Of a stretch of DNA of 32,000 nucleotides, positions 1-32,000 are shown piece by piece. The notes under the pieces are model-generated. The model had not been told where the DNA came from and did not search any database. It saw nothing but the letters and a program-made list of their open reading frames with translations. The position numbers were made by a program, and so were the translations under genes. This DNA comes from Tannockella kyphosi (GTDB lineage: Bacteria > Bacillota_I > Bacilli_A > Erysipelotrichales > Coprobacillaceae): NCBI RefSeq assembly GCF_021054785.1, contig NZ_CP088239.1, forward strand, positions 720,001-752,000. Reading direction: 5' to 3'. Within the stretch, counting starts at the first letter, position 1. The number at the start of each line of letters is the position of its first letter.

Positions 1-1434
1 AATGAGTGGTATATTCGTGATACAAGTAGAAAAGTTACTTCTGTTCTTAGAGCAAGAGGTTCAGACGGAAAACATCATACCACCAATCACGCAATCTACG
101 GTTATAAAAAATGCAAAGACAATCCAAGCCAATGGCTAATTGATGAACCTGCTGCAAGTGTAGTGAAACGAATGTTTCAAATGTGTATTGATGGGAAAGG
201 TCCTTATCAAATTGCAAAGGTACTTACAGAGGAAAAAGTTGAAAGACCATCATACTATTTAGCACAAAGAGGAATGGGAAATCATATTTCAAATTACAAA
301 GCCGAAGAACCTTACTTATGGAGAGGGACAACAGTTGCACATATGTTAAGCAAACCCGAATATATGGGGCATACTGTGAATTTTCGCACCTACAAAGATA
401 GCTATAAAGATAAGCAACCGAAGAAAACAGATAAAGAAGATTGGATAATTTTCAAAGACACGCAAGAGCCTATTGTTGATGAAGCAACTTGGGAAACAGT
501 ACAAAAACTAAAGAAAACTAAGCGTAGAAGTGATACCATTGGAGAAGCCAATCCATTAACAGGACTTATGTATTGTGCTGACTGTGGAGCGAAAATGTAT
601 AATCATAGAGGTAGTGCTGGGTATGAACGAAATTGGTGTGGCGAAAAAACAGATAAAAAGCGACCTAATCGAGATGAATACAACTGTTCCACATATGACT
701 TAGCAAGGCAAGATTACAGATTTGTACCTTGTACTCAGCATTATATTCGTACAGAAGCTATTAAAAATATTTTACTTGAAACTATACAAGAAGTTAGCAG
801 ATGTGTGCAGTTAGATGAAGATAAATTTATAAATGAAATCATCAATAAGACATCATCACAACAAGAAAAATCTGTTAATTCATTGAAGCAACAAATCACA
901 AAGGATAATCGACGAGTAATAGACTTAAACAAACTAATACGACAGCTTTATGAGGACAATGTTATTGGAAAGTTAAGTGATAAGCGTTTCAATTTGATGA
1001 TTGAAGATTATGAAGAAGAACAAAAGCAACTAGAGCAATCCATTGAGCAATCAGAAACTATGCTGAAACAACTTGATGAGGAAAGTTTTAATACTACAAA
1101 ATTCATAGAACTTATTAAGAAGTACACAGATCTTAGTGAACTTACAACACCAATGATAAATGAATTTGTTGATAAAATTTTAGTGCATGAGGGCAAATGG
1201 GAAAATTATCAGAGAACGCAAGAAATAGAAATCTATTTGAATTTCGTTGGTAAAATTGAAATCACAAAAAAGGAAATTGAACTAACAGAAACTGAAATTT
1301 TGGAACAACAAGAGTTACAGAAGAAGCGAGATAAAAAACGAGAATATAATTATCGTTATATGAGGAAACGCAGAGAAAGATTAAAAGAGGAACAAACAAA
1401 AATAAAGGCTGATGAAGAAAGTAAAGGAGCGTAA
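1..1434 (+). CDS. Large serine recombinase, C-terminal part (N-terminal catalytic domain upstream of window)
   Basis: Frame 1 is open from nt 1 (NEWYIRDTSRKV...), so the track start at 163 is internal. It has a Cys-rich zinc-ribbon block (CADCGAKMYNH...NCSTYDL) and a long coiled coil. The C-terminal block FVDKILVHE...IEIYLNFVG is typical of TnpX/TndX-type large serine recombinases. Confidence 0.85.
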   Translation, partial: NEWYIRDTSRKVTSVLRARGSDGKHHTTNHAIYGYKKCKDNPSQWLIDEPAASVVKRMFQMCIDGKGPYQIAKVLTEEKVERPSYYLAQRGMGNHISNYKAEEPYLWRGTTVAHMLSKPEYMGHTVNFRTYKDSYKDKQPKKTDKEDWIIFKDTQEPIVDEATWETVQKLKKTKRRSDTIGEANPLTGLMYCADCGAKMYNHRGSAGYERNWCGEKTDKKRPNRDEYNCSTYDLARQDYRFVPCTQHYIRTEAIKNILLETIQEVSRCVQLDEDKFINEIINKTSSQQEKSVNSLKQQITKDNRRVIDLNKLIRQLYEDNVIGKLSDKRFNLMIEDYEEEQKQLEQSIEQSETMLKQLDEESFNTTKFIELIKKYTDLSELTTPMINEFVDKILVHEGKWENYQRTQEIEIYLNFVGKIEITKKEIELTETEILEQQELQKKRDKKREYNYRYMRKRRERLKEEQTKIKADEESKGA

Positions 1435-1436
1435 TT

Positions 1437-1823
1437 ATGGAACAAAGTATATTTGAAAAAATGGGTGGTACTTACATCAAAGTTGGCGATTACTATGTAC
1501 CAAATTTAGGACAGTTTGATGACAAAGAAGAAACAGATGATAGACCTTTAGGCAAGTATGGAATGATACGAGAAACATTCCTAAAAGAACATAGAAAGCC
1601 TTTATACAATCATCTGTTACTTAGTGGAGAACTACATTCCCACTTGCGTGATGTAAATGAGCAATCACAATATTTACTAGACACACTACTGCCCCAGTAC
1701 AAAGCAAATCAAGGTGTCACAGAGGAATTAAAAGCCAGTAAACAACTTCTATGGGTAGGAATGGTAAACAACATCCTAGCACAGATTGAAGAAATCATAT
1801 ACAGCGAAATTGTGTATGTATAA
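1437..1823 (+). CDS. tnpV: Transposon-encoded TnpV family protein
   Basis: 128 aa with the TnpV-type pattern GDYYVPNL...LGKYG.IR..FLKEHRKPLYNHLLLSG.L..HL...WVG..NNI....EEII..EIVY. SD AAAGGAG lies upstream and the start is 2 nt after the recombinase stop. Confidence 0.8.
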   Translation: MEQSIFEKMGGTYIKVGDYYVPNLGQFDDKEETDDRPLGKYGMIRETFLKEHRKPLYNHLLLSGELHSHLRDVNEQSQYLLDTLLPQYKANQGVTEELKASKQLLWVGMVNNILAQIEEIIYSEIVYV

Positions 1824-1833
1824 TTTAGGATTT

Positions 1834-1868
1834 AAGACGGAGCAAGTAATATTGTTTCCGTCTTTTTT
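1834..1868 (+). terminator. Rho-independent terminator after tnpV
   Basis: Perfect 8-bp stem AAGACGGA (1834-1841) / TCCGTCTT (1857-1864) followed by a T-run to 1868. Confidence 0.7.
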
Positions 1869-1911
1869 CATATAAAAAATCAAATTAAAAACAGAAAAGG
1901 AGCATTTCATT

Positions 1912-2211
1912 ATGACAAAGAAAACAATCGTAGAGCAACTCAAAGAAACACAAATCGAGATTGAAAAAACAAGAACAGAAAAGAAACAAAAGGAACATCA
2001 ACTAGAAAAGTTGCAAAAGCGTGAACGAGAAAAGAATCGAAGCAAACGCACACGCAATTTAATTGAAAAAGGTGCAATCTTGGAAAGTATCAATCCATCT
2101 ATCCAATCCCTATCCAACGAGCAGTTACAAGCATTTTTGCAACAAGTATTGCAGAGTGAGCGAGCATTGCATTTGCTTAGTAAAATGACAGCAACCGAAG
2201 ATACGCAGTAA
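1912..2211 (+). CDS. Small charged coiled-coil protein, DUF3847-like; probable relaxosome accessory protein
   Basis: 99 aa and K/E/R/Q-rich, with a central RTRNLIEKGAILES block resembling proteins found upstream of MobA/MobL relaxases in Firmicutes. SD AAAGGAG lies upstream of the ATG. Confidence 0.55.
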   Translation: MTKKTIVEQLKETQIEIEKTRTEKKQKEHQLEKLQKREREKNRSKRTRNLIEKGAILESINPSIQSLSNEQLQAFLQQVLQSERALHLLSKMTATEDTQ

Positions 2212-2213
2212 CT

Positions 2214-2338
2214 CCCTTGATTACAAGGGCGCACTTATACACCATTTACAATGGTGCGTGCGTTCTGCGAAGCAATGGGGAGCTACTCTCCCCAAACCCC
2301 TTGTGTACTTTACGAAATGGCTACACCTTGCGAGGTGT
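2214..2338 (+). promoter_or_regulatory. Candidate oriT of the MobA/MobL relaxase (cluster of four perfect inverted repeats)
   Basis: IR1 is CCCTTG/CAAGGG (2214-2229). IR2 is CACCATT-tac-AATGGTG (2240-2256), followed directly by CGTGCG. IR3 is GGGGAG/CTCCCC (2277-2293). IR4 is ACACCT/AGGTGT (2323-2338). The segment is locally GC-richer than its surroundings and sits directly upstream of the relaxase gene. Confidence 0.45.
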
Positions 2339-2378
2339 GGTCATTTTCATAAAGTCTAATAAACCGAAAGGAGCAGTT

Positions 2379-3836
2379 ATGGCAATATTTCATTGTTCTA
2401 TTAAAGTCATAAGTCGAGGTAAAAGTAAATCTGCTGTTGCGTCTGCTGCTTACCGAAGTGGTGCTAAAATAACAAATGAATATGACGGAGAAACTCACGA
2501 TTACACACACAAAGGTGGTATCTATTACAGTGCTATTTTACTACCACCCCACGCACCAAAAGAATATGCAGACCGTAGCATTTTATGGAACGCTGTTGAG
2601 ATGATAGAAAAACAGCATAACGCACAACTTGCAAGGGAGATTGAAGTGTCGATACCGAAAGAAATCCCCTCATATCTATGGCGAAGAATGATGATAGATT
2701 TTTGCAATTCTAACTTTGTAAAGCAAGGTATGATAGCCGATTTATCTATCCACAACAAAGACCCTAACAACCCTCATTGTCACATCATGTTAACTATGCG
2801 ACCTATCAAAGAAAATGGCAAATGGGGAGCAAAATCACGCAAAGAATATATACTTGATGATAGTGGTAATCGCATTAAACTTCCAAGTGGAAATTGGAAG
2901 TCAACAAAAGTTGATACAATGGATTGGAACAGCCAAGACAACGCAGAAGTTTGGCGAGCAAACTGGAGTGAGCATTGCAATCTCTATCTTGAAAATTTAG
3001 GGTGTGAAGAACGCATAGACCATCGAAGTTATGAAAGACAAGGCATTGACCAAATCCCATCTATTCATTTAGGAGTGTCAGCAAGTCAGATGGAACAAAA
3101 AGGTATTGAAACAGATAGAGGAAATATCAACCGACAAATCCATGATGACAACAAGGAAGTTAAGATAATTAAGGCAAGAATTACAAGGCTTATGAAGTGG
3201 CAAAGAGAACTAGAAGTGCAACCATTAGACTTATCGAGAGGAGAATTTAAGTCGTCTATACTTGAAAAATTAAATACAAACAAAGGCATCGTTAAAAATC
3301 AATACCAAACGACTAAAGACCTCAAAAATTATGTTAATGTATGGAATTTCTTACAAGCAAATGACATTGGAAATCTCGAAGAATTCAATGCAAAGATACA
3401 AGCGATGAATGATAGTTTCTACGCTATTAAATCAGCGTTAAAGACCATTGAGAATGATATGGGCAAACTAGATAAGCAACTTGATTTATGGGCTGAATAC
3501 GAGCAATTAAAGCCTATTAGGAAGAAACACCTAAAACTGACGAGCAAAGAGCAAAAGTCTTTTTATGAGCAACATACAACTGAACTTGACCGAGCTGAAA
3601 TTCTCAATTCTAAATGGGCGAAATTCACAAATAGTGGTGGAAAAATAAGCACTTCTACTTGGAAAAGAGAGCGTAAAGAATTAGAGCAATTAAGCAAAAC
3701 TTGCGATGTGAAGATGAAAGCATATAAAGAAGAATTAGGCAAAGCAGAGAAAATACAAAAAGTACTTGATGAATTATTTGCTGATGTAAAACAAGTGCCT
3801 ACTAAGACTAAAGAGATTGAGAGGTATTCGAAATAA
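2379..3836 (+). CDS. MobA/MobL-family (MOBQ-type) relaxase
   Basis: The N-terminus MAIFHCSIKVISRGKSKSAVASAAYRSG is the classic MobA/MobL signature, with the catalytic Tyr in AAYRSG. The histidine triad is HNKDPNNPHCHIML. SD GAAAGGAG lies 7 nt upstream of ATG 2379. The track start at 2217 runs through the oriT hairpins and is rejected. Confidence 0.85.
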   Translation: MAIFHCSIKVISRGKSKSAVASAAYRSGAKITNEYDGETHDYTHKGGIYYSAILLPPHAPKEYADRSILWNAVEMIEKQHNAQLAREIEVSIPKEIPSYLWRRMMIDFCNSNFVKQGMIADLSIHNKDPNNPHCHIMLTMRPIKENGKWGAKSRKEYILDDSGNRIKLPSGNWKSTKVDTMDWNSQDNAEVWRANWSEHCNLYLENLGCEERIDHRSYERQGIDQIPSIHLGVSASQMEQKGIETDRGNINRQIHDDNKEVKIIKARITRLMKWQRELEVQPLDLSRGEFKSSILEKLNTNKGIVKNQYQTTKDLKNYVNVWNFLQANDIGNLEEFNAKIQAMNDSFYAIKSALKTIENDMGKLDKQLDLWAEYEQLKPIRKKHLKLTSKEQKSFYEQHTTELDRAEILNSKWAKFTNSGGKISTSTWKRERKELEQLSKTCDVKMKAYKEELGKAEKIQKVLDELFADVKQVPTKTKEIERYSK

Positions 3837-3854
3837 AAGTTAATATTCTGTCAA

Positions 3855-3883
3855 TTGACAAATGGCTAGAAATCAAATATAAT
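3855..3883 (+). promoter_or_regulatory. Consensus sigma-A type promoter of the R-M operon
   Basis: TTGACA (3855-3860), a 17-nt spacer, then TATAAT (3878-3883). The -35 box is embedded in the perfect 12-bp palindrome TGTCAATTGACA (3849-3860). Confidence 0.65.
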
Positions 3884-3918
3884 TACAAGTAGGATGTTTT
3901 AGGATGTGAGGTGTACTT

Positions 3919-5856
3919 ATGAGATTTATAGGCAGTAAGACTGCTTTGGTAAATGAAATAGAAAATGTAATAAATGAAAATACAATTGGCAATGAACAAA
4001 TTTTTTGCGACCTTTTTTCTGGCACGGGGACTGTCGCAAGGCATTTTAAATCAAGATATGAAATATATTCAAATGATTTATTGCATTTTTCTTATGTAAT
4101 TCAAAAAGCAACAATAGAAAATAATGAATTGCCACAATTTTTGAAGCTAAAAGAATTAGGTATCGTTGATCCATTTAGTTTTTTGGAGGAAACACCAATT
4201 GCTGATTGCAGTTACGATGAATACTTTATTACTCAAAATTATTCTCCAAATAAAAACTGTGATAGAATGTATGTATCAAACAAAAATGCAACTCGAATTG
4301 ATTTTATTCGCAATACAATAGAAGCTTGGAAACAATCTAGTTTGATTAATGACACAGAGTATTTTTATTTACTTGCAGGATTAATTGAGGGTGTTCCTTA
4401 TGTTTCAAATATTACTGGTACTTATGGTGCTTATTTAAAAGAATGGGACAAACGCACTTATAAAGAATTTGAAATGAGAAGATTAGAAGTTCTTGATAAT
4501 AAGAAAAACAATCGTTGTTTTAATACAGATGGTGGAAAATTAATTGAAGAACTTGAGGGAGATATTTTATATCTAGACCCACCATATAATTCTAGACAAT
4601 ATGCACCTAACTATCATCTGCTAGAAACAATTTCAAAGTACGATTACCCTACAATAAAAGGTGTAACTGGGATGAGAGATTATGCAGAGCAAAAATCATT
4701 ATACTGTGTTAAATCTGAAGTTTTATCAGCTTTTGATGACTTGATTTCTAAGGCAAAATTCACACATATCGTTGTAAGTTACAGTAGTGATGGCTTAATG
4801 AGTGCAGAACAAATTGAAGCTGTTTTGAAAAAACATGGTATCAGTGATACGTTCAAAAGATATGATATTCCATATAGAAAATACAAAGGTAAATTATCAA
4901 AACAAGCAGATACATTGTATGAATATATTTTTTATATCAAAAAAGATTTTATTTTGGAAAATAGTGATATTATTTCTTCTTTTCCTAACAATACAATGGT
5001 TATGCAGTCAAAGAAATATATTAAAAGTCCTCTAAATTATATTGGTGGAAAATATAAATTACTACCGCAGATTATGCCATTGTTCCCACCTCAAATTAAT
5101 ACTTTGGTCGACCTTTTTTCAGGTGGTGCTAATGTTGGGATTAACACTAATGCTAATAGTATAATTTGTAATGATATTAACACAAAAATTATAGAAATGT
5201 TTACAGCATTTCAGCAAATAGATGAACAAGAAATAGTATTTCAAATTGAAAGAAATATTAAAAGTTTTAAGTTATCTAAGGAAAATCAAGAGGGTTTTTT
5301 GAAATTCAGAGATTACTACAATAACTGCCCAAATCCGATAGATTTATATACATTAGCTTGCTACTCTTTCAATTATCAGTTTAGGTTTAATAATGACCTT
5401 AAATACAATAATCCGTTTGGGAAAAACAGAAGTCAATTTTCAGAAAATATGAGAACAAATTTATTACTATTTGTGCGAAAGTTAAAACATACAAACATTC
5501 GATTTACAAACATGGATTTTGCAAGGTTTGATATATCAAACTTAGGAGAAACAGATTTAGTATATTGTGACCCACCATACCTTATTACTACAGGAAGTTA
5601 CAATGATGGTAATAGAGGTTTTAAGGATTGGGGCGAAAACGAAGAAACAGAACTGTATGAACTTTTAGATAAATTGAATGTGCAGGGAGTAAAGTTTGCA
5701 TTATCCAATGTGCTAACACACAAAGGTAAAACTAATGAAATACTTATGAACTGGAGCAAGAAATATAAAGTTGTTCACTTGAATTTTGATTATTCTAATT
5801 CAAGCCATAATACTGTAAAGGGGGTAAGTGATGAAGTGTTGATAATAAACTATTAA
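3919..5856 (+). CDS. Tandem two-domain N6-adenine DNA methyltransferase, M.FokI-like (type IIS)
   Basis: 645 aa starting MRFIGSK as in M.FokI. Domain 1 has FCDLFSGTGTV and DPPY (4576-4587). Domain 2 has NYIGGKYKLLP, VDLFSGGANVG and DPPY (5569-5580). SD GAGGTG lies upstream. Confidence 0.9.
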   Translation: MRFIGSKTALVNEIENVINENTIGNEQIFCDLFSGTGTVARHFKSRYEIYSNDLLHFSYVIQKATIENNELPQFLKLKELGIVDPFSFLEETPIADCSYDEYFITQNYSPNKNCDRMYVSNKNATRIDFIRNTIEAWKQSSLINDTEYFYLLAGLIEGVPYVSNITGTYGAYLKEWDKRTYKEFEMRRLEVLDNKKNNRCFNTDGGKLIEELEGDILYLDPPYNSRQYAPNYHLLETISKYDYPTIKGVTGMRDYAEQKSLYCVKSEVLSAFDDLISKAKFTHIVVSYSSDGLMSAEQIEAVLKKHGISDTFKRYDIPYRKYKGKLSKQADTLYEYIFYIKKDFILENSDIISSFPNNTMVMQSKKYIKSPLNYIGGKYKLLPQIMPLFPPQINTLVDLFSGGANVGINTNANSIICNDINTKIIEMFTAFQQIDEQEIVFQIERNIKSFKLSKENQEGFLKFRDYYNNCPNPIDLYTLACYSFNYQFRFNNDLKYNNPFGKNRSQFSENMRTNLLLFVRKLKHTNIRFTNMDFARFDISNLGETDLVYCDPPYLITTGSYNDGNRGFKDWGENEETELYELLDKLNVQGVKFALSNVLTHKGKTNEILMNWSKKYKVVHLNFDYSNSSHNTVKGVSDEVLIINY

Positions 5857-5875
5857 CATTTCTCACAGATACGAT

Positions 5876-7648
5876 ATGATAAATATATTACCTACACACG
5901 CAACATCTTTTAGAGCTTTTGGTTGGGTACAAGACCCAAGTAATTTCAGAAGCCTTTGTGATGTGGTTGCGATATTTGATGAAAATTCTAAGAAACACAA
6001 CGATTTGAAAGATACAATCATACCTCGTCTTGTTGAGGAAAGGGATGGCAAAGACAGACTGTTAAAATCAATGGATAGTAGACCATTAAAACTATCATAC
6101 CTAGATTTAGTTGGTACGTCTTTTATGCCTCGTGGTTCAGCAAGATGTAATGGTATCGTGCAAGCTACTGTTATTGGTCAAGTTAGGGAATTTATAAGCG
6201 ATTGGCCAGCAGACAATTTTGTCCGCTGGGCATATGCCTTTGGTTTCATCAAGTATAATTATTCTGATGATACCTTTGAAATTACAGAAAAAGGGTTGGA
6301 ATTGTCATTAGCAAAAACTCTTGGTGATGATTTGAATGAAATAGAAAAAGAGTTACTGACTACTGCAATACTAGCATACCCGCCTGCTGTTAGAATTTTA
6401 AGATTATTGAGCGAAAACGAGGGAACGCACCTTACGAAATTTGAAATAGGGAAACAATTAGGCTTTATAGGCGAGGATGGATTTACAAGTTTACCTCAGT
6501 CAGTTCTTGTGCGTGAATTAGCTATAACAGATGATGCAAAAGAAAAGAATAAAATGAAAGCTGATTGGGATGGGTCGTCTGATAAATATGCAAGAATGAC
6601 ATCGAAATGGTTGGCGAAATTAGGCTTAGTTATTCAAAAGCCAAAGAGAATAACCGTTACTATAGCTGATGAGACTTATACGGAAACGATAGGGCAGGCA
6701 TATATTATCTCAGCAAGTGGAATATCTGCACTTAATAGAACTATTGGCAAAAGTAAACATAAAAGAATAGCTAAAAATGTATGCTTTGAAATGTTAGCAA
6801 CAAAAGGAAGCGATCGAGAATACCTAAGAACAAGAAGAACTTATATTTTGAAATTCATTTCAGAAAATAAAGGTGAAATTAGATATGATGAAGTTAAGGA
6901 AAAATTGAAACAAGTCGCTTTTGAAGAAAGTATTGAAACTATTAAAGCAGACTTAAAAGGACTAATTAATTTAGGGCTTAATATACAGGTTTATGCTAAT
7001 TCTTGTATTTGGAATGATGAAATAAATGAGTTCACACTTCCGTTGACACAGAACTTGACAAAATCAAGCTTGACTGAGATAAAAGAAGAAATCAGACCTT
7101 ATATTACACATATTTCTCACGAATACTTATCACTTATTGACTTAGCTTATGACAGTAAACAAAATAGATTATTTGAGATGAAAACACTTGAATTATTGAT
7201 TGATGAATGTGAATACAACGGACTTCATTTAGGTGGAAGCAGGAAACCAGATGGAATTATTTATACCAGTGAAGATGCTGAAAATTATGGTGTAATTATT
7301 GATACAAAAGCATATTCAAAAGGCTATTCTTTACCAATATCACAAGCTGATGAAATGGAAAGATATATCAGAGAAAATCAAACAAGAGATGATGAAGTTA
7401 ATCCGAATGAATGGTGGAACAATTTTGACAATCGCATTTCAAAACATTATTTTATGTTTATATCGGGGCATTTCATTGGCAACTATAAATCACAAATCGA
7501 AAGAATAAGCAGAAACACAAATACAAGAGGAACATCTTTAAATGTGAAAAATTTGCTGCTGTGTGCTAACCTCTATAAGGCAGGCGAGCTGACTCATCAT
7601 AGTATAGGGGAAAAAATAAATAACAGTTATGAGTTTGTGCTACAGTAA
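5876..7648 (+). CDS. FokI-like type IIS restriction endonuclease
   Basis: 590 aa with long colinear matches to remembered FokI: FGWVQ(D/N)P, AYPPAVRIL, HLTKFE.GK.LGF.GE.GFTSLP, W.GSSDKYARM, REY.RTRR. The cleavage domain has HLGGSRKPDGIIYT (Asp 7250-7252), VIIDTKAY (Asp-Thr-Lys 7301-7309) and QADEMERYIRENQTR. Confidence 0.9.
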   Translation: MINILPTHATSFRAFGWVQDPSNFRSLCDVVAIFDENSKKHNDLKDTIIPRLVEERDGKDRLLKSMDSRPLKLSYLDLVGTSFMPRGSARCNGIVQATVIGQVREFISDWPADNFVRWAYAFGFIKYNYSDDTFEITEKGLELSLAKTLGDDLNEIEKELLTTAILAYPPAVRILRLLSENEGTHLTKFEIGKQLGFIGEDGFTSLPQSVLVRELAITDDAKEKNKMKADWDGSSDKYARMTSKWLAKLGLVIQKPKRITVTIADETYTETIGQAYIISASGISALNRTIGKSKHKRIAKNVCFEMLATKGSDREYLRTRRTYILKFISENKGEIRYDEVKEKLKQVAFEESIETIKADLKGLINLGLNIQVYANSCIWNDEINEFTLPLTQNLTKSSLTEIKEEIRPYITHISHEYLSLIDLAYDSKQNRLFEMKTLELLIDECEYNGLHLGGSRKPDGIIYTSEDAENYGVIIDTKAYSKGYSLPISQADEMERYIRENQTRDDEVNPNEWWNNFDNRISKHYFMFISGHFIGNYKSQIERISRNTNTRGTSLNVKNLLLCANLYKAGELTHHSIGEKINNSYEFVLQ

Positions 7649-7650
7649 AC

Positions 7651-8373
7651 ATGGAAAGGAAAGAACTATTGCGTAAATTACCAAACTACATCAATGAAAA
7701 TGCAAAATACAATAATCGATATGTAGCATTCATTGATATTTTAGGATTTAAAGAGCTAATTCTCAAGACGGATTTTCGTAATATCACATCCGTTTTTGAT
7801 AAAATAACACACGAGATATTTTGCTTTGACAGTACACTTGCATTATCTATAGGTATACCCAAATATTCTCAGATCAATACCTATATTATGTCAGATAGTG
7901 TTGTATTAAGTATTGATGTTGACGCACCTCAAGCTCTGATTGCACTTGTTAAAGCAACTGCATATATTCAAACAGCTTTAATAAAAAGAAATCCATCAAT
8001 CCTATCTCGTGGTGGGATTTCCATCGGAGAATATTATCAAGAAAGAGATAAAGCCTTTGGTTCAGCACTTGTTAAGGCTCATCAATTAGAAAGTTGTAAA
8101 GATAAAGGAAAAGGGGCAATATTTCCTCGTGTAATATTCGATAATGACATTTGTTTAGAACAAATAAAAGAGAGTATTATTCTTGATGATTATGACGGAT
8201 TATATTTTGTTGATTATCTGAAAGTGGCTTTGAAAGGCAGTTCTTTTCAATCGTTTATCAAAGAAGATATTAGCAAAAAACAATTATGTGTATCCGATAA
8301 TAAGATTAAAGAAAAGTATGATTGGTATGAAAAATATTATAAGCTATCAATGGATAAAATAAAGAAAATGTAG
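7651..8373 (+). CDS. Stand-alone minimal palm-domain nucleotidyl cyclase-like protein (class III cyclase / GGDEF / mCpol superfamily); function unknown
   Basis: 240 aa with ATG 3 nt after the endonuclease stop. The ordered motifs are VAFIDILGFKEL (7729-7749, beta1 metal Asp), IMSDSVVL (7888-7905, second Asp), SRGGISIGE (8005-8031) and GSALVKAHQLES...GAIFPRVIF (from 8059). This is colinear with cyclase-homology domains (F.D..GFT / GD / R.GIH.G / G..VN.A.R.ES..pG.I.vs). The gene call is solid but the functional call is tentative. Confidence 0.5.
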   Translation: MERKELLRKLPNYINENAKYNNRYVAFIDILGFKELILKTDFRNITSVFDKITHEIFCFDSTLALSIGIPKYSQINTYIMSDSVVLSIDVDAPQALIALVKATAYIQTALIKRNPSILSRGGISIGEYYQERDKAFGSALVKAHQLESCKDKGKGAIFPRVIFDNDICLEQIKESIILDDYDGLYFVDYLKVALKGSSFQSFIKEDISKKQLCVSDNKIKEKYDWYEKYYKLSMDKIKKM

Positions 8374-8409
8374 TATATAAAATCTAAAACAACTAAATAT
8401 CTGATGCTG

Positions 8410-8455
8410 AAAGCACTTATTTACTTTGAATACCAAAGTTAATAGGTGCTTTTTG
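8410..8455 (+). terminator. Rho-independent terminator closing the R-M/cyclase operon
   Basis: 19-nt arms AAAGCACTTATTTACTTTG (8410-8428) and CAAAGTTAATAGGTGCTTT (8434-8452) pair at 17/19. The loop is AATAC and a T-run follows. Confidence 0.6.
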
Positions 8456-8481
8456 CATTATCAAAGAAAGGAATAACTAAT

Positions 8482-8658
8482 ATGGAAAATCAAACATTAA
8501 AGCAAGACACGAACACTAAAAATCGTTTTAAAAAGAAAATTGGCAAGACTATCTATGAAGTAACTGTATACTCCAGTCAAACGAGTAAAGAAACCTTGCA
8601 AGATAAGATGGAGAGATTGATTGAAAACGAATGTGTAAGTATTGTAAATCAGGAATAA
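8482..8658 (+). CDS. tnpW: TnpW-like small transposon protein
   Basis: 58 aa from ATG 8482 with SD AAAGGA upstream. The block KKIGKTIYEVTVYSSQTSKETLQDKMERLIENE matches the remembered TnpW family pattern (IG.TTY.V.V.FS.TS.ET..DK..RL). The track start at 8446 (GTG) lies inside the terminator stem. Confidence 0.55.
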   Translation: MENQTLKQDTNTKNRFKKKIGKTIYEVTVYSSQTSKETLQDKMERLIENECVSIVNQE

Positions 8659-8686
8659 ATAGTATATTTTCTTAAACTACCCTTGA

Positions 8687-9370
8687 CAAAACGCAACAGA
8701 TGATACACTTCTTTCAGCTATGGAAAATGCAAACAATGCAGAAGTTGATACGGATATGAAAGGGATTGGAACACCTGCAACTCGTGCCGGTATTATGGAA
8801 AAACTCATTAAAACTGGTCTTGTAGAACGTAAAGGTGATAAGAAAGTAAAATATTTTATCCCTACACACAAAGGCATTGCACTTGTGACAGTATTGCCCG
8901 AAGATATTCAGTCCCCACTACTAACAGCAGAATGGGAAGAAAAATTAAAGGAAATCGAACAAGGTAAGCTATCGGCAAATGCCTTTTTAGAAGAAATTTC
9001 TAGTATGACTACTTCTCTAGTAAACACCTATGAATGTATCAAGGGAGCAAATACTCTGTTCCCTAGAGAAAATGCAGGTGCTAAAGTCGGCACTTGCCCT
9101 CGATGTGGAGCTGATGTAACCGAGAATAAAAAAGGCTTTTGCTGTTCCTCTAGAGATTGTCAATTCGCAATTTGGAAAGAAAACAAGTTCTTTACTGCTA
9201 AGAAAAAAACAGTAACCAAAGCTCTTGTATCAGAACTACTAAGTAAAGGTAAATCTACTCTCAAAGGTTGCTACTCAGCTAAAACTGGAAAGAATTATGA
9301 TTGTATCGTAGTGCTTGATGATACTGGTGGTAAGTATGTAAACTTTAAGATGGAGTTTGGGAAAAAGTAG
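8687..9370 (+). pseudogene. topB: 3' remnant of DNA topoisomerase III (topB), about the last 227 codons
   Basis: The frame opens at 8687 just after an in-frame TGA, and similarity precedes the first ATG (TDDTLLSAMENAN). It contains the type IA topoisomerase motif GIGTPATRAGI and a C-terminal Cys4 zinc ribbon (CPRCG...CSSRDC). The roughly 450-aa N-terminal catalytic part is absent. A short product from ATG 8720 is possible. Confidence 0.75.
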
Positions 9371-9428
9371 AAGTTTGGGTAGTTTGCGAATGGATTTAAT
9401 TTGTTAAATGGTGTAAAATGTTTCTGTA

Positions 9429-9491
9429 AGATTATTTCGATAATCTTGAAATAAGTAAAACATGGTTGAAATACCATGCAATTTATATAAT
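9429..9491 (+). promoter_or_regulatory. Twin-hairpin conserved leader motif, copy A
   Basis: Hairpin 1 is AGATTAT-ttcg-ATAATCT (9429-9446). Hairpin 2 is CATGG-ttgaaata-CCATG (9461-9478), followed by CAATTTATATAAT. A second copy lies at 13183-13245 with a compensatory double change in hairpin 2. Confidence 0.55.
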
Positions 9492-9506
9492 GAATGGAGT
9501 TCTTGA

Positions 9507-9959
9507 ATGAAAAATAAGACAAAGAAGATATTTGCTATTTCAACTGTTATAGCTTTACTTGGAGTAATAGTATATTTTATAGTTGCTAATCCGTTGGTGT
9601 CTATTAATAATCAAAAATTGGAAAATTCGATTAAATCTATTGAAACTGAAGCAATACAATTAAACGATATTGTTCCTTTTGAATGGGATATTATGTATAC
9701 TTTTTCGCCCTATGCAAGTCAAGATGAGATAGAGCAAATTATTGGATTTGAAAGTGCAGATGTGAAAGAAAATAATATCAGCGAGGGAATGGTTCATTTG
9801 CTTTTTGTTAAAGATGATAAAGTAGTAGCAAGTGTGCTTGGATATAGTAGCAATTTAGGTTATAGTATAGATTTTACAGAGAAAATAACATATGCAGAAA
9901 ATGCACAATTCAGTGTAATAAATAGTGATGATGTTATAACCTTGAGCTACACAAAATGA
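9507..9959 (+). CDS. Membrane-anchored protein of unknown function
   Basis: 150 aa with one N-terminal TM helix (IFAISTVIALLGVIVYFIVA) and a GGAG SD upstream. No recognisable motif. Confidence 0.6.
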   Translation: MKNKTKKIFAISTVIALLGVIVYFIVANPLVSINNQKLENSIKSIETEAIQLNDIVPFEWDIMYTFSPYASQDEIEQIIGFESADVKENNISEGMVHLLFVKDDKVVASVLGYSSNLGYSIDFTEKITYAENAQFSVINSDDVITLSYTK

Positions 9960-10030
9960 GCAAACCTCGCATACTACCCAAAACAAAATTGTCATACGCA
10001 AAATAAATCTAATTAAATACACTAAGTCTA

Positions 10031-10055
10031 ACCACTTCTACGGAGGTGGTTTTCT
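10031..10055 (+). terminator. Terminator-like hairpin immediately upstream of the 934-aa gene
   Basis: A 7-bp stem CCACTTC/GAGGTGG with a UACG loop (10032-10049), followed by TTTTCTTA. It is preceded by the conserved box AAAATAAATCTAATTAAA (10000-10017). Confidence 0.55.
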
Positions 10056-10087
10056 TATGCCCAAAAACAAGAAAGGAGCTATATAAT

Positions 10088-12892
10088 ATGGCTGAAAACG
10101 ATGTAAAACAATCTCCGAAAGAGAGATTAAAAGAAATTACCGACAGCATTGAAACTGGGATACAAAATCTTTTCGAGAGTGAAAAGTATATGCAGTATCT
10201 TAAAACCATGAGCAGATTTCACAAGTATTCCCTAAACAACACCATGCTCATTTCAATGCAAAATCCCGATGCGACTTTAGTTGCAAGTTTTAACAAATGG
10301 AAAGATACTTTTTCTCGTAATGTGAAGAAAGGTGAAAAAGGAATTAAGATTATTGCCCCAACACCTTACAAAATCAAAGAAGAACGAGAAAAACTTGATC
10401 CAATCACCAAAGCACCAGTCCTTGATGCTAACGGACAAATTGAATTAGAAGAAGTTGAAAGACAGATACCTATGTTCCGTGTGGTATCTGTCTTTGACGT
10501 TTCACAGACTTATGGTGAGCCACTCCCTACACTTGCTAATGATTTAACTGGAAATGTGGAACAATTCGATACCTTTATGGAAGCACTAAAACGCACTTCA
10601 ACAGTACCGATTGAGTTTAATCCAATAGCAGATGGCTATTATCATCTTGTAGATAAGAAAATTGTTATTCGTGAGGGAATGAGTGAAGTACAAACTATTT
10701 CAGCTCTTATTCATGAGATTGCACATTCGAGATTGCACGATTATGAATTTAAAAGACAGGCACAGCAAGAAGAAAATGCAGCACCTATTGAACCGAAAAG
10801 TCGTAATACCGAAGAAGTAGAAGCAGAAAGTATTAGCTTTGCTGTTTGTAACTATTATGGCATTGAAACAAGTGATAATAGTTTTGGTTATATTGCGAAT
10901 TGGAGCAAAGATAAAGAATTAAAGGAGCTTAAATCTTCTCTTGAAACAATCAATAAGACTTCATCAGAATTGATTACTTCTATCGACAAGCATTTTACAG
11001 AAATCACAAAAGAACATGAACAAGAAGTTGTTGTGGCTGTTCCACTTAGCAAAGAATTAGAAATTGCAAGTGCGATTGATAAATTTGCACAAGACTTTGA
11101 TCCTTATGAGTACAACGACCAAGTTGCAGATACAGAAAGTCACATCAATGAAATTGCCGATAATCTTAGAACTGGCAACACGAAAGCAATCAAAGATTAT
11201 TTAGTAGGTATTGATTTTAACGACCAACCTCATGAAAAGCTAAAGGCAAACAAACTTATGGAAGAAATCTATAAATATGAGATGTTCAACTATCCTCGTG
11301 AACTTGCCTATAAGATTGGTGATGGTTATCTTGCTATTCATGACTGCGATGAGGGATTTGATTACAGCTTTTATGATATGGACTTTAACCTAATTGATGG
11401 TGGTGTCTATGATGACATTGAACTTAACATTTACGAAGCAATTCATGAGGTTGCAGAATTTGATGATGGTTTTTCTATTTGGGATAGAGAAAATGTAGAA
11501 AAAGTTGACTATGAGGATTTAACAGAAAAAGCTGAAAATATAGAATTATCAAAAGTGGTAGGAACTGTAAAGTATAGTGATGTTACCAATGAGTTTGTAA
11601 TTTCATCACCACTATTTAAAGATGCTAACCTGCCACTATATACTAATCGTGAAGGTGAAAAGTTTGTCTTTGGTTTTGGTAATTTAGGTGGTGGCACAAA
11701 TGTATGGAACTTCCTTGATGAAACCAATAATGACTACACCAATGTGGCACATATTTCAGATACTGGAGAACTAAAGCTATTAGTCGATAATCTTCCCGAT
11801 ACTGCAAAAAAAGCACTTGAAGAAAAGGCAACAGAAATTCGTAGTGAAATTGAAACACAAATGAAAATGCCCGATCCAAATGTAACACTAGATGAAATGT
11901 TTGATTATGGTTATACAGCATTAGAACTTCTACCACTATCAAAAGAAAGAGCCTTAGAACTCTACAATGAGGATTTAACTATTTATGCCTTATATCCCGA
12001 TGATAGCGAAGGTATGGTTTTTGAATTAAGCGAGTTTGAGGAACATGAGGGTTATTTTGGTATCGAAGTGGTTGACTGGGAAAAATATTTAGACTTGCAG
12101 AAAATGAAGGAACATCAATGGAGCTTATCTTCACAAGAAGAAAAAGCCTTTGTAGAACGAAAAGACGAAAGTTTTGCTATTTATCAATTAAAATCGGGAA
12201 CTGAGTTTAGAGATTATCGTTTTACTGGTGCTGAAGAATTGGAACGCATGGGGAAAGAAATTGACAGAGATAATTACAATCTTATCTACACCGATGGACT
12301 TCAAAATGTAGAAAATGTAAGTCATGCTCTAGAGTGCTTATATTATGATTTCAACCACGATAAACCCGATGATTTTATCGGTCATTCTTTGTCAGTTAGT
12401 GACACCGTTGCTATCAATATGAATGGTGCTGTATCATATCATTATGTTGATACAGTAGGTTTTAAGGAGCTAGAACACTTTGTAGCTCCTAATCCCGACA
12501 ATCATTTAACTGGAGAGAAAATTGCTACTCCACGAGGGAATTTCTTTTTAACATCATTAAGTAAAGAAGAAATGCAGGCTCAAGGTTATGGTGTTCACCA
12601 TAATTCGGACGATGGCAGATATGCGATTATGGGTAATGGTACAATCGCTTATGCAGTAGCAAATGAAAATCCACTTAAAAATGCAGAAATTAGCACAGAG
12701 CAAAATTTCAATATGATTGACGGAACTCTAAACAATCAACCAACAGTTGCTGAACTGGAGCATGATGCAAAGAATGGTAAGCCTATTTCACTAATGGATC
12801 TACTCGATGCAACACGCAGGGAACAAAAACAACAACCAAAAGTAAAAAAAGAAAAGCAGGCACAATCTAAAAGTGCAGAAATGGAGCGATAA
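10088..12892 (+). CDS. ArdC-like polyvalent antirestriction protein (ArdC-N ssDNA-binding domain + HExxH metallopeptidase + YodL-like + DUF4316-like tail)
   Basis: SD AAAGGAG lies 10 nt upstream of ATG 10088; the track start (GTG 10046) is inside the terminator. ArdC-N pattern: YSLNNTMLISMQNPDATLVASFNKWKDTFSRNVKKGEKGIKI. HEIAH is at 10712-10726. A YodL-like block FAIYQLKSGTEFRDYRF and the tail NPLKNAEISTEQNFNMIDG are present. Confidence 0.8.
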   Translation: MAENDVKQSPKERLKEITDSIETGIQNLFESEKYMQYLKTMSRFHKYSLNNTMLISMQNPDATLVASFNKWKDTFSRNVKKGEKGIKIIAPTPYKIKEEREKLDPITKAPVLDANGQIELEEVERQIPMFRVVSVFDVSQTYGEPLPTLANDLTGNVEQFDTFMEALKRTSTVPIEFNPIADGYYHLVDKKIVIREGMSEVQTISALIHEIAHSRLHDYEFKRQAQQEENAAPIEPKSRNTEEVEAESISFAVCNYYGIETSDNSFGYIANWSKDKELKELKSSLETINKTSSELITSIDKHFTEITKEHEQEVVVAVPLSKELEIASAIDKFAQDFDPYEYNDQVADTESHINEIADNLRTGNTKAIKDYLVGIDFNDQPHEKLKANKLMEEIYKYEMFNYPRELAYKIGDGYLAIHDCDEGFDYSFYDMDFNLIDGGVYDDIELNIYEAIHEVAEFDDGFSIWDRENVEKVDYEDLTEKAENIELSKVVGTVKYSDVTNEFVISSPLFKDANLPLYTNREGEKFVFGFGNLGGGTNVWNFLDETNNDYTNVAHISDTGELKLLVDNLPDTAKKALEEKATEIRSEIETQMKMPDPNVTLDEMFDYGYTALELLPLSKERALELYNEDLTIYALYPDDSEGMVFELSEFEEHEGYFGIEVVDWEKYLDLQKMKEHQWSLSSQEEKAFVERKDESFAIYQLKSGTEFRDYRFTGAEELERMGKEIDRDNYNLIYTDGLQNVENVSHALECLYYDFNHDKPDDFIGHSLSVSDTVAINMNGAVSYHYVDTVGFKELEHFVAPNPDNHLTGEKIATPRGNFFLTSLSKEEMQAQGYGVHHNSDDGRYAIMGNGTIAYAVANENPLKNAEISTEQNFNMIDGTLNNQPTVAELEHDAKNGKPISLMDLLDATRREQKQQPKVKKEKQAQSKSAEMER

Positions 12893-12894
12893 TT

Positions 12895-13110
12895 ATGAAA
12901 TTCACAGTTGAAGAAACAAACCTAATGTGCATTTATGGTACGGACTCAAGACAAGGCTTGATTGCAGAGCTTGAAGAAATGCAACCACATTTACAAGAAG
13001 ATGAAGTAGAGTTAGTAGACCTTACAAGGTCCACTCTAGCAAAACTTCATACTATGAGTAATGAAGAATTTGAGGAAGTAAAAAGTGAACTGGTAGCTGA
13101 TTTTGAGTAA
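12895..13110 (+). CDS. Transposon-transfer assisting family (TTRAP-like) small protein
   Basis: 71 aa. The N-terminus FTVEETNLMCIYGT and the acidic tail match the remembered family pattern (FT.EE.NLMCIY.T). The start is 2 nt after the upstream stop, with GGAG upstream. Confidence 0.55.
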   Translation: MKFTVEETNLMCIYGTDSRQGLIAELEEMQPHLQEDEVELVDLTRSTLAKLHTMSNEEFEEVKSELVADFE

Positions 13111-13182
13111 TAAAATAAATTTTCTTATTAACATTTGAACTGTAGATTTTTGATATTTATTTATGGTATACTTTATGTGCGT

Positions 13183-13245
13183 AGATTATCTTGATAATCT
13201 AAAGGCAACGAAAACACGGTTGAAATACCGTGCAATTTATATAAT
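13183..13245 (+). promoter_or_regulatory. Twin-hairpin conserved leader motif, copy B
   Basis: Hairpin 1 is AGATTAT-cttg-ATAATCT (13183-13200). Hairpin 2 is CACGG-ttgaaata-CCGTG (13215-13232), followed by CAATTTATATAAT. An extended -10-like TGGTATACT lies about 20 nt upstream. Confidence 0.55.
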
Positions 13246-13285
13246 CTCATAGGGTGCTGAAATCAAGTGTGCAAAGGAGGATATA

Positions 13286-13489
13286 GTGAAAAGATTTGAA
13301 AAGGTTTTCTACTTAGTAGAAGTGTTAATTATAGTAATTTTTATTTTAACATGTCATTTTATTTCCCAAATCGAATTTAACAGTAATGGTATAATTGTTT
13401 TGCTATTATCTTTATTATTAACTGTGTTAGCATGTGCATTGAATGTAGCTGTATTGATACTACAAAAAGAAAAAAATAAAAGTGAGTAG
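13286..13489 (+). CDS. Small two-TM membrane protein
   Basis: 67 aa with a GTG start and a strong SD AAGGAGG 6 nt upstream. It has two hydrophobic helices. Confidence 0.5.
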   Translation: MKRFEKVFYLVEVLIIVIFILTCHFISQIEFNSNGIIVLLLSLLLTVLACALNVAVLILQKEKNKSE

Positions 13490-13576
13490 TAAATATCTGG
13501 TTGCCGAACATAATGAGCAATACACTTGTACCAGTACCAAAAACAAAAAACGAATAAAATAAATCTAATTAAACAT

Positions 13577-13612
13577 AGCACTTGTTGACTAAACCTCAAT
13601 GAGTGCTTTTCT
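13577..13612 (+). terminator. Terminator-like hairpin immediately upstream of the 2614-aa gene
   Basis: AGCACT (13577-13582) pairs with AGTGCT (13602-13607), with an inner TTGA/TCAA pairing, followed by TTTTCTTA. It is preceded by the same box AAAATAAATCTAATTAAA (13556-13573). Confidence 0.45.
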
Positions 13613-13643
13613 TATACCCAAAATTTAACTAGGAGGAAAAATT

Positions 13644-16600
13644 ATGGCATTAAAACGAGAAGAAGTTGCCCAGTTGTATGAAAATACCTCTAGGCAAGTA
13701 ACCAGTAGTCTTGCGAATTGGACTAACTTTTTAGAAGTTGTTGGCAAGCTCTACAAATATCCTTACCATGAGCAGCTTATGATTTACGCACAAAAACCCG
13801 ACGCCACTGCTTGTGCTGAGTTCGGTTTATGGAACAATCGCATGAATAGGTATGTAAAACGAGGTACAACGGGTATCGCACTTATTGATCCGAGTAACGA
13901 TAATCAGAAAATCAAATATGTCTTTGATTTAGCAGATACGGGTGGCAAAGAAAATGCACAACGACCTTTGTTGTGGGAAATGCAAAATCACCATGAAAAA
14001 CCAATCCTTGAAATGCTACAAGATAAATTTGATGTATCAAGTGATAATCTGTATGAAGCAATCGACATCATTGCAACAACACTATCAAAAGAGTATTATG
14101 ATGACAACAAAAAGGATATTCCTTATCTTGTAGAAGATAGTTTTTTAGAAGAACTTGATGATTTCGATATTGAGCAAACTTTTAAAAATGCTTTATCAGT
14201 CAGTGTTGCTTATACTCTTATGAAGCGATGTGGACTTGATACAGAGGATAGATTTTCACATGAGGACTTCTTACCTATCTTCGATTTTAACACTACTGCT
14301 ACTGTTACATTCTTGGGTACAGCAGTAAGTGAACAAACGGAACAAGTATTTAGAGAAATTGCAAAAACCATTGTAAAAACCATTGTAAAAACTGAAAGGA
14401 GCATACAACATGAACAACTTGACTTACAAAACGGAGGGCGATTACAAAATCCCGAACTTGGAATTGAAACAAGAACAGCCAGTAACACTGGGCAAATATG
14501 GGAAAATGAGAAAAGCACATCTCATGGAACATCGCAAACCATTATTCAATCACCTACTACTGAGCGAGAAATTGACAGCTCATCTAGTGGAAATCGACCA
14601 AACAGCGAACAGACGAATGGAACAGTTGATGAAAGACCTCGAGAAGAAACAACCGTCACCGAACAAGATGACACACCAACTAGAATGGGTAGCACATCAG
14701 AACAGCCTACAAGCACAGGCAGAGGAAGTAATCTTGACGGAGTTGATTTACAGCTAAGACCTACTCTTGATGATATTGTGCTTGATGAAACTGTTAAGCC
14801 ACAGCAAATGAGCCTATTTCCAACCGAAGAACAACAGATTACAAGTATAGCCGACAGACAAAATGCCAACACACTCAGTGTGACAGCAAAAAGTCAGTCG
14901 GCTATTTCTATTTCAGAAGAAGAAATCATTCATGGCTTACTAAGAGGAACTGGATTTGTTGATGGGAAATTGCGTGTATATGATTTGTATCAAAAGGATT
15001 TATCACCTAAAGAAATTGCCAATTCTATCAAGTCCGAATATGGACATGGTGGAGGAAGTCACGACTATTTAGATGGTAATAGAGGTTGGATAGATTGTGA
15101 GCCTTCCAAAGGATTATTATTTAGTATTCATGGTATTGAGGGAAAATTCAAATTATCGTGGTCTGATGTTGAAAAGAAAATTAGGTCATTAGTTACTAAT
15201 GACAGTTATTTAACTATGGATGAAAAAGCAAAGTATGAAGAACAACAACTCGCTAAAGCAGGAATTGATAGTAAATTTTTCTTAGATGATGAAGAATTAT
15301 CGGGTATCGTAAATAACTTTATATTAGCTAGTGATGTAACGGATCAAACATTGCAACATCAAACAGATATTTATGAAGCATTTGTCACTCAAACAAGTCT
15401 TGAAGATAAATTGAGTTTGATTAAATCTACCTACGGAAATCTTGATACATCTTACGTTACTGAGGGTGGTGATTATCTTGAAGAAGTAAAATCCGACGTG
15501 ATTGGAATTAACTTTAAACGAGGTGGTCAGCCTTTTTCTGTTACCTATGATGATATGGTTACTCGTATTGATACTCTTATTGCAAATAACGATTATCCTC
15601 ATAAAGAAGATGTTGTAGAAATCACGCAAGATGACATTGACAATGCTATTTTAGAATGGAATGGTGATGAAGAAAGCAAAGCTCGTGTTCTATCTTATAT
15701 GCGTGAACATAGTCGTGAACGAGGTACTGCACTATGGTTACAAAATGAGTATGGCAATAATCTTCCTGCATTACTTGTTGTAAAAGGTGAATTATCTGAA
15801 AGTATCCCTTGGGCAAAAGTGCAGCGACAACTTGGCAAATTCATTGCTGAAGATAAATTCTTTGTGACAGATAGCAAAGATAGATACACCCTAGAACAGA
15901 CCTCAGATGCCTTTGAGGAGCCTTTTGCTGTAAGGGATAATCTAATCCCCGATAACTCACTAGACCGTTACCATGCAGTAGAGGGGCATATACAGACCTT
16001 TGAAACAGAGGAAGATGCACAAACAGTTATTGAGCAGTTAAATGATAATGCAAGATATACAGTTAAGTATATTACAGAGGGATTTGACAGTTCCTATGTA
16101 CTTGATGATAAAGAATTTGACATTGAGGGATTTGTAAAGCATGAATACGCAGATTTGTTCTATCAATCCTATGGAACTCGTGAAGAAGCACAAGCAGTTG
16201 CAGATAAACTTAATGCACTTTCAGAACATACTCCACCCGAGTTGATTTTCTTTGTTGATTTTAAAGATGTTGATATTGATTACTCAAAGTACAATGATAG
16301 AGATGTCATTGGTTATAATATTGATGGTGTTAAGTACACAGTTGGAAAAAGTGGGGATTTAACTTATACAACGCAAGAAACAGCTATTACACCTTATGGT
16401 GAAGTGCTAGGCGATAATATGACTGCTGATGTATATGAGAAATTCAAAGCTTGGAAAGAAAGCCTTTCAGCTCCACAAGAAGAAATCACAGAACCAGTAC
16501 AAGTGGTAAAAGGTGAAAACTTCCGTATTACAGATAGTGATTTAGGTCATGGAACAAAGTCTGAAAAATACAAAGCGAATATGCAAGCTATTAGAACTTT

Positions 16601-19600
16601 GCAAACACTTGAAACTGAAAATAGACTTGCAACAGAGGAAGAACAAATTATTCTTTCAAAATATGTAGGTTGGGGTGGATTACCCGAAGTATTCGAGGAA
16701 GGTCATGTAGGATATGCAGAACTTAAATCAAGACTTACAGACGAAGAATATGCAGCAGCAAGAGCAAGTGTTTTAAATGCTCATTACACTTCTCCAACTA
16801 TTATTAAATCTATCTATGATGCAGTAGAAAGTATGGGATTTGCTACTGGTAATATCCTAGAGCCTAGTTGTGGTGTTGGTAACTTCTTTGGTATGTTACC
16901 CGACAGTATGCAAAGTTCTAATCTTTATGGTGTGGAATTGGACTCTATTACTGGTCGAATTGCAAAACAGTTATATCCTAATGCAAATATTGACATCAAA
17001 GGTTTTGAGAAAACAGACTATCCCGACAGTTTCTTTGATGTGGCAATCGGTAATGTTCCATTTGGTGATTATGGCTTGCTCGAAAAAAGATATGATGCCC
17101 AAAACTTTAAGATACACGACCACTTCTTTGCGAAATCCTTAGATAAAGTTAGACCGGGTGGTGTGGTTGCTTTTGTAACAAGCAAAGGTACACTTGATAA
17201 ACGAAACTCTAATGTCAGAAAATATTTAGCACAAAGAGCCGAGCTTGTAGGTGCTATTCGTTTACCAAACAACGCATTTAAAGCCAATGCAGGAACAGAA
17301 GTTACATCAGATATTATCTTCCTACAAAAACGAGAAAACCCGATTGATATTCAACCAGACTGGGTGCATTTAGGTTACGATGAAAACAACGTGCCAATGA
17401 ACAGCTACTTTGTAGAAAACCCACACATGGTACTTGGTACTATGAAAATGGTCAGTGGTAGATTTGGTGAAGAAAGCACTTGTACACCGATTGAGAGTGC
17501 AGCTCTTTCAGAACAGTTACAAACAGCAATTCAAAACATTGTAGCAACTATCCCCGAAGTGGAATTTGACAATACAGATACCTTAGTTGACACCTCTATT
17601 CCTGCTGATCCAAACGTGAAAAACTATTCCTACACAGTAGTAAATGGCGAAGTATATTATCGTGAAAATTCACGCATGAGTAAACCCGAACTGAACTCCA
17701 CAGCAATAGGTCGTGTGAAAGGCATGGTTGCTATTAGAGAGTGCGTAAATGACCTAATTCGCTATCAATTAGATGATTACCATGAAGATGTTATCAAAGG
17801 CGAACAAGTGCGTTTAAACAACCTATATGACAACTTTACAAAGGAATATGGTCTTATCAATTCTCGTGGAAATGCTCTTGCATTTAATGGTGATAATTCC
17901 TACTATCTCTTAGCATCACTGGAAGATGTTAATGAGGACGGAACACTAAAAGCAAAGGCAGATATGTTTACCAAACGTACTATCAAACCTAGTGTGAAAG
18001 TTACTTCTGTTGATACTCCGTCAGAAGCTCTTGCTATTTCTATTTCAGAAAAAGCGAAAATTGATATGGAATTTATGTCACAGCTAACTGGAAAAACAGA
18101 ACAAGAATTATTTGAGAATTTGCAAGGAGTTGTTTTCCTAAATCCAATGTATGGATTTGGAAGTAATACAGCTGAGAAATATGTAACAGCAGACGAGTAT
18201 TTAAGTGGTAATGTGCGTGAAAAATTAGAATGGGCAAAACGTAGCATGGCTCTTTCTCCCGAAGATTATACAGTAAATGTAGAAGCACTAGAAAAGGCAC
18301 AGCCAAAAGACTTAGATGCAAGTGAAATTGAAGTGCGTTTAGGTGCTACTTGGATTGACAAAGATTATGTAGAACAATTTATGTATGAAACTTTTGAAAC
18401 ACCAAGTTGGTCAAGAGGTGACTATGGTATCAGTGTAAAATTTGCAAATTTTACTGGTGAATGGAGTATCCGTAATAAAAACCAAGCAGGATACCGAGAT
18501 GTTGCATCCACTTCTACTTATGGTACATCAAGAGCCAATGCTTATCGTATTTTAGAAGATACCTTAAATCTTCGTGATATTCGTATTTATGATACTGTGG
18601 AAGATGCAGACGGAAAAGAGAAACGAGTATTAAATAAGAATGAAACTACTCTTGCACAGCAAAAGCAACAACTTATCAAAGAGAAATTCAAGGAATGGAT
18701 TTGGAATGATCCCGAACGTAGACAACACCTTGTAAAGCTCTACAATGAAAAATTTAACTCCACAAGACCTCGTGAATATGATGGCAGTCATATTACTTTT
18801 GGTGGTATCAATCCCGAAATCAAGCTAAGAGAACATCAGATTAATGCGATTGCTCATATCCTCTATGGAAATAACGTATTACTAGCTCACGAAGTTGGTG
18901 CAGGAAAGTCTTTCGAGATGGTTGCAGGTGCAATGGAAAGTAAACGACTTGGACTTTGCAATAAACCTTTAATTGCTGTACCTAATCATTTGACCGAACA
19001 AATGGCAAGTGAATTTTTAAGATTATATCCTGCTGCTAATATTTTAGTAGCAACGAAAAAAGATTTTGAAACTCGTAATCGAAAGAAATTCTGTGCAAGG
19101 ATTGCGACTGGTGAATATGATGCAATCATCATGGGACATAGTCAATTTGAACGTATTCCCGTATCACTAGAAAGACAAGAACGATTACTTGATGAACAGA
19201 TTGATGAAATTACAAATGGTATTGCAGAAGTAAAAGCTAGTGGTGGTGAGAAGTTCACTATCAAGCAATTAGAACGTACAAAAAAAGGCTTAGAAAAACG
19301 ATTAGAGAAATTACAAGCCTTAGATCGTAAAGATGATGTTGTTACCTTTGAGCAATTAGGTGTAGATAAGTTGATTGTAGATGAAGCTCATGCTTACAAG
19401 AATGGATTTGTATTTACCAAAATGCGTAACGTGGCAGGTCTTGGCTCTAGTGAAAGTCAAAGGTCAGCAGATATGTTTATGAAATGTCGCTATCTTGATG
19501 AAATTACTGGTGGAAAAGGTGTCGTATTTGCAACGGGTACACCCGTCAGCAATAGTATGACGGAGCTATATGTTATGCAAAGATATTTACAATACAACAC

Positions 19601-21488
19601 TCTAAAACAAGCAGGATTACTTCATTTTGATGGTTGGGCATCTACCTTTGGCGAAACGACTACTACCCTTGAAATCAATCCACAAGGAAGTGGGTATCGT
19701 GCAAGAACTCGTTTTGCTAAGTTCTTCAATCTTCCCGAACTTATGAATATGTTTAAGGAAGTTGCCGACATCAAAACAGCCGACCAATTAAACCTACCAA
19801 CTCCCGAAATTATCTATGAAACTGTATCAGCAAAACCTACGGAATTGCAAAAAGAAATCGTACAAGAGCTTTCTAAACGTGCAGGACGAGTACAAGCAAA
19901 TCTTGTAGATCCTTCAGAAGATAATATGCTTACCATTACCAATGACGGGCGAAAGTTAGGACTTGACCAAAGGGTATTTAACCCAATGCTACCCGATGAT
20001 CCCGACAGTAAAGTAAACACTTGTGTCAGCAACATTTATGACATTTGGCAAGAAACAAAGGAAGATAGATTAACTCAATTACTATTTTGTGATTTATCAA
20101 CTCCAAAGCCGAAACCAAAGGATGTTTTAAAAGTAGCAAAAGGCGAAAACATGGGCATCAATGGTGCAGAAGTTAATGCACTAGAATATGGTGTTGACAT
20201 CGAAGAAGAAGCTACCTTAATTGAAAAGGAAATGCCTTTTAGTGTGTACCATGACATCAAAGATAAGTTAATTGATTTGGGTGTTCCCGAAGAAGAAATT
20301 GCCTTTATTCACGATGCTAAAACAGAAGTTCAGAAGAAAGAATTATATAACAAAGTTCGTAATGGTGATGTAAGGGTAATGCTTGGCTCTACTTCTAAAT
20401 GTGGTAGTGGTATGAACGTACAAGATAGACTTGTGGCACTCCATGACCTTGATGCTCCTTGGCGTCCGGGTGATTTACGTCAGAGAAGTGGTCGTATTGA
20501 AAGGCAAGGTAACATGAATAAGCAAGCAAAGATTTTTCGCTACGTTACGGATTCAACCTTTGATTCGTATTTGTGGCAAACTCTTGAAAGTAAGCAGAAA
20601 TTCATTAGTCAGATTATGACCAGTAAATCCCCAGTTCGCTCATGTGATGACCTTGATGAGTCGGCATTATCCTATGCAGAGATTAAAGCTCTATGTGCAG
20701 GAAATCCCAAAATAAAGTTAAAGATGGATTTAGATATTGAGGTAGCTAAGTTAAAATTGCTAAAGGCAAGTCACCAAAGTACCAAGTATCGACTGGAGGA
20801 TCAACTACTTAAATATTATCCCGAAAGCATTAAGAAAAATGAAGATTATATTGTTGCATTTGAAAAAGACCTTGTAACTTTAGGGGATAACATTCCTCAA
20901 GGAGAGGATTTCTTACCGATGACGATAAAAGGAGACAGGTTAATAGATAAGGAGAATGCAGGTGCAGCACTTCTCGCTTGTGTGAATGAGGTTATTGGGA
21001 GAGAAAGTGTAGAAATCGGTGCGTATCGTGGCTTTTCTATGCATTTAAGTTATGATAGCTTTCACAATGAACATACGGTTACTTTAAAGGGGGCAATGAG
21101 CCACACGGTTGCTCTTGGGAAAGATCTAAGAGGTAATCTGACTCGTATAGATAATGTGCTTGAAAGCATGAATAAAAGGCTAGAAGGTGTAAAAGCACAG
21201 CTTGAAAATCTTCGTAAACAACAAGCAAATGCAGAAATCGAAAAGGAGAAACCATTTCCACAAGAGCAAGAATTAAAAGATAAGTCAGAACAACTAGCAG
21301 AATTAGATGCGGAATTGAATATGAGTGGTGGAGCCAATGAGGAACTAGTGGAACATGAGAATACCAAGATAGCAAAATCCTCACGTCCTTCTGTACTGGA
21401 TACGCTCAAATCTATGCCAAAGCAAAAGATAGAGCCAAAGCCAAAGATAGAGCCAAAGCCAAAGCGAGAGTTGCAGGAGGTAAGGTAA
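13644..21488 (+). CDS. Giant polyvalent protein: ArdC-N-like head, N6-adenine DNA methyltransferase, SNF2/SF2 helicase
   Basis: SD AGGAGG is upstream of ATG 13644. Head: [40 protein letters not shown]. MTase motif I is [12 protein letters not shown] (16857-16892) and motif IV is NVPF (17052-17063). Helicase motif I is GAGKS (18897-18911), DEAH is at 19380-19391, and motif VI is [10 protein letters not shown] (20481-20510). Confidence 0.9.
14410..14757 (+). CDS. TnpV-like ORF embedded in the +1 frame of the giant gene
   Basis: 115 aa with SD AAAGGAG (14395-14401) 8 nt before ATG 14410. It aligns end to end with the TnpV at 1437-1823: GDYKIPNL / [32 protein letters not shown] / EWV / [11 protein letters not shown]. 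Confidence 0.55.
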
Positions 21489-21824
21489 ATGGCAAATAGA
21501 CAACGGAACATTCGATTACAATGTAGAGTTACGGAAGAAGAGAAAGCTCTTGTGGAGAGAAATATGCAACACCTCGGAACGAAGAACTTAGAAGCATATC
21601 TTAGGAAAATGGCAATAGATGGTTACATATTACAGCTAGATACTTCAGATATAAGAGAGCTAGTTAGATTGCTTAGAGTAACCAGTAATAGCTTAAATCA
21701 ACTTGCAAAACGTGCAAATGAAACGGGGAATGTATATCGTGATGATATAGAAGAACTAACAGAAAGCTATGATAAAATGTGGAATATGGCAGAGGAAATT
21801 ATGGTACGACTAGCGAGTATATAA
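21489..21824 (+). CDS. mobC: MobC-family relaxosome accessory protein
   Basis: 111 aa. R.I.L..RVTEEEK (RHH-like N-terminus) and SNSLNQLAKRAN are typical of MobC. The ATG abuts the giant gene's stop. Confidence 0.8.
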   Translation: MANRQRNIRLQCRVTEEEKALVERNMQHLGTKNLEAYLRKMAIDGYILQLDTSDIRELVRLLRVTSNSLNQLAKRANETGNVYRDDIEELTESYDKMWNMAEEIMVRLASI

Positions 21825-21837
21825 GTAGTGATTTAGA

Positions 21838-21860
21838 CTTCGTCCCAAATTGGGACGAAG
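21838..21860 (+). terminator. Terminator-like hairpin after mobC
   Basis: Perfect 10-bp stem CTTCGTCCCA/TGGGACGAAG with a 3-nt loop. The downstream T-run is weak (TTGCTAT). Confidence 0.45.
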
Positions 21861-21956
21861 TTGCTATCACAGTAAAAATGATGACATCATGGACTGAATT
21901 TTTGACTCTTGATATACTAGTAGTGGAACTAGAAAATTAATAGCAGGAGGTAGAAA

Positions 21957-22241
21957 ATGCGAAAAATATTTAAAATAATTTCAATGCCAGCAGTCTTTTC
22001 CTTGGATATTTTACTTGCAATTGCAAAAGGGATTTTATATGTAGCAGGTGGGATAATGAATTTGCTAACAATACTTTGTTTGATAGCAGGAGTGATTGGA
22101 ATGACGAATGAATTATATAGTTTTATGATTATACCTTCTCTTATATCAGCATTTTTATTATCACCTTTTGGGATACAACTTGTATTAATATACCTAACTG
22201 CAAATGTAGAACTATTTAGAGATTGGATAAGAGAAATATAA
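21957..22241 (+). CDS. Small polytopic membrane protein, unknown function
   Basis: 94 aa with about three hydrophobic helices. A strong SD AGGAGG lies 7 nt upstream. It is preferred over the antisense 108-aa ORF, which starts inside the terminator. Confidence 0.6.
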   Translation: MRKIFKIISMPAVFSLDILLAIAKGILYVAGGIMNLLTILCLIAGVIGMTNELYSFMIIPSLISAFLLSPFGIQLVLIYLTANVELFRDWIREI

Positions 22242-22245
22242 AAAT

Positions 22246-22278
22246 TGCCCGACACTTCTTAATCAGATTTGTCGGGCA
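22246..22278. terminator. Bidirectional terminator between convergent genes
   Basis: Perfect 9-bp stem TGCCCGACA (22246-22254) / TGTCGGGCA (22270-22278), flanked by A-run and T-run sequences. Confidence 0.65.
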
Positions 22279-22283
22279 TACTT

Positions 22284-22619
22284 TTATTTTGTACTAAAGG
22301 CTTCTAATAATTTGCTAATGATATCATTGGCTACTTCAAATTGATTTGGAGATAATTTTCTTAGTCTTGAAGCAATCGCTTCTACGTTATTATCGGGAGT
22401 AATATCAAATAATAATTCGTCAGCTGAAATAGATAAAAGAATACAAATCTTTTTCATGGTAGTAAGAGATATTCCTACAACACCACGTTCTAATGCAGAG
22501 ATACTATTTGTTTCCATTTCTAATAATTCAGCAAATTTTTCTTGGGTAAAACCTGCTCGTTCTCGTTGGTATTTAACTCTAGCACCAATTTCGATGTTAA
22601 TTTCTTTTTTATTTGCCAT
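22284..22619 (-). CDS. XRE-family HTH transcriptional regulator
   Basis: 111 aa with an HTH_3 pattern: IGARVKYQRERAGFTQEKFAELLEMETNSISALERG. SD GGAGG lies 7 nt upstream on the minus strand. Confidence 0.85.
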   Translation of the reverse strand: MANKKEINIEIGARVKYQRERAGFTQEKFAELLEMETNSISALERGVVGISLTTMKKICILLSISADELLFDITPDNNVEAIASRLRKLSPNQFEVANDIISKLLEAFSTK

Positions 22620-22630
22620 AACTAAACCTC

Positions 22631-22714
22631 CTAATATTAGTATAGGTAATACTAGAGTTGACTATAAGCGATTAATAATAGTACAATTATATGATTATTA
22701 ATATTAGTTCCAAC
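22631..22714. promoter_or_regulatory. Divergent overlapping promoters with two copies of a palindromic operator-like box
   Basis: Plus strand: TTGACT (22658-22663), 18 nt, then TACAAT (22682-22687). Minus strand: TTGGAA (about 22709-22714), 16-17 nt, then TATAAT (22686-22691). TAATATTAGT occurs at 22632-22641, within the perfect palindrome CTAATATTAG, and again at 22699-22708. Confidence 0.45.
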
Positions 22715-22753
22715 AAAAAAAGATGTATAATAAAAAGAAAGAGAGATAGAAGT

Positions 22754-23227
22754 ATGGTAAATGCGAAAGAAATCTTTGAACGAGCAAAAATGCGACGTCT
22801 TACAGAGCATATTTTATATGGAGTATCAGTTCCGTCAGAGAATGAAGATTATGATAAGAGAATGGATAGAGCGTTTTGTATATTTGATAATCATGTAAAA
22901 GAATTAGCACATGAAAATGCAGATGATATTTCTGACCACGTAAATGAGCTGGTGCGAGAGACAACAGAAATATATATAGAAATAGGAATACAATCTGGTA
23001 TAATGCTAATGATGGATTTTATGAAGAATACTGAAATGGTTGTGGCATTAAGTGAAAAGAACGAAGTGAAGTCCTGTTATAAAGAAATGTACTTTCTCTT
23101 ATTTCAAACGATAACGAATGCACTGAATATTTTAGAAACAGAAGATGGTAATCAGACAGAGCAGATTAAAATATTATTGAAAGAAGCACAAACTAAGTCA
23201 GAACAAATCTTCATGGAACTACCATAA
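22754..23227 (+). CDS. Hypothetical all-alpha protein
   Basis: 157 aa from ATG 22754. The track start at 22691 falls within the predicted promoter. No catalytic motif is seen. It resembles small uncharacterised proteins next to XRE regulators in gut Firmicutes elements. Confidence 0.55.
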   Translation: MVNAKEIFERAKMRRLTEHILYGVSVPSENEDYDKRMDRAFCIFDNHVKELAHENADDISDHVNELVRETTEIYIEIGIQSGIMLMMDFMKNTEMVVALSEKNEVKSCYKEMYFLLFQTITNALNILETEDGNQTEQIKILLKEAQTKSEQIFMELP

Positions 23228-23252
23228 ATAAGTGAGAAAAGGGGAAGAATAT

Positions 23253-23813
23253 ATGAGCAGTTATTCTGTAACAGAGTATTTGAAAAAAGTACAAATTAAG
23301 GAAAATCTAAAGTATAATTCAAAGGAATTTAGGGAGCAAGTAATAGCAGAGGGGGAACAGGCATATCACCTAGCAAATTTTTATGAAGCTTATCAGAAAA
23401 AATGTATTATGATTGTAAATCCAAAGAAACACATGGAATTTAAGCAGATAAAAAAATTACTAAAACAGCATTTTGTAATGCTATACGATGATGAGCCACT
23501 AGAAACATATGAGCTGAAATATTCAAAAAAGAATATGCAGGCATTGCTCACTATTCGTTGTGAAATGATAGTAAATAATGAGGGCGATAAGGTGACGAAT
23601 AAATCTGAATTACTGGCACAGTTATTTGCAATGTATCAAGATAATTTCATAGAAGTGGAAGATGGGAAATACATTAAGATGATATTTACAATAAAGCTAT
23701 ATGATGAAATCTTTATCGAAGAAGATGATGTGAGATTGCAGGAACTGGCTGTAAAGTGCAAAGTCAGAATGAGTTATGACATAGAAAAACATATGAGAGA
23801 AGAGGGCATTTAG
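23253..23813 (+). CDS. Hypothetical protein
   Basis: 186 aa from ATG 23253 with SD AAAGGGGA upstream. No recognisable motif. Confidence 0.55.
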   Translation: MSSYSVTEYLKKVQIKENLKYNSKEFREQVIAEGEQAYHLANFYEAYQKKCIMIVNPKKHMEFKQIKKLLKQHFVMLYDDEPLETYELKYSKKNMQALLTIRCEMIVNNEGDKVTNKSELLAQLFAMYQDNFIEVEDGKYIKMIFTIKLYDEIFIEEDDVRLQELAVKCKVRMSYDIEKHMREEGI

Positions 23814-23856
23814 ATGCTCTTTTTTTCTGCTCATTTAACAGAAAGGAGAGAAGAGT

Positions 23857-25257
23857 ATGGCTACATCAAGGTTAATACCGATGCATAAAAACAAAGGGAA
23901 GAGTATTGCAAAATGCTTAGCAGATAGAACAGATTATGCGAAGAATTCTGAAAAGACCAATGCAGGGGAATATGTGTCATCTTATGAATGTGATCCAAGA
24001 ACTGTACAAGGGGAATTCATGTTGTCAAAGAGAGCTTATCTTGATATTACAGGACGAACACAAGAGAGTGATGTGATTGCGTATCAGATACGACAATCAT
24101 TTCGACCAGGGGAGATTACACCCGAACTTGCTAATAAATTAGGATATGAACTTGCAATGAATTTTACAAAAGGGAAGCACGCATTTATCGTAGCAACTCA
24201 TGTGGATAAGGCTCATATTCATAGTCATATTATCTTTAATTCTACGTCATTAGATTGTACAAGAAAGTTCAGAAACTTTTGGGGTAGTACCAGTGCTGTA
24301 AGAAAATTATCTGATAGAATATGCTTAGAAAATGGTCTTTCAATCGTAGAAAATCCTAAGCCGTCACGTGGGCATTATGGTAAATGGTTAGGAGATAAAA
24401 AATCGTTAAATCACTCTGATAAAATTAGAATGAGTATAGATAGCACGCTACAGAAAAAACCACAGACCTTTGAAGAATTTCTGCACCTTATGGAACTAGC
24501 AGGGTATGAAATTAAGAGGGGAAAACATATTGGGTTTAAGAGTGCAGAACAAGGCAAATTTATACGTTTTCGTTCATTAGGAAAAGGATACTCACAAGAA
24601 GAAATTCAATCAATCATCAGTGGGAAAGCAATACCGAGAGAGCAGAACAGTAGCAAGCAGAATTATAGAAAATCAATAAATTTACTAGTAGATATTCAAG
24701 TAAAAATCAATGAAGGAAAAGGTGCGGGATATGAGCAGTGGGCGAAGATATACAATCTAAAACAGATGGCTCAAACTATAAATTTCTTACGAGAAAATGA
24801 TTTGCTAGACTACTCAAATCTTGAAGAACGAGCAGAGGAAATCACTGGGAATTTTGAAAGATTAAATGCAGAAATTAAGTCAGCAGAGAAACGTATGGGA
24901 GAGATACAAGTGCTACGAACTCATATCATCAATTATATGAAAACAAAAGATATTTATACCGATTATCGCAAGGCAGGGTACTCTAAGAACTTCTATGAAG
25001 AGTATGAAAGTGAGTTGATATTGCATAAAGCAGCAAAGACTGCTTTTGATGAATTAGGAACGAAAAAACTTCCAACAATGAAGTCATTACATGGGGAATA
25101 TGCTGAGCTATTATCAGCGAAAAAAAAAGCATATGTTATCTATAAAAGTATGAAGAAAGATATGCAAGAAATACTTCGAGCAAAAGAAAATGTTGACCGT
25201 ATTTTGGAACTCAAAGAGGAACAAAAGGGCAAAGAAAAAACGCAGGAAGCAAGGTAA
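23857..25257 (+). CDS. Relaxase/mobilisation nuclease (Relaxase PF03432-type, MOBP-like)
   Basis: 466 aa with the His-triad block FIVATHVDKAHIHSHIIFNS and an N-terminal Tyr-containing region. SD GAAAGGAGAG is upstream. The C-terminal half is coiled coil. Confidence 0.85.
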   Translation: MATSRLIPMHKNKGKSIAKCLADRTDYAKNSEKTNAGEYVSSYECDPRTVQGEFMLSKRAYLDITGRTQESDVIAYQIRQSFRPGEITPELANKLGYELAMNFTKGKHAFIVATHVDKAHIHSHIIFNSTSLDCTRKFRNFWGSTSAVRKLSDRICLENGLSIVENPKPSRGHYGKWLGDKKSLNHSDKIRMSIDSTLQKKPQTFEEFLHLMELAGYEIKRGKHIGFKSAEQGKFIRFRSLGKGYSQEEIQSIISGKAIPREQNSSKQNYRKSINLLVDIQVKINEGKGAGYEQWAKIYNLKQMAQTINFLRENDLLDYSNLEERAEEITGNFERLNAEIKSAEKRMGEIQVLRTHIINYMKTKDIYTDYRKAGYSKNFYEEYESELILHKAAKTAFDELGTKKLPTMKSLHGEYAELLSAKKKAYVIYKSMKKDMQEILRAKENVDRILELKEEQKGKEKTQEAR

Positions 25258-25464
25258 TTGCTCCTGCGTCTACAGCATTGGTTACAGTGCGTGGCTCACA
25301 ATTTATTGTGTCAATGGGGATTGGGGTAACCCCAACAAGTAAGCGTGTGGAAGCCGAAAGGGCGACCACAGGCATTGCTTGCCAGTATTTGTTCTAAGGG
25401 AAGATAAATATCTAATAATATATTATTATCATAAATACATCCATTTACTTTCATAAAAAAACTC

Positions 25465-28400
25465 CTAAATTAAGCTATCCTTAACATCAAACTTCGTTTT
25501 GAAATCTTCATAGCTATTTACCCAGTCAAATTTAATGAGATTGGATACAGCTTCAAAGTGGAGAGTACCACATTTGATTTTGTTTTGTTCAACCTCAGTT
25601 AAATCACTACGTTCTTTACCAGCTTTTGTTTCGACTATAAAGTAGATACCTAATGTTGTATCATTAGTCCCATCTTCTTTGCAGATTATTGCCCAGTCGG
25701 GAGAGTAGTTTCCGTAAGGAGTATCTATCACAAATCCACCTTTTTTAAGCTTTGTAAACAATACGATGTTTGAATTTTGCTCAAGTTTTTCGGCAAACTC
25801 TTTTTCACCTTTACTATCAAGTTTGTAATATTCGTTAAGAGCTGATTTTCTGTTTTTATCAGCTTTAAATACTTTCCACTCATCAATAAAATCTTCTTCT
25901 GTTATAGTGTCTACTGCGAAGATTTGCCCCTCATTTAGTTCGTAACCCTCGATGACTTCATAAGAATATACACTATTAGCTTTCGCATCATTCAGTGCTG
26001 TTAAAATCTTTTCCGTAATCTTATCCAATATGTCCGTGAAGTTTAAAGCTTCTCTTTTTTCTATGCCACTCAGTATTTTAAAAATCGCAAGTCGAGGGAG
26101 CATAGTGTGGTACATGATATAGTTGACAATTTCAAAATCACTTTTTGGAACAACCTTTGAACCTACCTCAATATCAAACTCCTTGTCACCCGATTTTTCA
26201 AGTTCAAACATACCAACATCAGAGAAGTTCGCTTTACTGGTTGTTATATTTACAGTTTGCTTAATAGCGAAAAATTGCAGATAATTATTTATATCATTTA
26301 TCATCGAATTGATAAAATCATCTTTGTTGATATTGCATCTATATAGTGTTTTCTTTTTTAGCTTTTCACAAAGGTTGCTATACAGCTTTTCAAATTCATC
26401 TTCGGTAACAAATGCTCTCACTTTGTTATTGTAAGATGGATTATCCTTGTTTTTAACCTCGATACGTTTACTGCCTTTTTCAACCATTAACTGTACGAAC
26501 TGTTCTTTTAGTTTAATGCTATGTTCCTGTAAAACTTCATCTGTAAAGATAAGAGTTTCAATAGCTTTCATAGTTTTTTCTGCATTATTTTTTAAAATAT
26601 TATTGCTATCAAAGATACCATTGTTTTGAAGTTCTATTTTGAAAGTATCAACTAAATGAGGAGTGATGTATGCTTTCGGAATACCTGCTTTAGTAAGAGC
26701 AGCAGTAAGTACATCAGCAGTAACTTCATTCTTGTTGAAGTTCATACTATCATTAAAGTCATCTTGTAGCATACGAGAGAAGTTCTCATAGCTATCGTTT
26801 GCGATAACAGTTAATTCGTTGATGTTTGGATCTAAACATCTATTACCCAATGTATCAACGGGCAATCTTAGACCACGACCAATTTCTTGTTTTTTTGCAA
26901 TTTCGCTACTGCCATTTTTAAGAGTACAAAGGGTAAATACATTTGGATTATCCCAACCCTCACGAAGTGCAGAGTGAGAGAAGATAAAGCTAAGTGGTTC
27001 ATCAAATGAGATAAGTTCATCTTTCTTTTCTAAAATCAAGCTAATAGCTCTATCAATATCTTCTTGTGATTTTGCAGTAACATCAATGCCTTTTTTATCG
27101 TATTGTACTTCTGATATATTTTGCTTTTTATCAAGAGCAAAATAACCCTCACGAACAGCTAATACATCATCATAGGATTTAAAGCAATCTTTATATTTTT
27201 CTATTTTAGATTTGTTGTTAATAATAAATGCTTGATATTCTTCATCAAAAATTCTTAGGTACTCACCACGAGTATCTTCTCTATCATAGTCACGTACATT
27301 CTTTACAGCATCAATAAAAAACAAGGTAATTGCTTTGATGTTTTTACCTGCTTTAAGCATTGATAATTGCTTTTTAAAATGGCTGTGTATAGCTAGTCTT
27401 ATTTGAATACGGACTGCTTGTATATCATCAAGACCATTGTTGCCTTCACCAATATTTAGCCTAAGCTCGCCACTATCAGTGAAAATTCTTAGTGGATTTT
27501 CTTTGTGAGGATTTTCAGCAATACGCATATTTTTGTATTGAGGGAGTCCACCCGAAATATCATGTAGTGAAGTGTTACCAATAACATCGACAGTAGTGAA
27601 GCGAATGCTATCACCTTGCTTTTGGGTAAACATCTCAATTCGTGCTTTTAAATCCTTTGTAAATGAAATATAACGGATATAAGGGTAGTCCCTATCAATA
27701 ACACCATTTACTGTTTTAACACCGATTTTCTTTACCAAATCATTTTGATAAGCAGCATAAGAGTCTAACTTATATATTTGGTTATATAGTTGTTTATGCG
27801 TAGCAGAATAACGTAAAAGAAATAGTGGCTCTAGTTGTTCTAATGCTTGAAGTGACTTGGATTTTTTGCCTTTTTGCCCCTCGATTTTTTGTGGCTCGTC
27901 AATGATAATAACTGGGTTAATTGCTTTAATATCGTCCCATAAAATTTGCCCGTATTCATCATCAGTACGGATTTTATTATTGTCTTTATTAAATGCTTGG
28001 ATGTTCATAACACAAATACTTAAATCGGTAGATTCAACAAGGGAACTACTGATTTTTTTTAGATTATTACTATCATAAACAAAGCTATGCTTATCTATAT
28101 CAAGTCCGTATAATCTTTGGAAGTGTTCATTTAATTGTTCAATGGATTTTTCTACACCTTTACGAATTGCAATACTTGGTACTACAATCATAAATTTTTT
28201 TAGATTGTATTCTTTGTATAATTCTAAAATGGTACGCAGATACACATAAGTTTTACCAGTACCAGTTTCCATTTCTATTGTGAAGTTATTACCCTCTAGG
28301 AAGTTATCAGCAAATAGGTTGTTATTTAGTTGCACATTTCGTAGATTGTTAAGTACCTTTGTCCCGATGACGATACCCTCATTACGAATTGGATCTCCCT

Positions 28401-28542
28401 CAGCAAATTTTCTAATACGTTCGGGTCTATAAATACTGTCGGTTCTTCTTGGTGAACCCTTGAATAAATCCACAGTGGATTTAATCGCTTTTAATTGATA
28501 ATCTAATTCATCATCAAATTGGAAATTTATTCTTTTTGCCAT
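25465..28542 (-). CDS. res: Type III restriction enzyme, Res subunit
   Basis: 1025 aa. Helicase motif I is METGTGKTYVY and motif II is IIIDEPQK. The C-terminal PD-(D/E)xK block is YSPDWAII...YFIVETKAG. SD GAGAGGAG is upstream. Confidence 0.9.
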   Translation of the reverse strand: MAKRINFQFDDELDYQLKAIKSTVDLFKGSPRRTDSIYRPERIRKFAEGDPIRNEGIVIGTKVLNNLRNVQLNNNLFADNFLEGNNFTIEMETGTGKTYVYLRTILELYKEYNLKKFMIVVPSIAIRKGVEKSIEQLNEHFQRLYGLDIDKHSFVYDSNNLKKISSSLVESTDLSICVMNIQAFNKDNNKIRTDDEYGQILWDDIKAINPVIIIDEPQKIEGQKGKKSKSLQALEQLEPLFLLRYSATHKQLYNQIYKLDSYAAYQNDLVKKIGVKTVNGVIDRDYPYIRYISFTKDLKARIEMFTQKQGDSIRFTTVDVIGNTSLHDISGGLPQYKNMRIAENPHKENPLRIFTDSGELRLNIGEGNNGLDDIQAVRIQIRLAIHSHFKKQLSMLKAGKNIKAITLFFIDAVKNVRDYDREDTRGEYLRIFDEEYQAFIINNKSKIEKYKDCFKSYDDVLAVREGYFALDKKQNISEVQYDKKGIDVTAKSQEDIDRAISLILEKKDELISFDEPLSFIFSHSALREGWDNPNVFTLCTLKNGSSEIAKKQEIGRGLRLPVDTLGNRCLDPNINELTVIANDSYENFSRMLQDDFNDSMNFNKNEVTADVLTAALTKAGIPKAYITPHLVDTFKIELQNNGIFDSNNILKNNAEKTMKAIETLIFTDEVLQEHSIKLKEQFVQLMVEKGSKRIEVKNKDNPSYNNKVRAFVTEDEFEKLYSNLCEKLKKKTLYRCNINKDDFINSMINDINNYLQFFAIKQTVNITTSKANFSDVGMFELEKSGDKEFDIEVGSKVVPKSDFEIVNYIMYHTMLPRLAIFKILSGIEKREALNFTDILDKITEKILTALNDAKANSVYSYEVIEGYELNEGQIFAVDTITEEDFIDEWKVFKADKNRKSALNEYYKLDSKGEKEFAEKLEQNSNIVLFTKLKKGGFVIDTPYGNYSPDWAIICKEDGTNDTTLGIYFIVETKAGKERSDLTEVEQNKIKCGTLHFEAVSNLIKFDWVNSYEDFKTKFDVKDSLI

Positions 28543-28578
28543 GATTTAACTCCTCTCAAATTTTATATATGTGGCTCA

Positions 28579-30555
28579 TTAAATAAATTCCACTGTATAG
28601 GTCTGTTTTTTCTCACCACTGTTGCGTTCTACAAGTGCTTTTAGATGTCTGAACGAATAATCTTTAAGGTCAATATCATCTTTAAAGGCACTATCTCTAA
28701 ACACAAATTTAATAGGCAGTGGGGCAAGGGCTGCAATTTTTTCTAGAAGTTCAGTTGTAATTTCTGTTTCAAGGCATACAAGATAAGAGCTTGCATATAG
28801 GTAGGTTCTTTCGCCAATATCATCCAATATTTCAAGTGTATCAGATAGGGGAACATCTTTTTGACGGAGCATAATTTCATATACAACATCAATATCTTTT
28901 GCACCAAATACAAAGTCCATACGATCACAATCATTTGCATATTCTAATACACTTTGTTGAACTGAATTTTCAATTATATTCCACTTAATATTCGTATCAG
29001 TAGTACGGAACACTTTAAAGCCGATATCAGGCACTTTTTTAGGTGGCTCATCAAGTTTTAATTGCTCGTTATTTTGTTCAATTTCAAGTTTTATTTTTTC
29101 GCCAGCACGTCGGATGCGTTCTTTTCCTATTTCGCAAATGTTTTTATAACCAGCGTTATAAGCTTCTGATTTTTCGTCGGTTATTTCTGGAAACTGCACC
29201 ATAATGAATTTACGATTGCCACCATCTTCGGCATTAAGTTGCATTACTGCGTGGGCTGTTGTGGCAGAGCCGGAGAAGAAGTCGAGGATGATGTCATTAT
29301 CACCTTGACTTATTATTTGAATAAAAAATTTAATCATTTGAGAATATTTAGGGAAATCAAAAAAATTATTGCCCATAAGTAATTTCAACTCATCAGTTCC
29401 TTTTTTTGTTGTAGCTAAATTGCTTAATACAGAGCGAGGATTGATAATAGTTTTTTCTTTTTCATAGAATAAAACTCCACTGCTATTAAAATAAAAATCT
29501 GTTACTCGTTGCCCTTTACTGTCAAAAACTTCATGTCCCTTAATAAAGTTTTCAACTTGGTTTTTCATTGCAAAACCAGCTTTAAGTGTAGTGTCTTTGA
29601 CAAGTTTTCCATTTATAAATTGCATTTCATCTGATAGTATATATGTCTTTTCGCTACCACCAATTTCACCAGTGAATGTTGCATTTTCTCCTTCAAACCT
29701 AAATCCTTTAGGAAAAATAATTTCAACAGCAGGATTTTTTACAGAGATTTTTTTCAATGCCCCATGTCTAATATATTCTCCTTTATTGTAGTTTTTAAAA
29801 TTAGGTAACATATTTTTGTTCCTACTATAACATAATACATATTCATGCCCTCTAGTAAAATGTCCAGCAGTTGTACCTGTTCCCAAATCCCATATTAAAG
29901 TAGATATATTATTTTCTTGACCAAAAACTTCATCACAAACTTTCTTCAAATTATCAACTTCATAATCATCAATACTAATAAAAACAACGCCATCATCAGT
30001 AAGTAAATTTTTTGCAATCTTTAGTCTTGGATACATCATATTAAGCCAGTTTGCGTGGTATTTGTTTTTTGATTTTTCGTTTTTTTGTAGTGGGTTTCCG
30101 TCCTCGTCTGCCACACCCTCTGCAACATCACTTTCTTTTTTATCCATTGCGAATTTATCGTTATATACAAAGTCATTACCAGTGTTATATGGTGGGTCTA
30201 TGTATATCATTTTGATAGAACCATAGTAATTTTGGCGAAGAAGTTTCAGCACTTCAAGGTTATCGCCCTCAATATATAGGTTTTCAGTTTCTAGTGGGTT
30301 TTTGCTACCCGCGGCTATATATTTTAATGTTCTGTTATAAACATCTTCTTGTGATATTTTCTTTGCAGATTGTTTGCCCGACCAAGTAAGCTCGTACTTT
30401 TCGCTGTCCACTTCCTCAATCTTCCCCAGTTCTTCCTTTAATGCCTCAACATCAAGCATTCCGTCCTTAACAGCACTAGGGAAAAGCTGTGCTAAGGCTT
30501 TTAGATTGTCACCGACAATGTTGTTTATTCCTTGTGGTATTTTATTGTTTTCCAT
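28579..30555 (-). CDS. mod: Type III DNA methyltransferase, Mod subunit (N6-adenine, beta class)
   Basis: 658 aa. Motif IV IYIDPPYNTGNDF precedes motif I FFSGSATTAHAV. SD AAAGGAG lies inside the 3' end of the upstream gene. Confidence 0.9.
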   Translation of the reverse strand: MENNKIPQGINNIVGDNLKALAQLFPSAVKDGMLDVEALKEELGKIEEVDSEKYELTWSGKQSAKKISQEDVYNRTLKYIAAGSKNPLETENLYIEGDNLEVLKLLRQNYYGSIKMIYIDPPYNTGNDFVYNDKFAMDKKESDVAEGVADEDGNPLQKNEKSKNKYHANWLNMMYPRLKIAKNLLTDDGVVFISIDDYEVDNLKKVCDEVFGQENNISTLIWDLGTGTTAGHFTRGHEYVLCYSRNKNMLPNFKNYNKGEYIRHGALKKISVKNPAVEIIFPKGFRFEGENATFTGEIGGSEKTYILSDEMQFINGKLVKDTTLKAGFAMKNQVENFIKGHEVFDSKGQRVTDFYFNSSGVLFYEKEKTIINPRSVLSNLATTKKGTDELKLLMGNNFFDFPKYSQMIKFFIQIISQGDNDIILDFFSGSATTAHAVMQLNAEDGGNRKFIMVQFPEITDEKSEAYNAGYKNICEIGKERIRRAGEKIKLEIEQNNEQLKLDEPPKKVPDIGFKVFRTTDTNIKWNIIENSVQQSVLEYANDCDRMDFVFGAKDIDVVYEIMLRQKDVPLSDTLEILDDIGERTYLYASSYLVCLETEITTELLEKIAALAPLPIKFVFRDSAFKDDIDLKDYSFRHLKALVERNSGEKKQTYTVEFI

Positions 30556-31269
30556 TTATTTTTTCTCCTTTAATTTTAACAAAATGGTATTTGTTTCTTT
30601 CAATTTCTCCTCTAGCATATCTTTAAGTCTTACTATTTCGGGTTTATAGTCAAGTATGGCTGATTTATACAATGACATATCAAAACAAAAATCGAGATTA
30701 TGCTCCTTATTTCGTTCATCTATAAAATTACAATTAATTCGTACATCAGTGGCATTCACAAACTTCTTGTCTGAGCTTTTATATTCCGTATCTATTATAT
30801 CGACATAAATTATATATTGTTGTTTCGGTGGCAGTGAAATAGGGGTTTGTTCTAATTTTGATATATGTTCAAAGAAAATTTCTTTATATATGCATTTTTT
30901 TGCTTCTTGATTAAATTTGATTTTTAATTCTTTAGCACTTGAAATTCCCGTATTTTCAACAATAAAAGCTAATCTACTTTCAATAAATTTAAAATTTATA
31001 ATTATATTAGGCTTGTTCATTTCATCATAAAGTCTGAAGTTTTGCCAAAGTGCCAACGCTCCTAAACAAACAGTTCCTATAAACGTCAAAAAACTACCAT
31101 AAAATGATAACAACTCATAATCTTTAAAAGATGTTACGGTGAAACAAAACCCCTTCATAGGGTATATAAGGTTAATTATTTGTGGAATAAAAGCTGAAAT
31201 AATTATAATAACTACTATAACTATAATCCAAAACCACCATTGTTTATAAAAAGGTTTTTTCTTATTCAA
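30556..31269 (-). CDS. Two-TM membrane protein with a beta-rich C-terminal domain and coiled-coil tail, unknown function
   Basis: 237 aa. TM1 is WWFWIIVIVVIIIISAF and TM2 is FLTFIGTVCLGALALWQN. The stop codon abuts the mod start codon. Confidence 0.7.
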   Translation of the reverse strand: MNKKKPFYKQWWFWIIVIVVIIIISAFIPQIINLIYPMKGFCFTVTSFKDYELLSFYGSFLTFIGTVCLGALALWQNFRLYDEMNKPNIIINFKFIESRLAFIVENTGISSAKELKIKFNQEAKKCIYKEIFFEHISKLEQTPISLPPKQQYIIYVDIIDTEYKSSDKKFVNATDVRINCNFIDERNKEHNLDFCFDMSLYKSAILDYKPEIVRLKDMLEEKLKETNTILLKLKEKK

Positions 31270-31271
31270 AT

Positions 31272-32000
31272 CTAATCCTCCTCAAATTTCAATTCGTTTT
31301 CATGTCCATAAGAGCATTCTGATATATTTTCATTATTCACGCTAACAGTTATATATTGTTTGAACGATATTCCGGTGATAGTAGTATTAGTGATATATAG
31401 TCTGAAGCATAAACCTCCTAGTGGTTTTTCCCAAAAGTCTTTGTATGTTTCATTCTTAAAATATATAAACATACAAAACAACTCATCTTCATGTTGGTTC
31501 AAGAGTGTTGAGATCCCTGCTTTAGGATGGTTTTGATTAAAACAAACAGCTTGCTCCACCGAAACAGTATCGGTTTTAATGCCTACGATTTCAATTCTAT
31601 CAAATGCTATATGCCTTATAATGGCTTGTGACGTATTGGCAAGTTTGAAATTAACAACTTTACAATATTGCTGAATTTCATAATCTTTCTCATTGTCAAT
31701 ATCGATGTTCAACGTTATATAGTTATTCTTTAATTCCACTGTTTCGCCTGTATGAACACTATTAATTTTATTATGAGATTTAGAAAAATAATACCTTTCC
31801 ATTGGAGCTGTGATAGATGTTGAATTTCTTGCACAGAATGTAGTCTGTCCAATTACAACATCTACAATCTTTATCACGGGTAATAAACTTTGTGCATTGA
31901 TTTTTTGAAAGTAATTATTTTCTTTACTTAGGTTCTCATTGATTTTATTTAGTTTCTTATTTTGATAAAAAGCCAATGAACCCAAGGTAACAGTTCCAAT
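31272..32000 (-). CDS. Paralogous two-TM/beta-rich protein (N-terminus beyond the window edge)
   Basis: The frame is open to nt 32000 (IGTVTLGSLAFYQN...), and the track's TTG start at 31985 is internal. The edge peptide matches TM2 of the neighbour (FIGTVCLGALALWQN). The stop lies 2 nt from the next start. Confidence 0.65.
   Translation of the reverse strand: MGTVTLGSLAFYQNKKLNKINENLSKENNYFQKINAQSLLPVIKIVDVVIGQTTFCARNSTSITAPMERYYFSKSHNKINSVHTGETVELKNNYITLNIDIDNEKDYEIQQYCKVVNFKLANTSQAIIRHIAFDRIEIVGIKTDTVSVEQAVCFNQNHPKAGISTLLNQHEDELFCMFIYFKNETYKDFWEKPLGGLCFRLYITNTTITGISFKQYITVSVNNENISECSYGHENELKFEED

Follow-up and report, generated by a model that had tools for sequence, protein, structure and literature searches.

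ORF X of Tannockella kyphosi encodes a stand-alone protein whose modelled fold is the palm of class III nucleotidyl cyclases (the cyclase homology domain, CHD). The gene closes an operon, carried by a conjugative element, in which a promoter is followed by genes for a DNA methyltransferase (MTase), a FokI-like restriction endonuclease (REase) and ORF X itself. Throughout the protein family, the metal-binding site is conserved, and placement inside restriction-modification (R-M) operons recurs. We infer, with about an even chance of being right, that ORF X is an enzyme carried as second-line defence cargo of the abortive-infection kind.

A FokI-like operon that ends in ORF X

The window, which is the whole stretch of 32,000 nucleotides that was analysed, contains the operon features collected in Table 1. 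The promoter-like site is the sole perfect consensus promoter that a consensus scan found within positions 3700-9000, and the same scan detected no further strong promoter site between it and ORF X. The interval between the REase gene and ORF X contains neither a promoter nor a terminator that we could find, whichever start codon of ORF X applies. Transcription from the operon promoter covers ORF X along with the genes for the FokI-like methylase and nuclease.

Table 1. Features of the operon and of the protein encoded by its third gene.
Feature	Position	Strand	Remarks
Promoter-like site, TTGACA-17-TATAAT	3855..3883	+	Consensus match 12/12; 36 nt 5' of the methyltransferase start
Double-domain Dam-type (D12 class) N6-adenine methyltransferase, M.FokI-like	3919..5856	+	Operon gene 1
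FokI-like type IIS restriction endonuclease	5876..7648	+	Operon gene 2
ORF X, stand-alone protein with modelled class III cyclase fold, 240 aa	7651..8373	+	Operon gene 3
Cyclase-homology (palm) core, residues ~19-189	7705..8217	+	Model, Foldseek, profile alignment, conservation
Family-specific C-terminal helical extension, residues ~190-240	8218..8370	+	Secondary structure, conservation
Long hairpin, possible operon end	8402..8460	+	29 nt past the ORF X stop; RNA fold

The first two genes are identified by domain matches. Two stretches of the MTase match Pfam MethyltransfD12 (E 4e-72), and the protein matches the PADLOC MTase_II model over its full length (E 3e-282). The REase matches all four FokI Pfam domains (D1, D2, D3 and the cleavage domain; E 1e-24 to 6e-76) as well as PADLOC REase_II (E 3e-178).

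The reading frame of ORF X, with its ATG start, is present exactly as originally predicted. This ATG follows the REase stop codon (TAA, 7646-7648) after a 2-nt gap. An alternative start, the TTG at 7669, would yield a protein of 234 aa and is preceded by the Shine-Dalgarno-like sequence GAAAGGAAAG at 7654-7663. An NCBI record of the identical protein from T. kyphosi (P0001, 234 aa) agrees with the TTG start.

A terminator had been predicted right behind ORF X. A long hairpin is indeed located there (25 bp, -29.3 kcal/mol, z = -7.3), but it does not qualify as a canonical intrinsic terminator: no U-tract follows the stem, and a consensus scan found no terminator 3' of ORF X.

A class III cyclase fold with a partly altered active site

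The AlphaFold (AF2) model of ORF X has a pLDDT of 88.8 and a pTM of 0.86. When this model was compared with the PDB by using Foldseek, 61 hits were obtained at E<=1e-3, and the top 50 are all adenylyl or guanylyl cyclase domains of class III (E 1e-6 to 4e-4). A profile of the family, searched against PDB sequences, found only class III cyclases and aligned with them in register. In BFVD, the best hit bears no more specific name than "Response regulator," and the second is a guanylate-cyclase-domain-containing protein. GGDEF proteins appear in the BFVD search only at E 0.04-0.06 and are absent from the PDB top 50, and ORF X has no GGDEF motif. Thus, the prediction of a cyclase-like palm-domain protein is borne out by model, structure search and in-register alignment, and none of these points to a non-cyclase fold. 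The more specific suggestions of an mCpol/Cas10 palm or a GGDEF fold are not borne out.

The four core motifs proposed for the palm are real, and their conservation among 60 homologues is far above chance. In ORF X, the core carries FIDILGF (D29), SDS (D82), RGG (R120), LES (E147) and PR (R160). All 60 homologues retain D29, G32, D82, R120, G121, E147 and R160. Among 86 independent genomic members, S81, D82, R120, G121 and R160 are present in every sequence and D29 in 84 of 85, whereas position 147 is occupied by Glu in 75 sequences and by Gln in 11. In the profile alignment, D29 and D82 pair with the aspartates of FADIVGF and GDS in Rv1625c-type enzymes; both predicted metal-binding aspartates are conserved. 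The second metal motif of the family reads (F/M)SDS.

Other catalytic positions differ. The original prediction held that the Asn/Arg pair of class III cyclases is replaced, and the in-register alignment places V141 and Q145 of ORF X at these positions. Neither transition-state position (VNxAxR) is conserved in the family: position 141 is V, I, T or S, with Asn in 6 of 86 members, and position 145 is L, T, E, K, I or Q. The positions of the substrate pair, which is Lys/Asp for ATP and Glu/Cys for GTP, also vary (T, S, K or Y at 78; I, Y, K or M at 134).

ORF X therefore shares with class III CHDs (PF00211; for example, Rv1625c, CyaB and soluble AC) the palm fold, the order and register of the motifs FxDIxGF, (G/S)D, RxG and ES, and both metal-binding aspartates. 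However, it has no Lys/Asp or Glu/Cys pair, no Asn/Arg pair and no sensor domains; it scores below the PF00211 gathering threshold; and it bears an extra helical extension with a KYxW motif. This extension qualifies the prediction that the protein has no sensor or effector domain: no known domain is present, but the extension is conserved (K222 in 85 and W225 in 79 of 86 genomic members). No model in Pfam, NCBIfam or PADLOC, and no PDB sequence, matches it.

Sequence searches with the single protein likewise gave no match in Pfam, NCBIfam, PADLOC or PDB sequences, and matches in PHROGs are only to families of unknown function. The PADLOC v2.0.0 models, none of which matches ORF X, presumably include the 145 phage defence candidates (PDCs) of a survey of genes embedded in defence operons. 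ORF X has no hit to PF00211, 1 of 60 family members matches that model at E 0.009, and a fused member (P0239) matches it weakly, scoring 19.3 bits, below the cut-off of 21.9. The automatic UniRef name of one member is "Class 3 adenylate cyclase." A literature search, whose coverage did not extend to the 2015 study in which Burroughs et al. reportedly defined mCpol, found no description of the family.

Tandem fusions suggest how the active site may be assembled. In four independent members, two copies of the domain are fused; one half is canonical, and the other has lost a catalytic Asp. This pattern, which is common to pseudo-heterodimeric cyclases, implies selection on a working active site. 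An AF2 model of one fusion finds its best matches among single-chain pseudo-heterodimeric cyclases, with both halves covered. It superposes on soluble AC and AC9 over both halves; the match to soluble AC (4usw) has an E-value of 6e-9, although over 445-495 aligned columns TMq is only 0.42-0.49 and the rmsd is high. The corresponding value for single-domain cyclase chains is about 0.25. The model also matches 6yii, titled a class III-like ATP-binding protein in the PDB. At one locus (L034), two paralogues are located side by side. From this indirect evidence, ORF X most likely works as a head-to-tail dimer, which would place the active site at the interface.

Recurrent placement in restriction-modification operons

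The family is very large: it holds at least 12,000 clusters at 50% identity (12,310 when counted at E<=1e-10) and spans many bacterial phyla. Its members are nearly always stand-alone proteins of about 250 aa, and they are distributed among mobile elements, prophages, plasmids and R-M operons. Gene contexts were surveyed, by using a simple ORF caller, for the best-scoring 80 of at least 344 loci, a sample that leans to gut Bacillota.

Family members reside in R-M or BREX operons at 16 of these 80 species-level loci. Of these operons, 13 are of type I, and type III, type IIG and BREX each account for one; the type IIS operon of the window is an additional case. In 12 of the type I cases, the gene lies between R-M subunit genes, whereas the remaining locus (L068) has the order hsdS-hsdR-X. 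At 10 of the 16 embedded loci, it comes immediately after hsdS, whose stop codon overlaps its start codon. Other placements are after a type III Res gene, after an MmeI-like enzyme or after BREX PglX. Some chromosomal type I operons have the gene between hsdS and hsdM. At L081 and L075, the gene order is hsdM-...-hsdS-...-X-...-hsdR, and one or two further genes are embedded as well, which matches the layout described for prrC (PMC12707154). A cyclase-type gene linked to an R-M system, which the original prediction had singled out as non-standard, is thus no one-off, and the survey of homologue neighbourhoods finds the linkage to defence genes repeatedly.

The same trend is seen among the 100 same-strand immediate neighbours, where the most frequent Pfam families are N6_Mtase (10), Methylase_S (9), HsdM_N (8), Eco57I (8) and ResIII (4); AbiH and AAA_21 are also represented. 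The background share of defence components is about 0.4-0.65% of proteins. The R-M-embedded members are only 22-54% identical to one another and are dispersed over the family dendrogram. R-M genes are the commonest recurrent neighbours; next comes a ParA-like ATPase, whose gene forms two-gene cassettes with the family gene. TPR proteins are fused to, or adjoin, some members. In about 80% of the sample, however, the family gene has no R-M gene beside it, and some members adjoin housekeeping genes (PolA, AlaRS or a sulfatase).

No adjacent effector gene had been noticed next to ORF X, and this observation extends to the family. The 80 genomic loci (L012-L091) have no conserved 2-TM, other membrane, CARF or effector neighbour, and searches with blastp and phmmer revealed no conserved small partner or antitoxin there, only R-M subunits. 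Gene clustering of 51 viral loci likewise revealed no conserved membrane partner.

Other defence genes flank the R-M pair in FokI operons whose nucleases are 69-76% identical to that of the window. One relative has a gene for a 947-aa SIR2 protein 3' of the REase gene, after a gap of 38 nt. In another FokI-like R-M operon, which is 75% identical to that of the window, a PARIS-like AriA/AriB pair is located directly upstream of the methylase gene. The genes that follow close FokI homologues were also tried as candidate family members and proved not to be. The nearest relative of ORF X (P0002) covers no more than residues 58-211, being a fragment, and has no FokI alongside; it therefore affords no presence/absence comparison.

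Possible functions of ORF X

In ORF X, D29 and D82 most likely form a two-metal site together with the FxDILGF phosphate-binding loop. Because ORF X lacks the purine-specifying and transition-state residues of cAMP/cGMP cyclases, it probably carries out a metal-dependent nucleotidyl transfer on an NTP that yields neither ordinary cAMP nor cGMP. Candidate outputs are another cyclic or linear nucleotide, or plain consumption of NTPs. In its most likely role, as a second-line defence module, ORF X would be silent as long as restriction holds. Should a phage or plasmid evade or block this barrier, nucleotide conversion by ORF X would arrest the cell or send a signal. ORF X would thus act like PrrC, PARIS or the SIR2 genes, which hold comparable positions.

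The repeated placement inside several R-M operon types makes the family a good candidate for a back-up anti-phage enzyme. By the guilt-by-embedding argument, a gene found inside a type I R-M or BREX operon is likely to be a new defence gene, and Payne et al. listed 3,231 embedded families, with more than 50% of embedded genes unexplained (bioRxiv 10.1101/2024.01.29.577857). The host operon of ORF X, being type IIS and FokI-like, lies outside that survey (bioRxiv 10.1101/2024.01.29.577857).

Known systems offer partial parallels. PrrC is encoded by an accessory gene inside the type I operon of the EcoprrI locus, much as family members lie next to hsdS. However, PrrC combines an ABC ATPase with a nuclease, whereas ORF X has no sequence or fold relationship to it, does not match the PADLOC PrrC model, and contains no nuclease or other obvious killing domain. 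PARIS is another R-M guardian, and a PARIS-like pair flanks the related FokI-like operon. Pycsar (PycC with a TM or TIR effector) uses a class III-type cyclase fold in anti-phage defence, but ORF X has no conserved adjacent effector, differs at catalytic residues other than the metal-binding aspartates, and has no hit at E<=1 to the PADLOC Pycsar models.

A bolder form of the proposal, which we regard as rather unlikely, is that ORF X is the founding case of a widespread single-protein immune enzyme. It would be an effector-less cyclase-fold dimer, coupled physically or functionally to R-M complexes of types I, IIS, IIG and III and to BREX, that is switched on when restriction fails or is inhibited and aborts infection through conversion of cellular NTPs or through a nucleotide signal of a new kind for an unlinked receptor.

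Several points weigh against the proposed defence enzyme. Most sampled members lie away from R-M genes, the sample favours gut Bacillota, and the family is not covered by the 145 embedded candidates presumably held in PADLOC. With no linked effector or receptor, signalling by ORF X has no visible target. Also, with the four canonical cyclase residues missing, the protein might bind an NTP without turnover. ORF X could then be a non-catalytic NTP-binding subunit that binds HsdS/HsdM or FokI and tunes restriction versus modification, for instance while the system becomes established in a new host. The overlapping stop and start codons shared with hsdS and hsdM, together with the 2-nt gap to the FokI-like gene, suggest stoichiometric co-expression, and 6yii indicates that the fold can bind a nucleotide. 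However, the invariant metal-binding aspartates and the canonical half retained in tandem fusions speak against a non-catalytic subunit, as does the fact that R-M neighbours are absent for most members, while others are paired with ParA-like or TPR proteins. We consider this explanation unlikely.

There is a slim chance that the gene is instead selfish or offensive, acting as a toxin-like addiction module or as an anti-defence enzyme that favours the conjugative element or prophage, for example by perturbing host nucleotide signalling. The integrative and conjugative element (ICE) that bears ORF X also encodes an ArdC-type polyvalent protein, and relatives are found next to attP in temperate phages, on megaplasmids and, in one case, in an island rich in toxin-antitoxin genes. 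Against this idea, family members also reside inside chromosomal type I operons or follow genes of BREX, type III and type IIG systems. ORF X shares its operon promoter with defence genes and not with the anti-defence genes of a leading region, and no antitoxin-like partner is conserved.

It is very unlikely that ORF X is an ordinary second-messenger cyclase that makes cAMP or cGMP for regulation in the host or element, with only an incidental place in the operon. The fold, the metal site and the UniRef name are consistent with such a role. However, an ordinary cyclase would not be expected to belong to a family that leaves the specificity-pair and Asn/Arg positions unconserved, and neither the sub-threshold PF00211 score, the missing sensory domain nor the association with mobile elements, prophages, plasmids and R-M operons fits this role.

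The original prediction also raised, as speculative, a link to the Panoptes system (OptS). On a Panoptes-like reading, ORF X would be a minimal CRISPR polymerase (mCpol) making decoy cyclic nucleotides that restrain membrane proteins encoded elsewhere in the element. The proteins at 30556-32000 on the minus strand are present as predicted: they are two paralogous membrane proteins. Two hydrophobic segments are seen in the one that is complete (30556-31269), and the other is cut by the window end. ORF X resembles mCpol and the Cas10 palm in being a small palm-domain protein with conserved metal-binding aspartates, without fused sensor or effector, in a defence context. However, mCpol is a Cas10-type palm defined by a GGDD active site (PMC12657230), where ORF X has SDS; the model of ORF X matches class III cyclases rather than Cas10 or mCpol, with only weak GGDEF matches; and ORF X has neither the Cas10 homology nor the obligatory neighbouring 2TM-beta or CARF-TM effector. 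The two membrane-protein genes lie 22 kb from ORF X on the opposite strand. They are the first genes of their own type III Mod/Res operon, with gaps of 0-2 nt to its mod gene. No homologues of them occur at the 80 genomic family loci or at the additional loci searched, and the viral loci lack a conserved membrane partner. The Panoptes-like explanation is thus already largely refuted, and we regard it as extremely unlikely.

For a family without a Pfam, NCBIfam, PADLOC or PDB entry, these results offer a fold together with a prediction of the active site and a biological context that can be tested. The operon, with its MTase, REase and ORF X genes, is small and has a single promoter, so it should be easy to clone and test. 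If the defence role is true, nucleotide-based immunity would gain a cyclase-fold enzyme without a partner effector. The idea of accessory R-M guardians, exemplified by PrrC and PARIS, would then reach beyond type I systems to FokI-like, type III, MmeI-like and BREX systems.

Fold and active site of X

The third gene of the FokI-like operon encodes a 240-aa protein, here called X, that has no match among Pfam, NCBIfam and PADLOC models or PDB sequences, and that matches only PHROG families of unknown function. A cyclase-type fold was part of the original prediction, and structural comparison supports it. When an AlphaFold model of X, built on 60 homologues (pLDDT 88.8, pTM 0.86), was compared with the PDB by using Foldseek, the top 50 matches were all class III adenylyl/guanylyl cyclase catalytic domains (E 1e-6 to 4e-4). 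In a viral structure library, the second-ranked match is a protein named for a guanylate cyclase domain; GGDEF proteins match the model only at E ~0.05. A profile of X and its homologues ("the family") has only eight matches among PDB sequences, all class III cyclases, with which its motifs line up in register (FIDILGF with FADIVGF, SDS with GDS, LRGG with LRVG, and AYxLES with ASRMES). Residues ~190-240 of X are modeled as a helical extension that is specific to the family and contains a near-invariant KYxW motif.

D29, G32, D82, R120, G121, E147 and R160 are invariant in the 60 homologues. Among 86 genomic members that were retrieved independently, S81, D82, R120, G121 and R160 are each present in 86 of 86, D29 in 84 of 85, and K222 in 85 of 86; position 147 is Glu in 75 members and Gln in 11. 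The motifs were thus read correctly at the outset: D29 and D82 are the counterparts of both metal-binding aspartates of class III cyclases. Replacement of the class III Asn/Arg pair is likewise upheld, because neither these transition-state positions nor the adenine/guanine-specifying pair is conserved in the family. X carries Y78, K134, V141 and Q145 at the four positions, with V141 and Q145 in place of Asn/Arg.

Four members (P0103, P0170, P0175 and P0215) are tandem duplications, in each of which one half retains all motifs and the other has lost a catalytic Asp or the RGG motif. One intact and one degenerate half is the pattern of pseudo-heterodimeric class III cyclases. An AF2 model of P0103 (pLDDT 84, pTM 0.69) best matches single-chain, two-domain cyclases over 445-495 aligned columns (TMq 0.42-0.49); single-domain chains reach only ~0.25. 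The matches include human soluble AC (E 6e-9), AC9 soluble domains and 6yii, a class III-like ATP-binding protein. In one type I operon (L034), two adjacent canonical paralogues lie between hsdS and hsdM. Together, these observations argue indirectly for a dimeric unit in which at least one functional active site is under selection.

X is less likely to be a non-catalytic NTP-binding subunit: the strictly conserved metal site, and the one canonical half kept in the tandem fusions, argue against this. Despite its fold, X is unlikely, judging from the four unconserved canonical residues, to be an ordinary cAMP or cGMP cyclase. The suggested kinship with mCpol enzymes of the Panoptes system, with two distant membrane-protein genes as partners, fails its defining tests: X lacks the GGDD motif and has no Cas10-type fold match, no 2-TM or CARF effector adjoins family genes and no relatives of the two membrane-protein genes occur near them in the loci searched, and those two genes are part of a type III Mod/Res operon that runs along the opposite strand.

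The operon and its surroundings

X was confirmed as an ORF with an ATG start, two bases after the nuclease stop codon. An alternative in-frame TTG start at 7669 is preceded by the SD-like GAAAGGAAAG, and the identical T. kyphosi protein in NCBI, which has 234 aa, is compatible with it. Whichever start is used, X is co-transcribed with the restriction-modification (R-M) pair. The terminator expected behind X was not found by a consensus scan downstream of the gene, but a stable 25-bp hairpin (-29.3 kcal/mol, z -7.3; much stabler than shuffled sequence) is present there.

Features of the window and of related loci
Feature	Location	Strand	Remark
MobA_MobL relaxase	2217-3836
Sigma-70-type promoter	3855-3883		TTGACA-17-TATAAT, perfect consensus; upstream of methyltransferase gene
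Double-domain D12-class adenine methyltransferase	3919-5856		Gene 1 of compact operon
Nuclease with all four FokI Pfam domains	5876-7648		Gene 2
X	7651-8373	+	Gene 3
25-bp hairpin	8402-8460
TnpW-like ORF	8446-8658
Topoisomerase fragment	8720-9370
ArdC-N/LPD16/YodL polyvalent protein	10046-12892
2614-aa protein	13644-21488
MobA/VirD2-type relaxase	23857-25257
Type III R-M operon	25465-32000	-	Res 25465-28542, Mod 28579-30555
~237-aa protein, complete	30556-31269	-	Two hydrophobic segments
~237-aa paralogue	31272 to past 31985	-	Cut by window end
PARIS-like AriA/AriB	L097:717-2995		FokI-like operons 74-75% identical to the window's
SIR2 protein	L093:5261-8104		As L097; directly after nuclease
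Two family paralogues	L034:4966-6822		Type I operon
ParA/MinD-like ATPases (AAA_31, about 350-375 aa)	L054:4901-5968, L150:4907-5992, L152:4890-5990; L119, L127, L129
975-aa TPR protein	L006:5037-7964
gp46-gp47	L092:3423-4843		Phage phiX216
Family gene after hsdS-hsdR	L068
Family gene after MmeI-like type IIG enzyme	L079
Family gene after type III Res	L040
Family gene after BrxC and PglX-like methylase	L074

Downstream lies only the C-terminal piece of a bacterial topoisomerase gene (Topoisom_bac profile positions 336-410 of 411, plus a Toprim_Crpt repeat), preceded by the TnpW-like ORF. The methyltransferase-nuclease-X cassette occupies the place of the missing 5' part, which suggests arrival by insertion or replacement. 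The two differing relaxases suggest two mobile elements, nested or adjacent. A serine recombinase is also present (regions 163-3836 and 10046-25257 surveyed), and the motifs of the 2614-aa protein look like those of a fused methylase and SNF2-type helicase. In the type III operon, two weakly paralogous ~237-aa proteins precede Mod with intergenic gaps of 0-2 nt. Neither has a PADLOC match, and the complete one has no Pfam match; they are another uncharacterized accessory pair coupled to R-M in the same element as X.

FokI-like nucleases 69-76% identical to that of the window have the same methyltransferase-nuclease layout and other flanking genes. In one set of loci, a 947-aa SIR2-domain protein (ThsA/Dsr-like) comes after the nuclease at a gap of 38 nt and is followed by a 577-aa protein. 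A second set has a 223-aa unknown protein, and its methylase gene is immediately preceded by a PARIS-like AriA/AriB pair; a third has small unknown proteins. None of the flanking genes tested belongs to the family. These differences indicate variable cargo beside this operon type, and in the window the slot 3' of the nuclease is filled by X. Of the three relatives examined, two are flanked by known abortive-infection or R-M-guarding genes, so that operons of this type seem prone to acquire cargo for abortive infection.

Distribution and gene neighbors of the family

A word-indexed search with X produced 102 homologues. When 1.84 billion cluster representatives were searched exhaustively with a profile, 18,133 clusters matched at E≤1e-3; 12,310 of them reached E≤1e-10, and 4,973 reached E≤1e-30. 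Nearly all of the 150 best matches listed are stand-alone proteins of 220-300 aa. The family is encoded in at least 344 GTDB species, among Bacillota, Proteobacteria, Bacteroidota, Fibrobacter, Treponema, candidate phyla and one archaeon, and on 54 plasmids, where its annotation is always hypothetical or absent. It is rare in phages (51 of 2.9 million viral contigs). P2-like Burkholderia phages encode members adjoining the integrase gene and attP; in phiX216, gp47 (314 aa) lies 2 nt after the 157-aa hypothetical gp46. The pair is ~0.5 kb beyond attP and the integrase gene, which we read as a spot where prophages often hold accessory cargo.

Neighbors were clustered for the 80 best-scoring species-level loci, a sample skewed to gut Bacillota, with genes from a simple ORF caller. 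Widely recurrent families were limited to the three subunits of type I R-M systems (Pfam-confirmed). The family gene is inside a type I operon in 12 loci (hsdR-hsdS-X-hsdM or hsdM-hsdS-X-hsdR), in 10 of which it comes straight after hsdS, its start codon overlapping the hsdS stop codon. In total, this survey, which the original prediction had called for, places 16 of 80 loci in an R-M or BREX setting, the FokI case being additional. Among 100 same-strand immediate neighbors, the top Pfam families are N6_Mtase (10), Methylase_S (9), HsdM_N (8), Eco57I (8) and ResIII (4), with AbiH, AAA_21 and PD-(D/E)XK also present; PADLOC results are consistent. Defence proteins make up ~0.4-0.65% of RefSeq proteins (bioRxiv 10.1101/2025.01.08.631966). 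The R-M-embedded members share only 22-54% identity and are scattered over the family dendrogram; thus, the association is old or recurrent and does not reflect one spreading clone.

Another partner that recurs is a ParA/MinD-like ATPase, encoded immediately upstream of short members (215-239 aa) in Paenibacillus, Pseudomonas, a metagenomic toxin-antitoxin island and three viral contigs. Three of these ATPases (from Paenibacillus, Pseudomonas and a metagenome) share 52-59% identity, and the pair of ATPase and family member looks like a mobile two-gene cassette. In P0239 a C-terminal TPR_10/TPR_12 array is fused to the family domain, and 36 nt upstream of a member in a different genome lies the gene for a 975-aa TPR protein; these may be sensor-output pairings. 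Many of the 80 loci have no informative neighbor, and housekeeping genes adjoin in a few.

Possible role in defence

It is already known that R-M operons can harbor accessory defence genes and that enzymes with a cyclase fold take part in immunity. The family itself has not been described before, nor have its architecture without an effector and its occurrence with several R-M types; in literature of incomplete coverage, and among Pfam, NCBIfam and PADLOC models and solved structures, no account of it was found.

In the best-supported reading, X would be a dimer with the class III cyclase fold that carries out two-metal nucleotidyl transfer and is expressed together with the R-M genes. It would serve as a second-line defence module, by analogy with PrrC and PARIS, which are precedents for R-M-linked second-line defence (PMC12707154), and with the guilt-by-embedding principle (bioRxiv 10.1101/2024.01.29.577857). 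We consider the chances that X is a defence enzyme of some kind to be evenly balanced, and it is unlikely that it specifically guards R-M. That X is a selfish or anti-defence gene of a mobile element is unlikely. The product of X and its trigger are inferred, as is any physical link between X and R-M proteins. As noted originally, no effector gene adjoins X, and none is linked to family members; X might therefore convert or deplete NTPs, or produce a signal for an unlinked receptor. The varied partners, which include R-M complexes, ParA-like ATPases and TPR proteins, fit an output module that is coupled to different sensors.

Follow-up and report, generated by a model that had tools for sequence, protein, structure and literature searches.

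Is the interior of a giant mobile-element gene in Tannockella kyphosi read in two frames, giving two proteins from one stretch of DNA, or does only one of the two open frames matter there? We addressed this question in a window of 32,000 nucleotides (contig NZ_CP088239.1, positions 720,001 to 752,000). The original prediction, made from the letters of this window, placed a complete tnpV-like gene inside the gene for a polyvalent protein and proposed that this reflects either genuine dual coding or the out-of-frame fusion of three ancestral genes through tnpV. All of its statements about the sequence of the 115-codon ORF hold: the ORF starts with ATG, is preceded by a Shine-Dalgarno sequence at 8-nt spacing and lies in the +1 frame, entirely within the giant ORF ((14410-13644) mod 3 = 1). 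The giant frame was likewise confirmed to be open over the same bases, from which it specifies residues 256-371 of its own product. The coordinates of all features are collected in Table 1.

Table 1. Features of the overlapping genes and of the free-standing control gene, in window coordinates
Feature	Position	Strand	Details and basis
Giant polyvalent-protein gene	13644..21488	+	2614 aa; ORF list
Giant-gene Shine-Dalgarno AGGAGG	13631..13636	+	7 nt before ATG 13644; read directly
Head domain (giant aa 1-260), folded; ArdC-N-like core aa 24-84	13644..14423	+	AF2 pLDDT about 85-95
12-nt tandem repeat, encodes TIVKTIVK	14358..14392	+	2.9 copies; TRF
Internal Shine-Dalgarno GAAAGGAG for tnpV	14394..14401	+	8-nt spacer to ATG; giant frame reads E-R-S
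Nested tnpV gene, +1 frame of giant gene	14410..14757	+	115 aa, ATG; Pfam PF14198
Giant-frame disordered linker (aa 261-392; overlap = aa 256-371)	14424..14819	+	AF2 pLDDT about 27-30
Folded domain after linker (giant aa about 420-520)	14901..15203	+	AF2 pLDDT about 84; conserved among homologues
Free-standing tnpV paralogue, control	1437..1823	+	Pfam TnpV E 3e-34; directly downstream of large serine recombinase

The giant gene encodes, in this order, an ArdC-N-like head, a disordered linker, a small folded domain, an N6-adenine methylase and a SNF2/DEAD helicase. Pfam detected N6_Mtase/Eco57I, SNF2-rel_dom, DEAD and Helicase_C in its product, the homologues of which are 2000-3000 aa long. Neighbouring genes encode TTRAP, an ArdcN-LPD16-YodL-DUF4316 protein, a NikA-like protein and a relaxase. 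The gene thus has the marks of a polyvalent protein: a head of the ArdC-N type is joined to modules for DNA modification and to helicase modules, and the surroundings are those of a conjugative element. The earlier assignment of the head to ArdC-N was supported by hhalign, which aligned it with the ArdcN domain of the neighbouring gene (96.6%, E 6e-10, 61 columns); Pfam and Foldseek gave no detection of ArdC-N in the head. Searched alone, the head has 4305 cluster representatives at E<=1e-3. The linker that follows it (residues 261-392) was modelled with low pLDDT, about 28, and is flanked by confident domains. The 12-nt tandem duplication noted before the internal Shine-Dalgarno sequence is real (TRF period 12), and amounts to a four-residue insertion of this window only, missing from aligned homologues.

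The product of the nested ORF matched the Pfam TnpV family (PF14198) with 113.8 bits (cut-off 27) and an E value of 5.2e-33, its residues 5-113 aligning to positions 1-111 of the 111 positions of the model. It is identical to WP_249030209.1, 'TnpV protein [Tannockella kyphosi]'. The predicted full-length homology to the free-standing TnpV of the window proved statistically solid (40% identity, BLASTP E 1e-26), and identity to a TnpV from a Campylobacter plasmid, also encoded downstream of a recombinase, was 47%. The TnpV proteins of Tn4451/Tn4453 and related IMEs belong to the same family, which, there and here, is found only in mobile elements, mostly of Gram-positive hosts. The classical tnpV of Tn4451/Tn4453 is free-standing and directly downstream of the gene for the large serine recombinase TnpX, a layout shared by the free-standing window copy and the Campylobacter plasmid copy, whereas the gene studied here is nested. 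AlphaFold (AF2) gave the nested TnpV a confident fold (pLDDT 85) consisting of a beta-hairpin plus four helices. An Xis-like (recombination directionality) fold or role has been postulated for TnpV (PMC3158075). Foldseek searches with the TnpV model returned no Xis-like match from the PDB, and indeed no match from the PDB (E<=0.001) or from viral models. NCBIfam had no match for TnpV or for the giant head, and a PHROGs search gave only a family of unknown function. A scan of viral contigs with the free-standing TnpV found nothing, and plasmid blastn of the region gave one short partial match only.

Relatives could carry one gene, three genes or the same overlap, and the same overlap is what we found. 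In 97 of 97 loci, which are related to one another and do not count as independent events, the TnpV ORF is intact, its place and frame are unchanged, and the giant frame runs through it without a stop. Divergence of the homologues has thus disrupted neither ORF, nor has it altered their relative frame. Metagenomes supplied 80 of these loci. They were located with pattern seeds lying in the head, and a 520-aa head-plus-linker query, to which they are 36-54% identical, served to rank them by tblastn; the linker in this query may favour linker-bearing relatives, and the head-only census described below partly corrects for this. Six loci came from reference genomes or MAGs, and the rest comprised two Listeria monocytogenes assemblies, Virgibacillus, C. 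perfringens, Cohnella, Monoglobus, Subdoligranulum, C. cadaveris, Acetobacterium and Dehalobacter. In the head-only census, 94 of 112 homologue representatives of at least 400 aa showed, near residue 261, the signature of an alternative-frame linker, and the remaining 18 mostly look like deletion, insertion or chimeric variants. A few family members, such as P0273 and P0381, are without the linker, so that TnpV is dispensable for some variants. The short 509-aa variant P0022 appears truncated or deleted, with no adjacent mobile-element insertion, and protein look-ups of P0133 and P0149 returned no record. According to earlier reports (PMC7168690, PMC9815147), the SNF2/COG4646 gene is an insertion target of serine-recombinase IMEs that carry tnpV. 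The idea that such IMEs target the nested tnpV was rejected, as the junction proteins break in the head, at about residue 195. Pairwise identities of TnpV and of the head were correlated across loci (Pearson 0.81). The third sense frame of the overlap contains 16 stops in the window and 7-18 across loci. The antisense ORFs that had been noted at 14210-14872 are present, but their openness is not conserved: every antisense frame is interrupted in at least one relative, and in the window each has 2-7 stops across the overlap.

The substitution pattern over the overlap revealed protein-level purifying selection on the nested TnpV frame. Overlap-aware rates gave an omega of 0.35 for TnpV (CI 0.31-0.40) and of 1.45 for the giant frame, and the corresponding pN/pS values were 0.35 and 1.9. 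Variability at the three codon positions of the TnpV frame was 0.325/0.247/0.470, and position 3 of the giant frame varied least. Synonymous constraint, a check put forward with the original prediction, was also evident, with a synonymous divergence pS of 0.30 in the overlap compared to 0.42-0.50 in the flanks, and the codon-position pattern follows the TnpV frame. Amino-acid-level constraint on the giant frame was not detected in the overlap by either measure. The giant-frame omega above 1 is probably due to unequal severity of changes at TnpV positions 1 and 2, rather than to positive selection.

What the giant frame does avoid is stop codons. T at TnpV position 3 was never observed before AA, AG or GA codons (0/1224), the stop-prone contexts, compared to 319 of 2697 sites elsewhere (12%), and its overall frequency was 8% in the overlap compared to 24% in the flanks. 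From flank codon usage, about 6 stops would be expected per overlap, with a median P(open) of 0.002 per sequence. When the tnpV of the window was recoded with flank codon usage, 12.3 stops were expected and 0 of 2000 recodings were open. By comparison, the free-standing tnpV at 1437-1823 has 11 stops in the giant-equivalent frame (shuffle expectation 12.3), and six free-standing tnpV genes have 4-14, which equals the shuffle expectation. The caution that this segment is stop-poor, and its openness weaker evidence than the homology, was right in that antisense ORFs exist, but chance falls far short of explaining why the giant frame is open. These patterns suggest that the giant frame is selected essentially only to stay open.

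This stop avoidance bears on the possibility that the locus holds three separate genes, a head fragment, tnpV and a methylase-helicase gene, with the continuity of the giant frame through tnpV left untranslated, which we consider very unlikely. PGAP-derived annotations do call TnpV and then either place the start of the large gene further downstream (Listeria, C. cadaveris, Monoglobus) or leave that gene out (Acetobacterium, Dehalobacter), and the exact 2614-aa product is missing from a collection of 15 billion proteins in which TnpV is present. However, active avoidance of stops would be pointless unless ribosomes read through, which counts against three separate genes. In addition, the head is without a stop codon of its own in every locus, the truncated models lose both the head and residues 420-520, which are conserved domains predicted to fold confidently, and the annotations of Virgibacillus and C. 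perfringens call a full-length gene across tnpV. A fusion of three genes through tnpV, the second of the two original readings, stands as a possible ancient origin only. Since the giant frame is actively kept open, such a fusion is not an alternative to dual coding at present.

Less probable still is that the giant protein alone is made, and that the TnpV-like ORF is a relic that goes untranslated, or a side effect of the constraints acting on the giant frame. In agreement with this possibility, the large gene is the only one called by Prodigal-type programs and in some RefSeq records. Against it, substitutions track the TnpV frame and not the giant frame, in which the peptide is disordered and unconstrained. 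The tnpV ORF, its ATG and its strong Shine-Dalgarno sequence are kept down to 33% protein identity, and their product is a full-length, confidently folded member of a family that has free-standing genes.

The signals at the start of tnpV point the same way. The GAAAGGAG motif is kept in relatives at 7-9 nt from the ATG, and the ATG was present in 87 of 87 loci; the nested gene is thus predicted to have an independent translation start. No RNA structure was found around the internal ribosome-binding site, and a promoter scan of 13300-15000 showed no enrichment relative to shuffles, so that no internal promoter is claimed. Programmed +1 ribosomal frameshifting near the internal Shine-Dalgarno-like sequence, producing a head-TnpV fusion, is extremely unlikely. 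The nested frame is indeed +1, and an SD-like sequence within a coding region can stimulate +1 shifting, as is established for prfB. Unlike prfB, however, the site is without a 0-frame stop or hungry codon, and the invariant ATG stands at canonical Shine-Dalgarno spacing. The TnpV frame is closed in the window by a stop 21 nt upstream of ATG 14410, and the length of the open stretch upstream of the ATG varies among loci and is not conserved. Among the 120 listed matches of 171, all were at most 163 aa, and no TnpV domain occurred in a longer protein. An assembly or sequencing artefact, with an indel falsely joining or splitting the ORFs, has a negligible probability, being excluded by the same arrangement and relative frame in 97 independently assembled loci from many taxa, including complete genomes and plasmids.

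Collectively, these comparisons argue that the locus is very probably a case of genuine, conserved dual coding, in which two same-strand proteins are specified by one DNA stretch, and the occurrence of the overlap at all 97 homologue loci supports this first reading of the original prediction. Ribosomes starting from AGGAGG/ATG 13644 would read frame 0 through 14410-14757, where their product would be an intrinsically disordered tether of about 115-130 residues. This tether would join the ArdC-N-like head to the rest of the methylase-helicase polyvalent protein of a Tn1549-like conjugative element. Ribosomes loading at GAAAGGAG, 8 nt from ATG 14410, would read the +1 frame and produce a separate, folded TnpV of 115 residues. 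We infer that both products are translated. Selection would act on the amino-acid sequence of TnpV and would ask of the giant frame essentially only that it be stop-free, which a disordered linker can tolerate. The overlap would be old, having co-diverged with the head domain, and would represent the normal state of the giant-gene family. TnpV is assumed to serve the transfer or establishment of the element's DNA, and its obligatory co-expression with the giant protein is assumed to be beneficial. Searches of the accessible literature for an earlier description of the tnpV/giant-gene overlap found none, and we regard it as a new, unusually well-supported bacterial case of same-strand nested genes.

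The closest parallels are found in phage and in other mobile or very large genes. In the spanin genes Rz/Rz1 of phage lambda, a complete gene with its own start lies inside another on the same strand in the +1 frame, and both frames are conserved. The overlap described here resembles Rz/Rz1 in these respects and in belonging to a mobile element. Rz1 is a 60-aa lipoprotein, the two spanin products form one complex, and to our knowledge Rz1 has no free-standing homologues outside spanin systems. In contrast, the nested TnpV belongs to a family that is also free-standing, and the host frame here encodes a disordered tether. Similarly, comS of Bacillus subtilis is a small ORF that lies out of frame inside srfAB, a very large multidomain Firmicute gene, and has a ribosome-binding site to itself. 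It has 46 codons, is restricted to a narrow group and overlaps a condensation-domain (enzymatic) region, whereas tnpV has 115 codons, occurs in many Bacillota families and has its overlap confined to a disordered linker. The giant gene itself, with its ArdC-N-like head, methylase and SNF2 helicase, is typical of the polyvalent proteins of conjugative elements (Iyer et al. 2017, PMC5512222). That study makes no mention of TnpV, overlapping frames or frameshifts, and an inter-domain linker that doubles as a second gene lies outside the theme it describes. Another accessory gene hidden in a larger mobile-element gene is ardD within tniA of Tn5053, for which there is experimental evidence in one element (PMC3533173). 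Unlike tnpV, ardD is antisense to its host gene, and it is without a family-wide comparative signal.

The TnpV tree bears on where the family came from. Its deepest branches are nested, and two free-standing lineages fall within clades of nested genes with bootstrap values of 82% and 86%, in a neighbour-joining tree that was built on 115 residues, was rooted arbitrarily and included only six free-standing genes. It is possible, although we think it doubtful, that the linker is where all or much of the TnpV family arose, or at least was long maintained, and that the free-standing tnpV genes of Tn4451-type mobilizable elements are escapees. The co-divergence of TnpV and the head was counted in favour of this origin. 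A well-folded product set against a disordered one usually marks the disordered frame, here the linker, as the younger, which speaks against an origin in the linker. If the linker origin is true, a bacterial gene would have left an overprinted locus and given rise to an independent, widely spread family.

Bacterial examples of long, conserved genes nested on the same strand are rare, and they are often disputed. For the tnpV overlap, the comparative signal is very clean and extends over hundreds of sequence clusters, and both products are recognisable. This case shows that an overlap can be nearly cost-free when it is placed in a disordered inter-domain tether that must only stay open. It also affects how these elements are annotated. 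Under RefSeq-style annotation TnpV survives, but the giant gene is cut short or left out, so that the ArdC-N-like head is lost; Prodigal-style calling has the opposite effect, with the giant gene retained and TnpV hidden. Many of the 'TnpV' entries in databases are nested genes. Tn1549-like elements spread resistance genes among gut Firmicutes, Listeria and clostridia, and the overlap ties the uncharacterised TnpV to an early-acting polyvalent gene.

The original prediction placed a complete TnpV-like gene, preceded by an ideal Shine-Dalgarno sequence, in the +1 frame of the polyvalent-protein gene (the giant gene). Both the nested ORF and its ribosome-binding site were borne out. The product of the internal ORF is a full-length Pfam TnpV (PF14198; 113.8 bits, E 5e-33), 40% identical over its whole length (E 1e-26) to the free-standing TnpV of the window, whose gene is directly preceded by that of a large serine recombinase. 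WP_249030209.1 of Tannockella kyphosi is an exact match to the nested protein. All factual statements of the prediction were confirmed, including a 12-nt tandem duplication, peculiar to the window, and antisense ORFs overlapping the locus, which are not conserved in relatives. Both protein families are already known and the nested ORF is already a 'TnpV protein' in RefSeq; a literature search found no paper describing the overlap. PGAP truncates or drops the giant gene, and other callers drop TnpV. In five RefSeq/GenBank loci (L087, L096, L099, L100 and L101), the nested TnpV is called and the giant gene is started 0.1-2 kb downstream or omitted; its frame is intact there for 1730-2605 codons and the conserved head is unannotated.

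Features of the window around the overlap
Feature	Position	Strand	Remark
Topoisomerase remnant and the block upstream of it	1-8700, 8720-9370
Free-standing tnpV	1437-1823
FokI-type system	3919-7648
Gap between TTRAP and giant gene	13110-13643		~530 nt
Hydrophobic ORF in gap	13286-13489		67 aa
Terminator-like hairpin in gap	13577-13607
Giant gene	13644-21488	+	2614 codons
Tandem duplication	14358-14392
GAAAGGAG	14394-14401		precedes nested ATG, 8-nt spacer
Nested tnpV	14410-14757		115 codons, within giant gene, shifted +1
Type III-like restriction-modification pair	25465-31985	-

The region is a Tn1549-like conjugative element with the gene order topoisomerase remnant, ArdcN-LPD16-YodL-DUF4316 polyvalent protein, TTRAP, giant gene, NikA-like protein and relaxase, which is identical in Listeria, C. 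cadaveris, Acetobacterium and Dehalobacter. The giant gene, which encodes an N6-methylase and an SNF2/DEAD helicase, has its own AGGAGG. Its head (residues 1-260) had been called ArdC-N; neither Pfam nor Foldseek detected such a domain, but the call is backed by comparing the head's profile with that of the upstream gene's ArdcN domain (96.6%, E 6e-10). Only the C-terminal end of the topoisomerase is left (Topoisom_bac positions 336-410 and Toprim_Crpt), and syntenic elements have a full ~690-aa protein at this position. The block upstream of the remnant looks like a mobilizable element inserted in the topoisomerase gene. Besides the free-standing tnpV, it carries the large serine recombinase gene, cut by the left end of the window, and genes for a MobA/MobL relaxase and for the methylase and endonuclease of a FokI-type system. 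The TTRAP-giant gene gap, absent from Listeria, where the two genes adjoin, appears to be a small insertion just 5' of the giant gene's ribosome-binding site. Besides the FokI-type system, a second defence cargo pairs an N6_N4 methylase with a ResIII/DEAD helicase that has an endonuclease domain; beside it lie two paralogous ORFs of 237 aa, neither of which matches Pfam.

Relatives could have carried one gene, three genes or the same overlap; the overlap is kept in 97 of 97 loci. A TnpV query against reference genomes recovered six loci (47-72% identity). In all of them the ORF is nested +1 and the surrounding frame is open, for more than 3000 codons in the four with enough flanking sequence. 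The closest genome-collection relative (L001, TnpV 72% identical) is on a 1349-bp contig of a Brevinema sp. (spirochaete) MAG, which was probably mis-binned or reflects horizontal transfer; the remaining hosts all belong to Bacillota. Giant residues 1-520 retrieved 1457 homologues, and the alignment of the linker (residues 261-392) was nearly gap-free in all 22 examined. A metagenome scan seeded on head motifs yielded 80 loci (36-54% identity). In every one, a full-length TnpV ORF occupies the same place and frame, with the giant frame open across it and the third frame closed. Plasmids and annotated genomes added more distant nested loci, in Virgibacillus and C. perfringens, where TnpV is just 33-34% identical, and in Cohnella, Monoglobus, Subdoligranulum, Listeria, C. 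cadaveris, Acetobacterium and Dehalobacter.

Since the ranking of the 80 loci used a linker-containing query, a head-only search of 1.84 billion cluster representatives was run against this bias. It gave 4305 matches at E<=1e-3 and 857 at E<=1e-30. Among the 112 matches listed with at least 400 residues, 94 showed the alternative-frame linker signature at ~residue 261, and most of the other 18 appear to be chimeras, to carry an internal deletion or to span an insertion junction. The linker is cleanly deleted in one head homologue (P0273) and replaced by a different, short one in another (P0381). Four head homologues (P0358, P0361, P0363 and P0279) share a break at ~residue 192-195 (...FRNAAEVSISY...), beyond which their sequence is unrelated and in one resembles, by eye, a serine-recombinase N-terminus. 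This suggests that the head-coding region contains an insertion hot spot for mobilizable elements, in line with the reported integration of IMEs into the SNF2/COG4646 gene of ICEs (PMC7168690).

The nested ATG is invariant (87 of 87 loci), and GAAAGGAG is conserved 7-9 nt 5' of it, which explains a conserved E-R-S in the giant protein. The RNA around the internal site is unstructured. A frameshift fusion of head and TnpV is unlikely, given the invariant ATG, a TnpV frame closed 21 nt upstream of it, and no TnpV occurring as a domain of a long protein among the matches listed. AlphaFold confidently predicted TnpV as a beta-hairpin and four helices (pLDDT 85). In the giant protein, the head and residues 420-520 were confident, and the linker, which contains the overlap, had a pLDDT of ~28. 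An Xis-like role for TnpV is an old suggestion (PMC3158075), for which structural comparison gave no support.

Selection was analysed on 34 sequences dereplicated at 93% nucleotide identity. Variability at TnpV codon positions 1, 2 and 3 was 0.325, 0.247 and 0.470, so that within the overlap it is position 3 of the giant frame that varies least; outside it, in the head and downstream flanks, the giant frame shows a normal pattern. Overlap-aware counting on 27 independent pairs (dNN 0.116, dNS 0.080, dSN 0.329) gave omega values of 0.35 (CI 0.31-0.40) for TnpV and 1.45 for the giant frame. Single-frame estimates of pN/pS in the overlap were 0.35 for TnpV (pS 0.30) and 1.9 for the giant frame (pS 0.088); the latter frame had 0.28 (pS 0.42) in the head and 0.39 (pS 0.50) downstream. 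Mean amino-acid identity was 0.58 for TnpV compared to 0.37 for the linker; the amino-acid sequence is conserved for TnpV, not for the linker. Synonymous constraint was also found, TnpV-frame synonymous divergence being 30-40% lower than that of the flanks.

For the giant frame to acquire a stop, T must occupy TnpV position 3 ahead of an AA, AG or GA codon. Across the 34 sequences, T occurred in 0 of 1224 stop-prone contexts compared to 319 of 2697 others. Position 3 is T in 8% of overlap codons and 24% of flank codons (39% for the flanks of the window). If TnpV were recoded with flank codon usage, ~6 stops would be expected (12.3 for the window), and the median probability of an open giant frame would be 0.002; six free-standing tnpV genes have 4-14 stops in the equivalent frame, exactly the number expected from shuffling. 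The giant frame is selected for openness. Three separate genes, as RefSeq annotation of relatives implies, are contradicted by this stop avoidance and by the two conserved folded domains that would be lost. The idea that only the giant gene is real conflicts with the substitution pattern, with the conservation of the start signals and with the TnpV fold. Sequencing error is excluded by the comparative data across loci.

We propose that two initiation sites on one mRNA would yield two products, the giant polyvalent protein, with an inter-domain tether encoded by the overlap, and a separate folded TnpV. The host protein would accept nearly any hydrophilic sequence at this site, so that the cost of the overlap would be limited to stop avoidance. 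Translation of both frames, and any functional coupling of the products, are inferred.

Pairwise identities of TnpV and head co-vary (r 0.81), which makes this an old pair, inherited together. Two free-standing tnpV lineages fall inside nested clades of a bootstrapped neighbour-joining tree (82% and 86%), whose deepest branches are nested genes; this weak tree hints that free-standing copies may have escaped from the nested state. The overlap may have arisen by fusion through a pre-existing tnpV or by birth of tnpV inside a linker. Collectively, this is a very well supported case of same-strand nested genes. Its nearest counterparts are lambda Rz/Rz1 and, in B. subtilis, comS within srfAB; the present case is unusual in that the nested gene also exists free-standing and the host frame encodes a disordered tether.

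Follow-up and report, generated by a model that had tools for sequence, protein, structure and literature searches.

Two members of an unnamed membrane-protein family lie at a cargo site of a mobile type III restriction operon

Results

The locus at the right-hand end of the window (the whole 32,000-nt stretch of DNA analysed) is a seven-gene operon on a mobile element of the integrative kind in a low-GC Firmicute, with three genes, X, B and A, inserted at the DUF4391/mod junction of a widespread type III-like cassette. By sequence, A and B belong to an unnamed family in which the N-terminal membrane hairpin is conserved and the C-terminal domain hypervariable. Because the same spot in related operons holds other anti-phage genes, A and B probably constitute an additional, membrane-acting layer of phage defence.

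Operon layout

ORF calling in the window gave four minus-strand genes, separated by 36 nt (res/mod), 0 nt (mod/A) and 2 nt (A/B):

25465-28542, minus strand: res, type III restriction subunit of 1025 aa, the final gene of the operon; its N-terminal part is a ResIII/DEAD helicase and its C-terminal part an endonuclease domain
28579-30555, minus strand: mod, type III DNA methyltransferase of 658 aa
30556-31269, minus strand: gene A, 237 aa, TTG start, stop codon abutting the mod ATG
31272-32000, minus strand: gene B, cut by the window end; of its 918 nt (305 aa when complete) the 3′ 729 nt fall inside the window
30565-30570, minus strand: ribosome-binding site of mod, AAGGAG, within the last codons of gene A, 9 nt 5′ of the ATG
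31277-31283, minus strand: ribosome-binding site of gene A, GAGGAGG, within the last codons of gene B, 7 nt 5′ of the TTG
25246-25264, minus strand: terminator-like hairpin about 200 nt 3′ of res, from a consensus scan and reading of the sequence

At the B/A junction the TAG of B (31274-31272) precedes the TTG of A at 31269 with a gap of 2 nt, and at the A/mod junction the TAA of A (30558-30556) is followed without a gap by the mod ATG at 30555. The mod stop codon and the res ATG are 36 nt apart, with GAGAGGAG lying 5′ of res. A first-pass annotation of this DNA had described a type III operon extended upstream by two paralogous membrane genes, and the coupled junctions and gaps of 0-36 nt confirm this arrangement; the position of AAGGAG (30570-30565) and the zero gap likewise bear out its placing of the mod ribosome-binding site inside A and of the A stop codon against the mod ATG. 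No terminator-like site was found by the consensus scan between the res, mod, A and B genes, the sole such site within the unit being a weak 5-pair stem in gene A. The same scan marks the hairpin at 25246-25264 as a candidate end of the transcription unit. On the plus strand this hairpin overlaps the last codons of a relaxase gene (23857-25257); the DNA of the window is itself that of a conjugative or mobilisable element.

Mod matched Pfam N6_N4_Mtase (9e-31) and, with full-length coverage, PADLOC MTase_III (1.6e-167), while Res matched Pfam ResIII (2.2e-18) and RE_endonuc (2.9e-25) and PADLOC REase_III (1.3e-190). By these profile matches the two are a type III pair: Mod contains the N6/N4 DNA methyltransferase domain, and Res, encoded directly 3′ of mod, contains both a superfamily-2 helicase and an endonuclease domain.

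Upstream genes and the core cassette

The operon continues past the right end of the window, as the first-pass annotation had anticipated. Its upstream genes were found in contigs L001-L004, all four of which share 99.0-99.7% identity with the overlapping part of the window and have intact A and B ORFs. The complete order in these contigs runs from the SNF2 helicase through DUF4391, X (282 aa), B (305 aa), A and mod to res, with junctions that are likewise tight or overlapping, so the unit previously counted as four genes comprises seven. In L003 (99.6% identical over the overlap) the helicase and DUF4391 genes lie directly upstream in the same orientation. Pfam DUF4391 is recorded for the 238-aa product upstream of X, and the C-terminus of the helicase matches PADLOC 'HKD+Snf2' (6e-81), the contigs covering its C-terminal part and the N-terminus lying beyond their ends.

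Uninterrupted SNF2-DUF4391-Mod-Res cassettes were found on five proteobacterial plasmids (from E. coli, Shewanella, Acinetobacter, Providencia and Paraburkholderia). A sixth, from Desulforapulum, has no res gene listed but shows the same empty DUF4391/mod junction, which is thus empty in all 6 proteobacterial plasmid cassettes inspected. In tblastn searches against 7 plasmid cassettes, the Mod, Res and helicase of the window gave full-length matches at 30-44% identity (Res 30-33% over its full length, Mod 34-41%, helicase C-terminus 38-44%). Given the complete upstream order and the uninterrupted plasmid versions, the core of the locus is this widespread four-gene cassette, which replaces the plain mod-res pair as the proper baseline for the operon.

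Placed by gene order and by the description of EcoR22I, the core cassette belongs to the class of that E. coli enzyme, a type III system with an associated SNF2 helicase that sits in a mobile defence hotspot; its mod-res restricts unmodified lambda DNA, and it couples restriction to cell death upon Ocr (bioRxiv 10.1101/2023.04.06.535777). Compared with EcoR22I (by description) and the plasmid cassettes, the gene order is identical, DUF4391 is present, and the window's Res, Mod and helicase have homologues in the plasmid cassettes, whereas X, B and A are added here between DUF4391 and mod.

A shared membrane module with unrelated C-terminal domains

The window edge falls within the second membrane helix of B, and within the window just that helix could be aligned between A and B (11/17 identical, E 1e-4). 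Once B was completed from a 99.6%-identical contig, the two N-terminal modules proved to be 43% identical. The similarity is confined to this two-helix membrane module of ~85 aa, and none was detectable by sequence comparison between the C-terminal domains. The proposed paralogy of A and B therefore stands for the module but not for the beta-rich domain, since the C-termini are unrelated.

Gene A encodes the membrane module (aa 1-86), a beta-sandwich (aa 89-196) and a terminal amphipathic helix (aa 211-236), the last corresponding to the 'coiled-coil tail' of the earlier description. Its AlphaFold2 model (pLDDT 70.8) has long helices at 7-38 and 50-84, followed by the sandwich at 89-196 and the helix at 211-236. 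B has the same N-terminal module and then an unrelated beta-rich C-terminal domain; its model is poor (pLDDT 46), yet shows the same helical hairpin followed by strands. The TTG start of A is backed by alignment of its first membrane helix to other family members; some gene callers choose the alternative start M38.

At E<=1e-3 a profile of the module retrieved 1,284 cluster representatives, and at E<=1e-10 it retrieved 399, which puts the family size at no fewer than 1,284 clusters; A and B score 4.8e-40 and 1.3e-39. Members carry the motif FYG-x2-L-x-F-x-GT-x2-LG-x-LA-x2-QN within an N-terminal module of ~85 aa, followed by an unrelated domain of 100-250 aa, and both A and B conform to this. 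The seed alignment has 15 invariant positions (P29, Y36, FYG 56-58, L61, F63, GT 65-66, LG 69-70, LA 72-73 and QN 76-77). When 125 members were compared by BLAST, 7744 of 7750 pairs were detectable by their N-terminal modules and 135 of 7750 by their C-terminal domains, which formed 62 groups; these hypervariable domains are helical in some members. Numerous family copies are split or truncated.

Charges were counted over 164 members: K+R and D+E average 3.4 and 0.7 in the N-terminal flank, 1.8 and 2.7 in the loop, and 4.0 and 3.2 past the second helix. By the positive-inside rule, the single basis here, these counts favour an N-in/C-in topology. The variable C-terminal domains are thus probably cytoplasmic, and only the loop of ~20 aa would lie outside.

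No functional motif was found in A or B, and neither matched any Pfam, PADLOC or NCBIfam family. Membership of the SLATT group was rejected, there being no match to the Pfam SLATT models at E<=1. The Foldseek search that had been proposed returned nothing from the PDB below E 1e-3; above that value there was a weak, architecture-level likeness to Kir/KirBac channels and pilins. The top viral matches are uncharacterised proteins, and no sequence or structural tie to a characterised pore-former or Abi effector was found.

Genomic contexts of the family

The context sample comprises ~23 informative loci and, since A and B supplied the search patterns, over-represents their close relatives. At least five independent type III operons, the window included, have a family member between a helicase or DUF4391 gene and mod. 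In four of the five (the window, L013, L015 and L017) it immediately precedes mod, a Fic gene intervening in L014; the mod ribosome-binding site lies inside the 3′ end of the membrane gene in three (the window, L015 and L017), and in a fourth the genes overlap. One further locus has a family member just 3′ of a mod-res pair. The suggested recurrent link of the homologues to type III R-M is thus upheld.

The DUF4391/mod junction behaves as an intra-operon cargo slot in these relatives. In L013 it holds a family member together with PDC-M50A and a ThsB-type TIR protein (PDC-M50B). In L014, which lacks a DUF4391 gene, the Fic protein PDC-S72 (1e-163) and a family member are encoded between helicase and mod; PDC-M50 and PDC-S72 are both known as candidate defence systems. 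On an archaeal plasmid the DUF4391/mod junction is occupied by an unrelated soluble 245-aa gene. A comparable arrangement is the hmaABC helicase operon of Halomonas, within which defence genes are inserted (PMC11232893). In both cases other defence systems lie between genes of a helicase/methylase defence operon, here PDC-M50, the TIR protein and the membrane family at the DUF4391/mod junction and the PDC-S72 Fic before mod in the DUF4391-less operon. The host operon differs in being type III-like rather than Hma, and the inserts here have coupled junctions, with neither promoters of their own nor gaps.

Elsewhere, family members adjoin an AAA_15/21 ATPase and an Mrr nuclease (L012), an AAA_13 ATPase (L006), an EVE-HNH protein (L052) or HipA (L019), lie within a GmrSD/NERD/kinase-helicase island (L044), or stand 5′ of an N6_Mtase gene (L048); in L028, L031, L040, L046 and L027 they adjoin prophage integrases, recombinases or a dGTPase-like gene. 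One C-terminal type is common to L015 and L012 despite their two different defence contexts. Defence or mobile-element neighbours are absent at L011, L009/L016 and L039, where the surroundings are housekeeping or metal-resistance genes. The family's contexts are dominated by defence and mobile-element genes. Type III R-M is absent from about three quarters of the informative contexts, several of which have no R-M at all; the association with R-M is strong, but because the family is also found away from R-M it is not obligate.

Discussion

We tentatively favour, as the most likely reading, that A and B are autonomous membrane-acting anti-phage cargo co-expressed with restriction. With both termini in the cytoplasm, the variable domain of each protein would sense an infection cue, for example a phage protein. 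The conserved hairpin, in which small residues (G, T, G, A) line one face and a Q-N pair is invariant, might then oligomerise and permeabilise or depolarise the membrane, so that infection is aborted. As a single-gene defence module, each protein would work independently of Mod and Res and would merely be co-transcribed and translationally coupled with the restriction genes; we propose that two defence layers would therefore be delivered from one mobile operon. The fixed site 5′ of mod and the coupled junctions are a counterpoint, since they fit a functional coupling to R-M better than random hitchhiking.

Such a coupling is the core of an alternative that we consider unlikely, although it ranks next. 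Here Mod-Res or SNF2-DUF4391 would keep A and/or B inactive, and a block of the enzyme by a phage anti-restriction protein such as Ocr or ArdA would release them to damage the membrane, which would make them the type III equivalent of RonA in Ronin or PrrC in EcoprrI. The recurrent site 5′ of the methyltransferase gene with coupled junctions in five divergent type III operons speaks for it, as does the member 5′ of an unrelated N6_Mtase gene, an apparent split gene with a second ORF that overlaps the start of the methyltransferase gene. RonA, EcoR22I and PrrC are precedents: RonA, a membrane protein of 61 aa in tight linkage with hsdMS, is set free by anti-restriction proteins, while the cell-death response of EcoR22I was obtained with mod-res alone, which counts against this model (bioRxiv 10.1101/2023.04.06.535777), and the PrrC gene lies within a type IC locus (PMC12707154). 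Ronin, EcoprrI and the present locus have in common an accessory gene tightly linked to R-M genes, and RonA, compared here by description, resembles A and B in being a small membrane protein, one that presumably acts by disrupting the inner membrane. RonA, however, has one predicted membrane helix and is always hsdMS-linked, and PrrC is a soluble ATPase-nuclease, whereas A and B (237-305 aa) have two membrane helices and a variable domain and lie in type III, not type I, loci. Linkage to mod recurs in five operons, yet is not obligate across a family that is often found without R-M, and about three quarters of the contexts lack type III R-M. Moreover, the C-terminal domains differ wholly between operons with homologous Mod and Res, which fits poorly with a conserved docking surface unless the membrane module does the docking, and the slot also houses candidate systems considered autonomous.

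A membrane effector or exclusion role, as first suggested, is plausible for A and B, but we doubt that they act by exclusion without cell death, and rank this below release from a blocked enzyme. On this account they would block phage DNA injection or conjugative DNA entry at the membrane, like prophage Sie proteins, and mobile elements would carry them for their own benefit. The conjugative or mobilisable nature of the window is in keeping with this, as are the five loci in which members adjoin prophage integrases or recombinases (L028, L031, L040, L046 and L027). The spot beside a prophage integrase is the classical site of Sie genes such as lactococcal sie2009 and S. thermophilus ltp, which also encode small membrane proteins. 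Membership of a characterised Sie family was rejected: the top PHROG match (E 3.6e-5) is of unknown function, and the 'superinfection exclusion' matches that follow (E 0.0016 and 0.03) are insignificant. The best matches span residues 2-28 only, those to 'superinfection exclusion' residues 2-26. Being limited to the hydrophobic first helix, they are not evidence of homology. Gram-positive Sie proteins are exposed externally, whereas here the large variable domain is predicted to be cytoplasmic with just the ~20-aa loop outside, and no match was found among 50,697 isolated phage genomes.

Lower again, and in our view improbable, is that A and B have no defence function and either serve as a tether that holds the restriction complex at the membrane close to DNA-entry sites or are decaying, roleless hitchhikers. 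The many split or truncated copies and the three housekeeping or metal-resistance neighbourhoods point this way and also weigh against autonomous cargo; the failure to find a functional motif agrees with it. Against it stand conservation of the module in at least 1,284 clusters with its 15 invariant seed-alignment positions, the intact A and B ORFs in four near-identical contigs, and contexts made up mostly of defence and mobile-element genes. A tether would also be expected to retain an enzyme-binding domain, but the C-terminal domains are hypervariable.

It is highly improbable, and largely refuted by context, that A and B act as S-2TMbeta/Cap15- or Pycsar-type effectors opened by a nucleotide from the cyclase-like gene at 7651-8373, as the first-pass annotation had entertained. 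The architecture is analogous, with two N-terminal membrane helices and then a beta-rich soluble domain, a sensor domain joined to a membrane effector is a plausible logic for A and B, and the 240-aa product of 7651-8373 has class III cyclase-like motifs by eye (FIDILGF, MSDSVVL, RGGISIG). Neither A nor B, however, matched a CBASS or Pycsar effector model in Pfam or PADLOC even at E<=1, libraries that we take to include S_2TMBeta and Cap15 models respectively, and S-2TMbeta/Cap15 membership was rejected on this ground. The C-terminal domain is moreover not conserved across the family and is helical in some members. In the cyclase-effector pairs known to us (CBASS, Pycsar) the genes are adjacent, but the operon neighbours here are X, DUF4391 and mod, no fetched locus has an adjacent cyclase, and the sole cyclase-like gene lies on the opposite strand at a distance of 22 kb, 2 nt 3′ of a FokI-like endonuclease gene. 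The product of 7651-8373 matched no Pfam or PADLOC family and no sequence of a solved structure, and no homologue of it occurs in the 53 fetched loci (550 kb), mostly loci with family members. This gene directly follows a FokI-like R-M pair.

Organization of the operon

Four tightly packed minus-strand genes occupy the window from 25465 to 32000, as seen both from ORF calls and from junctions read directly in the sequence.

Genes of the operon (window coordinates unless a contig is named)
25465-28542, minus strand: res, ORF of 1025 aa
28579-30555, minus strand: mod, ORF of 658 aa
30556-31269, minus strand: gene A, ORF of 237 aa with a TTG start
31272 to window end, minus strand: gene B, ORF cut by the window end
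1717-2565 of metagenome contig L003, just past window position 32000, minus strand: gene X, encoding a soluble protein of 282 aa and flanked by DUF4391 and B

The stop codon of B (TAG, 31274-31272) is followed by the TTG start of A at 31269, with GAGGAGG lying within B. At the next junction the stop codon of A (TAA, 30558-30556) touches the mod ATG at 30555, and the mod ribosome-binding site, AAGGAG (30570-30565), lies inside A. A 36-nt gap separates mod from res, and GAGAGGAG precedes the res start. Mod matches PADLOC MTase_III (1.6e-167) and Pfam N6_N4_Mtase, and Res matches PADLOC REase_III (1.3e-190) and Pfam ResIII and RE_endonuc; judged by these matches, the two form a bona fide type III pair. 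Consensus scans found no terminator-like sites between the operon genes, promoter-like sites rarer than in shuffled sequence, and a single terminator-like hairpin downstream of res. The junctions, the Mod and Res matches and the scans therefore confirm the description given in the first-pass annotation: a packed four-gene run, A abutting mod with the mod ribosome-binding site inside it, and a type III restriction-modification (R-M) identity.

Exact-sequence lookup of gene A returned no identical gene product on record. Metagenome contigs L001-L004 carry a 99% variant of A (P0001) together with B in identical form (P0004); the contigs are identical to each other in their overlaps and 99.0-99.7% identical to the window. 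Through these contigs the stretch was extended rightwards, as had been proposed, and the operon runs on past position 32000. Full-length B has 305 aa and overlaps X by ATGA; X abuts a 238-aa DUF4391 gene, which overlaps the 3' end of a large helicase gene whose C-terminus matches PADLOC 'HKD+Snf2' (6e-81) and, more weakly, DISARM DrmD models. From the genes seen upstream, the unit therefore comprises at least seven genes, in the order SNF2 helicase, DUF4391, X, B, A, mod and res. Searches with X gave no match in Pfam, PADLOC or PDB sequences, and none of the other fetched loci has a homologue; X appears unique to this element. On L002-L004 the automatic gene call places the start of A at Met38 (200 aa), which cuts off membrane helix 1; the upstream TTG start (237 aa) is supported by the family alignment.

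A four-gene baseline cassette

The DUF4391 protein of this operon had no tblastn match among plasmids; a DUF4391 protein closer to the consensus matched 48 plasmids, of which seven annotated regions were inspected. In five of these (an E. coli IncF plasmid, Shewanella, Acinetobacter, Providencia and Paraburkholderia), helicase, DUF4391, methyltransferase and Res-type helicase-nuclease genes were found with an empty DUF4391-mod junction. The Desulforapulum region has helicase, DUF4391 and mod uninterrupted, with res not listed after mod. An archaeal SNF2-DUF4391-Mod-Res copy on a Methanomethylovorans plasmid (L035) carries an unrelated soluble 245-aa gene at the DUF4391-mod junction (10077-10814), and an additional 'restriction endonuclease' gene lies downstream of its res. 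The Res, Mod and helicase C-terminus of this operon show full-length homology to the plasmid cassettes at 30-44% identity.

The common baseline of this class is thus a four-gene cassette with SNF2 and DUF4391 components, and the earlier picture of mod-res plus two genes gives way to one of three genes inserted at the DUF4391-mod junction. Since SNF2-DUF4391-Mod-Res is seen uninterrupted on plasmids, the novelty lies in the three genes inside a known cassette. A full-text literature search on DUF4391 gave nothing informative, the term being absent from titles and abstracts of the two matching papers. EcoR22I of E. coli is an SNF2-helicase-associated type III system whose mod-res restricts unmodified lambda DNA and sets off cell death in the presence of Ocr (bioRxiv 10.1101/2023.04.06.535777).

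Cargo positions within the cassette

Other genes occur at the same place. In L013 (Acutalibacteraceae) the DUF4391-mod junction also holds, between DUF4391 and the membrane gene, the complete two-gene PADLOC candidate PDC-M50 (8937-9946), comprising a 157-aa membrane protein (PDC-M50A) and a ThsB-type TIR protein (PDC-M50B, 2e-63). L014 (Gastranaerophilaceae) has no DUF4391 gene, and a family member and a Fic protein lie between helicase and mod.

Genes for a Fic/HTH protein, PADLOC single-gene candidate PDC-S72 (1e-163), between membrane gene and mod
L014, 3870-4943
L026, 766-1839
L010, 3898-4971 (close relative of L014; contig ends short of any mod gene)

Small genes between mod and res
L013, 12660-13442 (260 aa; weak PDC-S31 match, 1e-4)
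L014, 6823-7428 (201 aa)
L017, 12810-13442 (210 aa; no relation to the L013 and L014 genes found by BLAST)

PDC-M50, the Fic gene in front of mod, the archaeal 245-aa gene and gene X together mark the DUF4391-mod junction as a variable cargo position within the operon, akin to the insertion of defence genes reported inside hmaABC (PMC11232893). The gap between mod and res may be a second one. The locus points to the stretch immediately in front of mod, most often the DUF4391-mod junction, as an intra-operon slot in which new defence genes can be sought, and candidates in the cassette include gene X and the small mod-res genes. L010 and L014 encode membrane proteins that share 93% identity in the C-terminal part, although their bins are placed in different phyla (Bacillota and Gastranaerophilaceae); this points to recent transfer or to an error in binning.

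The membrane hairpin family

The reported paralogy of A and B, with a shared helix-2 motif, holds for the N-terminal ~85 aa (43% identity) and fails for the C-terminal parts, between which no similarity is detectable. The shared module consists of a basic N-terminus, membrane helix 1, a short loop and helix 2 with FYG..L.F.GT..LG.LA..QN. The AlphaFold2 model of A (pLDDT 70.8) has hairpin helices at 7-38 and 50-84, a beta-sandwich at 89-196 and an end helix at 211-236; that of B was poor, too weak for structure search. The proposed Foldseek search with the A model did not yield a relative, giving architecture-level resemblance alone in the PDB (TM-score 0.2-0.3) and uncharacterised proteins in the viral library; the weak PDB matches to Kir/KirBac, archaeal pilins and C2 domains were dropped as evidence. 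A K+ channel was rejected, the ~12-20-aa loop having no pore helix or filter, as was a PrrC-like protein, there being no ATPase domain.

An exhaustive search of the module profile against 1.84 billion cluster representatives retrieved at least 1,284 proteins at E<=1e-3 (399 at E<=1e-10), mostly of 220-340 aa. Family members match neither a Pfam, PADLOC or NCBIfam model nor any sequence of a solved structure; the module profile found nothing in a PDB sequence search, and PHROGs yielded no usable hit for A or B. By tblastn, B had no match in PLSDB plasmids, and B and query P0003 had none in 50,697 phage genomes. Among 125 long-tailed members, BLASTP detected 7744 of 7750 pairs of N-modules and 135 of 7750 pairs of tails; the tails fall into 62 groups, with both beta-rich and helical tails among them. 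Over 164 members, the K+R and D+E counts are 3.4 and 0.7 before helix 1, 1.8 and 2.7 in the inter-helix loop (~20 aa), and 4.0 and 3.2 past helix 2. Because these counts fit an N-in/C-in topology by the positive-inside rule, the variable domain is probably cytoplasmic.

Family genes are often split into two adjoining ORFs by a frameshift or premature stop, which suggests frequent decay or sequencing/assembly errors, and many database matches of 80-190 aa are fragments from split genes.

Split family genes
L009/L016, 9914-10677
L040, 92-745
L048, 3330-4183
L052, 8001-8817

Genomic contexts

Contexts were compared across ~23 informative, non-redundant loci, a sample biased towards relatives of A and B. 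Five SNF2-type III operons (the window, L013, L014, L015 from Clostridium and L017 from a metagenome) carry a family gene upstream of mod, directly so in four. L015 and L017 have the membrane gene alone between DUF4391 and mod; in these two and in the window the mod ribosome-binding site falls within the 3' end of the membrane gene, and in L013 the membrane gene overlaps mod. Another family member lies a few genes downstream of a different type III pair (L030). The expected co-occurrence with type III mod/res is thus borne out in part: the link is far above random-gene expectation, yet not obligate in this biased sample.

Elsewhere, family members sit beside an AAA_15/21 ATPase and an Mrr nuclease (L012), an AAA_13 ATPase (L006), an EVE-HNH protein (L052), a 769-aa N6_Mtase (L048), or HipA and a nucleoside-deoxyribosyltransferase-like gene (L019 group), and within a GmrSD/NERD/kinase-helicase island (L044). 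In a TIR/Band_7 island (L051) a member overlaps a DUF5677 gene by ATGA (7237-8372); IS110, resolvase, Band_7/zinc-ribbon, TIR_2 and amidoligase/GATase genes are also present there. Prophage-like contexts (L027, L028, L031, L040, L046) place the gene beside integrases or recombinases, or a dGTPase-like gene near lysis genes, and three neighbourhoods (L011, L009/L016, L039) resemble housekeeping or metal resistance. The contexts are biased towards defence and mobile elements.

Possible function

We hypothesize, with slightly less than even confidence, that A and B act at the membrane as autonomous anti-phage modules. A cue of infection would be sensed by the variable cytoplasmic domain, and the conserved hairpin would oligomerise and permeabilise the membrane, leading to abortive infection; A and B would be expressed with the restriction genes through read-through and translational coupling.

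A guardian role tied to the restriction complex, as for RonA or PrrC, has published precedents and agrees with the constant place of a family gene in front of mod; we consider it unlikely given the many contexts without R-M and the unconserved C-terminal domains. A broader, quite improbable version would make the hairpin family a new, widespread group of guardian effectors docked to SNF2-associated type III (occasionally other) complexes, depolarising the cell once phage anti-restriction proteins disable restriction, with the variable domain setting the phage inhibitor sensed. It would explain the gene upstream of mod in all five operons and, if true, would carry the 'decoy' logic of RonA and PrrC beyond type I, into type III systems and Gram-positive gut bacteria. 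Exclusion without cell death, to which the members beside integrases point, is distinctly unlikely, as the predicted topology speaks against it. A non-defence or tethering role seems very unlikely. The suggestion in the first-pass annotation of S-2TM-beta-like cyclic-nucleotide effectors is scarcely credible: A and B match no effector model in Pfam or PADLOC, and the cyclase-like gene (7651-8373) lies at a distance of 22 kb, behind a FokI-like R-M pair. That gene has no library match, nor any homologue in the 53 fetched loci, mostly family loci.

R-M operons in which a further defence layer is embedded are already known in kind, as are membrane effectors equipped with a sensor domain, and a second, suicide-type layer (PrrC, Ronin, EcoR22I) is a current phage-defence theme. 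No library model or paper was found to match the family, its size or its recurrent capture in one and the same region of SNF2-type III operons. The locus adds a family of at least 1,284 clusters, lacking Pfam, PADLOC and NCBIfam models, whose members recur inside type III-like operons of gut anaerobes, and A/B offer a simple single-gene candidate for experimental testing.

Other features of the window

Positions 1-25257 are a mosaic mobile element; megablast of 1-25000 against PLSDB plasmids gave no match.

Features of the mosaic element
163-3836: serine recombinase with TnpV and MobA/MobL
3919-5856: Dam-class methylase gene
5876-7648: FokI-like endonuclease gene, following the methylase gene
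7651-8373, plus strand: 240-aa cyclase-like gene, beginning 2 nt past the endonuclease gene
8720-9370: topoisomerase fragment
10046-12892: polyvalent protein with ArdC-N, LPD16 and YodL domains
13644-21488: 2614-aa SNF2/Eco57I-like methylase-helicase
21489-21824: NikA
23857-25257: relaxase

The 240-aa protein has no Pfam, PADLOC or PDB-sequence match; class III cyclase-like motifs (FIDILGF, MSDSVVL, RGGISIG) are recognizable by eye, and its gene represents a further accessory coupled to an R-M pair.
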